A DNA stretch of 55,960 nucleotides, from positions 1 to 55,960 of IMG/VR virus record IMGVR_UViG_3300029893_000010; one strand, written 5' to 3'. Position numbers and translations under genes: made by a program. The notes beneath the pieces are model-generated. The model saw nothing but the letters and a program-made list of their open reading frames with translations. It was not told the DNA's origin and made no database searches. The DNA comes from a virus. Lineage: Duplodnaviria > Caudoviricetes. Of this stretch, positions 1 through 55,960 are shown piece by piece; the stretch's first letter is position 1; each line of letters opens with the position of its first letter.

Positions 1-368
1 TGCGGGCGGTCGTTGAGTTATGCGGCACACAAAACACACGCCCATCGGGCAACAATACCCCACCGGCGAACGCATTACTTCCCGGGTAGGTTCCGGTCGG
101 GGTGGAAAGGGTGTCGGTTGTCGGATCGTAAATGCGGGCGGTCGTGGAATCTCTTGGCACACAAAAGACCCGCCCGTCTGGTAACAACACACCTCCATAC
201 ATCGCACCAACGCCGGGGTAGGTTCCGGTCGGGGTGGAAAGGGTGTCGGTTGTCGGATCGTAAATGCGGGCAGATGTGGAGTTTCTTGGCACACAAAAGA
301 CGCGCCCGTCTGGAAGAAGAACTCCTCCTAAAAAGGCATTACTTCCCGGGTAGGTTCCAGTCGGGGTG
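1..368. repeat. 132-bp tandem coding repeats (about 2.8 units)
   Basis: GGGTAGGTTCC recurs at exact 132-bp spacing (T at 87, 219, 351). Confidence 0.95.
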
Positions 369-622
369 ACAACTGCACAAGATGGCAGGCCTCTGTCTCT
401 GTTTTGATCCACAAGGTTTTGTAATGACGCGAAGAATGAAGGATTATCTATCTGCTCATTCGGGTCATCGCGCCAATTGGCAAACGAAATGAACGCTCCT
501 GCGCTGCCCTGTGCGTGAAAAACACTGCGGTGGTCGCGCACGAATGCCTCAAGGTCTCCTATCTTCCTGACAAGTTCGGAGGTCAATCCTCCGTTTTTGA
601 CATCGTCCATGATGTTTGACAT
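1..622 (-). CDS. Tail-tip / receptor-binding protein with 44-aa kelch-like beta-propeller repeats, 5' part (runs off the contig start)
   Basis: Manual translation from ATG 622 gives MSNIMDDVKNGG...TPTGTYPGSNAFLGGVLLPDGRVFCVPRNSTSARIYDPTTDTLS..., open to position 1. Directly follows the Tal-like gene. Absent from the ORF track because it has no stop in the window. Confidence 0.75.
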   Translation of the reverse strand, partial: MSNIMDDVKNGGLTSELVRKIGDLEAFVRDHRSVFHAQGSAGAFISFANWRDDPNEQIDNPSFFASLQNLVDQNRDRGLPSCAVVTPTGTYPGSNAFLGGVLLPDGRVFCVPRNSTSARIYDPTTDTLSTPTGTYPGVGAMYGGVLLPDGRVFCVPRDSTTARIYDPTTDTLSTPTGTYPGSNAFAGGVLLPDGRVFCVPHNSTTAR

Positions 623-623
623 G

Positions 624-1757
624 CTATACTCCCAGGCTGTTCATGCCGGTAATGTTCTCCACGCCATCCGAATTGAAGGCGACATACACCACCAGAACTT
701 CCACATTGAATATCTTTCCTGCGTACCGAACAGGCAAAAGGTCTCCCAGATCCCAATCGATACCATACAGAGAACGGGGTTGTCTCGGACCTCCAGGCGA
801 ATTGACAAAGGTCACATTCAGCCTTTTTTCCGCAGAGCCCTTTTGCAATGACGAATGGGCCTTCCCAAGGTTTGCGCTGGCGTCCGCCACACTTGAGGTT
901 TCGGCGACCCGCGCGGTATTCCAACGGGACAGATACCTGTCCGGGCTTTCCGCTGTGGCGTTCGTGGCGGGCACGTTCTTGTTGACGACATCCTGCACAG
1001 TGGTCTTGTCGTTATAGTCCTCATAATAGGACGGGTCTTTGATGTTCCCGTTATCAAGCGAGAATGTAACTCCCTGGCTTCGATCCGCACCGTACAGTCC
1101 GGTCAGGGTGCGGAAGGTATATCCGAATCCGTTCGATACAAGCGCCTCGTTCTCCACAACATCAAAAAATACTTTCGGCTGGCTTTCATCCTCAAAGTGG
1201 CGCGATTCGGTCTCCTCCTGGATGGCCTTGAGCGCGTCGATCAGGTTGTTGAGCGAGAACGACTTGGTGATCTGCGGTCCGGCAGATACATCACCCTCGA
1301 CCGTAAACTCCCCCGATGGTACCGTTGCGTATCCTGCTGGAGCACCCAGCAGGTAATCCGACACCAGTTGTTTCATCAGGTCGTCGGCATATCCCGTATA
1401 GGTCGTATCCTCCGCCTCATCCACATACTGCCTGCGCACGATGTCGAGGGGAGTGCGCCCATACAGGGTCAACATCGTCACGCCATCATCGCGGGTCTGG
1501 ACATTGTATTTTCTCAGCAGGAAGGATTTTTCGCGTCGTGCAGGCACGCCCTCCAGAGGGCTGCGCCACACGTCCAGCCTCCAATCGACAGAAAACACCT
1601 GCGGCGCCACGGCCTGCATTTCTGCAAGGGGGATGCCAAGTTCGATGTATCCGTAGCCTTTTACGCTACGGGCGTACGAACAATAGGCAAGTTTGTTGAG
1701 CAGCGCCAGGCGTCTGCCATTATCCCCGCAAAGCCATACTTCGTATCGGGCTCCCAT
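624..1757 (-). CDS. Minor tail / baseplate hub (Tal-like, siphovirus Gp37-like) protein
   Basis: 377 aa directly after Dit; C-terminal YGIDWDLGDLL motif typical of this class. Confidence 0.65.
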   Translation of the reverse strand: MGARYEVWLCGDNGRRLALLNKLAYCSYARSVKGYGYIELGIPLAEMQAVAPQVFSVDWRLDVWRSPLEGVPARREKSFLLRKYNVQTRDDGVTMLTLYGRTPLDIVRRQYVDEAEDTTYTGYADDLMKQLVSDYLLGAPAGYATVPSGEFTVEGDVSAGPQITKSFSLNNLIDALKAIQEETESRHFEDESQPKVFFDVVENEALVSNGFGYTFRTLTGLYGADRSQGVTFSLDNGNIKDPSYYEDYNDKTTVQDVVNKNVPATNATAESPDRYLSRWNTARVAETSSVADASANLGKAHSSLQKGSAEKRLNVTFVNSPGGPRQPRSLYGIDWDLGDLLPVRYAGKIFNVEVLVVYVAFNSDGVENITGMNSLGV

Positions 1758-4207
1758 TATTCCTCCACTTCCGCGATGGCGTCCGCGCTCCAGTGACTAG
1801 GACTCCAGCGCAATTGGATCGAGGGCGTCACTTCGTTGTCCATCAGGATGGCAAACTCGTTGCTTCCAGGCAGCAGGTACACGGCACGAAGTTCCGAGCC
1901 GGGTTGAAGGCTGGAAAGCAGGCTTCCACGCGAGTAGGATTGTATCGTTCCGCGTGCGAAATCGATCTCCACTTCTTCGCCCTCGAAAATCGACAGGTTG
2001 AGGTAGATCGCCTGTTTGGTCGCAAGGTTTTCGATATACCTCACGGTCGCCTGCCCGAGCACATACAGGATCGGGAACACACCATACGAGCCGGAATTTG
2101 TGACCATGTTATAGGCAGAGGTGTAGGGGGCAAAGGCGGCATCCAAATCGGTAGCCACATAGAGGACGCCACGGATCTTCGAGAAAAGCAGCCTGCGGAC
2201 GTAGCCGCTCCCGAACAGGTTGCCTTCCAGGTTCGTCCATGCCCCGTTCGTGTATTTTGCCATTTTATAGAGCGCGCCGTATTGAGGCGAGGCGGTGAAG
2301 TTCCCGCCGATGTACAATTCTCCAAACTCTCCAATGTCCATGGTCAATGCGTAATTATCCGAGAGCGACAGGATCTCGAACCACGAGCCGCCTCGGTACT
2401 CCCAAATCTTTCCGAGCACATCCCCGCTTTGGACAGTGGAACAATAGGCGATGCCATCGTTGCGAACAATGATGCTGTGTCCACGGGATATTGAGGCGTC
2501 TGTCAGCCCATCCCCAAGCGGGGAGATCAAGTTGGTGGTCGTGTCTATCTGCGCAACATGTTCGTAGACGGGAGTTCCTCCAACCGCTCCGGTGAACCCG
2601 CCACAAACATACAGGATGTTCGGGTCGGTCGTTTTTGTGATCCAGTTTACTGACAAATTGAAACCGCTCACCGCGCCAACTGTCCGATATTGAGTTCCAT
2701 CCCAGCGTGCAATGCGATAATATGGGGTTGCTCCACTCCATAGTGTTGTAAAAGTTCCACCAATGTAGAGTTGTCCGTTGTCTGCAACACATAATGTGTT
2801 TACGGGACCGCCAAGTCCAACCCCTACGGCGCTCCAAACACCGGTGTTGAGGTTGTATTGGGCGATGCTTACGGAACTAACTGCACCATTGACCTGCGTA
2901 AAGTTTCCCGCCACATACAGGATGCCGAGAGGGTGAATGGCAAGGCATGTTCCGCCATTATTATTCACATATCCCAGCAGGGTGACGGTCTCGCCGTCAA
3001 ACGAGATGATGTTCGAGTTTCCGCCTGAATTGACGCTGGCATACAATGTTCCGTCTGGTCCCTCTACAATCGCCAGTACGTCACCAGTGATGTAGGACCG
3101 CAGGCTGGACCATTTGTCGTTCTGGTCACGCACCCAGATCGTGCCGTCGCTTACGGACGGGTAATTCGTTTTCCAGTTCAATTGCAGGACATCCTGGCTG
3201 TCCTCCTGCCAGTCCGGGTCAACCGCCAGAAAACGGACAGGCATGGAGTTCGTCCAGGCATTGCGCACATCCCATGATCCATCCAAGCCGCCGTCATAGC
3301 GCAGGCGGATGTACAAAGGCCGGTCGCCTTCGGTGTCCGAATATTCAAAGAGGAACGCTTCTCCGCCTACGGTGCGGTCCGGCTTGAACAGGTCGACCAA
3401 TTGCTGCCGGAGTGCGTGCAGGGGAGTGAGGTCTGGTTCGGGCTGGCGTTGTTGCGCCTCCTCCTTGACGTAGAAGTTCACGGTCATGACACGCGAGTTG
3501 ATCTTGGTGTTGTCGTACCAGGCGCCCGGAGCATTGCCCCACGATTGGGTGTTGTTGGTGATGGGCGCCATGCCGAAGCCGGTCAGGGCGGTTACGTAAA
3601 TATTGCTGTTCTGCCTGCATGGTCCAGCCAGGTCAACCCATTTGCCGCCAAGCCGCGTATCCCCGTCACGTCTGGAGGTGCTTGCGCCACGCGTGATGTT
3701 CCAGACACATCCGGGCTGGTCTCCATCACAGTAGGTGGTGGCATACGCCTTGCGCTCCAACTGCGCTCCATCCACGTAGAACGTTTCGATCTGTGGAGAC
3801 GCATCGGAAGTTTCCACATAGAGACGCAGGTCGTTCGTTCCGGTCGAGAACCCGGAAACGCTCAAGCGCGTCCATTGACGGTCGTTGACTGCCACGGCAT
3901 CCGATGAATACGAAGTTCCGCCACCGTCCCGCAGACGCACCCGCAATTTTCCCGTGCCGCGCACATATACACTGACCGTGATCGGCTCGCTGACCCCATT
4001 GAGACCGCTGACACGATAATATATGCCTTCGTTGACCGCCGATCCGGCTGTCACGACCCTGCCGCTTGCAATTCCAAATCGGGCGCGATCCAGCGAGCGG
4101 GTCAGGGTCGCCCCAGAGGTCGTCCAGCCGGTCGTGTTCTTTCCGAAGTTCGGGTTTTTGATGTAATTGATGGTGCTTTCAGGTACGAGTACGCGTAGAT
4201 TTATCAT
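1757..4207 (-). CDS. Evolved distal tail protein (Dit) with N-terminal carbohydrate-binding module and inserted beta-propeller
   Basis: Follows tape measure. NYIKNPNF...VDGAQLE CBM-like N-terminus, G-GGxFT propeller repeats, C-terminal LLPGSNE Dit motif. Confidence 0.7.
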   Translation of the reverse strand: MINLRVLVPESTINYIKNPNFGKNTTGWTTSGATLTRSLDRARFGIASGRVVTAGSAVNEGIYYRVSGLNGVSEPITVSVYVRGTGKLRVRLRDGGGTSYSSDAVAVNDRQWTRLSVSGFSTGTNDLRLYVETSDASPQIETFYVDGAQLERKAYATTYCDGDQPGCVWNITRGASTSRRDGDTRLGGKWVDLAGPCRQNSNIYVTALTGFGMAPITNNTQSWGNAPGAWYDNTKINSRVMTVNFYVKEEAQQRQPEPDLTPLHALRQQLVDLFKPDRTVGGEAFLFEYSDTEGDRPLYIRLRYDGGLDGSWDVRNAWTNSMPVRFLAVDPDWQEDSQDVLQLNWKTNYPSVSDGTIWVRDQNDKWSSLRSYITGDVLAIVEGPDGTLYASVNSGGNSNIISFDGETVTLLGYVNNNGGTCLAIHPLGILYVAGNFTQVNGAVSSVSIAQYNLNTGVWSAVGVGLGGPVNTLCVADNGQLYIGGTFTTLWSGATPYYRIARWDGTQYRTVGAVSGFNLSVNWITKTTDPNILYVCGGFTGAVGGTPVYEHVAQIDTTTNLISPLGDGLTDASISRGHSIIVRNDGIAYCSTVQSGDVLGKIWEYRGGSWFEILSLSDNYALTMDIGEFGELYIGGNFTASPQYGALYKMAKYTNGAWTNLEGNLFGSGYVRRLLFSKIRGVLYVATDLDAAFAPYTSAYNMVTNSGSYGVFPILYVLGQATVRYIENLATKQAIYLNLSIFEGEEVEIDFARGTIQSYSRGSLLSSLQPGSELRAVYLLPGSNEFAILMDNEVTPSIQLRWSPSHWSADAIAEVEE

Positions 4208-4216
4208 GGTTCCTCT

Positions 4217-6823
4217 TTATGAGTTCATCGCCTGCAACATCGCAAAGTCGGCAAGAATCGGTTCTATCGGCGCAGACGTATGGACGCTCAAGTTGTAATT
4301 TGACGTATTGTTGATCGTGGAGGATTGCGACGGTGCGGCGGTCGAGTACATGGCGGACGGGATCACGGACGCCTGCATCACTGCCGATGCTGCAATGGTT
4401 TTCATGGTGCTGGTCAACAGTCCACTGGTGTTGGCGATGCCTTCCACCATGCCAAGCATGGCGTTGCGCCCGATGCCATAAAACACCTTGGAGGGGGATC
4501 GGATGTTCCATAGTTTCATGATGGCGTTCGTGGCGCTGTTCGCGGCAGATGTAGCCGCGGACGCCAGCGATGCGCCCATGCTCTTGATGCCGTTGATGAT
4601 TCCGGTCACAACCTGGACACCCAATGCAAACCAGTTCACATCCCGCACAGCGGATTCCGCCTGCTTGAATTTGCTCGAGAATACACTTGAAAGTTCATCA
4701 AGTTTTGTAGTGGCCGCCTCGATCAGGGTGGTCAGAACAGTTCTAAGGGCTTCGATCAATACGTCCGCGGCATTCGTAACACCTTCGGCAAACCCGGTGA
4801 CAAGATCAATGCCTATGCCGATGAACACAGTGGACGGAGACGAGATCCCAAGTGCCGTTTTGACGGCGTCTATTGCATTCTGGACAAGTTGATACAACGC
4901 GTTGATGACAAGGTGCATGTTTATGATGATGCCGTTGTACATCCCATCGATGATCGCCTTGGCGGCTCCAAACCAGTCTCCGTTCTTGATCGATTCGACC
5001 GCTTGCGTAATCGTGTTCACGATATTCGATTTTATAAGGCTGAACCAGGTGATGACCGTTGTGGCAAATATCTGTACCGCGCCGATCACGGACCGAAAAC
5101 CTATTTCGAGAACTTTGAACATCATGATCGCGCCGACAATGGCAACGATCAACACCAGAAAAGCGGTTGACACACTTGTCATCAGAAGAGCCGAAAGCCA
5201 GTTGAAGGCAGTGTACACCAGCCCGATAACCTTTACGACAACGAGGAATACATTTTGCAGGATGGCAAATGGTGTAATCACTGCGGTAACAGCCAGAGCC
5301 AGGGCAAGAAGGACGCTAACCAGAACCTTGGCTATAAGATCAAGGATCGTCAAATATACGACAACCTTTGCGATGGCTTCTGTCCATTTGATGATCTCGT
5401 CCTTATTCTCGATCACGAAATCCATAAATGTTTTTAGACCATCCAGCAGGGCGCCCAAAGGATCTTCTCCCTCAAGCCCACTGGTTGCATCCGCAAAGAG
5501 TTGTCCAAATATCTCTCCAAGGGTGGAGAAGAATTCATCGATGGTTCCGCCATTTTCATCGACCCACTGGCTGATACGGTCAAACGCAGGAATGATCTTG
5601 TTTTCGATGAACGAAGAGATCTTGTCCGCCATTTCGCCAACCTTGGCAATGGCATCCTGCACCCAAACCACAATGTCATCCTTGTGTTCGATCAACCAGT
5701 CCGAGAATGCCCCAAGCCCATCCACCAAACTTTGGGCAAGGTCATCCGCAGACGGTCCAAGCCCGAGGATGTCCGCAACAATACCCTGAATGGTCTTGCC
5801 GATCTTCTCGGATGTTTCTACGATCTCCCCAAAGGGGTCGCGGAGTTCCACCCCTTCCATCTCCGCAACAACGCGTTCGGCTTCTGAGGGCACGCGTGTG
5901 AACACATCGAGGAAGTCGGCAATGTATCCGCCTACCGTGTCCATGACGGGCATAATCACGTCGAGCCCAACGATGGACGAAATAAAGTCCTTTACGTTGT
6001 CGGTGGCGCCCTTCCATGTGCGCGCCATGGCTTGTGTGCTTCCTGCAAAGCGGCGTCCGGTCAGGCTGTTGAATGCCTCCATAAAGGCCTGTACGCCTTC
6101 TCCCGAGTTGCGGAAGGCATCAAAGGCTTTTCCGGTCAATCCGGTCTGCTTTTGCATCTCGATGAGAACGTCATTGACAGGCACAAAGGCGCCACGTGCC
6201 AGGTCGTTCATTTCACGCTGGGTGACTTTGCCCTGTTGGACCATCTGGCCAAAGTTGACCACGATACGCTCGATCTCGGTTCCACCCAGCCCCATGCCCG
6301 CCGCAAAGTCGGCAATACTGGAGGTCAACTGGCGAGCCTCTTTGTCTGCAAAATTGTAGGAACGCGCAAGGGAGTACACATTGGAGATGTCGGTCAAGTC
6401 GTATGGGGTTGTGGCGGCCAGTTTTTGCAGCCACGTCATCTGTTCCTTGGTGGCTTTTGTGGCGAACTGCATGGCTTCCTGGAATCCCATCCCTGATTCT
6501 GTGGCGGCGTTGAAGTTGAAATTCTTGAGACGGATCTGCAATCGCTGGAATTCATTCCCAGCCTCGATGGCAGCCCCTATAAGTTCCTGTAAACTGGAGA
6601 CGACCTTTTGGATGGCACTGGCAAGCAAAGAACCGAGTGTGTATTCCAGTATCCTGAATACAGACCCGGTAAGCCATTGCACAACATTTCCAACGGCCTC
6701 AAATGCCTTGCCAAGCATTGAAGCTTTGGGGCTGAGATCTGTAATGCTTGAGTCTATTTTGTTCATACTGGAAAGGAATTGAACCAATCCAGTTACGATT
6801 GCCTCGACACCGATCTTCTCCAT
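4217..6823 (-). CDS. Tail tape measure protein
   Basis: 868 aa, Ala/Ile-rich helical sequence, AATTPYDL tape-measure domain, hydrophobic middle, ISSPS/IRSPSKVF motifs. Confidence 0.9.
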   Translation of the reverse strand: MEKIGVEAIVTGLVQFLSSMNKIDSSITDLSPKASMLGKAFEAVGNVVQWLTGSVFRILEYTLGSLLASAIQKVVSSLQELIGAAIEAGNEFQRLQIRLKNFNFNAATESGMGFQEAMQFATKATKEQMTWLQKLAATTPYDLTDISNVYSLARSYNFADKEARQLTSSIADFAAGMGLGGTEIERIVVNFGQMVQQGKVTQREMNDLARGAFVPVNDVLIEMQKQTGLTGKAFDAFRNSGEGVQAFMEAFNSLTGRRFAGSTQAMARTWKGATDNVKDFISSIVGLDVIMPVMDTVGGYIADFLDVFTRVPSEAERVVAEMEGVELRDPFGEIVETSEKIGKTIQGIVADILGLGPSADDLAQSLVDGLGAFSDWLIEHKDDIVVWVQDAIAKVGEMADKISSFIENKIIPAFDRISQWVDENGGTIDEFFSTLGEIFGQLFADATSGLEGEDPLGALLDGLKTFMDFVIENKDEIIKWTEAIAKVVVYLTILDLIAKVLVSVLLALALAVTAVITPFAILQNVFLVVVKVIGLVYTAFNWLSALLMTSVSTAFLVLIVAIVGAIMMFKVLEIGFRSVIGAVQIFATTVITWFSLIKSNIVNTITQAVESIKNGDWFGAAKAIIDGMYNGIIINMHLVINALYQLVQNAIDAVKTALGISSPSTVFIGIGIDLVTGFAEGVTNAADVLIEALRTVLTTLIEAATTKLDELSSVFSSKFKQAESAVRDVNWFALGVQVVTGIINGIKSMGASLASAATSAANSATNAIMKLWNIRSPSKVFYGIGRNAMLGMVEGIANTSGLLTSTMKTIAASAVMQASVIPSAMYSTAAPSQSSTINNTSNYNLSVHTSAPIEPILADFAMLQAMNS

Positions 6824-7110
6824 TATTTTCGTCCTTTACCTTTCGCGGCTTTGATCTCGGCTTCCATTTGTAGATTCTGCATGGCGTTGCCGATCCTGCG
6901 TACCGCGATCACCATGGCGCGCTCGAGCGGGTCAAGCGCATACCACGCGTCCATGGTGTAGTGCGCCTCGATCCGCGCCACCTGCTCCTCGTAGAGAGGG
7001 ACAAATTCACCGGATATGGCGCCCCAGCGGATCCCCGCCGAAACCGTATTCGCAGGCTCGATCTTCGTCACCGTCTCTTCGGTGTACCCAATCGATTTAG
7101 TTACCCGCAA
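6823..7110 (-). CDS. Tail assembly chaperone frameshift extension (gpT-like)
   Basis: Overlaps the end of the chaperone ORF in the +1 frame, has no good start of its own, and lies just before tape measure. Confidence 0.6.
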   Translation of the reverse strand: MRVTKSIGYTEETVTKIEPANTVSAGIRWGAISGEFVPLYEEQVARIEAHYTMDAWYALDPLERAMVIAVRRIGNAMQNLQMEAEIKAAKGKGRK

Positions 7111-7666
7111 GAAAGTTCTCCCCGTTCCGCACGTCCGCCTCCTTGACGCCAGAGAGTGCCATTACGGCTTCGGATATTTTTTGCGTATCATCAGTGGTAG
7201 GCGCGGCGATATACATCACCCATGTGATGTACCTCCATGCGGGGGAGGTGGGGATTGTCGGAAGTCCGTACGAGGCATATTCTCTAATCCAGTTCGGCAT
7301 TTCGCCACCCTTCTTTGGGTGCGGTCCTTCAATGCCCTTCGGGATCGATTCCAGTTCGGTTCCCAACCCGACCAGTACATTGAGCATGGCGCTGGAATAT
7401 TCCATTTGCCATGCCCGCTTACGGGCAATGTAATCCGGGTCGTCCGGGTTTTCGATCTCACGCCCCATCTCCTTGGAGTGGAACGTGGGTACTTTTGGCG
7501 CCGGATGCGCTGTCATGGCGCGGATCAACACGTTCGGGTTCGCCAGCTTTGCACGCAGGATGACGCCGGAGGACAGGCGGATCAGTCCATCATTCGCCTG
7601 TCCCATTTTGTCAATTTGCTTGGCGATATTTTCGTCAACGTCGGTAATTCTCGGTTGTTCTTCCAT
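7097..7666 (-). CDS. Tail assembly chaperone (gpG-like)
   Basis: Lies between the major tail and tape measure genes; GAGG RBS. Confidence 0.65.
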   Translation of the reverse strand: MEEQPRITDVDENIAKQIDKMGQANDGLIRLSSGVILRAKLANPNVLIRAMTAHPAPKVPTFHSKEMGREIENPDDPDYIARKRAWQMEYSSAMLNVLVGLGTELESIPKGIEGPHPKKGGEMPNWIREYASYGLPTIPTSPAWRYITWVMYIAAPTTDDTQKISEAVMALSGVKEADVRNGENFLAGN

Positions 7667-7690
7667 TGCTTCCTCTTTGCTTCCTTTTTT

Positions 7691-9193
7691 TTATCCAGCC
7701 ATCTTGACAGCGATGCCGGATGTTCCGTTCTGTGCAAGACCGGCAGCGTAGGCGGTGTTCGCGTACTTGCTGCACACAGCGATGTCGCGCAGGTATGAAT
7801 TGGCGACCGGAGTACCCTTCTTGCCCTGCGGCAGGACGGTCCACTCGCTACCGGCAGTGATCGTGCGGAGGATGTACGACTGACCACCACCGCGCGCCGA
7901 GATATACCCTTCGGCGTCACTGACAAAAACGATCCTGTCGATGCGGTTGTAGGTGGCGGGCAGTCCGATCTGTGACCAGGACGAGCCAGCATTGACGGTC
8001 AGCCAAAGTTTTCCGCTTCCGCCAGCGCCTTCACCGACAAGCCATGTTTTTGCGTCCCACATCCAGCACGCCTCGAGGTTGATACCAACCGCCGGACCAG
8101 TCACACTTTCCCATGTCAAGCCGCCGTTTGAGGTGACGATCACACTGTTGGAATTTCCAACCGCAAGGACATTCTGCGTGTCATGCGCATGGACGGCATT
8201 GAGGTTCTGTGTGGTCGCCACGCCAGCATCCTGCACGGTCACACCGCTTTTGAAATTCTGAGAGTAGTAGATGTAACCACCATCCCCGACGATCCAGACG
8301 TGCCGGATGTCCAGAGCCGCCATGGCGTTCGGACCCTTCGCGGCGACAAAGCCGGAGACAACCTCCTGCCAGGTGTTTGCACCGACCAGCAGGTCATCGA
8401 TCTGCGTCCAGTGGATCGAGTTGGATGTGTTCGACACAAGCGCGAACACTCCAGCAAATGCCGCGGCATCCGAGATGGTTTCGTTGGAGAACAGGCTGTC
8501 AATCGTGTCGCTGCTCCATGTCTTGCCGCCATCCTGCGAGTAGAGCAATGCAGGCTGCGTACCGGGAGTGGCACTTGCGCCCAGCATGGTCATAAAGACA
8601 CGCTCACAGGGGTTGTCACAATCTTCACACGCGTCACCCTGGTAGGTATCGATGGTGCGGATCTCGCGGGTGGTGGAAGATGACGCGATCTGATCCTGCC
8701 GCATGTAGCGGAATTCCCAGTAATCTTCGGCTGTCATGTCCACCATTTCGTTGGTGGCATTGTTCTCATCGCGCCCATACGCACCAAAGTTCTCGTAACT
8801 GTGGCTGGAGATGCGCCCGTCACGGAAGAACACCCATTTTTCACCGCCTTCGGTAAAATCCTGCGGGTTGCCGCACTTGCCGGAAAGGGCAAAGATGTCC
8901 ACGCGGCAACGACGGTTCGCCCAATCCAGCAGGGTGGACATTTCAGATGTTGAGCGACTGCCAATGCCAAGCGTGGCGCGTTCGGTCTCTCCCGGAACAG
9001 TCCCAACCTGTATATCGCGGTCGAAATTGTTCGGGTCTGGTGCGCTGATGCGCGTCTCCTCTCCGAGGGTCTTGCTCGGGTCATCGGAGAATTTCGCCAA
9101 CGGCATAAATTGAGGAACGCGGGAGGGATGCACACCTCCAACAACGTGCCAAACTCGTTGGTTCAGGGCAGTAAGGGCTTTCAAATCGGTCAT
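7691..9193 (-). CDS. Major tail tube protein with C-terminal BNR/Asp-box beta-propeller
   Basis: Synteny; repeated SxDGGxTW / SNGGLTW / NAGSSW Asp-box motifs; GGAGG RBS. Confidence 0.65.
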   Translation of the reverse strand: MTDLKALTALNQRVWHVVGGVHPSRVPQFMPLAKFSDDPSKTLGEETRISAPDPNNFDRDIQVGTVPGETERATLGIGSRSTSEMSTLLDWANRRCRVDIFALSGKCGNPQDFTEGGEKWVFFRDGRISSHSYENFGAYGRDENNATNEMVDMTAEDYWEFRYMRQDQIASSSTTREIRTIDTYQGDACEDCDNPCERVFMTMLGASATPGTQPALLYSQDGGKTWSSDTIDSLFSNETISDAAAFAGVFALVSNTSNSIHWTQIDDLLVGANTWQEVVSGFVAAKGPNAMAALDIRHVWIVGDGGYIYYSQNFKSGVTVQDAGVATTQNLNAVHAHDTQNVLAVGNSNSVIVTSNGGLTWESVTGPAVGINLEACWMWDAKTWLVGEGAGGSGKLWLTVNAGSSWSQIGLPATYNRIDRIVFVSDAEGYISARGGGQSYILRTITAGSEWTVLPQGKKGTPVANSYLRDIAVCSKYANTAYAAGLAQNGTSGIAVKMAG

Positions 9194-9195
9194 GG

Positions 9196-9498
9196 TCAAC
9201 CTCCTACGGTTTCCGTTTCATAAGCGGAAAACTTCTCCGCTAATTTCTGTGCGTCTACATTCAACGCTTCCTGCAATGCGCCAAAGGCGGCGCCGGGACG
9301 CGAGATGTCCTTGTATGTGAATAGCCTGCGCGCGTATAGGATGTTGTGCAGGCGTGTGGCTGTCTCGGGTGGAAGCCCAAGTTCATCCACGAGCCCTGCG
9401 GGAGGTCCGATGATAATGGTCGCTCCCGGTGTTCCAGCCTCGGGCGAGACGTGCGCAAGATACTTCCTGCCTTCGATCTCTATTTCCTGTTTTTCCAT
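9196..9498 (-). CDS. Putative virion morphogenesis protein
   Basis: MEKQEIE start with GAGG RBS, inside the structural operon. Confidence 0.55.
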   Translation of the reverse strand: MEKQEIEIEGRKYLAHVSPEAGTPGATIIIGPPAGLVDELGLPPETATRLHNILYARRLFTYKDISRPGAAFGALQEALNVDAQKLAEKFSAYETETVGG

Positions 9499-9505
9499 TG
9501 CTTCC

Positions 9506-10714
9506 TCATTTGATAACTCGCACACCGTTCTGGTTGATGCGTCTCCATGCGTAGAGAGCACCCATTGAAGTCCCGAGTCGGTTTGCGGCGATTTCTGCGG
9601 TGACGGTAAATCCGCCTTCTTCCTGGGATGCGAATGCGCTGTCCCTGCGCCACTTCTCGATGAACTGATTGACGTTGCTGCATCCACACACAGGGCGCTC
9701 GAACTTCGATGCGGCGAAGTATGCGATGGCTGTTTTCCAGTAATTTGACAGGTCTGCGTAAGGACGTTCGTCTGACGGATCCATGTATCCCGAGACGTAC
9801 CAAAACCTCGCCTGATCCGGCTCACGGCAAACGCTCCACTCCTGAGATTCCCAAACGCCATTCGCATAGGTGGCAGGGGAGGGAACTACATACCCAAGCC
9901 GCTGGTCACGGATGTGGAAACATCCAGCCTGTGTTCCGAGTTGGCAGGCGGTACACGTGCCGCAGTTGCAAAAGTTTGGTTCACTTTCCCAAAGGAACTG
10001 GACCTGCGTAGAGGGGTCATTGTAGACACGATAGATGTCAACGGTCGTTTCGTAGGACGAAGCGGCCGCATGGTCAAGAGGGGAGGGGTTAAGCGAGTCC
10101 AACTGGTTGGCTGCGACAATCTGCCATGCCTTGAACGTAATGATGGCATTGCCACCGCTGAAACGGACTTTGATCGGTCGTATCTCCCATCCGTCCGCGC
10201 CATTCTTGCCGGGGTAGTAAGCGCGCACCTCGTTTGCGTCCGTCAACGACGACACAACAGTTACCGTGCATGTTTCCGCATAGTTGTCCGTATCCTCATC
10301 GGTTCGCTCGATGGTTGCGCCAGCCTCGATCAAACTCTTTGATCGAACACCGCCATAACGCACGTACGCCTTGTTGAGTTCGAGGCTCTTGAGTTGAAAG
10401 CGGACATTGACACCCATGCCGTATACCTCGGGCACACCGGGTCGCGGATAGGGCAATCTCTCCTCGACAGTCCAGTCAGGCATGAGGTTGAATCCAGCCT
10501 CGCGCGCCATTTCCTGTTCTGCGTCCTGGATCGCCTGCGCGATGGTATCTCTCCCGATCCTGTCAGAGTGTTGCCAGTCTGACTGGAAGAAGATGTCACT
10601 ACACACGTTATTGTTAGACAACGGAGTAAGTTGGTTGAATACTAAGGGCGAAATTCCAATGATGCGGGCAAATTCATCCAGAGACAACCAGGTTTTGATG
10701 TCGGAGCGAGCCAT
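9506..10714 (-). CDS. Putative head-tail adaptor / neck protein
   Basis: About 400 aa from MARSDIKT, upstream of tail tube; AIAYFAA motif. Confidence 0.5.
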   Translation of the reverse strand: MARSDIKTWLSLDEFARIIGISPLVFNQLTPLSNNNVCSDIFFQSDWQHSDRIGRDTIAQAIQDAEQEMAREAGFNLMPDWTVEERLPYPRPGVPEVYGMGVNVRFQLKSLELNKAYVRYGGVRSKSLIEAGATIERTDEDTDNYAETCTVTVVSSLTDANEVRAYYPGKNGADGWEIRPIKVRFSGGNAIITFKAWQIVAANQLDSLNPSPLDHAAASSYETTVDIYRVYNDPSTQVQFLWESEPNFCNCGTCTACQLGTQAGCFHIRDQRLGYVVPSPATYANGVWESQEWSVCREPDQARFWYVSGYMDPSDERPYADLSNYWKTAIAYFAASKFERPVCGCSNVNQFIEKWRRDSAFASQEEGGFTVTAEIAANRLGTSMGALYAWRRINQNGVRVIK

Positions 10715-10988
10715 CGGTATCCATTCCGCGCTTCTGGATGTCCTGCGCACGCTTGATCGCCTTCAAAAAGTGCCAGGCGAACGATGCATGACGCGGAGGC
10801 ATGGATTCCAGTTTGCGCAACGCCTCCTCAAGGAGGCGGTTGGAGTACCAGCAGGGCTTCCACCGATTACATTGCTGGCATGTATATCCCTCCACCCAAA
10901 TGACCTTGGAGAGTGGCCTTCTCTCCAATTTCGTCCAGTCAATCATGTTGACCGTCCCGCAATGCGGGCAGATGTCGGGAATGTCCAT
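10674..10988 (-). CDS. Zinc-finger protein
   Basis: MDIPDICPHCG...CQQC (two CxxC pairs). Confidence 0.55.
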   Translation of the reverse strand: MDIPDICPHCGTVNMIDWTKLERRPLSKVIWVEGYTCQQCNRWKPCWYSNRLLEEALRKLESMPPRHASFAWHFLKAIKRAQDIQKRGMDTDGSLRHQNLVVSG

Positions 10989-11034
10989 AAATGGATTATA
11001 ACCCGAAAAAAAACGGTCGTGGTAAGATTCGGGG

Positions 11035-11337
11035 ATGATACCTCTTATTTCCGCAGAAACCATAGCGGGGCTGGCGTTGTTGGCTGGCGCGTTGTGCCTG
11101 TTGACGTTCCGAAAAGTCCCGAACATGACCAGATCGTCCATTGTGACCATGTTCCAGATCGGCATGGCCATCATCGGTCCAGGATGTGTGGTGGTCGGGT
11201 TCGTATATGCGTATTTCGGTATCATAAATCCACCAGAGATCATTCGGCAAAGCATGGTCCGGCTTTTCCTTTCGTACCTGCTTTGCGGCATAAATCTCTG
11301 GCAAATCATCCTTCTCTGGAAAGGCAAGAGCCTATGA
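11035..11337 (+). CDS. Multi-TM membrane protein (holin-like?)
   Basis: Three hydrophobic segments; ATGA overlap with the next gene. Confidence 0.5.
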   Translation: MIPLISAETIAGLALLAGALCLLTFRKVPNMTRSSIVTMFQIGMAIIGPGCVVVGFVYAYFGIINPPEIIRQSMVRLFLSYLLCGINLWQIILLWKGKSL

Positions 11338-11654
11338 CACCCGAAGCCGCAGACATCATCATCCCTCTGATCGTATCAAGCCTGGTGTCGTTGACGGGGA
11401 TATTTGCCGTCTACTACAACCAGAAATCAAGGAACAAAAGCCAGAACTTCCACGACGACATGGACACCGCCAAGAACGCGCTGGAGATCGCAGAGCGCGC
11501 TACGAAAAAGAACCTTGAACTCTCCAGGGAGGTGGAGAGCCTCAAATCCATTCTGAAAGACAAACACTACAAGGTGACGGTAGTGTTTACGCTGGGGGAA
11601 ACACCGCACATCCTCTCCTCGACAATCGAGGCGATCCCATCACACACAAAATAA
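11334..11654 (+). CDS. Protein with N-terminal TM and coiled coil
   Basis: MTPEAADIIIPLIVSSLVSLTG... followed by a coiled coil. Confidence 0.55.
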   Translation: MTPEAADIIIPLIVSSLVSLTGIFAVYYNQKSRNKSQNFHDDMDTAKNALEIAERATKKNLELSREVESLKSILKDKHYKVTVVFTLGETPHILSSTIEAIPSHTK

Positions 11655-11684
11655 GAGTGGGGGATGAATTTTCTCATAATTCCC

Positions 11685-11712
11685 TTGACCTTTCAAAATA
11701 GGTAGATATAAT
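11685..11712 (+). promoter_or_regulatory. Sigma70-type promoter for the recombinase operon
   Basis: TTGACC-N16-TATAAT. Confidence 0.6.
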
Positions 11713-11750
11713 TACAACTATATGGAACTATTCAAGAAAAGGAAAACATC

Positions 11751-11915
11751 ATGAGAACAGCAATATTTTTAGGACTTTTGTACGTTGGCGATGCAATAAG
11801 AACCATATCAGGAGTCTCCACAACATCTCTGGCGTACGCAATACTTATCGTAATTGTCCTTGCGGTTTGTATTGTCATGGACATTGGCGATTTTTTTGAA
11901 ATCCAAAAACGATGA
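11751..11915 (+). CDS. Small membrane protein (54 aa)
   Basis: Manual translation MRTAIFLGLLY...; AAGGA RBS; ATGA overlap with the recombinase. Confidence 0.5.
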   Translation: MRTAIFLGLLYVGDAIRTISGVSTTSLAYAILIVIVLAVCIVMDIGDFFEIQKR

Positions 11916-12790
11916 ACATCCAATCCTTCCTTTCCTCTCTCAATCGCTCCCCTCGCACCATCCGTGCCTACGGTTACGCATTGCTGCGTTTCGAGGCCAT
12001 TGTCGGCGCGGATGCCGAGTTGACAGAGGATACCTATACGAAGTTCCTGAAAGCCATCAAGAACTTCTCCCCTTCCACGCAACAGCAGTGGACGACAGCC
12101 GTGCGGACGTTCTACCGTTTCCACCGTGCAGGAAATGATAGCGTTATGAAGGATCTGTCACGGCATTACCTTCGCAGGAAGGGGAAAAACACGCAAGAGC
12201 CCAACATGGAGAGTGTACAAAAGGTCATCGATTATTGCTCCACATTGCAGGGCGATCTGGCTGCCCTGCGCGACAAGGCATTTGTTCTCACCGTGTCGGA
12301 TTCAGGATTGCGCATTTCGGAGGCTTGTGCGTTATTGCGCGGTGATGTGGACTGGAAACGAAAACTGGCGAACATCGTCGGCAAGGGAGAAAAACGGGCA
12401 ACAGTTCACTTCTCCGACAGGGCGATGGATGCCATACAGCAGTATCTTGCAGCCAGATCCGCGGTCGAGCCGGATTCTCGAAAACCATTGTCCTCACAAC
12501 CTCTCTTTGCACGACACGACATCTCCGCCAGCAAGCGTATTCTTCCTGTGCGTTCTGGCGGGATGTGGAAGTCTATAAAATCCAGAATAAAAGAGGCTGG
12601 GGTTGAAAAAACGATCCGTATCCACGATTTCAGGCACTACTTCGTCTCGCGTCTCTACAACGCGACACGAGATATGATGATAACAAAAGAGGGCGCGCGC
12701 CATGAGTCCATCCAGACTACCGCAAGGTATACTCACCTTGACGAGACGTTTGGAGATGTATACAACAAGGTTTTCAATGATGGAGGTTGA
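11912..12790 (+). CDS. XerC/XerD-like tyrosine recombinase (not IntI-type)
   Basis: Catalytic residues in GLRISE, KGEK, HDFRH, RHESIQTTARY. No integron-integrase I2 insertion visible. Confidence 0.9.
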   Translation: MNIQSFLSSLNRSPRTIRAYGYALLRFEAIVGADAELTEDTYTKFLKAIKNFSPSTQQQWTTAVRTFYRFHRAGNDSVMKDLSRHYLRRKGKNTQEPNMESVQKVIDYCSTLQGDLAALRDKAFVLTVSDSGLRISEACALLRGDVDWKRKLANIVGKGEKRATVHFSDRAMDAIQQYLAARSAVEPDSRKPLSSQPLFARHDISASKRILPVRSGGMWKSIKSRIKEAGVEKTIRIHDFRHYFVSRLYNATRDMMITKEGARHESIQTTARYTHLDETFGDVYNKVFNDGG

Positions 12791-12909
12791 TGTGGATTGG
12801 GAAAGCAAATACCATAAGGCATCTCGTTTTTTGACGAAACTATCGTTCCCTCTTGAATTGTTTGTTTCTGGAGCAGGGATCGTTTGTGGAATTGTTTTGG
12901 GAGGCTTCT

Positions 12910-13074
12910 ATGGATAGTGCGGGATTCTTCGCAAAGCGATCCAGGTATTACAGAGATCTGTACTACAAAACCGTTCTCAAGGTTTTGATACGTCTCGTGA
13001 CTCTGGTTCTGTTTTTTGTCGTGTTCTTCGGTTTAGGTGTGATTATTTCGTCACTCCTATTAGGAGTGCTATGA
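12910..13074 (+). CDS. Small membrane protein
   Basis: MDSAGFF... with GGAGG RBS and a hydrophobic C-terminus. Confidence 0.45.
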   Translation: MDSAGFFAKRSRYYRDLYYKTVLKVLIRLVTLVLFFVVFFGLGVIISSLLLGVL

Positions 13075-13484
13075 AAGCAAAAAAAGGTAAACACTTCCCG
13101 ATAGTTGGTGGCAATATTGCAGATGAATGTCCTGTTTGCAGTAGCGTCATCGTTGGCATAGGGCACAATCGCGGTATTTGCCCATCATGTGCACGTGAAG
13201 AAATTATTGCATTGCGCAAAGAAGTAGCACGCCTCCATATTGTGGATAAAGAAAAGGTACGAAAAGAATTGCATGAAAAGGTAAATAAGTGGTTCTCGGA
13301 ACAACCGCAACGCCCTATCGCTCAATTCATGCTTGAAACAATGTGGCAATACATTGAATCCGCCCCAAAAAGCGTGCAGGCGGACGAAACTAACTGCACT
13401 TGCAAAGATGGTTACGGTAGTGTTTTAGATGTTGGTAATTGTGGTCGTTGCGGCAAACCGTTTCGCCGTAACGCAAACCGTTAG
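13071..13484 (+). CDS. Cassette-encoded Cys-rich protein (cassette C1)
   Basis: CPVC, CPSC, CTC and CGRC motifs; the ORF reads through an attC and stops in its core GTTAG. Confidence 0.7.
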   Translation: MKAKKGKHFPIVGGNIADECPVCSSVIVGIGHNRGICPSCAREEIIALRKEVARLHIVDKEKVRKELHEKVNKWFSEQPQRPIAQFMLETMWQYIESAPKSVQADETNCTCKDGYGSVLDVGNCGRCGKPFRRNANR

Positions 13485-13486
13485 GT
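13362..13486 (+). other. attC-like site C1
   Basis: GCCCCAAAAAGCGTGCAGGCGGACGAAAC...GTTTCGCCGTAACGCAAACCGTTAGGT; inverse core is degenerate. Confidence 0.75.
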
Positions 13487-13492
13487 GCTTAT

Positions 13493-13729
13493 ATGCGTAT
13501 TCTTGATCTGTTCGCTGGCAAGGGGTTACAGCGCAAAGATAAAAGCGTTCCGCGTTTGATCGTTGCCCCGCGTGGTCGTCATTCCGCAAAGCCGATTGAA
13601 GCCTATGAAAGAATTGAGAGGCTTTTCGGTAATGTAAGCAGGGTTGAATTATTTGCCCGCAATAATCGTCAAGGCTGGTCAGCGTTTGGTAATCAGGTAG
13701 AAGGTTCTATACACCTTCCAACAAGTTGA
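13493..13729 (+). pseudogene. Chimeric methyltransferase relic: C5-MTase N-terminus fused to MT-A70-like C-terminus
   Basis: MRILDLFAG (C5 motif I) joined to HSAKP...ELFAR...GWSAFGNQ (MT-A70 C-terminal motifs). Ends in a truncated inverse core TTCCAAC. Confidence 0.65.
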
Positions 13730-13736
13730 AGTCTCG

Positions 13737-14069
13737 TTACCGTTTCAATCTGCCAAATATGAACGCATCGATCATGAGTGCCCCTGCACTCATCGCAAAT
13801 GGAACCGCAAACCTCAACGCAAATTCATGATCGATCAACCATAGCCCCGTAAACCAAAACGCCACCCATACGGACGAACACCACAAGCACGATAGCACTT
13901 GCGAGAAAAATCCATCCGGTATCTCGACGGAAACACCCTCTTCGTCAACACTGTGACCCGCTGCGACACGGAGTTTTGAAAATACATCGAAAGGACCGCG
14001 CTCGTTCACAAAAAGGTTTGCAATTCGCCATACGGCAAGAATGTAGATGATGAGTTCTGTAAGTGACAT
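13737..14069 (-). CDS. DUF1360-like membrane protein
   Basis: LAVWRIA...ERGPF...LSCLWCSSVW pattern; TATAAT 6 nt before ATG suggests a leaderless transcript. Confidence 0.65.
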   Translation of the reverse strand: MSLTELIIYILAVWRIANLFVNERGPFDVFSKLRVAAGHSVDEEGVSVEIPDGFFSQVLSCLWCSSVWVAFWFTGLWLIDHEFALRFAVPFAMSAGALMIDAFIFGRLKR

Positions 14070-14083
14070 GTAATTATTATAAC

Positions 14084-14115
14084 AAAATAGGACTGGAGAA
14101 ATCCAGTCCTATTTT
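14084..14115. terminator. Bidirectional intrinsic terminator
   Basis: AAAATAGGACTGGA-GAAA-TCCAGTCCTATTTT perfect stem with A/T tails. Confidence 0.8.
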
Positions 14116-14132
14116 TATTTCCTTGTGATATT

Positions 14133-14435
14133 TCAATTCTTCAACGGCTTGGTCGCCTTGTGGAAGCCGTACATGACGGCGACGGCAAGGACAATGCCGT
14201 AGAACAGATCCCAGCCGCTCTTGACATCACATACCAGGTTTGTCTGGAACAAACCATAGCATTGCGCGGCGAAAGAGGCGGCGCCAAGCACGACGGCAAG
14301 ACCGACCGTGATGATACGCTTGTGTTCAATGGCAAGGGCGTCGAAACGCTGCGCGACACCGGGAAGGTAGTCAAAGACAAGCGACATCGCCGCCAGCACG
14401 ACCATCAGTACAATATCGGGGGTGATCTCAAACAT
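14133..14435 (-). CDS. Putative holin (3 TM)
   Basis: 100 aa, hydrophobic helices, basic C-terminus, AAGGAG RBS. Confidence 0.55.
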   Translation of the reverse strand: MFEITPDIVLMVVLAAMSLVFDYLPGVAQRFDALAIEHKRIITVGLAVVLGAASFAAQCYGLFQTNLVCDVKSGWDLFYGIVLAVAVMYGFHKATKPLKN

Positions 14436-14579
14436 GTGAATTCTCCTTTTCTGCATTATACAACAAAAAGCCAGAAGGGGTTGCGAACCTTTCTTCTGGC
14501 ACAAAAGCGTCACACTCGGCTGTCAAGTCCGGTCGCCACGTTCGGATGTTATAGGACGCTTTATGATTTCAAAATTCTA

Positions 14580-17396
14580 CTACGCGACTAGCGGTTCTCC
14601 CAAAAATGACGAAACATCATTGCTCTCCCCCACCGCCGCATTGGAGATAACGCGGTAGGTAGGATCGCCATCCGAATTCACAATGCCGAGCAGGTACGCA
14701 GCATCCCCCACAAACACGGTTTTTAGTCTGTGATAATCGTTGTTGGCGAAACGATACGTCACACTCGGGTCCACACGAGACCGTATCGAGAACGGCTCGC
14801 CACGATCTCCGATGTATTCAATAGTCACCATCACGCTCTTGTCGTTGGTTTCAATGGCAGCCTTGAGGCTTTCCATCGTGAAATTCCCAGACGATTTTAG
14901 CAGTGATGCCGGGACGGTGGTCACTGGTGTTTTTGGTTGAGAACATCCACACATGATCTGTTTTTCTCCTCTCCGATATACACTCCACTTTTCGTCAATA
15001 TATCGGACGATCTCATCTATTTTATCATGGTCTTTTTCTCGTTTTGTAGATGTGTTCATTCGATAAACAAAAAGAGGCTCCGGTATCCTATATGCACAAT
15101 ATCCAAGATGGTGCACACCGATCTGGAAATCCCAATCCTCCATTCCAGGAATGCGCTCATCAAAGCCACCCTGCATTTCCATCATCGATTCTACAATGGC
15201 TCTTGGAAAAAGGATGGATGATCCAGGATACTGCATGGTATGGATAACAAGGGTTGAGTCAAATTCATTGTACGAATTTATCCTGGTTCCTTCCAGTGTT
15301 GAAAGTACAATGTCTGAAAAGATCACTCCGTAATTATGTTCCGCAGTGGACACCATTCTCTCAAGGAACCATGGCATCCAATAATCATCGGCGTCCATCC
15401 AGACAATATATCTTCCTCTGGTGTGCTTGAAACCTTCGTTTCTGGCTGCCGAAGCGCCTCGGTTTCCGTCCATGTTTATGACGCGCGCCCACGGTGCGCC
15501 CATGATGTCGTTTTCCCATGCTTCTCCTGTATCGTTCACCACTACAACCTCCCAATCAGGGTAGGTCTGCGCCTGAATGGAGTCCAGCGCATCGATCAGA
15601 TATTTTCTGTGACCTGGTCCGCATGTCACAACGATGGAAACAATCGGGTTGGCGTAGTCGTGGACATACCAAAAACCGAGGTTTCTTGGTGGGTTTCCCT
15701 GCGCGCCAAATGGAACAAGATACGAATTCCTCGGGCTCTCTCCACGCTGACGAAGTACATCCCGCGCCTGATCGAAGTTTGTAGCGCCCATCCGCCAGGG
15801 GAACCAGGCTGTCCAATCCGGTTCGGCGACTTCGTTCTGCCACTCGGTCGCGCCCTTGCTGTCGTGGCGCTCCCGGTGATAATAGGTTACGGCTTCTGTG
15901 AACTTATGTGCCCGAAACCCCAATGAGGTCACGCGGCACCAAAATTCCGCATCTTCATTGCGCTTCATGCGTTCCCGATAGCCGCCAGAGCGTTCGTAGA
16001 CCTCCCGTCGTGCCATCACACAGGATGGAAGTTGGTTGAGGTGCGCCATCTGATGATACCAATTGTATTTTGCTGGAGGCCACCCGCCTCTTACCGGCTC
16101 TCCATGCTCAAGAACTCTGCTTCCATCTGTACGGACGACCTCGAGATGACCATAGACAATATCAACAGAACGGTTGGTGTCCAGTTCATGCGTCTCAAGT
16201 TCAAGAGCGGACGGGGAAAGAAAATCGTCAGCGTCCAGATGTCGAACATACCGTCCGCTTGACAGCGATAGCCCGTAATTCCGAGCACCGGGAAGTCCAA
16301 GATTTTCCGGGGTTGGAGCGTAACGGATACGTTGATCTGTTTTTGCATGGGTTTCCACGATCTTTCTGGTGGACGCAAGGTTGGCGTCATCCACCACGAT
16401 GCACTCAAAATCCCTGAATGTCTGCTCCTGAACACTGTCCAGGCATTGATCGATGTATTCATCCAGTTTGTATGCGGTCACGATCACGGACACCTTCGGC
16501 GCAGGCGTGTTCCATTTCCGATACACATCCATAAAGAGTTCGGCATACTGCTGGATGCGCGGTTCCCAACTCCAGTTTTTTCTGGCATCCTCCACACAAT
16601 TGGCAGATAGTCGGTCACGCTCCGACAGACAGAGTTGTATGCACTCCCTGAGTGCCCTGTAGTCTCCGGGAGGGGCAAGGTATCCGGTTTCGCCCTGTAC
16701 GATGATCTCAGATTGGCCTCCCCAATTCCAGCCAGCCACAGGCACACCGCTTGCCAGCGCCTCGAGCGTTCCAATACCAAATGTTTCCCGTGCAGTGGCA
16801 AGGTACACTCCCGCTCCTGCAACGACAGGTTTCATCTGCTCGTATGGCTTGACACCGATGATCTTCACGTTCGGTGTGTGGGTGTACATTTTGTTTTGTG
16901 AACCAATCGTGGTTCGGAATTCTACGTCCTGTGTCATTTCCGCGATACGGATCATGTCTCCGGGATCAGAAACATAATCGGCGCGAGCCTTGTTCCACAA
17001 GACATAGTTTCCATGATCTTTGGACGGCTTGAACTCATCGGCGTTGACACCGTGATATATGACCTTCGGATACCAAAATCCGCCGCGGCGGATGGCGCGT
17101 GCCACCCATTCGCTCGGAGCGGTATGTGCCGTGGCGGTGTGCATCGCTTCCACGACCTGCCGGTTCACTTCCATGAACCCATCTCCCCACGGCTGCCTGC
17201 TCCACATGAACCCGTGCCCGACATGCACGACAGGAATTCCAGGGAGGTGCTCGTTTGCACTTCCATGGTTGCAGATCACGTCGGCGGATCGAATGTCGTC
17301 CACAACCTCGACTCCGAACGATGGCAGGTAGCGCACCTGCGCATCGATCACGCGCCGGATGCCGTCAATGGCCTTCTTATTGATATAAACTTTCAT
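14580..17396 (-). CDS. Multidomain glycosyltransferase (GT4 + GT2 + GT2 + C-terminal domain)
   Basis: ETFGIGTLEALASG (GT4 Ex7E), two VSxIV...VVDD/VVND...DADD GT2 domains; start MKVYINKK with GAGG RBS. Confidence 0.9.
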   Translation of the reverse strand: MKVYINKKAIDGIRRVIDAQVRYLPSFGVEVVDDIRSADVICNHGSANEHLPGIPVVHVGHGFMWSRQPWGDGFMEVNRQVVEAMHTATAHTAPSEWVARAIRRGGFWYPKVIYHGVNADEFKPSKDHGNYVLWNKARADYVSDPGDMIRIAEMTQDVEFRTTIGSQNKMYTHTPNVKIIGVKPYEQMKPVVAGAGVYLATARETFGIGTLEALASGVPVAGWNWGGQSEIIVQGETGYLAPPGDYRALRECIQLCLSERDRLSANCVEDARKNWSWEPRIQQYAELFMDVYRKWNTPAPKVSVIVTAYKLDEYIDQCLDSVQEQTFRDFECIVVDDANLASTRKIVETHAKTDQRIRYAPTPENLGLPGARNYGLSLSSGRYVRHLDADDFLSPSALELETHELDTNRSVDIVYGHLEVVRTDGSRVLEHGEPVRGGWPPAKYNWYHQMAHLNQLPSCVMARREVYERSGGYRERMKRNEDAEFWCRVTSLGFRAHKFTEAVTYYHRERHDSKGATEWQNEVAEPDWTAWFPWRMGATNFDQARDVLRQRGESPRNSYLVPFGAQGNPPRNLGFWYVHDYANPIVSIVVTCGPGHRKYLIDALDSIQAQTYPDWEVVVVNDTGEAWENDIMGAPWARVINMDGNRGASAARNEGFKHTRGRYIVWMDADDYWMPWFLERMVSTAEHNYGVIFSDIVLSTLEGTRINSYNEFDSTLVIHTMQYPGSSILFPRAIVESMMEMQGGFDERIPGMEDWDFQIGVHHLGYCAYRIPEPLFVYRMNTSTKREKDHDKIDEIVRYIDEKWSVYRRGEKQIMCGCSQPKTPVTTVPASLLKSSGNFTMESLKAAIETNDKSVMVTIEYIGDRGEPFSIRSRVDPSVTYRFANNDYHRLKTVFVGDAAYLLGIVNSDGDPTYRVISNAAVGESNDVSSFLGEPLVA

Positions 17397-17413
17397 GCTT
17401 CCTCGTTGATGAT

Positions 17414-18136
17414 CTAATATACAGGATAGGTCTTTGGTGGAACAACATGAGAACGGGTGTGGATGACCCCGTTCAGCCACACATTTCCATCTCCATGGAA
17501 TTCCCAATCCATCTCCCTGCCTCCCTCGAGCGGCACGACCCGGCTCTTTTGTATCCAGAACTCGGAAGGTTCCGGTTCTTCGATGGCGGGTTGAAGGATC
17601 GGGATATACACATCCCATGCCCGACCCGGGTTGATGATCTCGGTTCCGTTCCGAAGAATTGCGACAGCCTTCCAGAAACGATACGGTCGAAAGAACCAAT
17701 TATCGATACGGGGGTCAAGCAAATCCGTGTTCTGCTCGTTCGGGTAGGTGAGAACCTTGTAGTGTGTTGCTGTTTCTCCGGTAATGGCAATGATTCCGCC
17801 TCCACACACAACAGGTTCCGCCCGGCCGGTGGTGTATCTGTCATCGGGACGATACGCCCCATCCCCATCCACATTGATCCACATCAGATCGACACTGCGA
17901 GCATACCGAAATCCATCCTCATTGTTGATCTTCTCGATGTATCTCCACCAGTTCGCCTTTACGGAAAACCGGTCTCCTTTTTGCTCTCCATATCCATAAT
18001 TTTGCATACGGATGACATCCGGGAAATATGTGAGTTGAGGAAAACCCGTGCGGTTCGGGTCGTGCTTGACAAGCGCAAGACGAAGGCGTTCACGAACGAT
18101 CCTTTTTCTGGTGTAACGCACCTGGATGGTCTGCAT
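17414..18136 (-). CDS. Hypothetical protein
   Basis: 240-aa ORF in operon with coupled neighbours. Confidence 0.6.
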   Translation of the reverse strand: MQTIQVRYTRKRIVRERLRLALVKHDPNRTGFPQLTYFPDVIRMQNYGYGEQKGDRFSVKANWWRYIEKINNEDGFRYARSVDLMWINVDGDGAYRPDDRYTTGRAEPVVCGGGIIAITGETATHYKVLTYPNEQNTDLLDPRIDNWFFRPYRFWKAVAILRNGTEIINPGRAWDVYIPILQPAIEEPEPSEFWIQKSRVVPLEGGREMDWEFHGDGNVWLNGVIHTRSHVVPPKTYPVY

Positions 18137-18139
18137 TGC

Positions 18140-18565
18140 CTACTCCATGCCGTACGGTTTTCCGTCCACGAATATTTCCCAATCTTTCAGGTCGATCCCG
18201 GTGGGAGATTGGAGATTAATCTGCTTCGCGTCCGGGTCGATCATGAAACCAAAAATAACAGTGGAACCAATTGGAGCAGGAGGCTCCGGCTGTTCTTCAC
18301 CCGCGGGCAGAGGAAGATCACCAGACAACGAAGTGGCAAACCATTCGGGGTGCGGCTTCGTTCCGCGATATTTGACCGCAACATAACGCCCTGGAAACAC
18401 CGAAGTGAGTTGAACCCACATCTCATCTGCGGTGTTCTTGACGATGATGCCTGAGAATTTTTGAAGCGATGAAAGGGTTCCAACCTGGTCAAGGGCAGCC
18501 ACCTGCGCAGCCTTTCGCACGGTGATCTTTGCTCCGGCATTCACCTGAAATTGATAGTCAGTCAT
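18140..18565 (-). CDS. Hypothetical protein (SH3-like N-terminus plus Pro-rich linker)
   Basis: ITVRK...VGTL...W pattern and PEPPAP linker; AGGAG RBS. Confidence 0.55.
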   Translation of the reverse strand: MTDYQFQVNAGAKITVRKAAQVAALDQVGTLSSLQKFSGIIVKNTADEMWVQLTSVFPGRYVAVKYRGTKPHPEWFATSLSGDLPLPAGEEQPEPPAPIGSTVIFGFMIDPDAKQINLQSPTGIDLKDWEIFVDGKPYGME

Positions 18566-18568
18566 GTT

Positions 18569-19480
18569 TCACTCTCCTTTTTTCTGCCACCAGTCTATCG
18601 TTTTTTTCAATCCATCACGCAGGGGTGTGAACTTCATTCCCGTGCATGTTCGGATCGCCCAATTATCCATGTACACGCTTCCGCGTGGGTCATGCGAGTT
18701 TGTGTGTTCCCATTTATAACCCCGAACATCACAAAGATCTGCAATCTCGTCAACAACCTCGTTGACAGAATGGCTTTTTCCGGTCGCAAGGTTCATCGTT
18801 CCGTCCAAATCGTCCACGGTGGCTAATAGGTGTGCATACGCAACATCCTCGACGAACACAAAGTCCCGTTCCTGCCGTCCGTCACCCACGATTTTGAAGT
18901 CTGTTCCGTTGAAAAAATGGGACAATGAGCGGGCGATCACCTGGTTTTCACCAATGGACACCTGTTTCGGACCATAGACATTAGCGTAGCGAAAGATGCA
19001 ATGCGGAACATCGCTTTGCCGGATATACCATTCGGCAGCCAGTTTGCTGATGCCATACGGGCTGTCAGGCATAAGGGTCGAGTGCTCCTTCAATCGCCCC
19101 CAACGCTTCCGACCATACACTGCCGAGGTGCTCGAGAACACGAACCGTCTCACATTGTATCTTTTTGCCATGGCAAGCAGGTTGAGGGTCCCGACGATGT
19201 TGACCCGTGCGTCCTGCGCCGGGTTTTTCTCGGATACGGATATTGCGGACTGTGCTGCAAGATGGTGGATGATGTCCGGCTTGTAGATCGAGAATTTCCG
19301 CTGGAGCAATTGGTTGTCGGCAACATCGCAGATCTCGATGCTTCCGCGAAATCCTTTCAGGTTCTCGGTTCGTCCGGTGACAAAATTGTCGATCACTACG
19401 ACCTTATGACCATATTCTTCCAATGTTTTGGCGACATGGCTTCCGATAAAGCCAGCGCCACCAGTAACCATGATGTTCAT
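18569..19480 (-). CDS. NAD-dependent nucleotide-sugar epimerase/dehydratase (GalE-like SDR)
   Basis: GGAGFIG, SSTSAVYG, YGISK, RYANVYGP, RDFVFVED. Confidence 0.9.
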   Translation of the reverse strand: MNIMVTGGAGFIGSHVAKTLEEYGHKVVVIDNFVTGRTENLKGFRGSIEICDVADNQLLQRKFSIYKPDIIHHLAAQSAISVSEKNPAQDARVNIVGTLNLLAMAKRYNVRRFVFSSTSAVYGRKRWGRLKEHSTLMPDSPYGISKLAAEWYIRQSDVPHCIFRYANVYGPKQVSIGENQVIARSLSHFFNGTDFKIVGDGRQERDFVFVEDVAYAHLLATVDDLDGTMNLATGKSHSVNEVVDEIADLCDVRGYKWEHTNSHDPRGSVYMDNWAIRTCTGMKFTPLRDGLKKTIDWWQKKGE

Positions 19481-19884
19481 AGCGGTTTTCCGTTCGTATC
19501 GTAAGTCATATTTTCCTTCTCGTAAACGATGGTGTCTTTGAACACCTCGAAGCCAAGAGCCTTCAAGCGGACGATCATCAGGTGTGCGGCGAAAATGTTG
19601 CTGGAGTGGACGCGCATGACCGGCTTTTTCTTTCCGAACGGCCAGCCTGTCTTTTCAATATAACGCACGATCTCCATCCCGCAGGTTGGCGTGTCAGGGT
19701 CCTGAAAGTCATGCCCATTCAGGTCGTGGTCAAGAGAGACAAAGTCCCAATCGCTGCTGGACATCTGCTGAAGCGCCTCGGGTACGCAGGTGGCAATCGT
19801 CACATCGTAACCCTTGAGGTTCTCCAGCGCCCAATGAATTCGCTTTGTGCGGTCATCCACGAAGAGGAGTTTCTTCATCATCAC
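19477..19884 (-). CDS. Receiver-like domain protein (cyclic-phosphate-processing REC type)
   Basis: LFVDD, VSLDHDL, VHSSN motifs. Confidence 0.7.
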   Translation of the reverse strand: MMMKKLLFVDDRTKRIHWALENLKGYDVTIATCVPEALQQMSSSDWDFVSLDHDLNGHDFQDPDTPTCGMEIVRYIEKTGWPFGKKKPVMRVHSSNIFAAHLMIVRLKALGFEVFKDTIVYEKENMTYDTNGKPL

Positions 19885-20117
19885 ATCTCACCTCTCATCC
19901 TTGCCATCGTCCGAAGGTAACGACGACGGTGGCGATTTTTCCTTATCTGCCTTTCTATGCTTTCCGGGTCGTTCATGAAATCGAATATATCAGGGTGCAT
20001 TACCGAGAACAATTTCATTCCGTTCTGTGTGGATTCTTTGGCGGCGTCCGCGGCTTTTTTGAAAGCGTTCCCAAGTTCCTGCAATGCCTTCACTAGGGAT
20101 TCCATATCAATTTCCAT
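19881..20117 (-). CDS. Hypothetical protein
   Basis: Overlapping starts and stops within the operon. Confidence 0.5.
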   Translation of the reverse strand: MEIDMESLVKALQELGNAFKKAADAAKESTQNGMKLFSVMHPDIFDFMNDPESIERQIRKNRHRRRYLRTMARMRGEM

Positions 20118-21078
20118 AGATGATTTTACTTCCTTCCATTTCTATTCCAAAATCGACCTTACGCAGACCTGTTTCGCGCAGAATGTCACGGTGGGTTGAC
20201 ACAGGCGCCAAAACGAACATAAATCCGCCTCCTCCGGCGCCAAGAAGTTTTGCGCCCCATCCTCCGCATCGCAAAATGTCCTTATGCCATTTGTCAACAT
20301 TGGGGTTGGTGATTCCGGATGCAAATGTGCGCTTGAGACGCCAGCCCTCATCCATGATGGCTGCAAGATATTTTATGGAAGCACCGCTGACCATGGCTTG
20401 ATGGAATTCCTGCGCAAGTTCTGTCATCTTTTTCATGGACGAAACCGAACGCCCTTCATGGGCATTGAGAGACTGTTCCTTGAGGATTTCGTTCGCAGAA
20501 CGTCCACTGCCTGTCCATAGAAGAAGGGCATGTCTTTCAAAGTCGTCCACCCACTCCTGTGAGACGTTCAACCTGCGTATGCAAACGTTCCGCTTTCCAA
20601 AGGTGATGTAGTTTACGCCACCGTAAGCGGCCGCATATTGATCCTGCTTTCCAACCGATGCGCCGCACTCTGTCTCGACCGTCCATGCCCGTTCCGCAAG
20701 GATGGCGCGCGGGTCAAGATCTTCGGGGTCTTTCAGGAGAGCCTTGAGGAGTCCAACCGTGAAGGAACTTGAAGATCCCAGCCCGCTGCCATGCCCCGGG
20801 ATGTCCGCCACGGACGTGATCTCAAGATGGTTGAATATTTTCGTCATACCAAGCGCGGTACGGACCAGATCGTGCTGGATCTGGTTGCGGCTTTCCACGT
20901 CCTCGGTCTTGGAGTACGAAATGCGAAACCCATCCTCGAAGCGTTTGTTGCATGAAACATACACATATTTCTTGATTGCAAAGTTCACGACCGCGCCAAG
21001 GTGTTTTTCGTAGAACGACGGAATGTCCGTTCCGCCTCCGATCAGGGAGATCCGCAGGGGTGTGCGTGTGATTATCAT
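20107..21078 (-). CDS. hddA: GHMP kinase, D-glycero-alpha-D-manno-heptose-7-phosphate kinase-like
   Basis: RTPLRISLIGGGTD, GSGLGSSS, GKQDQYAAAYGG, GAKLLGAGGGG. Confidence 0.85.
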   Translation of the reverse strand: MIITRTPLRISLIGGGTDIPSFYEKHLGAVVNFAIKKYVYVSCNKRFEDGFRISYSKTEDVESRNQIQHDLVRTALGMTKIFNHLEITSVADIPGHGSGLGSSSSFTVGLLKALLKDPEDLDPRAILAERAWTVETECGASVGKQDQYAAAYGGVNYITFGKRNVCIRRLNVSQEWVDDFERHALLLWTGSGRSANEILKEQSLNAHEGRSVSSMKKMTELAQEFHQAMVSGASIKYLAAIMDEGWRLKRTFASGITNPNVDKWHKDILRCGGWGAKLLGAGGGGFMFVLAPVSTHRDILRETGLRKVDFGIEMEGSKIIYGN

Positions 21079-21767
21079 TGCCAACTCTTTTCTGTGCCAA
21101 TGTGCTTCCAGGCGCCCCACACAGAAATTCCAGCCGGTCTCCATATCCACGGACCCGTATTCAGGCGGTACTGGTCATCCATGTGCAGTTCGATATTCCC
21201 TGGATTCCTGTCCTCCGCAAACCATCCGTATGCTTTTGTAAATCTTGCATGACGGATATAGGGATTGCCAGAGTAGGCATATTGGGTACTTTCCATGTAT
21301 TGCAGGAACATTTCGCCGTTACAGCCTACGGTGTGGACATCGGCTCCAGACGAAAGGATGCGATAGGTGATCGCTCCAACATCCTCCCGATCCGAAAGGA
21401 TGCGCATGTGCCGGGTGATGTCAAGAGTCTCGTCAAGGTTCCAGTCGTCCTCCAGCCAAAGTACATAATCGCTGAATTGATGGCAGATACCGAGCCCTTT
21501 GTTCCAGCCAATCCCGGCGTTGTGAGTATCCTCTTCGCCTTCATTGCGTATCCTGGCACTATGGAATCCGATGATGCGTTCGTTATTCTTCTCTAGCAGT
21601 TCCATGATTGACGCCATGTGATCCTGCGGGGATCCATCGTCCGCAATGTACCATCCGCGATTTTCCTTTGGATAACAAAGGTTTTCGCATGTCGATTTTA
21701 TTGTTTTCAGCGCCACTTCGGTGCGCTTGTATGTTGCAATGCAGATCGCAAGGTTAGGCGATGTCAT
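21075..21767 (-). CDS. GT2-like glycosyltransferase
   Basis: ICIATYKR, IADDGS, WLEDD. Confidence 0.8.
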   Translation of the reverse strand: MTSPNLAICIATYKRTEVALKTIKSTCENLCYPKENRGWYIADDGSPQDHMASIMELLEKNNERIIGFHSARIRNEGEEDTHNAGIGWNKGLGICHQFSDYVLWLEDDWNLDETLDITRHMRILSDREDVGAITYRILSSGADVHTVGCNGEMFLQYMESTQYAYSGNPYIRHARFTKAYGWFAEDRNPGNIELHMDDQYRLNTGPWIWRPAGISVWGAWKHIGTEKSWQ

Positions 21768-22701
21768 TCTTCAACAACTCCGCAAGTTCTTCCCTGGTAA
21801 GCCGCTCTGCGTTCTCGCTCGTGAACGGGATTCCCAATTCTGTTACGACCCTCTGTGTCGTTGTCGGTCGGACGACAAAGAAATCGTCGTGACTGCGAAC
21901 GAACTCAGCCTCCTCGAGAGACACAAGCGTTTCGTGTTTCTTCTCTCCGGGACGCATCGGAACCTGCCGATTGCCATGTTCTCCAATGGTGTAATCGAAT
22001 AACTGCTGGATGGACAATGACTTGAGTTTCGGAACGTAGATCTCACCGCTCTCCAATTCCAAACAATCCTCCACGATCTTTGCGGCGTGTGCAGGGGAAA
22101 GCCAGAAGCGGGTCATCTCCGGGTCTGTGATGGTCGGGGTTTCACCGCGCTCGATCTGCGCCTTCCACACCTCAATGACAGAGGCGGTGGACTCCAGTAC
22201 ATTCCCATACCGGACAAGGTGAAACTTTGTGTGAACAGGCAGGCGCGAGTATTCCTGAAAGATCTTCTCCATCAGATACTTTGTGGCGCCGTAGGCATTG
22301 GCTGGATGACAGGCTTTGTCGGTCGAGATGCCGATCACGCGATCAATTCCATGCTGGATGGCTGCGTTGGCAACATTGATTGACCCTTCTACATTGATAT
22401 GGTATGTGTCAATTGAGTTGTATTCACTTGTTGGGATCTCTTTCACTGCCGCAGCGTGAATAACGATGTCGTGTCCCGCCATTGCGTTATAAAGCGTGGT
22501 GTAGTCCCTTACATCACCAACAACTGTATGTATAAATGGAAAAAACCTTTTTATCCGAGCGTGCTTTGTTGGATCTGTTGAGAAAATGGTTATGTGATTC
22601 CCGTAATCCCTCTCTATACACCTTCTTATTATTTCCGTTCCAAGGGTGCCACACCCTCCAGTCACGAAAAGTCTTGCGTTATTGAAAGCATTTTTACTCA
22701 T
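21754..22701 (-). CDS. UDP-GlcNAc 4,6-dehydratase-like SDR (PseB/FnlA/CapD family)
   Basis: TGGCGTLG, HAAAVK, ISTDKA, YGATK, RYGNVL, RPGEKKHE. Confidence 0.9.
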   Translation of the reverse strand: MSKNAFNNARLFVTGGCGTLGTEIIRRCIERDYGNHITIFSTDPTKHARIKRFFPFIHTVVGDVRDYTTLYNAMAGHDIVIHAAAVKEIPTSEYNSIDTYHINVEGSINVANAAIQHGIDRVIGISTDKACHPANAYGATKYLMEKIFQEYSRLPVHTKFHLVRYGNVLESTASVIEVWKAQIERGETPTITDPEMTRFWLSPAHAAKIVEDCLELESGEIYVPKLKSLSIQQLFDYTIGEHGNRQVPMRPGEKKHETLVSLEEAEFVRSHDDFFVVRPTTTQRVVTELGIPFTSENAERLTREELAELLKNDIA

Positions 22702-22749
22702 TACATTATCCTTTCTTTAATATTATAATAACAGGTGGAAGGAGAAAAA

Positions 22750-23613
22750 ATGACACCTGGTATATATATGTTCACATGCTCTAAAAATGGAGATAGATAC
22801 ATAGGCTCATCGTCAAACATTGAAAACAGAAGGCGGAATCATGTTATTTTACTTAAAAATAAGAAGCATCACAACAAACACTTCCAAAATATATGGAATA
22901 AATACGGAGAAGATTCGTTTTCGTTTGAACTAATTGAGGTGGTTGATGACTTATCAAAGTTAATAGAGAGAGAGCAATTCTGGATTGATTTGTGGAAACC
23001 AGAAATAAATAAGGCAATAAAAGCAGAAAGTGGATTTCTTGGATTGAAACATAAGAAAGAAACAAAGGAGATGTTGAAAAATATTCAAAAAAACAGACTA
23101 AAATCACAGGAGTTAATTGAAGCCTTACGGAGAGCCGCCATAGAACAAAATAAAAAGCACCCAAACCCAATGAAGGGAAGATCTTTATCGGAAGATCAGA
23201 AAAAACATTTACGCGAGATGGGGAAAAGGCAATTCGAGAGCGAAGAATCGAGAAAAAAGCATTCTGACTTGATGAAAAAATGGATGACACCAGAAATGCG
23301 AAAACGAATAAGTAAAGCGAAAATAGGAAAGAAGCAATCCGAAGAAACAAAGAAAAAAAGGAGTAAGTCTCTTCAAAGAGCCTGGAATAATTATACAAAT
23401 GAACAAAAAGAAAACAGAATAAATAAAACAAAAGAAAAAGTAGTGTCAGCGAGGGCGAAATTATACGAAGGATTTGTTTCTCCGAGCGGAGAAGTGTACG
23501 AAAATGTTTATAACATGGCTGAGTTTTGCAGAATTCACGGATTAACTCATTCAAGTATGATACGCCTTGATAAAGGATTTTCAAAAACGCATAAGGGATG
23601 GAAAAAAATATAG
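22750..23613 (+). CDS. Free-standing GIY-YIG homing endonuclease with NUMOD3-like repeats
   Basis: GIY...YIGSS...R..H; K(H/Q)SEET-type repeats; AT-rich; antisense to the surrounding operon. Confidence 0.9.
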   Translation: MTPGIYMFTCSKNGDRYIGSSSNIENRRRNHVILLKNKKHHNKHFQNIWNKYGEDSFSFELIEVVDDLSKLIEREQFWIDLWKPEINKAIKAESGFLGLKHKKETKEMLKNIQKNRLKSQELIEALRRAAIEQNKKHPNPMKGRSLSEDQKKHLREMGKRQFESEESRKKHSDLMKKWMTPEMRKRISKAKIGKKQSEETKKKRSKSLQRAWNNYTNEQKENRINKTKEKVVSARAKLYEGFVSPSGEVYENVYNMAEFCRIHGLTHSSMIRLDKGFSKTHKGWKKI

Positions 23614-23736
23614 ACATACTTCCTCTTTCGCTTCCCATAAGGGTGACATAGGAACGCAGGAGCGGGGAAGCGGCGCCATTTCGTCAGAGGCCAGGACTGA
23701 CGATACCTTTTGCTCCTATGCCACCATTATACAACG

Positions 23737-23766
23737 AAAAAAGGGAGTGCCGCGAACGGCACTCCC
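23737..23766 (-). terminator. Intrinsic terminator after the capsid gene
   Basis: GGGAGTGCCG-TTCG-CGGCACTCCC followed by T6 on the minus strand. Confidence 0.85.
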
Positions 23767-23777
23767 AATCGTTATCG

Positions 23778-25274
23778 TTAGGCGCCTGAACCGGGTCCGC
23801 TCAGATTGTACTCACTGAACGGGCTGGGGAACGGGCGTCCGGTCTTGACACCGCCATTGACGTGGTAATACTGCGAGGGCAGCGGGTCATCGGTGTGCTG
23901 GAGCGGGACGTAGACAACATCGGTCAGACGACCGGCCAACTGCGGGGTGCGCAGGATCAGGCGCGGTTCGGTCTTGGCGATGGCTTCCATACACCAGTTG
24001 TCAGGGGCTTTCATCGACCAGAGGAATGCGCCGTTGTCGCTCCAGTACCAGGTCGGGAGACCGCTCATCTGCGGGATGACATCGTTGCGATAGTCATAAT
24101 ACTCCCAATACAGGGTGCGAAGCGATCCGCCGCGGGCGGTCAACGGGACGATGTAGATGTCGGAGGCGAATCCGCCGATAGGCATGGCGGCGTTGGCGGA
24201 ATGGTTCTCTTCCATGATACAGTCGTCGAGGACGACCTGGTACGGTTTGCTGTTGATGAGCAGGTAATTCCCTTCACGCATCGCATCACGCATACGAACA
24301 TTCTCAAGGTAGAGGGAGTCGTAAGCAGCGGAGGTCACACCCGTGCCGTCCGTGTTGTACTGGACAGGCCAGAATCGGGTGAGTTCCCAGAACAATTGCG
24401 AGCGCATGACGAGCGCAAACTTCACAGGCGAGAGGTTCTGTTGTTTCGCCTTGTTCTCAAGGATATACATCATCGTGGAGAGGGTGCGGTAGATGTCCGG
24501 GTCGGTGGAGGATGAGATGTTCTTGTACCCAAAGGACTTGATGTCCGAGTACAGCGACGGACAGGCAGCGCCGGTCAGCGCATCCACCTTGGTGCGCGAG
24601 ATCAACAGGTCAAGACCCATGAACTCTTTGTAACCACCGCCAGCCGAGGAGTTCGCCGGATTGCCGGTGTAGACCTGCGGGCAATACCACCGCTGGAACG
24701 CCACAGCCACTTCGACCATGCGCATGGCGATCTCGTTACCGGCAAGGATGGAGTTCTGTGCATTGAGGTTGAAGGCGCCCTGCATGAGACCCGCCATGCC
24801 GTTCACAAGCGGACCATTCACGAGGCGCAGATCGGTAAACTCACCACGGTTGATTCGTTGTCCGATCTTGTTCACCTCGACCTGACGCGTTTTGAATTCC
24901 TTGCGCCCGAACACAGTGGTCTGGATACAGGTCTTGAAGTTCCCGGCTTCTTCCGGGTCATCACAGACACCGTTCTTTTCCTGCTGGTCACTGCGGAGGA
25001 ATCCGGTGATGTACGGGAAAAGCGGGTTGGTGTCACTGGACTCAACGATGGGGAGCATTTCGCCCAGAGAGCCGGTGATCTGCGTGAAGGTCGAAATGAC
25101 ATCACGCTCAAGACCACGGACACCGAACAGACCGCCAGGACCGTGAACATACGGACCGACAGGAGCGCCGACCGTTTGTGCCTTCTGGATGGTTCCGCCC
25201 CCCGCTTCTGCAAGCGCGCGGGCAAAGGCCTCACCAAAGGCAGCGGGATCAATATTTTGAGTCTTAGGGAACAT
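23778..25274 (-). CDS. Major capsid protein
   Basis: 498 aa after the scaffold/protease, strong AGGAGG RBS, followed by a terminator; EFMGLD motif. Confidence 0.75.
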   Translation of the reverse strand: MFPKTQNIDPAAFGEAFARALAEAGGGTIQKAQTVGAPVGPYVHGPGGLFGVRGLERDVISTFTQITGSLGEMLPIVESSDTNPLFPYITGFLRSDQQEKNGVCDDPEEAGNFKTCIQTTVFGRKEFKTRQVEVNKIGQRINRGEFTDLRLVNGPLVNGMAGLMQGAFNLNAQNSILAGNEIAMRMVEVAVAFQRWYCPQVYTGNPANSSAGGGYKEFMGLDLLISRTKVDALTGAACPSLYSDIKSFGYKNISSSTDPDIYRTLSTMMYILENKAKQQNLSPVKFALVMRSQLFWELTRFWPVQYNTDGTGVTSAAYDSLYLENVRMRDAMREGNYLLINSKPYQVVLDDCIMEENHSANAAMPIGGFASDIYIVPLTARGGSLRTLYWEYYDYRNDVIPQMSGLPTWYWSDNGAFLWSMKAPDNWCMEAIAKTEPRLILRTPQLAGRLTDVVYVPLQHTDDPLPSQYYHVNGGVKTGRPFPSPFSEYNLSGPGSGA

Positions 25275-25289
25275 AGTCTGGTTCCTCCT

Positions 25290-27002
25290 TTATTGGGAAG
25301 TCTCAAGAGGCTCAACACCAACCGCTTCGGCGAACCAATTTGCCTGCGGTTTCTGCTTGACGAGTTTGTCGTCCTCTGAAACAACGTTATCTTTGGATGT
25401 GGACGGGCGCGTCCACGCCATTTTCTGCGTGACAGGAGGCGAGATCTTTTCCGCGAGTTTTTCGTCCGCATTGCTGGAAAGCGATTTCACCAGATTTTCC
25501 AGAACCTCGACCTTCTCAAGGGCGTCCTTCGCTTCTGCAACAAATTGGTTCAAGCCGGGAACATCAAGATGCTCGCTGACCGCTTTGATGATGGCTTCCA
25601 TGTCCGGCAAAGGCGCAGGTGCATCCTGTTTCTGGTGCGTCTCGGAAGCGGGCGCAGGCGTTTCTTCCTGCGGCTTCTTTTCCTTTTCCTCCACGCCAGC
25701 GGCGCGAAGGTCAGCCTGCTTGAGTCCCGAAGCCTCGTAGTATTCCTCAGCCCGTTCGTCGCCAAGCAGTGACGCGATATATTTCTTCTTATCCATATCA
25801 GCCTCCTTGCTAATTACGGAAATATCTGTGAACGGATTGGCGGCGTTTTCAAGCGGCAAATCCGATACTTCAACCATTCTGTATTTCGTGATCTGTTTTG
25901 GATCGTTCCGGTCACGTTCCAGGACGATGGTGCCGTGGGACATGCCAAGGTCGGTTTCCTTTTCAACGCGCATCAAGGCGGCAGCCTCTTCCGGCTCCAA
26001 GGGAGCGGACATCAGCATGAATCCATTCGTAAAATCAACGAAATCCACCTGATGCTTGCGTACCAGGCCTGCTTCATGCCATGTCGTAAAAACAGGCGCA
26101 AGGTGCATGTGTTCGTTGACCCATCCGGCATATTCCTCGTGCGCTTCCTTTGTCAGGATCTCGCCGTCCGTATCCTTGAAATTGTTCGTAGGCCACATCA
26201 CAGCCCGCCATGACCCGGACGAATCCTTTTCGATCATGATCGCCCCAGCGGTTTTCTCCATTTTTCCAATACCCATCTTCTTCGCGGCGGAACGGATCTT
26301 TGGGAGCGCCGCTTTTGCATCTGACGCCCCTTCCCCACCCTCTTCGATCTGTTGCGCCGCACGGGCGAGCGCGTTGCGTACATGTGCCTTGTCGTGGATG
26401 GGGTACTTGCGAACCTTTTTTCCATCACGTTCCACAACAAAAGCAAAGTCGGCATCGGAAAGTTTTTGTTCAGCGGCGTAGGTGAGTTTCGCCTTGGAGA
26501 TAAAATCCGTAAACCGTTCAAATGTGGATGTGTGGCGGGCGTCCTTTGCAAGCAACGATGAGATCTGGAGAACCTCCAATTCATCGTCGGTAATGGACTT
26601 TTCCATCCTGCCGGTTATTTTTTTTACGCGTTCTGAGTACCCACTGCCAACACTTGCGATGGCTTTCCCCTTTTCCTCTGGTGGCATCTCGCTGTAAAGA
26701 ATGTTGCTGACAAGATCGGACACCTTCCAGGATTCGCGGCGAACCTTGTCCGCCTTGATGGTGGCTTCCTCAAGAGCGTCCATTTCCTTCCACGAGGTTG
26801 GAATATTTGCGGATTGCCGGACAAGATCCTCTTCGGCATAATATTTTTCAACAACGTCCTGATCTTCTTGAGAATCAGAATCCTTGAGAATGGAATCCTC
26901 TTCATCACTCTCAAGTTCAAGTTCATTGCTTTTGATTTTGTCTCGTTCCGTGTGGCGCTGGCGTGTAGCGCGTCGTTTTTCGCGGAGTTTCTTGTTTGCC
27001 AT
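25290..27002 (-). CDS. Prohead protease / scaffold protein
   Basis: LSDADFA...RKYPIHDKAHVRNALAR segment, DTDGEI...GMSHG...EVSDLP..AANP protease-like motifs, acidic scaffold tail. Confidence 0.75.
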   Translation of the reverse strand: MANKKLREKRRATRQRHTERDKIKSNELELESDEEDSILKDSDSQEDQDVVEKYYAEEDLVRQSANIPTSWKEMDALEEATIKADKVRRESWKVSDLVSNILYSEMPPEEKGKAIASVGSGYSERVKKITGRMEKSITDDELEVLQISSLLAKDARHTSTFERFTDFISKAKLTYAAEQKLSDADFAFVVERDGKKVRKYPIHDKAHVRNALARAAQQIEEGGEGASDAKAALPKIRSAAKKMGIGKMEKTAGAIMIEKDSSGSWRAVMWPTNNFKDTDGEILTKEAHEEYAGWVNEHMHLAPVFTTWHEAGLVRKHQVDFVDFTNGFMLMSAPLEPEEAAALMRVEKETDLGMSHGTIVLERDRNDPKQITKYRMVEVSDLPLENAANPFTDISVISKEADMDKKKYIASLLGDERAEEYYEASGLKQADLRAAGVEEKEKKPQEETPAPASETHQKQDAPAPLPDMEAIIKAVSEHLDVPGLNQFVAEAKDALEKVEVLENLVKSLSSNADEKLAEKISPPVTQKMAWTRPSTSKDNVVSEDDKLVKQKPQANWFAEAVGVEPLETSQ

Positions 27003-27058
27003 CTTTCTCTCCATTTTTGGCATTGTAACGTAGAAATGGAGATTTTTGTCAAAATACG

Positions 27059-27093
27059 CAAAATGCACCCGCGAAAGGGACGGGTGCATTTTG
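27059..27093. terminator. Stem-loop between the cassette array and the head genes
   Basis: CAAAATGCACCCG / CGGGTGCATTTTG 13-bp inverted repeat. Confidence 0.55.
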
Positions 27094-27130
27094 TCTGAGT
27101 GGAGCAGGCACGAAGCGAACTTCCTGATTT

Positions 27131-27139
27131 ATTATAGCA
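27131..27139 (-). promoter_or_regulatory. Extended -10 promoter element
   Basis: TGCTATAAT upstream of the scaffold gene. Confidence 0.5.
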
Positions 27140-27143
27140 TAAT

Positions 27144-27317
27144 TTACGGTCTTTGCCTTGAAATGTTTATGACATCTTTTTGGTATTGAACGGTCAATAC
27201 CATTGCGTCTTTATGGGAGAATCCGCTTTCTATCAAAGCATCATAATAAGCACGAACCAAAGTAGCGAACTGGCTGACACCTTGAACAAGTTTTTCAAAA
27301 TCTGTAAGTTCTTCCAC
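27144..27317 (-). CDS. Small hypothetical protein (57 aa)
   Basis: GTG start with GGAGG RBS; MEELTDFEKL...YYDALIESGFS. Confidence 0.6.
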   Translation of the reverse strand: MEELTDFEKLVQGVSQFATLVRAYYDALIESGFSHKDAMVLTVQYQKDVINISRQRP

Positions 27318-27343
27318 TTTTGATACCTCCGCCAGTATGGGGC

Positions 27344-27451
27344 TGGCTACGGGCTTGCGCTACCTGCCGTATTTTGTGGATTTGCGCTGGGTAGTGGATG
27401 ACGACTTTTGAACCGTAGACTTGGCGATGTCAGGTGGACGCTTTGTTTGGC
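27344..27451 (-). other. attC A7 (terminal, non-canonical core GTAGCCA)
   Basis: GCCAAACAAAGCGTCCACCTGAC...GCAGGTAGCGCAAGCCCGTAGCC. Confidence 0.65.
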
Positions 27452-27560
27452 GGCGCTCTGGAATAAAAGATACCACCAAAAACAACAAGACTGAAACACA
27501 AAGACCAATTGCCGACTCAATAATTTTTACTTGTCTGTAATTCTCAAGGAACCAATCCAT
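27360..27560 (-). CDS. Cassette A7 small membrane protein
   Basis: One TM segment; AAAGG RBS; stop lies in the attC L' box. Confidence 0.65.
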   Translation of the reverse strand: MDWFLENYRQVKIIESAIGLCVSVLLFLVVSFIPERRQTKRPPDIAKSTVQKSSSTTQRKSTKYGR

Positions 27561-27592
27561 CGTTTTACCTTTCTCTCGGATGGCAAGGAAGC

Positions 27593-27727
27593 CGCCAACG
27601 GTTATGCTTTACCTGCGAATGCCGCAGTTTTCGCATTCCAACATTTCTGGCGTATCCAACGTACCATCCCATTTGAAAACATGAGGAAGCCCAGTGCGGC
27701 ATTTGTCAGGTGCAAGCGGTGTTAGAA
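27593..27727 (-). other. attC A6
   Basis: TTCTAACACCGCTTGCACCTGACAAATGCCGCA...TGCGGCATTCGCAGGTAAAGCATAACCGTTGGCG. Confidence 0.85.
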
Positions 27728-27866
27728 GGCGTTCTTGCTGGCAAGTTTTACACTGGCAATCTCTACCATGTAGGTGATTCGGATGCGTGAAGTATTCGCC
27801 ACATTTAGCGCAAAACCTGTTTTCAGGAAAGACAACATCAGGCAAGGTCATAAAATAATGTTTCAT
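27609..27866 (-). CDS. Cassette A6 second ORF, Cys/His-rich
   Basis: MKHYFM start, GAGG RBS, several CxxC; stop in L'. Confidence 0.65.
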   Translation of the reverse strand: MKHYFMTLPDVVFPENRFCAKCGEYFTHPNHLHGRDCQCKTCQQERLLTPLAPDKCRTGLPHVFKWDGTLDTPEMLECENCGIRR

Positions 27867-28066
27867 TTTTTTACCTCGTATTCGTAACAATCTTGGCATA
27901 CACCCTTTTTATACACAACACCTTCACCGCAAACAGAGCAAATAGCAGATTTCTTACAATTTTCACACTTATACACGCGCAAAACTACATTGCTATCAAT
28001 TACCTTCATGTAGAAATTTAGTTTTTCGTGGCAAGACGAGCATGTTAGTATTATTGACGTTTGCAT
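27863..28066 (-). CDS. Cassette A6 first ORF, zinc-finger protein
   Basis: Four CxxC motifs; ATGA overlap with the next ORF. Confidence 0.65.
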   Translation of the reverse strand: MQTSIILTCSSCHEKLNFYMKVIDSNVVLRVYKCENCKKSAICSVCGEGVVYKKGVCQDCYEYEVKK

Positions 28067-28073
28067 GATAGCC

Positions 28074-28190
28074 TTCTAACGGTTTGCGTTACCTGCGCTC
28101 ATTCTTCGCCCGAACACTCATGGCAAAGAGGGATAATTTCATCGCCACAACCTGTGCAGTAAATAGCGTCAGGTACACGCTTTGTTAGAA
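28074..28190 (-). other. attC A5
   Basis: TTCTAACAAAGCGTGTACCTGACGC...GCGCAGGTAACGCAAACCGTTAGAA. Confidence 0.9.
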
Positions 28191-28395
28191 GGCTTATTTC
28201 ACCTTCTGATACTACGCGAGTAAGACCATAACTAGGCTGATCCCATCTGAAGTGAATGCGAGTATGCCAGTTAGTGAGATTGCCAGCCGCATCCCAAGTT
28301 GCGTCAATATAATTTTCAAGGACATAACCTACTTCGGCGTTATCGTCTATGACTTCATCGCCGCGATTGAATGGGGGAAGTTGTTTATTTTGCAT
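28099..28395 (-). CDS. Cassette A5 hypothetical protein
   Basis: FNRGDEV KOW/SH3-like start; the C-terminal CTGC...CHEC is encoded in the attC loop. Confidence 0.7.
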   Translation of the reverse strand: MQNKQLPPFNRGDEVIDDNAEVGYVLENYIDATWDAAGNLTNWHTRIHFRWDQPSYGLTRVVSEGEISLLTKRVPDAIYCTGCGDEIIPLCHECSGEE

Positions 28396-28402
28396 GATAG
28401 CC

Positions 28403-28495
28403 TTCTAACGTACTTGCGTTACTGGTTTGCGGGTTGCGCCACGAGTGCCGAATTTGCGGACGAGTCTAGCAAATCCAGTGCACGCGTAGTTGTGC
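28403..28495 (-). other. attC A4
   Basis: GCACAACTACGCGTGCACTGGATTTGC...GCAAACCAGTAACGCAAGTACGTTAGAA. Confidence 0.85.
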
Positions 28496-28711
28496 CGCGC
28501 GTTTGTTGGCAAGTTCAACAGCCGCGCCATCGTGCGGGGCTGTAATCACAAACGATTTTCCTTGCGCCATGTGGACGGTATATTTTGAGTTACGCCCGAC
28601 GCGGCGTCGCCCAAATGAACGCCTGATATAAGACCCATCGGCAGCGGTGCAAACACGTTGCGCCAATGCCTGCTCAATTCGCTGACCTGTTTCTGTTGGC
28701 AAAGTAAACAT
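28466..28711 (-). CDS. Cassette A4 hypothetical protein
   Basis: MFTLPTE with GGAG RBS just after the core site. Confidence 0.6.
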   Translation of the reverse strand: MFTLPTETGQRIEQALAQRVCTAADGSYIRRSFGRRRVGRNSKYTVHMAQGKSFVITAPHDGAAVELANKRAAQLRVHWIC

Positions 28712-28726
28712 ATTTCTCCAAGAGCG

Positions 28727-28855
28727 GTACAACGGCTTACATTACCCGCTTATGGGCGGGACGAGACGAACTACGGGAGGAGTAAAATCTTCGGGCGTAG
28801 TCCACTGCATGGGAGCCGCAGACTCCCCATAAGTCGGGTGCATGTTTTGTTGGGC
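28727..28855 (-). other. attC A3
   Basis: GCCCAACAAAACATGCACCCGACTTATGGG...CCCATAAGCGGGTAATGTAAGCCGTTGTAC. Confidence 0.9.
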
Positions 28856-28969
28856 GGCTTGCCTGCCTGCCAGATACGCTGCGTGCGCGATTTCACGCAA
28901 ACCGACATCAACATTTTCCATCAGGCGAAATTTATTGATAGTCCACCATGTTTCAAATTCTTTATCCAT
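28742..28969 (-). CDS. Cassette A3 hypothetical protein
   Basis: MDKEFETWW...AYLAG; AAGGAG RBS; stop in L'. Confidence 0.7.
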   Translation of the reverse strand: MDKEFETWWTINKFRLMENVDVGLREIAHAAYLAGRQAAQQNMHPTYGESAAPMQWTTPEDFTPPVVRLVPPISG

Positions 28970-28994
28970 AAGACTCCTTCGTTGAGCGAGAGCC

Positions 28995-29107
28995 GCCCAA
29001 CGGTTTGCGTTACCCGCTTTCGGCAGGCAAGGCATTTTCAACTTTCACGAATTCGGGCAGGCTCAAAACGCCAGCCTTCAAAGAGTCGGGTACACGCGGT
29101 GTTAGGC
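28995..29107 (-). other. attC A2
   Basis: GCCTAACACCGCGTGTACCCGAC...GCGGGTAACGCAAACCGTTGGGC. Confidence 0.9.
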
Positions 29108-29669
29108 AACCTGCCCATTGCGCCGCAAATGCGTTTGCGATACCCTGATACGTGCGTGACCGCTCATGTGAACGGTTTTTACCAGGTGACATTTTATGTA
29201 TTCTTTGCTCTCTACCTTCCACGATATTTGTACTCTCCAAAAATGGCAAACCTTTTAGCCAAAGGCATGTAGCTTTTGTTTCACCATGCCCGAACTGATA
29301 CGGTTGTATTACTTGATCGTATTTTCTTCCAATGATTTCAACCGCGTATTTATGGGGTATAGGGTTTTCAACTGCAATCTTTGTGATAGGTGCGTTCAGA
29401 ATGAGTTTGAAAAACTCGGCTGCTTCCCGCATTTCCCGCCAAAGGTTTCTTTCTGCGAGCCAACGAACGCCCGAATTACATAACCTTGTGCAGGGAGGAT
29501 GTGCAACCATCAAATCCCACCCGCTGTATAGAATATCTCGGATGTCACCCTGATAGTGATTGCCTGGTATTTCCGTAGGCAATAAATCACACGACCAGGA
29601 TTCATGACCGAGCGCGGAGAACGCTTCACGAACCACACCACTGAACTCACAAGCTACAAGGATACGCAT
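29010..29669 (-). CDS. Cassette A2 phage-type DNA cytosine methyltransferase-like protein
   Basis: LVACEFSG, SCDL, AHPPCT, VENP, RSRTYQGIA..A.QW motifs. Confidence 0.8.
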   Translation of the reverse strand: MRILVACEFSGVVREAFSALGHESWSCDLLPTEIPGNHYQGDIRDILYSGWDLMVAHPPCTRLCNSGVRWLAERNLWREMREAAEFFKLILNAPITKIAVENPIPHKYAVEIIGRKYDQVIQPYQFGHGETKATCLWLKGLPFLESTNIVEGREQRIHKMSPGKNRSHERSRTYQGIANAFAAQWAGCLTPRVPDSLKAGVLSLPEFVKVENALPAESG

Positions 29670-29675
29670 AGGGTT

Positions 29676-29801
29676 GCCTAACGGTTTGCGTTAGCGGCGA
29701 GTGCCGCACTCTGAACAAATATCGGGATACGTTTGCTGGTCGGTGTACGCTGGCTTGGCGTGACAATGTGGGCACTCGTCCGCCTGCACGCTTTGTTCTA
29801 C
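29676..29801 (-). other. attC A1
   Basis: GTAGAACAAAGCGTGCAGGCGGACGAGTGCC...GGCACTCGCCGCTAACGCAAACCGTTAGGC. Confidence 0.9.
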
Positions 29802-29996
29802 CGCCTTCCTGCTATTGCGCATTACAACACGAGCGGCAAGGCGACCGATTGCAAGCAACTTCTGACGCTCAACCTTATCAGCCAGCGTAGATAATTCATT
29901 TGCCAATTTGCTGTTTTCGTAGCCATCATTCGCGCGGATGAAAAAAGCCGCTTTGCGTGCTGCTTCAATCAATTGATTTAATTCTTCGTTTGCCAT
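29691..29996 (-). CDS. Cassette A1 hypothetical protein
   Basis: AAGGAG RBS; CPHC...CSEC encoded in the attC; stop in L'. Confidence 0.7.
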   Translation of the reverse strand: MANEELNQLIEAARKAAFFIRANDGYENSKLANELSTLADKVERQKLLAIGRLAARVVMRNSRKAVEQSVQADECPHCHAKPAYTDQQTYPDICSECGTRR

Positions 29997-30019
29997 ATCA
30001 CTCCTTTTGCCAAGAGGCG

Positions 30020-30048
30020 GTAGAACTAGTGTTTAACCAGAATGTACA
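30020..30048 (-). other. attI-like site of array A
   Basis: TGTACATTCTGGTTAAACACTAG|TTCTAC; closely matches 43620-43648; TAAA-N5-GTT as in attI1. Confidence 0.7.
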
Positions 30049-30282
30049 TTATATTTCCAAGTCCTCTATCCGAACCTTGAGCATATCCAAGGCTTCCTGC
30101 GGTACCGATGTGTATCCAAGATGTCTGAAATAGTGGATGATGGCGTGGCGGGAAACATCCGTCGGGTTAATCGTAGTTGACAGAATTCCTTTATTCTTAT
30201 CGGATGCGATCTTTTCAAGAATCCAGTCAAATGGATCCCCATTTTGAATTCTCTTTCCTTGATTTTTGTGTATCTTCTTCAT
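30049..30282 (-). CDS. Hypothetical protein flanked by dif-like sites
   Basis: 77-aa ORF directly downstream of a promoter. Confidence 0.6.
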   Translation of the reverse strand: MKKIHKNQGKRIQNGDPFDWILEKIASDKNKGILSTTINPTDVSRHAIIHYFRHLGYTSVPQEALDMLKVRIEDLEI

Positions 30283-30289
30283 GCCATCT

Positions 30290-30318
30290 AGTGTATCGCA
30301 TAATGTACATTATGTCAA
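30290..30318 (-). promoter_or_regulatory. Sigma70 promoter (Pc-like) reading into array A
   Basis: TTGACA-N17-TACACT, 7 nt before ATG 30282. Confidence 0.65.
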
Positions 30319-30320
30319 CA
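30293..30320 (+). other. dif-like (Xer) site
   Basis: GTATCGCATAA-TGTACA-TTATGTCAACA; 21/28 identical to E. coli dif by manual comparison. Confidence 0.65.
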
Positions 30321-30321
30321 C

Positions 30322-30822
30322 TTACATCTTCCTTCTGGCAACTTCCGTAACAGCCTCCTGCATATCCATGGCAAATTCACTGGCGTATGTCTGAGCGATC
30401 TGTTCTGTGAAATTCCTTGCTTCAAACCCTGGATGATTTATCGAATACGCCACACGCGGTCGTCCAGATCGATACTTTCTGCTGGATTGCAACGATCCCG
30501 GTCGTGTGGCTGCTTTATACCCTGGTCTATACACCATTCTTGTGAACCCTGTTTTTGGAATGCGGTGCGGAGGAGAGCCAGCGTTTACCAAGTTCCATAT
30601 ATCTGCGCCCTCTCCACGTGGATATACGTTGATGGTGATCTCATCACTTCGGACGGTTTGTGCCCATCCGAAGTCGGGCTTCTTGCTCCATCCAAACACC
30701 GTCTTTTTAAATAACTCCCGAAGTTTCGGAAGAGACTTGGCGCGTTGTTTTGACGCAATGGCATTGAGCCATCCGCGTTTCGCAAATTCAACCTTTGGAA
30801 GTGAGACCTTGACGCTAATCAT
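30322..30822 (-). CDS. Putative head-tail / tail completion protein (HK97 gp10-like)
   Basis: GSPPHRI...INHPGFEARNF motif; follows portal. Confidence 0.6.
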   Translation of the reverse strand: MISVKVSLPKVEFAKRGWLNAIASKQRAKSLPKLRELFKKTVFGWSKKPDFGWAQTVRSDEITINVYPRGEGADIWNLVNAGSPPHRIPKTGFTRMVYRPGYKAATRPGSLQSSRKYRSGRPRVAYSINHPGFEARNFTEQIAQTYASEFAMDMQEAVTEVARRKM

Positions 30823-32281
30823 TTCCCATCAACACTTCCATCGCCTTGCGTAATCGTCCTCCAGCGTTCACTTCCTGACGACCGTTCTCAACACGTCTGG
30901 CATCCTCGCCAGCGGTCGATCCACCGACCTGTCCGATCTTATTCTTGCTGTCCGGGTCATTCTCTTCCTTCCAGAATTCTTCCGGGATGCCGTCCAGGGT
31001 CGGGAAGATCCCCCTTTCCACCAGCTGCTCGGCAATGAACCTGCGCGGGAAGATCTTTGCGCGCGACGCCATGACAGCCTCCTCCATGGCTTTTGTGCGC
31101 ACTTCCTGACGCTCCATTTCCTCCTGCTCGTTCTTGTCGTTGAACACCATCTTCACACCACGAGGAAGGACTCCGTAATTTCTGAATGCTTCCGTCAGGG
31201 AGTCCATCCAGTTGCGCGGACCTTTTCCGCTGGATTTTTTGTTGAGGATGACGGACTGTGAAGCCGACCCGATGTTGCCGCCCGGCAGCGGGGCGAGATC
31301 CTGATAATCAAGTCCAAAGTTCAATGCCAGACCGGATATATACCACTGCATGTCCTCATCCAGATTGTATCCATCTGGAAGAGAAGCCAATTCCACCGTG
31401 ACGAGAGAGACGGGTTTTTCAGGGTCAAGAGAGGCCAGCACTACGTTTTCGGTAAACCGTGCCTGTCCCTTATTGCCGGAGTTGTAACTTGTCCTCGAGA
31501 TCGCATCTGTGACAGATTTCTGCGAAACACCGCCGACAATGTGCAGATCCTTCGGATTGCGTCCTGAGATCTTTTCATCCTTGTAGATCAACAGGGAGCG
31601 CATGATCTGCGCCAGTCTCAGAGAGCGTGTCACGGAGCAATACCCAACCCCGTTCATGCGTTCTATTGGCGATGGAAATTCTGAAAACGGGATCACCTCC
31701 CACCACCGCATTTTGTGGATGCGGCCATCTCTGTCTGTGTAGAGGATGGGAGTTTCTGGATTTCCTGTGCGCTGACATTGATTGGAATCCAAATGCGCAA
31801 TTCCGATGACGGGCGCGTTCTGGTCCTTGAACCTCGAATTCGCATCAACGCCAGGGTCGCGGATAAGTTCGATGAAAGAGCCATTGTCCTGGGTCGATCC
31901 ATCCATTGAGAACTTCTTGACGAATTCGACCCATCCGATCTTGTCTCCGGCAATAGCCGTGTTCAACATTTCGGTGACGGCTTGTTCCACCCGATCCGAT
32001 CCGGCTTTGATCTCCCAATCGAACGCGGCATTGCGGGACGCGACGTTCGTGACCGCTCCAGCCAGGTATGGTTCGGTCGGCCAGAAATCACGCAACTCCC
32101 TGTCGCGCCGTGCCTGGTTCTTCCCCCACGGGGTTATGGCGTCCGCTGCCGTAGCAAGGAATAATGTAAATTCACTTCCCTGCCACGGGAGGTTTTGTAC
32201 TGGAGGTTGCACCTGCTTGCTCCCCGCCAGAGCCTCCGTTGGGAATTGTTCCTCCGGGATCAGTTTGGGTGTGTTTGCCAT
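30815..32281 (-). CDS. Portal protein
   Basis: 488 aa downstream of TerL; NGSFIELIR, GVGYCSV and ALNFG portal-like features. Confidence 0.75.
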   Translation of the reverse strand: MANTPKLIPEEQFPTEALAGSKQVQPPVQNLPWQGSEFTLFLATAADAITPWGKNQARRDRELRDFWPTEPYLAGAVTNVASRNAAFDWEIKAGSDRVEQAVTEMLNTAIAGDKIGWVEFVKKFSMDGSTQDNGSFIELIRDPGVDANSRFKDQNAPVIGIAHLDSNQCQRTGNPETPILYTDRDGRIHKMRWWEVIPFSEFPSPIERMNGVGYCSVTRSLRLAQIMRSLLIYKDEKISGRNPKDLHIVGGVSQKSVTDAISRTSYNSGNKGQARFTENVVLASLDPEKPVSLVTVELASLPDGYNLDEDMQWYISGLALNFGLDYQDLAPLPGGNIGSASQSVILNKKSSGKGPRNWMDSLTEAFRNYGVLPRGVKMVFNDKNEQEEMERQEVRTKAMEEAVMASRAKIFPRRFIAEQLVERGIFPTLDGIPEEFWKEENDPDSKNKIGQVGGSTAGEDARRVENGRQEVNAGGRLRKAMEVLMGND

Positions 32282-32759
32282 TTTTATTTTCCTTCTGGAA
32301 GTAGTAGCCGAGGATGACGCCGGTCAGGGTTCCATCCGGTTGAACCTCCTCGACCGCCATGACTTTTCCAAATATATCTTCAAGTCTGGATCGAATGAAT
32401 CCATTACGGTGGTAGACCCATTCCGCAAGTCTCGAGAACTTTGGCGGTTCTATCGGTGTGCGGATGCTTGGGTCGCAATCCGGGGTGTGAATAAAGGCAT
32501 TATGCCACAACACCATCGTTCCACCGCCTTTATGACATTTCGCGCATATCATCTTTTCGTTGTATTTCGCCTTGAAAACAGGCTGCTCGGCTGTGACGAC
32601 AACCCTTGTTCCGCATGGAGATGGAACGTAGGGCGACACCGGATGGGGTTCCGCGCAGAACGGACACATCAGGATGTTCGCTCCATGTTCGTCCTTTACG
32701 ACTTTTGGGACGGCTGTCCGTGTGCTCACCGGCGGTTTGACGTTGTTCTTTTTACTCAT
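32172..32759 (-). CDS. Cys-rich hypothetical protein
   Basis: CPFC, CG, CAKC motifs; overlaps the portal start by about 110 bp. Confidence 0.55.
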   Translation of the reverse strand: MSKKNNVKPPVSTRTAVPKVVKDEHGANILMCPFCAEPHPVSPYVPSPCGTRVVVTAEQPVFKAKYNEKMICAKCHKGGGTMVLWHNAFIHTPDCDPSIRTPIEPPKFSRLAEWVYHRNGFIRSRLEDIFGKVMAVEEVQPDGTLTGVILGYYFQKENKNGKHTQTDPGGTIPNGGSGGEQAGATSSTKPPVAGK

Positions 32760-32766
32760 GCTGACC

Positions 32767-35292
32767 TCACAAGTTCAATCTCATAACCATGTAACTTCCC
32801 ATGCTCGCCGTGACCGCAAGGTCAACCTTTAGGTTTTCGGCGCGCTTGACGATCCTTATGCGTGTGCTTTCCGTGTCGATCTTGGCGTCCGCGTTCTGAA
32901 AGTGTTCGCGGTCGAACGGTTCGCCGCGATGCCAGTATCTACGGTCACGGATCAAGTCCTTCATCTGGCTGTCCGCAAGGAGACGTAGAGACACCTGGTT
33001 GAACGAGAAGAACCATGCGAGACCTTCCTTCCGCAACCGTCCTGCCATATCATGTAACTGGAATGGATCGTACGCCACGCAGATGACATTATAATCTTTT
33101 ATCCACCTGCGTAACATCAATTCGGGTCCAGGGTTTTCCTCTGTTCCCTGGTAGTCGATCTTATTCCCTTTTGGGACCCACAACATCGACTGCAATTTAA
33201 CAACGTGTTCCGGTTCCTTTGGATGACGACATCCCATCCACATGCCGAACGAGTCGCCTGAGACAGAGGCGTCCATGGCGATCACAACGGGATGATCCTT
33301 TGGTATTTCAGGATACTCGCTTCTCTTGCAGGCGTCATACCACTCCATCGGCAAAAATGTCTCTGTGCTTGTCACCCACTGATTGCGGTGCATTCGCTGG
33401 AATTGATTGTCCTCAAGAATTGATGCCTCGGATTGATAGTATTCCTTTGTCTGCCAAGGGCAGCGTGGTTTCGTGTTCCATAAACAGATCATGCCTGCCT
33501 TTTTATTGACGTACACCTCCAGCGGGGCAGGTTCTCCATCGGTCACAGGGTACAACCGGTCAGGCCATAACATCTCACCTTGTTTGACGCCGAGGTCGTA
33601 CAGCGAATATAGCAGGTTACTCTCACCGGCGAAGCCTGCGTAACTTTCAACCCAGCGGAATGCTTTTCCGTATTTCGTTGGGGGTATGGTCATCTCCGAA
33701 TTTCCTGTCACAAACGGTCTACCTTCCCGTCGAGCGACGAATAATCCGCTTGAAACAGTTGGACACCATACTTTTCCCTTGTATTTTTTCAACTTCCAAT
33801 TGCTCTTATGTATTGATACCTGAACATTTCCAGTTGTGAGATTTACCCTCCACCATTTTTGATGAGGACGCACCGACGACCTGATCCCTCTCCGAAATGC
33901 AATTTCCTGCAAGTCATCAGCCATTCCCTTGGATGCACACGTTATCTGGAATGACCCGTCTTTTTTGATGTGCCCATCTCCAAGAATATACGAGTGAAGA
34001 AATATATCCAGTATCTCGCGGTCGGCATGAATTATTTCACGCGGGACACGTTTCTCGAAAGTCTTTCCAAACTTCTTCGTTATCGCCGCCAATTCCGTGC
34101 TGCTTATCTTGAATCCATCGCGTTTTGAAACCTTCACCCAATCCCCGAAAATATCCACCAAGATTGAGTGTATCTCGTCGTACTTCTCAGGATGTGGTTC
34201 CCGCAATTGAGATATTTTTACATGGCATGGTTTTCCTCTATAATCCGATGTGCTCCCTTCTGTCAGATACAGACCCAGAAACGCAGCCCACTTCTTGAAA
34301 GGAATATAGAGCGGTTCGTGGAATTTTGTTCGTTTGAGCCACACGCCCGGAGGATTTTCGGGAGAATGCGATACATAAAGCGGAGTTGTTACCGGGTGGT
34401 AATAACTGTATTTTGAATTTCTCAACTCCTCTGATGTCATCACAAAATTTTTCCCTTTTTCGTCATTCGCGCCAGAGAATGTGTAACCTCCATACAGACG
34501 GTGCTTGCTTGTACATGCAATTGAAAAAATCCTGTGCTCATACAGGTGAAGTTCCCCATCAAAATCAGACTTGAAGATGTTTTCCGGTTTCTCCCATTCT
34601 ACATATCCATTCCGATACGCGGCGATGTAATCATCATGCGTCAGGTCGATTCCTTTTTTCCATCCGTCGAACGTCAAAACGTCAGTTTCCTCATCAAGAC
34701 ACCACATATTTTGCTTCGCGGTTTCGTTCGCGCCCCACAACTCCGAGAAGGTAATCATGTCAGCATTCGAGCCAGCCTCGCCGCTCGGGTCAATAGGGAT
34801 GGCTTCAATGTACGATCCACTCGGGACGACGATCTTGTACCCGGTCATCTTGCACGACTTCTTGTGTTTATCGTTCAACTGGATGTTACGGCGGAGATAA
34901 TGCGCGACGCGGCTGTCCGCCTGCTTGAGATCGTTAGCGATCACATACAGCTCGCCAAATTCTGAGTGCGTGGCTATCGCAAAGTTGACCGCCGCGGCAA
35001 TCGTTGATTTTCCAGATTTCTTGATGTCAGACCACACCACGATGGAATATTTATAATTTCCGTTCTCGTCGGTCGTCAGGATCTCCCGCAGGACATCCTC
35101 CTGATATTTCTGGAGTCCGATCCTGCCTTTCAGCACCGGGTCATGTTTCGTCTCGGGGATGTAGAAGTTCCGTTTGATCCAGTCAACCAGATCCTTCCTC
35201 CCCTCGCTCCTCTTCGTCTGTTCCCCAATCATCTCCGCGATCTTCTTCTCCAGCAAGGTCGCTGCGGTCTCCGATGATCCTTGAGTATTCAT
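32767..35292 (-). CDS. terL: Terminase large subunit containing an intein
   Basis: KKSGKST Walker A, ITFSE Walker B variant, AMDAS...D, AYDP and VDLAV nuclease motifs. Confidence 0.9.
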   Translation of the reverse strand: MNTQGSSETAATLLEKKIAEMIGEQTKRSEGRKDLVDWIKRNFYIPETKHDPVLKGRIGLQKYQEDVLREILTTDENGNYKYSIVVWSDIKKSGKSTIAAAVNFAIATHSEFGELYVIANDLKQADSRVAHYLRRNIQLNDKHKKSCKMTGYKIVVPSGSYIEAIPIDPSGEAGSNADMITFSELWGANETAKQNMWCLDEETDVLTFDGWKKGIDLTHDDYIAAYRNGYVEWEKPENIFKSDFDGELHLYEHRIFSIACTSKHRLYGGYTFSGANDEKGKNFVMTSEELRNSKYSYYHPVTTPLYVSHSPENPPGVWLKRTKFHEPLYIPFKKWAAFLGLYLTEGSTSDYRGKPCHVKISQLREPHPEKYDEIHSILVDIFGDWVKVSKRDGFKISSTELAAITKKFGKTFEKRVPREIIHADREILDIFLHSYILGDGHIKKDGSFQITCASKGMADDLQEIAFRRGIRSSVRPHQKWWRVNLTTGNVQVSIHKSNWKLKKYKGKVWCPTVSSGLFVARREGRPFVTGNSEMTIPPTKYGKAFRWVESYAGFAGESNLLYSLYDLGVKQGEMLWPDRLYPVTDGEPAPLEVYVNKKAGMICLWNTKPRCPWQTKEYYQSEASILEDNQFQRMHRNQWVTSTETFLPMEWYDACKRSEYPEIPKDHPVVIAMDASVSGDSFGMWMGCRHPKEPEHVVKLQSMLWVPKGNKIDYQGTEENPGPELMLRRWIKDYNVICVAYDPFQLHDMAGRLRKEGLAWFFSFNQVSLRLLADSQMKDLIRDRRYWHRGEPFDREHFQNADAKIDTESTRIRIVKRAENLKVDLAVTASMGSYMVMRLNL
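33700..34701 (-). mobile_element. Intein with LAGLIDADG endonuclease (334 aa)
   Basis: NMW|CLDEETDVLT...WCPTV...VTGN|SEM; FLGLYLTEG and FLHSYILGDG LAGLIDADG-like helices. Confidence 0.9.
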
Positions 35293-35965
35293 ATTGCAAC
35301 CTCTTTAGTTTTTTTGCGTCGTCGCCAATAACGTTCATGCTCGCTGCCAGTAATTTCGCCGCCAGTTCCATGGCGTCCTCGGCGGTGATGATGGCTTTGA
35401 TCTCTTTCAAAACCTTCATCTCGCTTTCCACCATTTTCCGCCGTACGTCCAGTGCGCCAAATATCTGCTCCCATGCCTTGTAGTCATGGTACACATCCTC
35501 AAAGGCGCTGTCGATCTGGACACGCAATATCATCTCTTCGTCTGTGCGCCCGGACGCCTGCGCTTCCCGATACTCCTGCCACAGTCCGTACAGTTTTCCA
35601 ACCCTGTCCGGTGCCTCTCCAATGTCCACACGCTCCAACAACTGCCTGACGCGCGTATCCACAATATCTATGGCGGCTCGGTTCGACAGGACACTTCCGT
35701 TATTTTGAACCTCCCTGTACTTCGACGCCAACCTGGTGATCTGGAACGATGAAGAGGCTCCACTGCTCATTGTGCCCGACCCATAATAATTGTTCTCAGG
35801 ATTCGGTCCACCATGGAACTTGCAACGCGCGTACCCAGCCACAGGATAGTTCCCGCAACGAAGATCAACGCCGCAATTCGGACAATTTCTCTCCCGCTCG
35901 GGATTGTCGGTGTTGCAAGACTTACACTTCTTTTTGATGTATGTGCATTTTGGTCTGCCATTCAT
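35183..35965 (-). CDS. terS: Terminase small subunit (zinc ribbon plus HGG motif)
   Basis: CKSC...CPNC...RCKFHGG; directly upstream of TerL. Confidence 0.7.
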   Translation of the reverse strand: MNGRPKCTYIKKKCKSCNTDNPERERNCPNCGVDLRCGNYPVAGYARCKFHGGPNPENNYYGSGTMSSGASSSFQITRLASKYREVQNNGSVLSNRAAIDIVDTRVRQLLERVDIGEAPDRVGKLYGLWQEYREAQASGRTDEEMILRVQIDSAFEDVYHDYKAWEQIFGALDVRRKMVESEMKVLKEIKAIITAEDAMELAAKLLAASMNVIGDDAKKLKRLQYEYSRIIGDRSDLAGEEDRGDDWGTDEEERGEEGSG

Positions 35966-36504
35966 GCCATCCCCTGTAACTGCCGTACCACCGCATGTGC
36001 CACCATCAGGTGCAGATCCTCCTGCACCCGGATGTCGTCCGCCATCACATGCACCAGCGCGTTCAGCCCAATATTGTTGATCTCACTGGACAGCGACGGT
36101 CCAGTCATCCCAACCGACAGGATGCCCTCGTCAACCCCATACGACAACGTACGAAGAACGTTCTCAGAATTTCCTGAACACGAGATGCCCACCAATCCGT
36201 CCTTCGGACGAACCAGACCACGCACCAGATCCGAGAACATGTTCCGCCACCCATTGTCATTCCCATACGCGAATACAGAACTGCTCATATCCCCCACGCA
36301 CATTGCCTTCACCTTCGCCACCTTCACAAGGTCGTTCGCCAGATGACTCGCTGTGGCATGACTCCCTCCGTTCCCGAACAGGTACACCGTGCCTCCGTTC
36401 CGCTTTACCACTTCCAACATCATCACCATCTGGTCGATCTCGTCCATGTTCAACAATGTCATCGCTTCGCTGACTTCCGATAGATGCTTCCTGATCTGTG
36501 TCAT
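35962..36504 (-). CDS. gmhA: Phosphoheptose isomerase (SIS domain)
   Basis: FGNGGS, AYGND, GISCSGNSENV, VQEDLH. Confidence 0.85.
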   Translation of the reverse strand: MTQIRKHLSEVSEAMTLLNMDEIDQMVMMLEVVKRNGGTVYLFGNGGSHATASHLANDLVKVAKVKAMCVGDMSSSVFAYGNDNGWRNMFSDLVRGLVRPKDGLVGISCSGNSENVLRTLSYGVDEGILSVGMTGPSLSSEINNIGLNALVHVMADDIRVQEDLHLMVAHAVVRQLQGMA

Positions 36505-36636
36505 ATTATTCTCCTTTTGATGTGCATTATACCGTTTTATTCCTGTTAGGTAATGGGGTTTGGATTGAAATTTGAGATATTTTTTATTTCAGGTAGTGCG
36601 TGTTGGAGAGAAAAGAAAAGAATAATTTTCGTTTTT

Positions 36637-36650
36637 AGAACATTTGTTCA
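36637..36650. promoter_or_regulatory. LexA-type SOS box
   Basis: AGAAC-ATTT-GTTCA (GAAC-N4-GTTC) in the divergent intergenic region. Confidence 0.5.
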
Positions 36651-36716
36651 TTCCAGGGGTTGACCAGGGGATTTTTTTCTGCAATGTTTCTGCAATGAAA
36701 TTGCAATGAAAAACAC

Positions 36717-36744
36717 TTGCAATTTATATCATTTGTGCTAAAAT
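36717..36744 (+). promoter_or_regulatory. Early promoter
   Basis: TTGCAA-N16-TAAAAT with an extended TG. Confidence 0.6.
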
Positions 36745-36878
36745 ACATACAGATAAGAAAAACAGCACACTGACAACTGAATAACCTGTACTGAAAAAGG
36801 AACGATCTATGATTGACTAGCAAGATTGAGCGAGCGGATCATAAATCGGAGATGCAAAACCTACCAGTGATAACAGGA

Positions 36879-36937
36879 TGATAGTCTGGTGAATAAATCA
36901 CCACTGAGGAGCGGTAGCACGATCCGCGAAACTATCA
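36879..36937 (+). ncRNA. Type III hammerhead ribozyme
   Basis: TGATAG-TC | TGGTGA-ATAAA-TCACCA | CTGAGGA | GCGG-loop-CCGC | GAAA-CTATCA. All three stems are perfect, the core is complete, and the GUC cleavage site follows 36886. Confidence 0.9.
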
Positions 36938-36952
36938 AACAAAGGATACCCA

Positions 36953-37117
36953 ATGAACCGATACACAACCGAGATCCTCCCTAATGGCTATATCCGCATA
37001 TACGACCGCCGCAGCCAGTGGGCGGGGCTGTACACCACAGACGGAAAGTACCAAAACGGGAACCTACGCCTTTCATGGGCGGATGCTATCAAGATCATTA
37101 TGGGAGTCGTGAGATGA
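36953..37117 (+). CDS. Small early protein
   Basis: AAAGGA RBS; manual translation MNRYTTEIL... Confidence 0.6.
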   Translation: MNRYTTEILPNGYIRIYDRRSQWAGLYTTDGKYQNGNLRLSWADAIKIIMGVVR

Positions 37118-37290
37118 CAATCACTCTCTTTGGCTATCGCGTAACTATTTTCAAGTTTGAAAAACTGGAAAAATTCGCAGCAAGCATTGACACTGCCGGC
37201 GCCCGCCGTGACGCAGAACAGATCAAGAATTCGGCGCAATTCGCCGACCTCAAAGCAAAGGCCGCAGCGATCCGCGCGGCGAGAGGATAA
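37114..37290 (+). CDS. Small early protein
   Basis: ATGA coupling; GGAG RBS. Confidence 0.55.
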   Translation: MTITLFGYRVTIFKFEKLEKFAASIDTAGARRDAEQIKNSAQFADLKAKAAAIRAARG

Positions 37291-37293
37291 ACC

Positions 37294-37446
37294 ATGAAAA
37301 AAAATACTTATTACCCTACAAATAAAGGCACGACATTACAAGAAAAGCGGGCGATCCGGCGCGGGTGGATCAACTATGTTTTGCAAAGTGGCAAGTACTC
37401 ACTGTCAGAGATCAAAAAAGCCGTCAGATTTTACGAAATGCGATAG
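37294..37446 (+). CDS. Small early protein
   Basis: GAGGA RBS; MKKNTYYP... Confidence 0.55.
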   Translation: MKKNTYYPTNKGTTLQEKRAIRRGWINYVLQSGKYSLSEIKKAVRFYEMR

Positions 37447-37471
37447 TTTGTCATAACGAAAGGAAAAAATC

Positions 37472-37684
37472 ATGAACCAAGTAAGCCGCCTTTGTTGGAT
37501 TATTGAACAGCATATCGGACACACTCGAAAATTCACATCCACAAAAAGAACCATTGAACTGTACCGCTTTGTTGGGACCCGTATACAAAGCGTCTCACTT
37601 GTTGTAGACCTAAAAAACCCGCGACTATTATCACTGCGCCGTGAAGTTAGGCGCATGGTAAAAGCGGGGTGGAGAGTTTACTAA
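37472..37684 (+). CDS. Small early protein
   Basis: GAAAGGA RBS. Confidence 0.55.
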   Translation: MNQVSRLCWIIEQHIGHTRKFTSTKRTIELYRFVGTRIQSVSLVVDLKNPRLLSLRREVRRMVKAGWRVY

Positions 37685-37787
37685 TTTTATCCCCTGCTCG
37701 TGACTATCACCCGCGTGATAGTCATCATGGAAGGGATAAACCCGACCCGCCGAAAGGCGCAAACCTAACCCCGAAAGGATAAAGATC

Positions 37788-38174
37788 ATGTTTCAAAAGA
37801 ACTACAAAAAAGCCCTACGCGCAGAGATTATCGCCCGCATCAACTTTGACGGCTATCTCTCCACCGACGAACAGCCAAAGACCGCCGACGAAAAAATCAT
37901 CCTGCTTGTCAACACCGCCAAGGCAGAAGTTGGTCACGAATTCGAGCGACATGGAACCCATGCCGGCCTCAAATATTGGTTGTCTGGTCTCCCGTCTGTG
38001 ATCGACCTGCCGGTTTATAACGGCGAAGTTGTAGAATTTGCCGAGAAAATCGGGTCCGTTGTCAATCCGACCGAAAAAGAAGCCGAAAAAATCACCGAGA
38101 ATTTCTACGGCTTTATGGCTTCGGCTATTTACCAGATGTACTATGAAGCGACCCGCCGAATGTCTCGCAAATAA
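37788..38174 (+). CDS. Early hypothetical protein
   Basis: GAAAGGA RBS; WLSGLPSVID motif. Confidence 0.7.
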   Translation: MFQKNYKKALRAEIIARINFDGYLSTDEQPKTADEKIILLVNTAKAEVGHEFERHGTHAGLKYWLSGLPSVIDLPVYNGEVVEFAEKIGSVVNPTEKEAEKITENFYGFMASAIYQMYYEATRRMSRK

Positions 38175-38275
38175 TTTGCCCCGTGCTAGTGCCTATAATC
38201 TCCCGCCGATTGTAGGCATTATGGACCGGACAAACATCCGCCACTAACCCCTAACCCCGAAAGGAAAAAAAGATC

Positions 38276-38554
38276 ATGAGAGACCGAGTCAAGCAATCCG
38301 ACCTTGAAGCCCTTGTATACACGATCAACCAACTGACAGGATCGCCTACCGAATACTCAACCAAGCAATCAGACGGCACGCATAAGACCAACGTTGGCCA
38401 CTACTGCCTTTCATACGCCTATGGTGGTGTGAATCTTCATCGCGTCGTGTCTGACGGCGGCGGCGTCACCACCCCTTTGGGCGGCGGTTATCACACCAAG
38501 CGTGAACTTTACTACCGCCTGCAATCCTTCATCAACGGATTGACCGCCCGATAA
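38276..38554 (+). CDS. Early hypothetical protein
   Basis: GAAAGGA RBS; AYGGV.L...GG motif. Confidence 0.7.
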   Translation: MRDRVKQSDLEALVYTINQLTGSPTEYSTKQSDGTHKTNVGHYCLSYAYGGVNLHRVVSDGGGVTTPLGGGYHTKRELYYRLQSFINGLTAR

Positions 38555-38646
38555 TCTGACAGGATAACCCGCCCGGCGCAAGATCGCGCACTCGAAAAGC
38601 CGGGCGGCATTCCTGAATTATTCCCAAACCCGAAAGGATAACCACC

Positions 38647-38865
38647 ATGACCACCCAGACCACCAAAGTTATTTTCAAACGCTGCCCCGAAGGGGATGTG
38701 ATCGCCCTCTTCCCCACCCTGCCGGGCACTCGTGACCCGTACTCGACCTGCATGTCCTACATGCACACCGGACAACACGGTCACGCATCCACCGACCTCT
38801 TCACCCTCCCGCCCGCACAACCCGCCGAATACGCCGACCTCGCCGCACGCAAGAACGCCCTCTAA
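38647..38865 (+). CDS. Early hypothetical protein
   Basis: GAAAGGA RBS; VIALFP...SYMHTGQHG. Confidence 0.7.
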   Translation: MTTQTTKVIFKRCPEGDVIALFPTLPGTRDPYSTCMSYMHTGQHGHASTDLFTLPPAQPAEYADLAARKNAL

Positions 38866-38874
38866 GGAGACATC

Positions 38875-39168
38875 ATGAGAGGCTTATTGACCCTACTCTA
38901 CACCCTGCAAGCCCTTGGCAATGCCTACCTCGCTGGACAGAAAAAACAGCGAGAGATCGACCGGCATAACCAGGAACGCATCATCCGCGACCAACGCATC
39001 CAGCAGGAACACAACCGCACGCTCGTCTCCGATATGAACATCGAAGAACGCGCCCTCGTCCTGAAGGAACGCGAACTCGAATTGCGTAAACGCGAACTGG
39101 AGATCATCAAGGCGGAACGCGCCCTCGGTCTCAATGGCACCGAATTTACCCCGGATAACTACGATTAG
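38875..39168 (+). CDS. Coiled-coil hypothetical protein
   Basis: AAGGAG RBS. Confidence 0.6.
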   Translation: MRGLLTLLYTLQALGNAYLAGQKKQREIDRHNQERIIRDQRIQQEHNRTLVSDMNIEERALVLKERELELRKRELEIIKAERALGLNGTEFTPDNYD

Positions 39169-39182
39169 TTTGCGCCCTGCTA

Positions 39183-39440
39183 TCACCCTGCTTTGATCGC
39201 CCGCTCCATGTTGCGCTTGACACGCACATTGCCAAGGATCTCATCAAAGCGTTTTCGTTCGGCGGGAGTGAGACGTGCCAGCCACTCCCGCACGTAGGAT
39301 GCGCACGCATCCCGCACCGGACCCGCATACGATCCGCCATCCCCGCGAAAATAGGCAATGGCCGTCAACGCCTCTTTCGTCCCATCATCGCGCAACAACA
39401 CCGTGATCTGCTCCGTAAAATCTTGACCCTTCTTTGGCAT
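39183..39440 (-). CDS. Putative small DNA-binding regulator (divergent switch gene)
   Basis: Single leftward gene with GGAGG RBS, back-to-back with a rightward promoter. Confidence 0.5.
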   Translation of the reverse strand: MPKKGQDFTEQITVLLRDDGTKEALTAIAYFRGDGGSYAGPVRDACASYVREWLARLTPAERKRFDEILGNVRVKRNMERAIKAG

Positions 39441-39512
39441 GACATCCTCCAGTTTGGTACGTATCGGAATTACGCCCCAATTATAACCTCGTAACCCTGT
39501 CATTTTCTGCTA

Positions 39513-39541
39513 TTGACAGTTTAGACTATATATGCTAATAT
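39513..39541 (+). promoter_or_regulatory. Sigma70 promoter
   Basis: TTGACA-N17-TAATAT with TG extension. Confidence 0.65.
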
Positions 39542-39561
39542 ACACAACGAAAGGATACACC

Positions 39562-40020
39562 ATGGCACGCACACGCAATAACCAATTCATCGGCATGGCA
39601 GCCCATTACGAAAAACGCGATCAACGCGATCTTATCGACTGGCAGAACCGTCTCGCACGCAAACGCGCCGAAGAACGGGAGTGCGTCCGCGAACGCAAGA
39701 TCATGCAGGGATGCGTCAACGTCTTTGGCGACCTGTTCGTCCAGTGGTATGACTCCCCTGCCGTCCCGGATGAGGGATACGCCCGCGACCGCATCGCCCT
39801 CATCCGCGCATGGGCGCGTGAACAGTTGCGCATCGCGCACTCCATCACCCCGCAAATGGAAGAGGATATGGACATCATTCACGAACTGGTCCGGGCGTCG
39901 GCGTATTCGGACGCCCAAACCTCCTATGACCAGCCCGACCCGCACGCCGTCATCGAATCGTATCTGATCGACCGCCAGATCACGGACGCCTGGGCGGACA
40001 TCCCGGAGATCGAACTATGA
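39562..40020 (+). CDS. Hypothetical protein
   Basis: GAAAGGA RBS. Confidence 0.65.
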   Translation: MARTRNNQFIGMAAHYEKRDQRDLIDWQNRLARKRAEERECVRERKIMQGCVNVFGDLFVQWYDSPAVPDEGYARDRIALIRAWAREQLRIAHSITPQMEEDMDIIHELVRASAYSDAQTSYDQPDPHAVIESYLIDRQITDAWADIPEIEL

Positions 40021-40550
40021 CCGCCATCGTCCAGGACATCCCGTTTGCCATTGTCCTCGACACCGACCATTCCTTCACGCCCGCCGAAGTGCAGCCCGTG
40101 ATCGACGGCTACGTCTGCGCGATCTGCCACGCCGAACTCGTTGAGGTGCAGGTGCCGAACGAACAGCGCCGTCTCATCGTCTGTCCCGAACACGGCAACG
40201 TCTGCGACTGCGGACGCGTCACCCGCGCCACGGTTTCCATCGAATACGAACGCGCGTACAGGTCCTACCATGAGGTCATCCGAAACCTCTCCGATCTGTG
40301 GGGTCATCTCGCAGATCAGGGCTTCGACCGCAACAAGGCGTCCATCATCACCAAAAATTACGTCTGCGCCGTCTGCGGAGGAACCCTGTATATGTTCATC
40401 CGCTCCGATGATCGCTTCGGCGACATCATCGACATCAAGTGCTCGTCTCACGGCAATATCAACCTTTGCGGGCACACCAAGAAATCCGAATTCGTCTATG
40501 ACTTCCAGCGCATCCGCGCATGGGAGCGAGAAAACAGAAAAAGGAGATAA
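40017..40550 (+). CDS. Double zinc-finger protein
   Basis: Two YVCAxC...CxxHGN repeats. Confidence 0.7.
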   Translation: MTAIVQDIPFAIVLDTDHSFTPAEVQPVIDGYVCAICHAELVEVQVPNEQRRLIVCPEHGNVCDCGRVTRATVSIEYERAYRSYHEVIRNLSDLWGHLADQGFDRNKASIITKNYVCAVCGGTLYMFIRSDDRFGDIIDIKCSSHGNINLCGHTKKSEFVYDFQRIRAWERENRKRR

Positions 40551-40552
40551 TC

Positions 40553-41608
40553 ATGCCTATCGCAAACCTCACCACCGGAACCAATCAGACCTTTATGAAA
40601 CTCGGAAAGATCCGCAAAGGCGACCGCGGCGGAAAGAACGGCGCTCCGCGCGACCTCGACCACTTCCGCGTCACCTTCATGGACGGCGCCAAGGCGAAGG
40701 AACTGGAGGATGCCTTCCGCTCCATCTACGGACCGGAACCCACCGAGATCAACGTGCGTGTCCCGTACAACGACATTCCCCGCTTCTGGGACGCCAATTA
40801 CGAATGCTACAAGCAGGGCGGACTCGTGGCGCAGGCTGGATCGACCGCGGATGGGGATTACTGGATCTTCTACCGAGACCCCGAATCCTCCGAGGTGCTC
40901 GTGCGCAACGGTCAGTCGGTTGGAGAGGCGGGACGCATGTTCCTTGCCAACAACCCATGCGACGTGACCAAGCCGATCTACTACAACGCCGCCAACGAAC
41001 CCGTCATGATGAAACCTGCCGGACGCCTGCAAGTCGTGATCCCCGAACTGGCGGGAATCGAGGTCGGGTACTTCGAGTTCACTCCCACCTCCCCACGCGA
41101 CATCCGTACCCTCTCCGCCGAACTGGCAGCCTTTGACGCCATCGCCAAGTCGTTCGGCAAGGGCTTGGCGGGTGTGCCGTTCAAACTCATCCGTCGCAGG
41201 GAGACCGTCACCAAGAAGATCAAGGATAAACTCACACAGGGCGAATCATGGGTCGTGCATATCACGACCGGCGGAGATTGGGGCACAAAAGCCCTGGAAG
41301 CCGTGGAACGCATGGCGCTCCCGGACGTGGTGGACGTGGAGCCGGAGGACATCACCGACTACGAAACGACCGACATCATTGACATCACTCCCCCGCAGAT
41401 CCCTCCCACGGTCGGCGCACTCACTCCCATGCCGTACGAACAGGCAGTGAAGGTCACGATCCAAGGCAGGGATAAGACCGTCAAGCGCATCGCGGACCTG
41501 GACCGCACCAAGATGGAGTGGATCGTCCGCAACCCGGACAAAACCTCAAAGGAACAGCAGGACGCCGCCCGCACCATCTTGATCGTCGATCATGGAGTGC
41601 AACTCTAA
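40553..41608 (+). CDS. Putative recombination / ssDNA-annealing protein (Gp3-like family)
   Basis: LGKIRKG...DLDHFRV...GRLQVVIPEL...GVPFKLIRR motifs. Confidence 0.6.
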   Translation: MPIANLTTGTNQTFMKLGKIRKGDRGGKNGAPRDLDHFRVTFMDGAKAKELEDAFRSIYGPEPTEINVRVPYNDIPRFWDANYECYKQGGLVAQAGSTADGDYWIFYRDPESSEVLVRNGQSVGEAGRMFLANNPCDVTKPIYYNAANEPVMMKPAGRLQVVIPELAGIEVGYFEFTPTSPRDIRTLSAELAAFDAIAKSFGKGLAGVPFKLIRRRETVTKKIKDKLTQGESWVVHITTGGDWGTKALEAVERMALPDVVDVEPEDITDYETTDIIDITPPQIPPTVGALTPMPYEQAVKVTIQGRDKTVKRIADLDRTKMEWIVRNPDKTSKEQQDAARTILIVDHGVQL

Positions 41609-41934
41609 TGTCCACCGTCTACCTCATCCACTTTGAGCGCCCCATTGGCAGCAAACGCCATCACGCGCAGCACTACGTCGGATTCACGACGCGTCCCATC
41701 GAGGAGCGAATGGCGGAACATCGCGCGACACGCTGGCAGCCGACCAGAGAATGCAACGGCGCCCACCTGGTCGGCGCAGCCAATTACAACAACATCCCCT
41801 TCCACGTCTGGGCGACATGGAAGGGGGGAAGGAGTCTCGAACGCAAACTCAAATCAACACGAAACCTCAAACGATACTGCCCGATCTGCTCGAACAAACC
41901 CCGCATCTATACCCCAAAAGGAGACACGGAATGA
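41608..41934 (+). CDS. GIY-YIG family nuclease
   Basis: VYLIHF...HYVGFT...ER..EH...ERKLK. Confidence 0.7.
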   Translation: MSTVYLIHFERPIGSKRHHAQHYVGFTTRPIEERMAEHRATRWQPTRECNGAHLVGAANYNNIPFHVWATWKGGRSLERKLKSTRNLKRYCPICSNKPRIYTPKGDTE

Positions 41935-42134
41935 CCAACCCCCCTATTGTCCGATTTACCCCAGACGAAACTCTGGACCTCTCTGATGTGCGCCAGATGA
42001 CCTACAACGAACCGAATGACGCCCTGCACATCACGTTCAAGAACGGCGACACATTCGACATCTCGCTCTCCAGTGGCGGGCAACGCATCTGGGACGCCTA
42101 CCTGCTTTACACGTTCCTGATCGTGGAGGAATAA
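41931..42134 (+). CDS. Hypothetical protein
   Basis: AAGGAG RBS; ATGA coupling. Confidence 0.55.
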   Translation: MTNPPIVRFTPDETLDLSDVRQMTYNEPNDALHITFKNGDTFDISLSSGGQRIWDAYLLYTFLIVEE

Positions 42135-42463
42135 TGCCGCAGCCGCTCACTCATATCTCCGAGGGCGAAGAATATCCAGCCCACCTTGAGAGGATGTACG
42201 CCTGGATGCAGGCGTACATAGAAAATAACGGATTCCCGCCCACCACCCACGAACTCGTCGATGCCGGGTTTGCTCGATCCACCAGCGTGGTGGTCTACTA
42301 CCTGAAAAAAATGCAGGAATTCGGGATGCTCGCCCGCACGCACCGCATCGTCCGCGGCATCCGCCTGCATCCGCGAAAGGTGTGGAAAAAACACGCCACC
42401 TCCGTCCCGCACGTGTACCAACAGACCCCAGAAAGGAAACCGAAATATGCAAACACTGATTGA
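42134..42463 (+). CDS. LexA-like winged-HTH DNA-binding protein (no peptidase domain)
   Basis: YIENNGFPPTTHEL...STSVV.YYL...RGIRL. Confidence 0.75.
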   Translation: MPQPLTHISEGEEYPAHLERMYAWMQAYIENNGFPPTTHELVDAGFARSTSVVVYYLKKMQEFGMLARTHRIVRGIRLHPRKVWKKHATSVPHVYQQTPERKPKYANTD

Positions 42464-42890
42464 CCTGCTGAAACATCTGCACAACGCCCGCCGTGACGCC
42501 GAAAAGGCAAAGGAAACCATGAAAGCCGTCCTCGACGCCGCGAAGGAGGGAGATGTGTACCGAAGCGCCGACCTGGTGCGCGAAATGGCAGAGAAAGACA
42601 TCCAGACCCTTGAGGAACGCATCCACCAACAGGGTCTCGCTGCCTATCTCGAGACCGGAGAAAAGACGGTCAACAAATTCGTGAAAGTCCGCGAAGAGTC
42701 TGTGTTCACCATCACCGACGCCGCAGCCATGCGGACATTCGTCGAAACACGACTGCCCGACGCACTCATCGTGGATGAAAAGAAGGTCAAAAACTACGCG
42801 ACCAAGATCGGCGCGGTGGACGGAACGACCGTCACGAAAGAGCCGAAGGTCACAATCGCCACCGACCTGTCCGAGGTGGAAAATGAGTAA
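42447..42890 (+). CDS. Hypothetical coiled-coil protein (Gam/Gp157-like)
   Basis: GAAAGGA RBS; VDEKKVK...VDG..V..E C-terminus. Confidence 0.55.
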   Translation: MQTLIDLLKHLHNARRDAEKAKETMKAVLDAAKEGDVYRSADLVREMAEKDIQTLEERIHQQGLAAYLETGEKTVNKFVKVREESVFTITDAAAMRTFVETRLPDALIVDEKKVKNYATKIGAVDGTTVTKEPKVTIATDLSEVENE

Positions 42891-43176
42891 CGACAATACC
42901 CTCCACCTTTTGACCCAGCAGGACATCCACCCCACCGCAGAGGATTATCCCTATGTGCGCCTGCTCGAATTGGATGACCTGCTCGAATTGGATGACCTGC
43001 TCGCGGAACTCAACCTGTGCGCAAAATCGTATGGATATTTGGATCTGACCGCAAAAGAGAAACAGCAACGCGCATTGCTGGATTATCGCCAGCAGATCGA
43101 GGCGGACGGGCGAACCTTCGTCCCGCTTGCCGAGCCGGATGAGGTCAGCGGGCTGTATTTTGAGGTGGTGTCATGA
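42883..43176 (+). CDS. Hypothetical protein
   Basis: GAGGT RBS; contains an 18-bp tandem duplication. Confidence 0.55.
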   Translation: MSNDNTLHLLTQQDIHPTAEDYPYVRLLELDDLLELDDLLAELNLCAKSYGYLDLTAKEKQQRALLDYRQQIEADGRTFVPLAEPDEVSGLYFEVVS

Positions 43177-43397
43177 GATTCCAACACATGCGTCAGCCAA
43201 CCCCGCTCGAGAACCGCGTCCTGCGATACATCTCCGAGAATCCGCGCTGCAATGCCGAGGACGTGTGCAACCACTTCGAGAGTGAGATCGACCGATCCGT
43301 TACCGCGCACGCCTGTGGCTATTTGATAGCCGACTTCTGGGTGGACAGCAACCCGGACACCGACCAGTTGACCGTCATCGAGGAGGTGCCATCATGA
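43173..43397 (+). CDS. Small winged-HTH-like protein
   Basis: VLRYISENP.C...V pattern; ATGA coupling. Confidence 0.5.
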   Translation: MRFQHMRQPTPLENRVLRYISENPRCNAEDVCNHFESEIDRSVTAHACGYLIADFWVDSNPDTDQLTVIEEVPS

Positions 43398-43576
43398 CCC
43401 TGCAAGAGAAGGTGGACTATCTCATGAAAAACACCGACAAACTCTCCGGCTACATGGTCGGGATCGTCCAGAACGCAGCCGAATGTATCAGGACCGGACG
43501 GATCGGGTCCATCGGGTACAATACCACCAGATTTATCGACCGCGCCTGCAACAACATCAGGTATGGTCGGAAATAA
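43394..43576 (+). CDS. Hypothetical protein
   Basis: GGAGG RBS. Confidence 0.55.
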   Translation: MTLQEKVDYLMKNTDKLSGYMVGIVQNAAECIRTGRIGSIGYNTTRFIDRACNNIRYGRK

Positions 43577-43619
43577 CGAGACGTATCGGTATTGGGAGGG
43601 TGCGATCCTCTCAATATCG

Positions 43620-43648
43620 TGTACATTCTGTATAAACCCTAGTTCGGC
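43620..43648 (+). other. attI-like site of array B
   Basis: TGTACATTCTGTATAAACCCTAG|TTCGGC; closely matches the array A site. Confidence 0.7.
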
Positions 43649-43674
43649 GCTTACTTGCAAAAGGAGATAAAAAC

Positions 43675-44199
43675 ATGCCCGACACAATCGAAGATATTGA
43701 AGCCGATATTATGTGGCTTGAAGAAGCAATCGGCGAAAATGAAGAAAGGCTTGAAGAACTTACCAGCGAAAATTACAAGCCAGAAGAAAATGCGGATGAT
43801 GAATACCGTGAAAAAGACATCGAAGAACTCACCGAAGGTATTGCGGAATACCGCCGTGAGATTGCAAAGTGTCAAAGAAAAATCGAAAGGCTGAAACGCG
43901 CCGAGCGTGAACGCCAAAATAAAAAGTGGGGTGAGCAAAACCACGATGATTATCGTTGGCTTGCTATCCTCACAGAAGAAGTAGGTGAATTGGCACAGGC
44001 TATTTTGCATGATGAGTTTGGCGGTTCGCACGCTGGCACTGCTAAAACTGAACTCGTTCACGTCGCCGCTGTTGCGGTTCAATGGTTGGAGTGCATGGAA
44101 AGGCGGCAACTAACACAGCGTGCACCGGACGCTACGCCACAGCCGCCATTGCGTGGCGAGGTATGGCGTAGCGATGAAGAATTGCCAACAGGCGTCTAG
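43675..44199 (+). CDS. Cassette B1: acidic coiled coil fused to a MazG-like NTP pyrophosphohydrolase domain
   Basis: ERERQNKKWG...ILTEEVGELAQA...ELVHVAAVA. Confidence 0.7.
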   Translation: MPDTIEDIEADIMWLEEAIGENEERLEELTSENYKPEENADDEYREKDIEELTEGIAEYRREIAKCQRKIERLKRAERERQNKKWGEQNHDDYRWLAILTEEVGELAQAILHDEFGGSHAGTAKTELVHVAAVAVQWLECMERRQLTQRAPDATPQPPLRGEVWRSDEELPTGV

Positions 44200-44226
44200 T
44201 CGCGCCAGTAACGCAAACCGTTAGCC
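44108..44226 (+). other. attC B1
   Basis: AACTAACACAGCGTGCACCGGACGC...GCGCCAGTAACGCAAACCGTTAGCC. Confidence 0.85.
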
Positions 44227-44252
44227 TGCTCCGCGCTTTTGAAAGGTGTCTT

Positions 44253-44771
44253 ATGGAAAAAGACGAACACGAAAGATTAGTAAATCTTGCAATGCAAGTA
44301 GTTAAAGGATTAATGGAAATGCCGCCTGTAAATATAAATTGCAAATGTGGTCATAGTGCTTTTGACCATTCCGACGATACTGGATGCGACGCAAAGGGAT
44401 GCTCCTGCTCAGAAGGGTTTGAGGAGGTCGCCAGCGGTGCGTTGACAAAACTTGAAACAGAGATTGACAATTTACACAGAGAAATCAATCTACTCAAAGC
44501 AACAAATCATCGCCTACGCACAGAGAAGGATAACGACTACGATGCCGCGCTTGAATGGGCGGCGGATTGGGTCACTGGGGCACAGTTATCTGGTCACAGT
44601 GATGAAGTCCAAGAATATGCTCGCAACATGGCAATGTCCATTCGGGCAGCAAAGCGCGGGCTAACAAAGCGTGCACTGGACGGGGCTTGCGAGTCTTGCA
44701 AATTAGAACTCACCCCGTCATGTCCAATCCGCACTGGTAATGGCTGTGATTTATTCCAGCCCCGCCAGTAA
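44253..44771 (+). CDS. Cassette B2 Cys/His-rich protein
   Basis: CKCGH...H...C...CSC.F motif; stop in L'. Confidence 0.7.
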   Translation: MEKDEHERLVNLAMQVVKGLMEMPPVNINCKCGHSAFDHSDDTGCDAKGCSCSEGFEEVASGALTKLETEIDNLHREINLLKATNHRLRTEKDNDYDAALEWAADWVTGAQLSGHSDEVQEYARNMAMSIRAAKRGLTKRALDGACESCKLELTPSCPIRTGNGCDLFQPRQ

Positions 44772-44786
44772 CGCAATCCGTTCGGC
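44659..44786 (+). other. attC B2
   Basis: GGCTAACAAAGCGTGCACTGGACGGGG...CCCCGCCAGTAACGCAATCCGTTCGGC. Confidence 0.9.
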
Positions 44787-44816
44787 GGACTGCTCAACAG
44801 CATAAAGGAGATTTCA

Positions 44817-45086
44817 ATGAGTGAATTAGAAAAATTATTACAGGCTATCGAACAAGAAGTTGAGGATGGGAATCTTCCTCGCGGTTATCTTGCTAACGTT
44901 GATCGTGTGCGCGAAGAAGCCGCCCAGCGAAACACGCACCCTGATGGAAAATGGAAATGTCGTGCCTGTAAATCTGTCTGGGATGGATCGCAATTGGTTC
45001 TTGATCCGATGTCCACGGAAGTCAAGTGGACGTGTGGAGATTATTTTTGTGGCGGCTCTTGTGATCGTATTGTAATCGGCGAGTGA
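44817..45086 (+). CDS. Cassette B3 zinc-finger protein (eroded attC)
   Basis: AAGGAG RBS; decayed left arm AAGCCGCCCAGCGAAACACGCACCCTGA at about 44917-44944. Confidence 0.65.
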   Translation: MSELEKLLQAIEQEVEDGNLPRGYLANVDRVREEAAQRNTHPDGKWKCRACKSVWDGSQLVLDPMSTEVKWTCGDYFCGGSCDRIVIGE

Positions 45087-45113
45087 AGGCACAAAGCCCA
45101 GAAGAGTGATCGA

Positions 45114-45159
45114 TTTTTGAACTGGAGGTCAAGATCAACCCCGATCTCCAGTTCAAAAA
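45114..45159. terminator. Stem-loop after array B
   Basis: TTTTTGAACTGGAG / CTCCAGTTCAAAAA 14-bp inverted repeat. Confidence 0.5.
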
Positions 45160-45175
45160 TTCGTCGTCAAAATTC

Positions 45176-45204
45176 TTGACTTTTACGCGGAAAAAGCGTA
45201 GAAT
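45176..45204 (+). promoter_or_regulatory. Promoter of the replication module
   Basis: TTGACT-N17-TAGAAT. Confidence 0.65.
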
Positions 45205-45378
45205 AATTGAGTGATGGCGATAAAGCCACGCCCGCTGAGGCAGAGCGGAAATATACGAAACCAGACAGAATCACCATTTTTGATGTGTTTCTGTCAAAGT
45301 TAAGGCACTCGTACCTGGTTTCACGAGCCTGCCCCCGCCAAGACAGAGACAGAGGCACATCAAAGAAGGTGATTTTTT

Positions 45379-45573
45379 ATGTCCAAATACATCCTCAAGC
45401 GAAAAAACAAATATCTCAACGAACGCTATAAGTGGACACCGATTCCATGCCTGTTCCCATGGTGGCACTTCAAGGACATATTACCTGTGGCAATGCAGTA
45501 TAGAGACCGTCCGCTTGAGATCGGGGAGACGCAGGACGCCACACTCAAGAATACGATCTGGACAAAAGCGTAG
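45379..45573 (+). CDS. Hypothetical protein
   Basis: AAGGTG RBS. Confidence 0.5.
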   Translation: MSKYILKRKNKYLNERYKWTPIPCLFPWWHFKDILPVAMQYRDRPLEIGETQDATLKNTIWTKA

Positions 45574-45582
45574 GAGATCAAC

Positions 45583-46494
45583 ATGAGCGAAAAGAACACA
45601 AACTACACAACCGACGACGACGTGCGCGAAGCAATGGAAATGCTCGGGAGGGGATATAACACAGACCCGGTGCGGACTGAATTTGTTTCAGTTATGAGCG
45701 GTTTTACTCCCGTTCCCGATGTGATTGTTAGGGAACTTGGTTATGTTACCGCCCTTGTTTGGGGGAGGGTGTGGAGATATTGCCAGATGTCAGACGGAGT
45801 TTGCCGCGCGTCTTTGGAAAAGATTTCATCCAGTGTCGGCATGTCCGAGCGGACGATAATCAGGCACCTGGAAATCCTTTGTGACGGCGGTTATTTGTAC
45901 GACACAACGCCAGAACTGAAAAACAAACCTCATATCTACGCCGACACAGGCAAGGTGCGCGTCAGAGTTAGTGTAGAGGCTGGGGTGACAGAGAGTCAAC
46001 GTGCTATGACAGAGAGTCAACGTCAGGGTGACAGAGAGTCAGTTGAAGAAAGTATTAAGAAACAAAATAAGAAAGATTCAAAACCCGACCTTGTAGACCT
46101 CGAACTGCAAAAGAAGGCAAGGCGTGATGAATTTGAACCTGCTTTGCTTGCCTTTGAGAGGGACATGCGAACCCCTGGAAACTGGACATGGTATCCATCC
46201 AAGACTACTCAGGAACCCGAATGGCGTGCTCTACGGAACTTTATTGTCAAACTCTATGCAGAGGACGAAAAATGCTTTGAGAAATACAACACGTGGCGCA
46301 CACAGCCATACGTCAAGGGTGCCATGTCAAACCGCCAGATCAAGAACTATCCTGCCGATTTTGAGGCATCCTGGTCGGACTACGTTGCGCACTCCACGAT
46401 GTACCCGCCGAAGAGTAAGGCGGCCGAACCGATAGTCCGACGCGACCCACAACCCATCCGCGAAAGTGAGAGCGGGATACCCATCTCGTATTAG
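45583..46494 (+). CDS. Replication initiator (HTH, lambda O-like organisation)
   Basis: GFTPVPD...ASLEKI...GMSERTIIRHL HTH; internal iterons; precedes the helicase. Confidence 0.75.
   Translation: MSEKNTNYTTDDDVREAMEMLGRGYNTDPVRTEFVSVMSGFTPVPDVIVRELGYVTALVWGRVWRYCQMSDGVCRASLEKISSSVGMSERTIIRHLEILCDGGYLYDTTPELKNKPHIYADTGKVRVRVSVEAGVTESQRAMTESQRQGDRESVEESIKKQNKKDSKPDLVDLELQKKARRDEFEPALLAFERDMRTPGNWTWYPSKTTQEPEWRALRNFIVKLYAEDEKCFEKYNTWRTQPYVKGAMSNRQIKNYPADFEASWSDYVAHSTMYPPKSKAAEPIVRRDPQPIRESESGIPISY
45986..46085. repeat. Putative replication origin: three iterons plus an A-rich tract
   Basis: TGACAGAGAGTCA at 45986, 46007 and 46029, followed by an A-rich stretch. Confidence 0.75.
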
Positions 46495-46496
46495 CC

Positions 46497-47483
46497 ATGT
46501 ACACGAACACATTCAACCCTGCTCATTACGTCCTTACCGCCCGCCAGACGTGGGACAAACGCGAGGAGTTCCTTGCCTACATCCAGGCGAACCGGCACCT
46601 GGCACTCCCCTTCCACGTGGAGGGACTGCAAAAGGACATACCGCCTGTCTATCCCGGCGAATGCGCCGTCATCCTTGCCAGAGGGCACCACGGAAAATCC
46701 ACTGTCATGAAGGACATCGTCTGGAAGGCGCAGCAACTCGTTGAGGGGAGAAGCGGATACGCCGTTGCATTGGTTTCGCACGAGGATGTCGCCGAGCGCA
46801 CCGCTGGTCAAATGGCGCGACGGTACAAGTCCGAACTTGAGTATCAGGACGACCAGTTCATCCACATCGGACGCTCGTTCGGCATGAAGTCGGAACAGGT
46901 AGCCGACCTGCACATGACGAACATCATTACGGCACTTGAATACGGACAGCGCCGGTTTGGGGAGGACCTGCGTTATTCGTTGATCGCAAACGACTACATC
47001 CAGATCCAGCCTCCCGATCCATGGCGGCGAGAAATGACCAACAAGGAACAGCGCCGGTTGCAGATCGCCGATGATGTCAAACGCTGGTGTGATGTGGCTG
47101 TCCAATTCTCATCCCCTGTATACTTGGCATCCCAAGCCTTGATGAAAACTCAAAAAATGAACTATACCGAGACCATGAAGATCCCAGGGGCGGCGGACGT
47201 GGAAGAGGCGAAGGAGATATATAACTATCCCGATGTCGTTTATGCCTACTGGCAGCCGAAGCACGATTATCCGGTCTGGTCGTGGGTGGAGGATGGATCG
47301 TGGAATTTTCAGGTCCTTCCCAATCTGGCTTTTGTGCGCATCCTCAAGCGCCGTTACGCCGAGGAACTTGGATACAACGAGGTCGTTGGACGTGTGTTCC
47401 CGCTGCTCATCCAGCCCGATGGAGATTTTGTGTACGACAAGGACTATCATCAAAAGATACTCGTCAGAAAGGAAACCGAATAA
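46497..47483 (+). CDS. DnaB-like replicative helicase
   Basis: ARGHHGKST Walker A, VSHE, NDYIQ Walker B, LASQ. Confidence 0.8.
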   Translation: MYTNTFNPAHYVLTARQTWDKREEFLAYIQANRHLALPFHVEGLQKDIPPVYPGECAVILARGHHGKSTVMKDIVWKAQQLVEGRSGYAVALVSHEDVAERTAGQMARRYKSELEYQDDQFIHIGRSFGMKSEQVADLHMTNIITALEYGQRRFGEDLRYSLIANDYIQIQPPDPWRREMTNKEQRRLQIADDVKRWCDVAVQFSSPVYLASQALMKTQKMNYTETMKIPGAADVEEAKEIYNYPDVVYAYWQPKHDYPVWSWVEDGSWNFQVLPNLAFVRILKRRYAEELGYNEVVGRVFPLLIQPDGDFVYDKDYHQKILVRKETE

Positions 47484-47514
47484 TGGACATCAAGCAGAAA
47501 AGGAGAAAAAAGCG

Positions 47515-47895
47515 ATGATTATCATAAATAGAAACTCAACAAATCATAATTTCGAGAAGCAAAACCTTGTCACTCAGTTCGACAGGCGTGGGCAATACGA
47601 TGTATATAAATGCTCGCTTTGCGGTCTTTCTGGAAAGTCGCGCGACTTGGTAAATGTCGTTGTCGGAAGCAATAATAAAAAACGGGCGCACAACTGCCCG
47701 AAGGCAGGAGCGATTCGGCGCGTTCGAATTACCAAATGTCAGGCGGTTGGTAAATTGTTCGAGAACCTAAAGCCTGGAAGTTTACACGATGTAATTCCCG
47801 CTCCCGCTGGTCACGATAACTCGCGTGGCGTTTGGGTTATGGGAGTCGGTGAGCCCGTAAAGGTGCTTTTTGAAGAATTTGAATTTGTTGAATAA
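47515..47895 (+). CDS. Hypothetical protein
   Basis: AGGAG RBS; GVWVMGVGEPVK motif. Confidence 0.6.
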   Translation: MIIINRNSTNHNFEKQNLVTQFDRRGQYDVYKCSLCGLSGKSRDLVNVVVGSNNKKRAHNCPKAGAIRRVRITKCQAVGKLFENLKPGSLHDVIPAPAGHDNSRGVWVMGVGEPVKVLFEEFEFVE

Positions 47896-47910
47896 ACTGC
47901 CATAAAAATC

Positions 47911-48102
47911 ATGCACAAGACGATTGACGATTCAATTGAAAAAGCAATTTGCACGGAAATTGCGAAAAGAAGCCCGTTCTCTGTGGATCAGGTTTATTTT
48001 GCGTACAAAGCGTACAAATCTTTTGATGCGCTTATCAAGGCGGTTGATTTTTGCGCTACGATTGGGATAAGTCAGATCATTATTTTTCCAAAGGAAAATT
48101 AG
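47911..48102 (+). CDS. Hypothetical protein
   Basis: 63-aa ORF within the operon. Confidence 0.45.
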   Translation: MHKTIDDSIEKAICTEIAKRSPFSVDQVYFAYKAYKSFDALIKAVDFCATIGISQIIIFPKEN

Positions 48103-48104
48103 AC

Positions 48105-49100
48105 ATGGACATGCTACCCATTGAATTTCAGGCGCTTGCAGGGAAGGTGAGTTTTGTAAAACAGATCAACGAGAATGAATGGCATTCCTCGTGCCCGAAC
48201 TGCGGTGGAGAGATGCACCAGGATGGTTCCTACCCGGACCGTTTCATCATGTGGCGCGTCAGCCATCGCGGAACACCGTTCGGGATGTGCGTCCGAAAAT
48301 GCGGATACAAGTGGTCTCCAGAAAAAGCCGACGCCGAATGGACCCCCGAGGAACGTGCAGAATTCGCCCGCAAACAGGCGTTGATCGAGGCGGAGTGGAT
48401 GGCTGGCGAGGCGGAGCGCCTGCGGAAATTGACGGAATTGGTCGAGGCGCAATTGGTGTGGAAGCGATGTCACGAAGGCATGAGCGCCGCGGACAGGGAA
48501 TATTACGAACAAAAACGATACATCCCGCGCGAGTGGCAGGATAGTTTTATGCTCGGTGTGATGCCAGACTACACTGTCCGCAATCACCTCACGACCTACA
48601 AATCAAAGGCGTACACGGTGCCTGTGTTCGGACTGCATGGCGGGATCGAGAATATCACATTGCGCGTGGCAAATCCGATTGACTCCAATGATCGCTACCG
48701 CAGATTGTACAAGTCCAAAATGCAGCACCTCTACAACCCCGAACGCCGCAAGGCGAACAAGGTTGTTCTCATGGAAGGAGAGTTCAAGGCGCAGATCGGA
48801 TCGATCTATGGATGGCTGCCGAACGACCATGTGATCTATGGCGTGCAATCCAAGTCGCCGGAACGGCGCATCCTGAAAATGCTTGACTTTGCAGAAGTGG
48901 TCTATCTCGCCTTTGACCCGGATGCCTACATCCCCGACCCGAAGTCTGGACGGGTTGCCGTGGTGGAAGCCGCAAAACAGATCGGCATGGAACGAGCCCG
49001 ATATGTTGTCCCTCCCAAGAACCATAAATTTGACGACGCCATCATTCGTGGGTACAAATTCAGGAATGCCATAAATCTGGCAGTAAAGAGCCTGTCATGA
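48105..49100 (+). CDS. Primase (zinc finger plus TOPRIM)
   Basis: EWHSSCPNCGG...DRF...C.RKCG; LMEGEFKA; LAFDPD. Confidence 0.75.
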   Translation: MDMLPIEFQALAGKVSFVKQINENEWHSSCPNCGGEMHQDGSYPDRFIMWRVSHRGTPFGMCVRKCGYKWSPEKADAEWTPEERAEFARKQALIEAEWMAGEAERLRKLTELVEAQLVWKRCHEGMSAADREYYEQKRYIPREWQDSFMLGVMPDYTVRNHLTTYKSKAYTVPVFGLHGGIENITLRVANPIDSNDRYRRLYKSKMQHLYNPERRKANKVVLMEGEFKAQIGSIYGWLPNDHVIYGVQSKSPERRILKMLDFAEVVYLAFDPDAYIPDPKSGRVAVVEAAKQIGMERARYVVPPKNHKFDDAIIRGYKFRNAINLAVKSLS

Positions 49101-49273
49101 ACGATATGGAGGAACTTGCCGAGGAAGCAAAGCAAATCCTTGTCAACAAACGCAAGGCGTATGAAGCCGGATATTTGACGTATGAGCAATATGTTGAGTT
49201 GAGAAGCCAGACTCTACGAGATGTCGGCTATCAAATGGAAATTATTACAGAACCCACAATGGAGGAAGTATGA
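49097..49273 (+). CDS. Small hypothetical protein
   Basis: ATGA-coupled at both ends. Confidence 0.5.
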   Translation: MNDMEELAEEAKQILVNKRKAYEAGYLTYEQYVELRSQTLRDVGYQMEIITEPTMEEV

Positions 49274-49518
49274 AGGTCGTTGCAGTGTTGCCAACACAGG
49301 TGGTGCAACCCGGTGTAGAGTTCTACGCCTACTCCAGCAATTTGCAGGTTGGAGATGAGGTCAATATTTGCCGGAGCATCGGTGTGTACGTCGGAAAGCC
49401 CATCGCCCGCGGACGCGTCGTGGCGGCAGGGTCGCAGGATGCCCGCGCCAGCGTGGAGCATTCCTCCAACGGTAATGCCAGAGCGTGGGCGAATTACTGG
49501 AAAGTGAAGGTGCTGTGA
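49270..49518 (+). CDS. Hypothetical protein
   Basis: GGAGG RBS. Confidence 0.55.
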   Translation: MKVVAVLPTQVVQPGVEFYAYSSNLQVGDEVNICRSIGVYVGKPIARGRVVAAGSQDARASVEHSSNGNARAWANYWKVKVL

Positions 49519-49997
49519 TGGGAAAACTGAAAACGTCAGTAATATATCTTCCGCGCCCAGCCGCAAAATATCACGGTTGTTATCCTGCGCATTTTGAGAA
49601 AAGACTCCCGTCCATCCTTGAGACAGAAAAGTATGTCCACTTCTTCGCAGGACTATCTGTCACCGGTTTCAGGATAGATTGCAACCCGTCCACAAGACCG
49701 GATATGGTCGCTAATGTCGAAAAAACACCCATTGCCTCCGAGACGTTTGAAGGCGGAATGGCAGATCCTCCATACACGCCAGAGTTTGCGGAAAAACTGT
49801 ACGGAACCCCGTATCCAAGATGGTCTATGTGGACGCAGGAACTTGTCCGTGTGGTAAAGATTGGAGGTCGTATCGCTATTATGCAAAATTACATTGTCCC
49901 AAGACTTCCAAAATGCAGAATGGAGGAGATTATTGTCATCCTTACCAGAATCAAACAGTACCCAAAGATTGTGACTGTTCAACGGAGGATCCAATGA
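49518..49997 (+). CDS. Small amino-DNA methyltransferase (N6A/N4C)
   Basis: HFFAG, ADPPY, ELVRVVK.GG. Confidence 0.75.
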   Translation: MGKLKTSVIYLPRPAAKYHGCYPAHFEKRLPSILETEKYVHFFAGLSVTGFRIDCNPSTRPDMVANVEKTPIASETFEGGMADPPYTPEFAEKLYGTPYPRWSMWTQELVRVVKIGGRIAIMQNYIVPRLPKCRMEEIIVILTRIKQYPKIVTVQRRIQ

Positions 49998-50248
49998 ACC
50001 GTGGAACATGGCGAGAACGGGCACGTCCCGTCATCCAGCGTGTCCTGAAAGAGACAGCCGGACAGCCTGAGAATGTCATCCGCGCGGCACTTCGGGATGC
50101 CTATCCGTTCGGACCACGCGAATACTATCCCTATCAGGTCTGGCTGGACGAGATCAAGGCTCAACGCGGATCAAAGAAAAAGAAACCGCGCAAACCGAGA
50201 AATAAAAAGACCGTTCCTGCGCAGGAAAAACAACCCGTTTTGTTTTGA
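49994..50248 (+). CDS. Hypothetical protein
   Basis: GGAGG RBS; AYPFGPR..YPY..W motif. Confidence 0.65.
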   Translation: MNRGTWRERARPVIQRVLKETAGQPENVIRAALRDAYPFGPREYYPYQVWLDEIKAQRGSKKKKPRKPRNKKTVPAQEKQPVLF

Positions 50249-50262
50249 AAGGAGAATAAACC

Positions 50263-50604
50263 ATGAAACATCTGGACGCGCAAGCCATTATTGCTGCATT
50301 CCATCATCGCGTGGATTCGTTCATTTCCGGCGAGACATTCCACCGCGGCACGATCATCGGTGTCCTCAAAAAGGCCTGCCGCAATGACGCACGGTATCGT
50401 CAGGTTCTCAAGATACTCACCGGACGCACCACCTCGAAACTTCTCAACGAGGCGCAGTGGTACGCCCTGTTCCGCTTCGTGCATCCGGTCAAACCGGAAG
50501 GTGGTCACTGGCAGAGCGGACACGGGGATGATGTCCTGGACGCCTGGTGCAACACGCTGGTTCGACATGCCGACAGCCTGAACGGACAGATGGTGATGGC
50601 ATGA
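50263..50604 (+). CDS. Hypothetical protein
   Basis: AAGGAG RBS. Confidence 0.6.
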   Translation: MKHLDAQAIIAAFHHRVDSFISGETFHRGTIIGVLKKACRNDARYRQVLKILTGRTTSKLLNEAQWYALFRFVHPVKPEGGHWQSGHGDDVLDAWCNTLVRHADSLNGQMVMA

Positions 50605-51692
50605 AAACATTCGCAACCATGTTCTCAGGAGGGGAGTTGTTCGGGATCGGCGCGGAACAGGCAGGATACAAACACCTGTGGGGCATTGAATACGAGGACA
50701 AGATTGCCTCTGTCGCGCGGCTCAATGGGTTCAATGTCCTGACTGGAAGTGTTTTGGATGCCACCCTTCTGGAAGGGCTTCCTTCCCCGGAACATCTTCA
50801 TGCCTCCCCTCCCTGCCCAAACTTTTCCGTCGCAAAGACGAACAATGGCGAAACCGAACATGATATTGCATTGGCGCAAGCCGTATGCAACGCCATCCTT
50901 ACACACAAACCGGCAACATTCTCACTGGAGAACGTGCGCGGATACGTCAAATCAGAATCCTACAAAATGATCCTTGCAACCCTTGAGGGTTCCGGCTATA
51001 TGGTGGATGTGCAGGTTCTTGATGCCGCGGACTTTGGCGTCCCGCAGAACAGGATCCGCCTGTTCATGCGCGCCAGAAAAGATGGACGGGTGGTCGGTGC
51101 GTTGCCTCAACCTGTCAAATGGGTTGGATGGTACTCGGCTATTGAAGATCTTCTGGGAACGCTCCCGGAAACGGAATTCGCTCCATGGCAGATGGAACGG
51201 CTTCCGCAGGAATACCGCGAATTCCTGATCGGTCAGGGGTCTAGGTCAAGCCCAAAAGAAAAAGACGAACCCGCAGATACGGTCACTGCGAACAGCAACC
51301 AAACAGGGATGAAGGCGTTTGTTGTGAACGTGAAAGATCCACACGGAGACACACAACGCTTCACTGTCCCGGACAGTGAAGCACCGATATACACGATTCT
51401 CGCAGGTGCTACGGAAGCAAGAACAAAAGCCTTCATCGTGGACGGACAACCTACCAATTACGGAAAGACGATGACCATCCGGGATGGTCACGAGCCGATG
51501 ATGACCGTGCAATCCTCGCAGGACAAAAAACCGCTCAGAGCCTACGCAACCGGACGGGTCGTGAAGATGACCGTGCAGGCACTTGGAAGGTTCCAGACGG
51601 TGCCGGATACATACAAAGGTCTTACTACAAAGATCAACGGGAATGGCGTTCCCTGCCTTATGGCTAGGCGGATCATGGAGTCATTGATATAA
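50601..51692 (+). CDS. C5 cytosine DNA methyltransferase
   Basis: FSGG, SPPC, ENV, GVPQNRIR, RFQ, GNGV motifs. Confidence 0.9.
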   Translation: MKTFATMFSGGELFGIGAEQAGYKHLWGIEYEDKIASVARLNGFNVLTGSVLDATLLEGLPSPEHLHASPPCPNFSVAKTNNGETEHDIALAQAVCNAILTHKPATFSLENVRGYVKSESYKMILATLEGSGYMVDVQVLDAADFGVPQNRIRLFMRARKDGRVVGALPQPVKWVGWYSAIEDLLGTLPETEFAPWQMERLPQEYREFLIGQGSRSSPKEKDEPADTVTANSNQTGMKAFVVNVKDPHGDTQRFTVPDSEAPIYTILAGATEARTKAFIVDGQPTNYGKTMTIRDGHEPMMTVQSSQDKKPLRAYATGRVVKMTVQALGRFQTVPDTYKGLTTKINGNGVPCLMARRIMESLI

Positions 51693-51795
51693 ATCGCCCA
51701 GACCCCCTGTTTTTTTCGTTCTGGGGCATTCTGGAGGCGTCTCGGAAACTCATAAAAACCTTGACACGCACAAATATTCCTAGTATATACGTTTC

Positions 51796-52032
51796 ATGCC
51801 AAGAAAATTACACAAACCACGGGACGACGGAACGGAACGACGCGATGCGATCATGCAATATTTGAAGGAGCATTCCGATATGATCGCATCCGTCTCCATC
51901 CGCGAACTTGCCGACCATATCGGAACTTCCACGTCAGTCATCACGTTTCACCTGGACCGCCTGGAGCGGGAGGGAAAAATATCGCGTGAACGCGAGAAGG
52001 CACGCAGCATCCGAATTTTGGAGGAAGAATGA
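51796..52032 (+). CDS. LexA-like winged-HTH regulator
   Basis: SIRELADHIGTSTSVI.FHL..LE.EGKI.R...ARSIRI; TTGACA upstream. Confidence 0.75.
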   Translation: MPRKLHKPRDDGTERRDAIMQYLKEHSDMIASVSIRELADHIGTSTSVITFHLDRLEREGKISREREKARSIRILEEE

Positions 52033-52180
52033 GCAACGTATTGGAATATTTCATCGTCGTTCTTGCGGCTGCGTTCGTGGCGTTCCTTTTGGTTTTTGTG
52101 CGTGTCAAGATCGGATGGACGCACCTTTCCATCGTCGTCGGGAAATGGCAACTTGTCGTCTTTGATGTGAGGAAGCAGTA

Positions 52181-52489
52181 ATGCCTCCACGTTTTGCAAG
52201 AGGGAACAGGGACAAGAACGAGCCGCAGATCACCGAGGTCTTGCGCCGGATGAACGTCCGCTACGTCCTTTTACCGGAGGGCGCAGGCGCCGACATCCTG
52301 GTCTACCTCTCCCCTCTCATGCTGGTGGAGGTCAAGAACCCGAACGTGCCGAAATCGGATCAGGAACTCAGTTCGCTGGAAAAGGAGGTGCAGGAATATT
52401 GCAAAGAAAGGAACATCCCGTATCATGTCGTAAAGCAGCCGGAGGAAATGGCTGCCATTGTCAATGAATGGATCGAAAGGAATTCATAA
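52181..52489 (+). CDS. PD-(D/E)XK nuclease (VRR-NUC / resolvase-like)
   Basis: RDKNE..I...GADILV...LVEVKNP. Confidence 0.7.
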   Translation: MPPRFARGNRDKNEPQITEVLRRMNVRYVLLPEGAGADILVYLSPLMLVEVKNPNVPKSDQELSSLEKEVQEYCKERNIPYHVVKQPEEMAAIVNEWIERNS

Positions 52490-52762
52490 TGAACCAATAC
52501 AACATATACATCCTCGCTGACGGTCAACACCATCATTTGACCGTGTTGGAAGCGGAAAGCAAGGAAAAAGCGGAACAGTTGGCATACGAACTGTATCCGT
52601 CTGGAAATACATATGTCGCAAAACGCGCGGACGGGGTGGTGGAAGAATGAAAAAGATCGAAGGTTTGCTCCTGCTCGTGCTTATCATCCTGCTTCTCGTC
52701 GCCGTGATTTTTGTCCTTGGCGAAAACCCTGCTGGGCTCAAGTGCCTGGATGTGTGGTGCTT

Positions 52763-53071
52763 ATGAACGCATATCGTCAGCGCCGCCAAAAGGAGCGCCA
52801 ACAGGAACAGGAATGGGAGGCGCAATACTGGAAGGATTACGCCGCATCCGAACAACTGGACAGATTCGGGAACGCCTTGGGAGTTATCGCCATCGTTCTG
52901 CTCGTCATCGGCGTTTTTCCGGCTTTTCACTTCCTGTTCTCCGCCCCCGCCGTTACCATCTGGGACAGGCTGCATGGGCTGTGGTTTCTTCTCCCTGGAG
53001 CGATTTTTGCAACCGCAAGCCTTGCGATTTCAACGCGGTACATCGAAGGAAGCGAAGGGACGCAGTTATGA
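52763..53071 (+). CDS. Membrane protein
   Basis: Two hydrophobic segments. Confidence 0.5.
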   Translation: MNAYRQRRQKERQQEQEWEAQYWKDYAASEQLDRFGNALGVIAIVLLVIGVFPAFHFLFSAPAVTIWDRLHGLWFLLPGAIFATASLAISTRYIEGSEGTQL

Positions 53072-53159
53072 ATAAGCGCCTGATTATCATACTGGCATGG
53101 CTCGTCACGGTCGGCACCATGTTGTGCGCGACTACAATCCTACTTGAAAGAGGTGCATC

Positions 53160-53855
53160 ATGAATGATATTGAAGAACTTGAGAAACTTGTAACAGAGGA
53201 AGCCCCCGAACCGCCCCCCTCTCGATCTGAATTGACCCGCGCCAAGATCGCATATCATGCGGCCGTTGTTCTGATCGATCTTGTTACCGCCTACACGGTC
53301 GGCATGTTGACGTTCTGGTATTACGGGGTCATCTGGTTCATCGGCAATGCGGTTGTATTCTTCCTGCATCACGGCAATTGGGAGCGCCCCGAGAGCAACG
53401 ACAATCAAAGCAAGACCTCGATTGTCGGCATGATCGTTGCAGTTTCCTCGATGTTTGTTCTGGCGATCTTTTCTGGTGCAATGGCGCTGGTTGGAAACAC
53501 GAAAACCTGGGTGCAACTGACCATTGAGATCTTCTCGGTGGTTGTGTTTTTCTTCCACGCCGTCTCTTTTGCGGTTTATTATTTCCAGGATGACGAATGG
53601 AAGATCAATCGTCAAATCGCAAAGGCGAAGGCGAACGCCAGAAAGAAGGTTCAGATCGCCAAGGCGGCAGGGAAGGTCATTGAAGCCAACAAAGACGCCC
53701 TGCGTGAGCGCAATACCCAATACGGCAAACACGGACAAAAGGTCGTCGATGCCGCTCTAGCCAAGGTGGAAAATCGTCAAATTCAGCCATCCCATCAATT
53801 CGGGTCGGAAACCAAGACGCCCGAAAACCCTACCAAGGGCGGGAGTGGCAACTAG
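53160..53855 (+). CDS. Multi-TM membrane protein with basic coiled coil
   Basis: Four TM segments; GAGG RBS. Confidence 0.65.
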   Translation: MNDIEELEKLVTEEAPEPPPSRSELTRAKIAYHAAVVLIDLVTAYTVGMLTFWYYGVIWFIGNAVVFFLHHGNWERPESNDNQSKTSIVGMIVAVSSMFVLAIFSGAMALVGNTKTWVQLTIEIFSVVVFFFHAVSFAVYYFQDDEWKINRQIAKAKANARKKVQIAKAAGKVIEANKDALRERNTQYGKHGQKVVDAALAKVENRQIQPSHQFGSETKTPENPTKGGSGN

Positions 53856-53904
53856 CCCCGCCCGAAAGAGAGCCAGCCTTGAAAGAGGCTGGCGTTTTGG
53901 CTGC

Positions 53905-54528
53905 GACAACACCGACAACACTGTTGTCGGAAGTGGAATTATCACTGGAGGACGAAGAAAATGAGTACGACACCCTTATCCAAGGCTCCGACAGAGCCTA
54001 CCCAGCCATTGTCCTCCGTAGAAAAAGTCGCGGAGTCGGAGCCACCATCAAAACCATCAGCAAGTTCGGAAAATATTCCGAACTCTACAAGGACTACCAG
54101 GAAGTCATCGATGCCTACCTTGCACGGAAGCGTAAGCGACAAGAGCAGGGATCACGCATTGCTCATGAAGGCCTCATTGTTGCAACTAAAGAAGGCTGGC
54201 TTGGTGAAGTTGCTAGCAGTGTTGTCGGAGGACGGACAGGTGAAGGAAATGAAGGCGGTCTTTGACCCGAGTATATGGACAAAAAATCTGGAGTTGATCG
54301 AACATGAAGCGCACGAATCGTAGTGTTGTCAGTGTTGTCATGACTGTTGTCGGTGTTATCGTCATGGCTTGTTCCATCATGGGAACTGTTGTCGGGGATG
54401 GCGCATTGGAAAAAGAGCACGAAAAAACGCCGACAACAGTGGATTCTCCGGTGAAAAAGACCGACAACACTGTTGTCCTCGGGGATGTGAACATCCGTTC
54501 GTGCCCTTCAACCGCCTGCGGTGTTGTC
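53905..54528. repeat. Dispersed TGTTGTC/GACAACA heptamer array (12 exact copies)
   Basis: Copies at 53905, 53914, 53922, 54220, 54324, 54333, 54345, 54387, 54432, 54463, 54471 and 54522. Confidence 0.8.
53961..54323 (+). CDS. Hypothetical protein
   Basis: GGAGG RBS; overlaps the next gene. Confidence 0.45.
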   Translation: MSTTPLSKAPTEPTQPLSSVEKVAESEPPSKPSASSENIPNSTRTTRKSSMPTLHGSVSDKSRDHALLMKASLLQLKKAGLVKLLAVLSEDGQVKEMKAVFDPSIWTKNLELIEHEAHES

Positions 54529-54660
54529 GGATGGCTGTATGCAGGTCAGCACGTGGAGGTTTCGGGCTGTCTCGGAAACTGGTGCGAAGTGGTGGTAGAA
54601 GAGCAGGAATATTACATTTATGCTCCCTGCGTCGGGCAGGGAAAAGGAGTCTGCAAATGA
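54304..54660 (+). CDS. SH3b-domain putative lipoprotein
   Basis: Signal-like N-terminus with VMAC; VNIRSCPST...VVGWL..G..VEV...NWC. Confidence 0.65.
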   Translation: MKRTNRSVVSVVMTVVGVIVMACSIMGTVVGDGALEKEHEKTPTTVDSPVKKTDNTVVLGDVNIRSCPSTACGVVGWLYAGQHVEVSGCLGNWCEVVVEEQEYYIYAPCVGQGKGVCK

Positions 54661-54815
54661 AATTGTTTGTGCAATATTCGTCATGGATTTCGATTGTGGC
54701 GATCCTGTGGCTTCGGATGACAGGAGTGCTTCCGAATGACTTGTTCATCTGGTTCGCGTTCTTGTTCTTCTGCCTGATCGGGCTTGCCGCATGGGGAACG
54801 GGATACAGACGATGA
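54657..54815 (+). CDS. Small membrane protein
   Basis: AAGGAG RBS; ATGA coupling. Confidence 0.5.
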   Translation: MKLFVQYSSWISIVAILWLRMTGVLPNDLFIWFAFLFFCLIGLAAWGTGYRR

Positions 54816-55390
54816 CCCCCATTGTCGATCTACATCGCGTTCGTGTCCAGCAGGTCATCAAGGCCGAGGGCAAGGCGAATAAAGAGACATGGAAATCATG
54901 TCTCTTTTGCTGGCAGGTGGCGGGCAATTATACAAAGGACGCCGTCAAGGGGTTGGCTTCCGATATTGGAAAATCGGACGACACGGTCTATGACCGCGCC
55001 CATGCCTACGAGATGTTTCACGACATCTGCAAGTTTGATGACGGTCAGTACAGGCAGTTCGCATTCATGGCGCGCAGGGCGCCGTACATCACCTGGTCAC
55101 ACTTCCGTGCCCTGTGGGACATCCGCAAATCGACCAATGCGCACATGGCGCAGATCATTTCCCTGCTCATGGACATTGTGCAGGGAGAGGGAGAACTATC
55201 ATCTCGCAATCTGGCAGATCATGCCCGCAGCCGCTACGGGCTGGACAGAACTTGGGAATACTACATATCCAGGTCAATGTCTCCGCTCGAGCGTGCGATG
55301 TCCGACCCGAACATTCCGATTGAGATCCAGCGGGACGCAAAGGAGTTCCGCGAAAAGATCATCGCACGGATGAGTGAAAGGCACAAATAG
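54812..55390 (+). CDS. Hypothetical DNA-binding-like protein
   Basis: LASDIGKSDDTVY..A HTH-like segment and ITWSHF motif. Confidence 0.6.
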   Translation: MTPIVDLHRVRVQQVIKAEGKANKETWKSCLFCWQVAGNYTKDAVKGLASDIGKSDDTVYDRAHAYEMFHDICKFDDGQYRQFAFMARRAPYITWSHFRALWDIRKSTNAHMAQIISLLMDIVQGEGELSSRNLADHARSRYGLDRTWEYYISRSMSPLERAMSDPNIPIEIQRDAKEFREKIIARMSERHK

Positions 55391-55391
55391 G

Positions 55392-55416
55392 AAGCACCCG
55401 AAAGGGTGCTTTTTTT
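55392..55416 (+). terminator. Intrinsic terminator between convergent modules
   Basis: AAGCACCC-GAAA-GGGTGCTT followed by a T run. Confidence 0.85.
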
Positions 55417-55421
55417 GTTTC

Positions 55422-55960
55422 CTACAACTTGTTGACGAACGGAGACATCGTCAGATTGGAGTCCAGCCAGAGATGGGATCTTGAGAAAATGATCCTTGCA
55501 GTCGTGGAACTAAAAGGCACACAAAACACACGCCCGTCGGGCAACAATACTCCTCCAGCGAACGAAGCGCTCGCCGGGTAGGTTCCAGTCGGGGTGGAAA
55601 GGGTATTGGTTTCTGGGTCGTAGATGCGGGCGCTTGCAGAACTAAAAGGCACACAAAAGACGCGCCCGTCTGGAAGAAGAACTCCTCCTAAAAAGGCATT
55701 ACTTCCCGGGTAGGTTCCGGTCGGGGTGGAAAGGGTGTCGGTTGTCGGATCGTAAATGCGGGCGGTCGTTGAGTTATGCGGCACACAAAACACACGCCCA
55801 TCGGGCAACAATACCCCACCGGCGAACGAAGTGCTCGCCGGGTAGGTTCCAGTCGGGGTGGAAAGGGTATTGGTTTCTGGGTCGTAGATGCGGGCGCTTG
55901 CAGAACTAAAAGGCACACAAAAGACGCGCCCGTCTGGAAGAAGAACTCCTCCTAAAAAGG
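55422..55960 (-). CDS. 3' part of the propeller-repeat receptor-binding protein (continues from 1-622)
   Basis: Same 44-aa repeat with 132-bp period (T at 55579, 55711, 55843); open to the contig end. Confidence 0.75.
   Translation of the reverse strand, partial: FLGGVLLPDGRVFCVPFSSASARIYDPETNTLSTPTGTYPASTSFAGGVLLPDGRVFCVPHNSTTARIYDPTTDTLSTPTGTYPGSNAFLGGVLLPDGRVFCVPFSSASARIYDPETNTLSTPTGTYPASASFAGGVLLPDGRVFCVPFSSTTARIIFSRSHLWLDSNLTMSPFVNKL

Follow-up and report, generated by a model that had tools for sequence, protein, structure and literature searches.

Integrase-less integron-type cassette arrays at several loci of a phage genome with Chloroflexota-type attC sites

A single phage genome—IMG/VR record IMGVR_UViG_3300029893_000010, rated 96% complete and analyzed over its entire 55,960 nt, hereafter the window—bears three cassette loci: arrays A and B and a decayed third locus at 13071-13729. 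The recombination sites of these loci belong to the same attC family as those adjoining canonical integron integrase (IntI) genes in Anaerolineales bacteria, and the record itself encodes no integron integrase. The arrays are probably integrase-less integron platforms, composed of an attI and cassettes, which are served in trans by the IntI of the host. For array B (43620-45090), the sequence is best explained as an attI-like head followed by two attC-ended units and a terminal cassette whose attC seems to have decayed (Table 1).

Detection of the cassette loci

Covariance model R1 was built solely from 30 bacterial attC sites (16 from locus L224 and 14 from L225) that adjoin canonical integron integrases in two Anaerolineales genomes, and was run across the whole window with filters off. 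It yields exactly 10 matches with E-values of at most 3.5e-4—the runners-up lie at 0.73 and 0.9—of which two fall on the plus strand in array B, seven on the minus strand in array A, and one on the plus strand in the third locus. Both attC repeats that an initial annotation of this DNA had placed in array B are recovered by this search at the same coordinates. The site of the third locus, 13362-13486 (+), is missing from the list of that annotation.

The same annotation described arm motifs common to both arrays, and these stand far above chance: the 16-nt pattern of the attC 5' arm occurs eight times in the window, where 0.65 occurrences are expected and none of 100 shuffles reaches eight, and R1 matches sites in both arrays. 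It also assigned the arrays to opposite strands and different transcription units. Array B indeed lies on the plus strand, directly upstream of the genes for a replication initiator and a DnaB-like helicase, and array A on the minus strand, inside the head and packaging module.

An attC has an inverse core R'' of consensus RYYYAAC and a core R' of consensus GTTRRRY. The boxes of attC B1 (AACTAAC ... GTTAGCC) and attC B2 (GGCTAAC ... GTTCGGC) each agree with this consensus at 6/7 positions, with AAC and GTT intact and R'' preceding R' after the ORF. The attCs of the window span 93-135 nt with unrelated loops, and all 10 overlap the 3' end of an ORF. Most ORFs run through the attC and stop within its L' box, a reading LT(K/P/Q)R(V/A)PD across the 5' arm is common to six of them, and several tails are Cys-rich. 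The cassettes bear their own Shine-Dalgarno leader. By the definition in PMC9892861—at least two attCs without a nearby integron integrase—array B with two sites and array A with seven are both CALINs.

Table 1. Coordinates of the cassette loci and neighboring features in the window; a slash marks the predicted crossover point in the heads
Feature	Position	Strand	Details
Xer-like tyrosine recombinase, 292 aa	11912-12790	+	Pfam Phage_integrase E 1.2e-29; XerA 132 bits (cut-off 220)
attC C1	13362-13486	+	weak, R'' degenerate; R1 27 bits, E 2.5e-5
Array A, seven attCs	27345-29801	-	R1 75.7 to 22.8 bits; sites at 29676-29801, 28995-29107, 28727-28855, 28403-28495, 28074-28190, 27593-27727, 27345-27451
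Cassette A2, DNA methyltransferase	29010-29669	-	phrog_757, E 1.3e-59
attI-like head of array A	30023-30048	-	TGTACATTCTGGTTAAACACTAG/TTC
attI-like head of array B	43620-43645	+	TGTACATTCTGTATAAACCCTAG/TTC; core 43628-43644
ORF B1, 174 aa	43675-44199	+	coiled-coil N-terminal part; reads through the 5' arm of its own attC
attC B1	44108-44226	+	R1 45.3 bits, E 2.6e-10
ORF B2, 172 aa	44253-44771	+	stop is the TAA of L' box GTAACGC; no family match
attC B2	44659-44786	+	R1 54.2 bits, E 9.5e-13
ORF B3, 89 aa	44817-45086	+	cassette-like terminal unit from R' of attC B2 (TT at 44781)
Possible decayed attC 5' arm within B3	44913-44946	+	GAAGAAGCCGCCCAGCGAAACACGCACCCTGATG; likeness to the arm consensus by eye
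Terminator-like long inverted repeat between A- and T-runs	45111-45163		end of array B
Sigma-70-like promoter ahead of the replication genes	45176-45204	+	TTGACT, 17 nt, TAGAAT

Units of array B

ORF B1 gives weak coiled-coil-like matches and matches to PHROGs of unknown function, the latter type of phage family covering residues 76-149, and a PDB sequence search returned coiled-coil noise. Residues 77-143 are 63% identical to L062. A MazG-like nature of the C-terminal half was a first impression and was dropped, as no search supported it.

ORF B2 shares 54% identity across residues 12-159 with an attC-terminated ORF of L041 and 77% across residues 96-143 with one in the L007 array; attC B2 itself is 88.7% identical to an attC in L065. 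Over residues 1-54, B3 shares 65% identity with a cassette ORF that has an attC-encoded tail and stands in the array of a bacterial Chloroflexi MAG (L270), and the B3 leader TTSGGCGGACTGCTCAAC is common to cassettes in L029, L052, L069, L080, and L117. R1 detects no attC inside or after B3 (44790-45200, nothing above 4.3 bits). However, the counterpart of the stretch from 44913 on is encoded by the attC in the bacterial homologue, and contigs of three other sequencing runs (X3, X4, X5) all start matching the window at this very base; it is possibly the remnant of an attC 5' arm. No family in Pfam, PHROG, or PADLOC was found for B2, B3, A1, or A3-A7.

The array ends at the terminator-like inverted repeat, which forms a hairpin in a weak R1 alignment and is missing from a terminator scan because its loop exceeds 8 nt.

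Array A and the third locus

Array A holds the most strongly scoring site of the window as well as two weak ones, A4 (22.8 bits) and A7 (24.3 bits), and the R' of its last attC is degenerate. Its second cassette encodes a DNA methyltransferase. At the third locus, ORF 13071-13484 terminates in the weak attC C1, and ORF 13493-13729 after it is a truncated MT-A70 gene that retains a C-terminal fragment (E 1.8e-8). No attI-like head was found at this locus (13071-13729). Weak or decayed sites—A4, A7, C1, and that of B3—fit decay as well as use.

Pairing of the attC sites

An alignment fitted to the model comprises 107 attCs, taken from 17 viral loci in addition to the window. Of its cells, 91.7% pair versus 72.3% in shuffles (0 of 500 reach the observed value) and 29-37% in slid controls. 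Across these 107 sites, 15 of 17 L-box and stem pairs have changed on both sides, and the AAC:GTT pairs are retained in 102. Helix 2 is 95.7% paired, and the sites retain the bulges formed by GC opposite A and by a single A. Free-energy folding displays the full hairpin clearly in only three of the 10 window copies (A3, A5, A6), with partial forms in others; single-copy z-scores lie between -4.3 and +0.7, with the full attC hairpin as the minimum-energy fold in a minority. The structural argument rests on covariation and not on folding energy.

attI-like heads and crossover signature

Array B starts at 43620 with the first base of a 26-nt head that is common solely to the start of array A: the motif has two matches in the window, where none is expected. 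The core of head B, CTGTATAAACCCTAG/TT, is identical at 17/17 positions to the core of bacterial locus L109 and at 16/17 to that of L215, which lies ~130 nt upstream of a canonical intI. In all three IntI loci inspected (L214, L215, L216), the attI core is found 130-180 nt upstream of intI. The left arm of the bacterial attI is an inverted repeat of TATACAGC, in the place of which phages have TGTACATTC. These likenesses support heads A and B as attI-like sites of the Anaerolineales integron family, putatively bound by IntI. A simple scan lists no sigma-70 promoter in either head (43620-43645, 30023-30048); to see an extended -10 element in TGnWTAAAC would be speculative.

An inverse core that matches the start of its own cassette is the mark of a crossover at G/TT, which in head B is predicted to fall between G43642 and T43643. 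In array B, the R'' extension of attC B2 is complementary to the start of cassette B2, that is, to the R' of attC B1. The initial annotation had noticed a 9/10 match between the inverse core of B2 and the 5' core, and this count is reproduced when the R' of attC B1, GTTAGCCTGC, is set against the reverse complement of R'' of attC B2, GTTAGCCCGC. The nine matches include the GTT; beyond it, attC B2 agrees at 7/10 with the previous R' versus 3/10 with its own. The same relation holds for A1-A6. At head A, the sequence of the junction, GTTCTACCGCC, agrees with R'' of attC A1 at 9/10, and the subsequent R''-to-previous-R' comparisons in array A yield 8, 8, 7, 8, 8, and 3 of 10, the last value (A7) being an ungapped count that fits only with a 1-nt indel, placed by eye. 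B1 departs from the rule: after the GTT of head B, only 4/10 positions match the R'' of attC B1, and this unit is hence not a simple cassette.

In phage arrays overall, the 10 nt that follow the GTT agree on average at 6.79/10 positions with R'' of the next attC (n=67), versus 4.25/10 for their own attC (n=84) and 4.32 for random pairs. Bacterial arrays behave alike, with 7.81 (n=37) versus 4.38 (n=39). Likewise, the head junction matches the first R'' at 6-9/10 in nine of the 11 viral and window heads with a downstream attC, a count that includes L006 by hand after a 1-nt register correction (its script score being 2/10).

Cassette content in related phages

The attC family is present in at least 91 IMG/VR stretches, and the content of its arrays varies between related phages. 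The initial annotation had named two observations that would bear on its reading, namely empty sites in relatives and cassettes swapped between loci A and B. As to the former, the genes that flank array A are only 258 bp apart in the related phage contig L050, with nothing in its place, and this contig bears the A2 methyltransferase cassette first after another head. The 706-nt A2 cassette of the window is 94.9% identical to L004:10440-11145, with the homology stopping at the cassette boundaries. A3, A4, and B2 have counterparts in other viral arrays, as B3 does in a bacterial one. Exchange between A and B, on the other hand, finds no support, as no cassette is common to both in this genome. 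Where the content varies between related phages, the breakpoints lie at the sites, and the repeats do score as attC.

Logan contigs from other metagenomes and runs (X3-X6) were compared with the window at 90% likeness. At head B, the matching stops at 43644 (X4) and 43649 (X5), and an X6 contig leaves at 43640, joining this position to 45159. At head A, the end point is 30024 in X3, X5, and X6 contigs and 30031 in those of X4. In one X5 contig, an attC 3' arm (from 28987) is connected to 27158, three letters lying in between. Repeats and branch points interrupt such contigs, and the sides of several joints measure only 18-30 nt at generic attC arms; four joints (44226-44656, 29018-29677, 28186-28991, 28860-28981) with sides of 18-25 nt in such arms were discounted. 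Depth is low within both arrays relative to the flanks in X4, X5, and X6 and was not counted as evidence. Cassettes differ between relatives at site boundaries, an indirect sign of recombination.

Closer relatives were also sought. A blastn search with 40500-48400 returned no close relative among GenBank phages (matches cover 1% of the query), and a portal protein probe had no match among the viral contigs. A DnaB-like protein probe found one distant relative, L226 (51% aa identity), with neither attC nor head in 15 kb; it is too distant and was therefore not counted as an empty site.

Bacterial integrons and the host

The bacterial attCs that match the phage sites form two arrays, one of 19 and one of 20 sites, immediately adjoining canonical IntI genes, which score 445-450 bits (cut-off 265); IntI exceeds this cut-off in four of five genomes tested. 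In the sedentary integrons of Anaerolineales and other Chloroflexota MAGs (G001, G002, G005), attC arms, bulges, and spacers equal those of the phage, and so do the attI core, the crossover signature, and the ORFs that end inside the attC.

Among 151 Anaerolineales genomes searched, neither a prophage nor a homologue of the 498-aa protein encoded by ORF 23778-25274 (without a PHROG match, assigned to the head module by position) was found, so that it is the att family alone which links phage and host. This family makes Anaerolineales (Chloroflexota) the likely host group.

The phage sites are Chloroflexota integron sites and come without an integrase of their own; hence, the phage appears to share the cassette pool of its host. 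During infection or lysogeny, the host IntI would act in trans on the phage sites, folding the attC bottom strand and cutting between G and TT of the R box. Recombination of attC with attI would insert cassettes at the head and recombination of two attCs would excise them, and cassettes could thereby travel among the host integron, other phages, and the platforms of the phage itself. The idea of the initial annotation that one genome maintains several cassette landing platforms is borne out as far as their presence goes, by the attI-like heads of A and B, the bacterial attC family, the varying content, and the decayed third locus. The sites may be active now, and the position of an array might set the time at which its cassettes are expressed.

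Alternative explanations

The arrays could also be fossils: pieces of a host integron, attI included, captured during a prophage state by illegitimate or homologous recombination and since then inert and decaying, being reshuffled only by homologous recombination between similar attC arms. The weak or decayed sites A4, A7, and C1, the undetectable attC of B3, the ORFs extended through attCs, the deviation of B1 from the crossover rule, and the truncated methyltransferase C2 would all fit such a history, and the contig joints lie in arms similar enough for homologous exchange. Yet compensatory changes keep the pairing across the 107 phage attCs, and the match of R'' to the cassette start is approximately as good in phage arrays as in bacterial ones. 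Moreover, at least nine viral contigs have attI-like array heads with correct first-cassette junctions, and the same cassette stands first or second in relatives; a fossil origin is therefore a credible but rather improbable reading. Another question is whether the phage moves the cassettes with an enzyme of its own. Integron integrases are regarded as relatives of Xer recombinases, and the Xer-like tyrosine recombinase beside the third locus retains the catalytic R, K, H-x-x-R, H, and Y; as the catalyst, it would make the arrays a self-contained phage integron with a noncanonical integrase. Homologues with 38-52% identity lie within ~1 kb of attCs in L227 and L229—where the recombinase gene begins 22 nt after an attC—as does the gene of the window itself. 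Three of the four contigs that have a close homologue show this proximity, which makes a phage enzyme conceivable; the fourth homologue (L228, 45%), however, has no attC within 6 kb. The enzyme also lacks the ~21-residue IntI-specific insertion of two Anaerolineales IntI and, though the best TIGR02249 match in the 96%-complete record, reaches only 52.7 bits (cut-off 265), so that no integron integrase was found there, nor an IntI with the specific insertion beside an array as in a complete integron. Its orientation to the arrays differs from contig to contig, and 15-30 kb separate it from arrays A and B. Canonical IntI uses matching att sites in bacteria, and some viral contigs with the attC family do have IntI-like genes. 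Taken together, this makes the phage recombinase an unlikely catalyst.

Much further down the scale are two other readings. The position of all 10 sites at ORF 3' ends, the peptide shared by six ORFs, and the Cys-rich tails might suggest that the repeats act in RNA, as terminators or hairpins for processing, or that small phage proteins share a recurring C-terminal peptide module. But ORFs use at least two frames across the 5' arm, the conservation extends past stop codons, it is the nucleotides that covary, attCs that adjoin IntI belong to the identical family, and neither idea would give a reason for R'' to match the R' of the previous site; this origin is very improbable. Least probable of all, and scarcely tenable, is a chimeric joining of bacterial integron DNA to phage DNA in assembly or binning, for which the possible bacterial fragments with IntI-like genes among the IMG/VR contigs of this attC family could be cited. 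Against it, phage genes flank all three loci on both sides in one 55,960-nt record of 96% completeness, contigs from independent runs go from phage backbone into the heads, and arrays lie among homologous phage genes in related viral contigs. Service of the arrays by a host IntI remains the favored explanation.

Biological implications

Integrons are usually viewed as bacterial devices and phages as their targets, and recent work has found anti-phage defense genes in cassettes. Here, a near-complete phage holds both kinds of integron site, attI and attC, at several places without the enzyme. If a host integrase serves these sites, the phage would be a mobile extension of the host cassette pool; counter-defense cargo such as methyltransferases might then be acquired on demand, put into differently timed operons, and carried between hosts. 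Should the Xer-like recombinase of the phage be the catalyst instead, it would represent a second, independent type of integron integrase that delivers cargo into early and late operons. The att family might also serve as a sequence-only host assignment for phages of a poorly cultivated phylum. The prediction is testable by a standard recombination assay.

Comparison with known systems

Relative to the Chloroflexota integrons, the phage arrays are short and without intI, whereas their long bacterial counterparts run to at least 19-20 cassettes in 20 kb and stand beside a divergent intI. The bacterial attCs are also uniform, with 123-125 nt and 82% mean column identity, compared with the 93-135 nt of the phage sites.

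CALINs of phages have already been published by Qi, Rajabal, Ghaly, Tetu, and Gillings (2023, Front Microbiol, PMC9892861), whose text reports 17 from sequenced phage genomes and IntI1 experiments that showed five phage attCs to be within reach of bacterial IntI. As portrayed there, these CALINs resemble the present phage in their co-oriented attC cassettes, the lack of a nearby intI, and DNA methyltransferase cargo. The main text of that paper does not contain the string "Chloroflex". Compared with the CALINs of that paper, this phage differs by its three loci, two of them attI-headed, by a Chloroflexota att family, by ORFs that mostly run through the attC, and by comparative cassette turnover among close relatives.

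M16-3 is likewise phage-associated and has more than one cassette array, each headed by a host-type attI. However, it bears an intact IntI and is titled an inactive prophage, whereas the window is a near-complete phage without IntI whose arrays lie in packaging and replication modules. IntI-mediated insertion of cassettes outside att sites is described by Loot et al. (bioRxiv 10.1101/2022.09.11.507474), a route that could explain the first entry of a cassette into a phage genome. In contrast to the arbitrary genomic sites treated there, the phage arrays begin at matches to the host attI core. Set beside these systems, the arrays of this phage are best read as a multi-locus, attI-headed CALIN variant that is widespread in viral contigs with the Chloroflexota-type attC family.

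attC sites of the second array

The initial annotation had described a second cassette array at 43620–45086, with attC sites at 44108–44226 (B1) and 44659–44786 (B2) of the same family as those of array A on the opposite strand, and this observation is confirmed. The 16-nt 5' arm motif occurs eight times in the window against 0.65 expected, and none of 100 shuffles reaches eight. The copies form two clusters, at 27.3–29.8 kb on the minus strand (array A) and at 44.1–44.8 kb on the plus strand (array B)—with one further copy at 13.4 kb from a looser scan. R1, a covariance model trained only on 30 bacterial attCs, finds ten sites at E ≤ 3.5e-4 when the whole window is scanned with filters off, and nothing more below E 0.7. 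Both array B repeats score as attC in this search, which had been proposed as a check, and their boundaries are exactly those first assigned; an attC of the third unit, B3, is undetectable.

The exact 17-nt 3' arm pattern is present in 91 IMG/VR stretches, where 103 of its 119 matches have a 5' arm 66–127 nt upstream. In an alignment of 107 sites, taken from the window plus 17 viral loci—fitted to the model and, thus, leaning towards structure—91.7% of cells are paired, versus 72.3% in shuffles (0/500 reach 91.7%) and 29–37% in slid-partner controls. Changes on both sides are found for 15 of 17 stem pairs. The folding energy of the attCs alone is not convincing.

Crossover signature and attI-like heads

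Integron recombination cuts between G and TT (G/TT), and, hence, the inverse core of an attC is complementary to the first bases of its own cassette. The 10 nt that follow GTT were compared with the R'' extension in the window and in 15 viral loci: the next site's R'' is matched at a mean of 6.79/10 (n = 67), the same site's own R'' at 4.25/10 (n = 84) and random pairs at 4.32. Bacterial arrays give 7.81 (n = 37) for the next site and 4.38 (n = 39) for the own site. Unit B2 follows this rule, and this is the 9/10 match initially noted between its inverse core and 5' core. Unit B1 breaks it (4/10) and encodes a protein of two parts; our guess is that two cassettes may have fused into this unit.

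Array B begins with a 26-nt sequence (43620–43645), whose one other copy in the window (30048–30023) marks the start of array A—two matches with none expected. The core of this attI-like head, CTGTATAAACCCTAG/TT, matches a Ca. Villigracilis MAG site at 17/17 positions and the site of locus L215 at 16/17. In all three IntI loci inspected, the core lies 130–180 nt upstream of intI, at the first-cassette junction. Arrays of other viral loci also begin with similar heads. Eleven heads are followed by an attC, and in nine of them the junction agrees with the R'' of the first such attC at 6–9/10, a count including locus L006 after a hand-made one-base register correction (script score 2/10). The two heads off this rule, head B and that of viral locus L049, have a common junction, GTTCGGCGCT. 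L006 itself (IMG/VR) carries two heads on the same strand, at 5771, followed by four attCs, and at 10510, after which no attC was found within the locus.

Recombinases and bacterial relatives

No integron integrase was found in the record, whose sole tyrosine recombinase is Xer-like (see table) and is devoid of the ~21-residue insertion seen in two Anaerolineales IntI. For its close homologues, attCs lie within ~1 kb in three of four contigs (the window, L227 and L229; not L228). The 11 loci with distant tyrosine recombinases are all devoid of attCs. This association is too thin to settle the role of the recombinase. Nine viral loci of the same attC family encode IntI-like proteins, and L229 bears one at 34% identity, with the Xer-like homologue at the opposite array end. 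Two origins are possible for such contigs: phage genomes that have an integron complete with its integrase, or pieces of bacterial integrons that were classified as viral.

A scan for the two-arm pattern, with one genome per species, gave at least 120 stretches. Among the 80 matches listed, 59 bear Chloroflexota-type names (Anaerolineales, Anaerolineae and others), 12, for the most part short MAG contigs, carry names from other phyla, and nine are without name (hand counts). Four of five tested genomes with these sites encode an integron integrase above the NCBIfam cut-off of 265 (336–450 bits), and in two of these intI divergently adjoins an array of the window's attC family, with 19 sites in one genome and 20 in the other; the 30 training attCs of R1 come from these two arrays. 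The chromosomal integron attCs of the Anaerolineales loci L224 and L225 (genomes G001 and G002) measure 123–125 nt with 82% mean column identity, loop included; near-identical attC repeats are also typical of Vibrio superintegrons. The loop of attC A3 (28727–28855) still resembles that of L224/L225, which suggests a recent capture from an Anaerolineales-type chromosomal array.

Genome context

The record of 55,960 nt is rated 96% complete. The repeats at its ends point to a contig that probably has a circular or terminally redundant form and was cut within one array of about six units; they are possibly iterons, an origin or a packaging site. The 21-nt repeat could be iterons as well. One unit of the 18-nt repeat is missing from contigs of runs X3, X5 and X6. 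The glycosyltransferase ORF, with tail genes on one side and the recombinase island on the other, may be a moron for surface modification.

Features of the record and IntI-like proteins of viral loci with the same attC family
Feature	Location	Details
Xer-like tyrosine recombinase	11912-12790	52.7 bits on integron-integrase model
78-aa ORF	13493-13729	start MRILDLFAGKG, methyltransferase-like; end = last 48 positions of MT-A70 domain
1039-aa glycosyltransferase ORF	14580-17699 (-)	several glycosyltransferase domains, GtrB-like PHROG matches
Large terminase	32767-35292	
18-nt tandem repeat	42960-43003	2.4 copies, within ORF 42775-43176
Replication initiator	45583-46494	
21-nt tandem repeat	45983-46041	2.8 copies, within replication initiator gene
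DnaB-like helicase	46497-47483	
132-nt tandem repeat, both record ends	24-368 and 55507-55958	2.6 and 3.4 copies, 74-80% matches
Cassette A2, DNA methyltransferase		phrog_757
IntI-like proteins, nine loci	L062, L063, L042, L073, L058, L083, L033, L048, L080	41-63% identity to Anaerolineales IntI; partial in L033, L048, L080

Cassettes, cargo and signs of turnover

Each of the ten window attCs (e.g., 28074–28190 and B2) overlaps the 3' end of the ORF before it, and ORFs A1, A2, A3, A6, A7 and B2 terminate at precisely the TAA or TAG that lies in the L' box. Six copies of the 5' arm read as LT(K/P/Q)R(V/A)PD and four are read in a different frame, and five attC-encoded tails bear CxxC...CxxC-like motifs. 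Since the ORFs read into the attCs, the sites add 20–40 variable residues to the cargo proteins. The bacterial array L270 shows the same overlap. Residues 1–54 of B3 share 65% identity with a cassette ORF of a bacterial Chloroflexi array, in which an attC encodes the tail. The 78-aa ORF resembles a methyltransferase cassette that is truncated or chimeric and has no attC.

Cassette A2 is 94.9% identical to locus L004 over 706 nt, and the likeness stops at the cassette boundaries. Homologues of B2 reside in the arrays of L041 and L007. Comparing relatives at the array A site, as had been proposed, gave signs of cassette turnover: in the relative L050, with 42–72% amino acid identity in the portal and in the head genes flanking the site, only 258 bp separate these flanking genes, and an A2-like cassette (46% amino acid identity) sits elsewhere, directly behind an attI-like head in first position.

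Positions 41000–48000 are partly present in 20 sequencing runs from 13 studies, of which two runs may be the source. Contigs of four runs (X3–X6; subsurface, aquatic and two sludge) were aligned to 26500–46499 at 90% likeness, and backbone pieces differ little (e.g., 3 in 6,655 nt for X3, 218 in 4,469 nt for X5). An X6 contig links 43640, within head B, with 45159, a position immediately beyond the terminal hairpin, and an X5 contig of 3,309 nt links the 3' arm of an attC (from 28987) with 27158 across three intervening letters. At array A, backbone contigs stop at 30024 (X3, X5, X6) or 30031 (X4)—at, or a few bases from, the TT of head A's G/TT. At array B, contigs end at 43644 (X4) and 43649 (X5), and the match picks up again at 44913 in X3, X4 and X5. 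Since repeats and branch points interrupt Logan contigs, these joints and ends are hints, not proof, of cassette-level differences.

Comparison with known systems

The initial reading of several cassette landing platforms in one genome is largely right, expression timing and present-day activity set aside. Qi et al. 2023 (PMC9892861) described phage CALINs, 17 of which are reported, with methyltransferases among their cargo; IntI1 recombined five phage attCs, and a Shewanella prophage bears an integron and a CALIN with an attI on each. Our full-text literature search returned no further paper on phage attC or attI arrays, and none on Chloroflexota phages. The window is a phage CALIN of this kind and adds new features: a near-complete phage genome with more than one attI-headed platform, an att family of Chloroflexota, ORFs running through the attCs, and signs of turnover among relatives.
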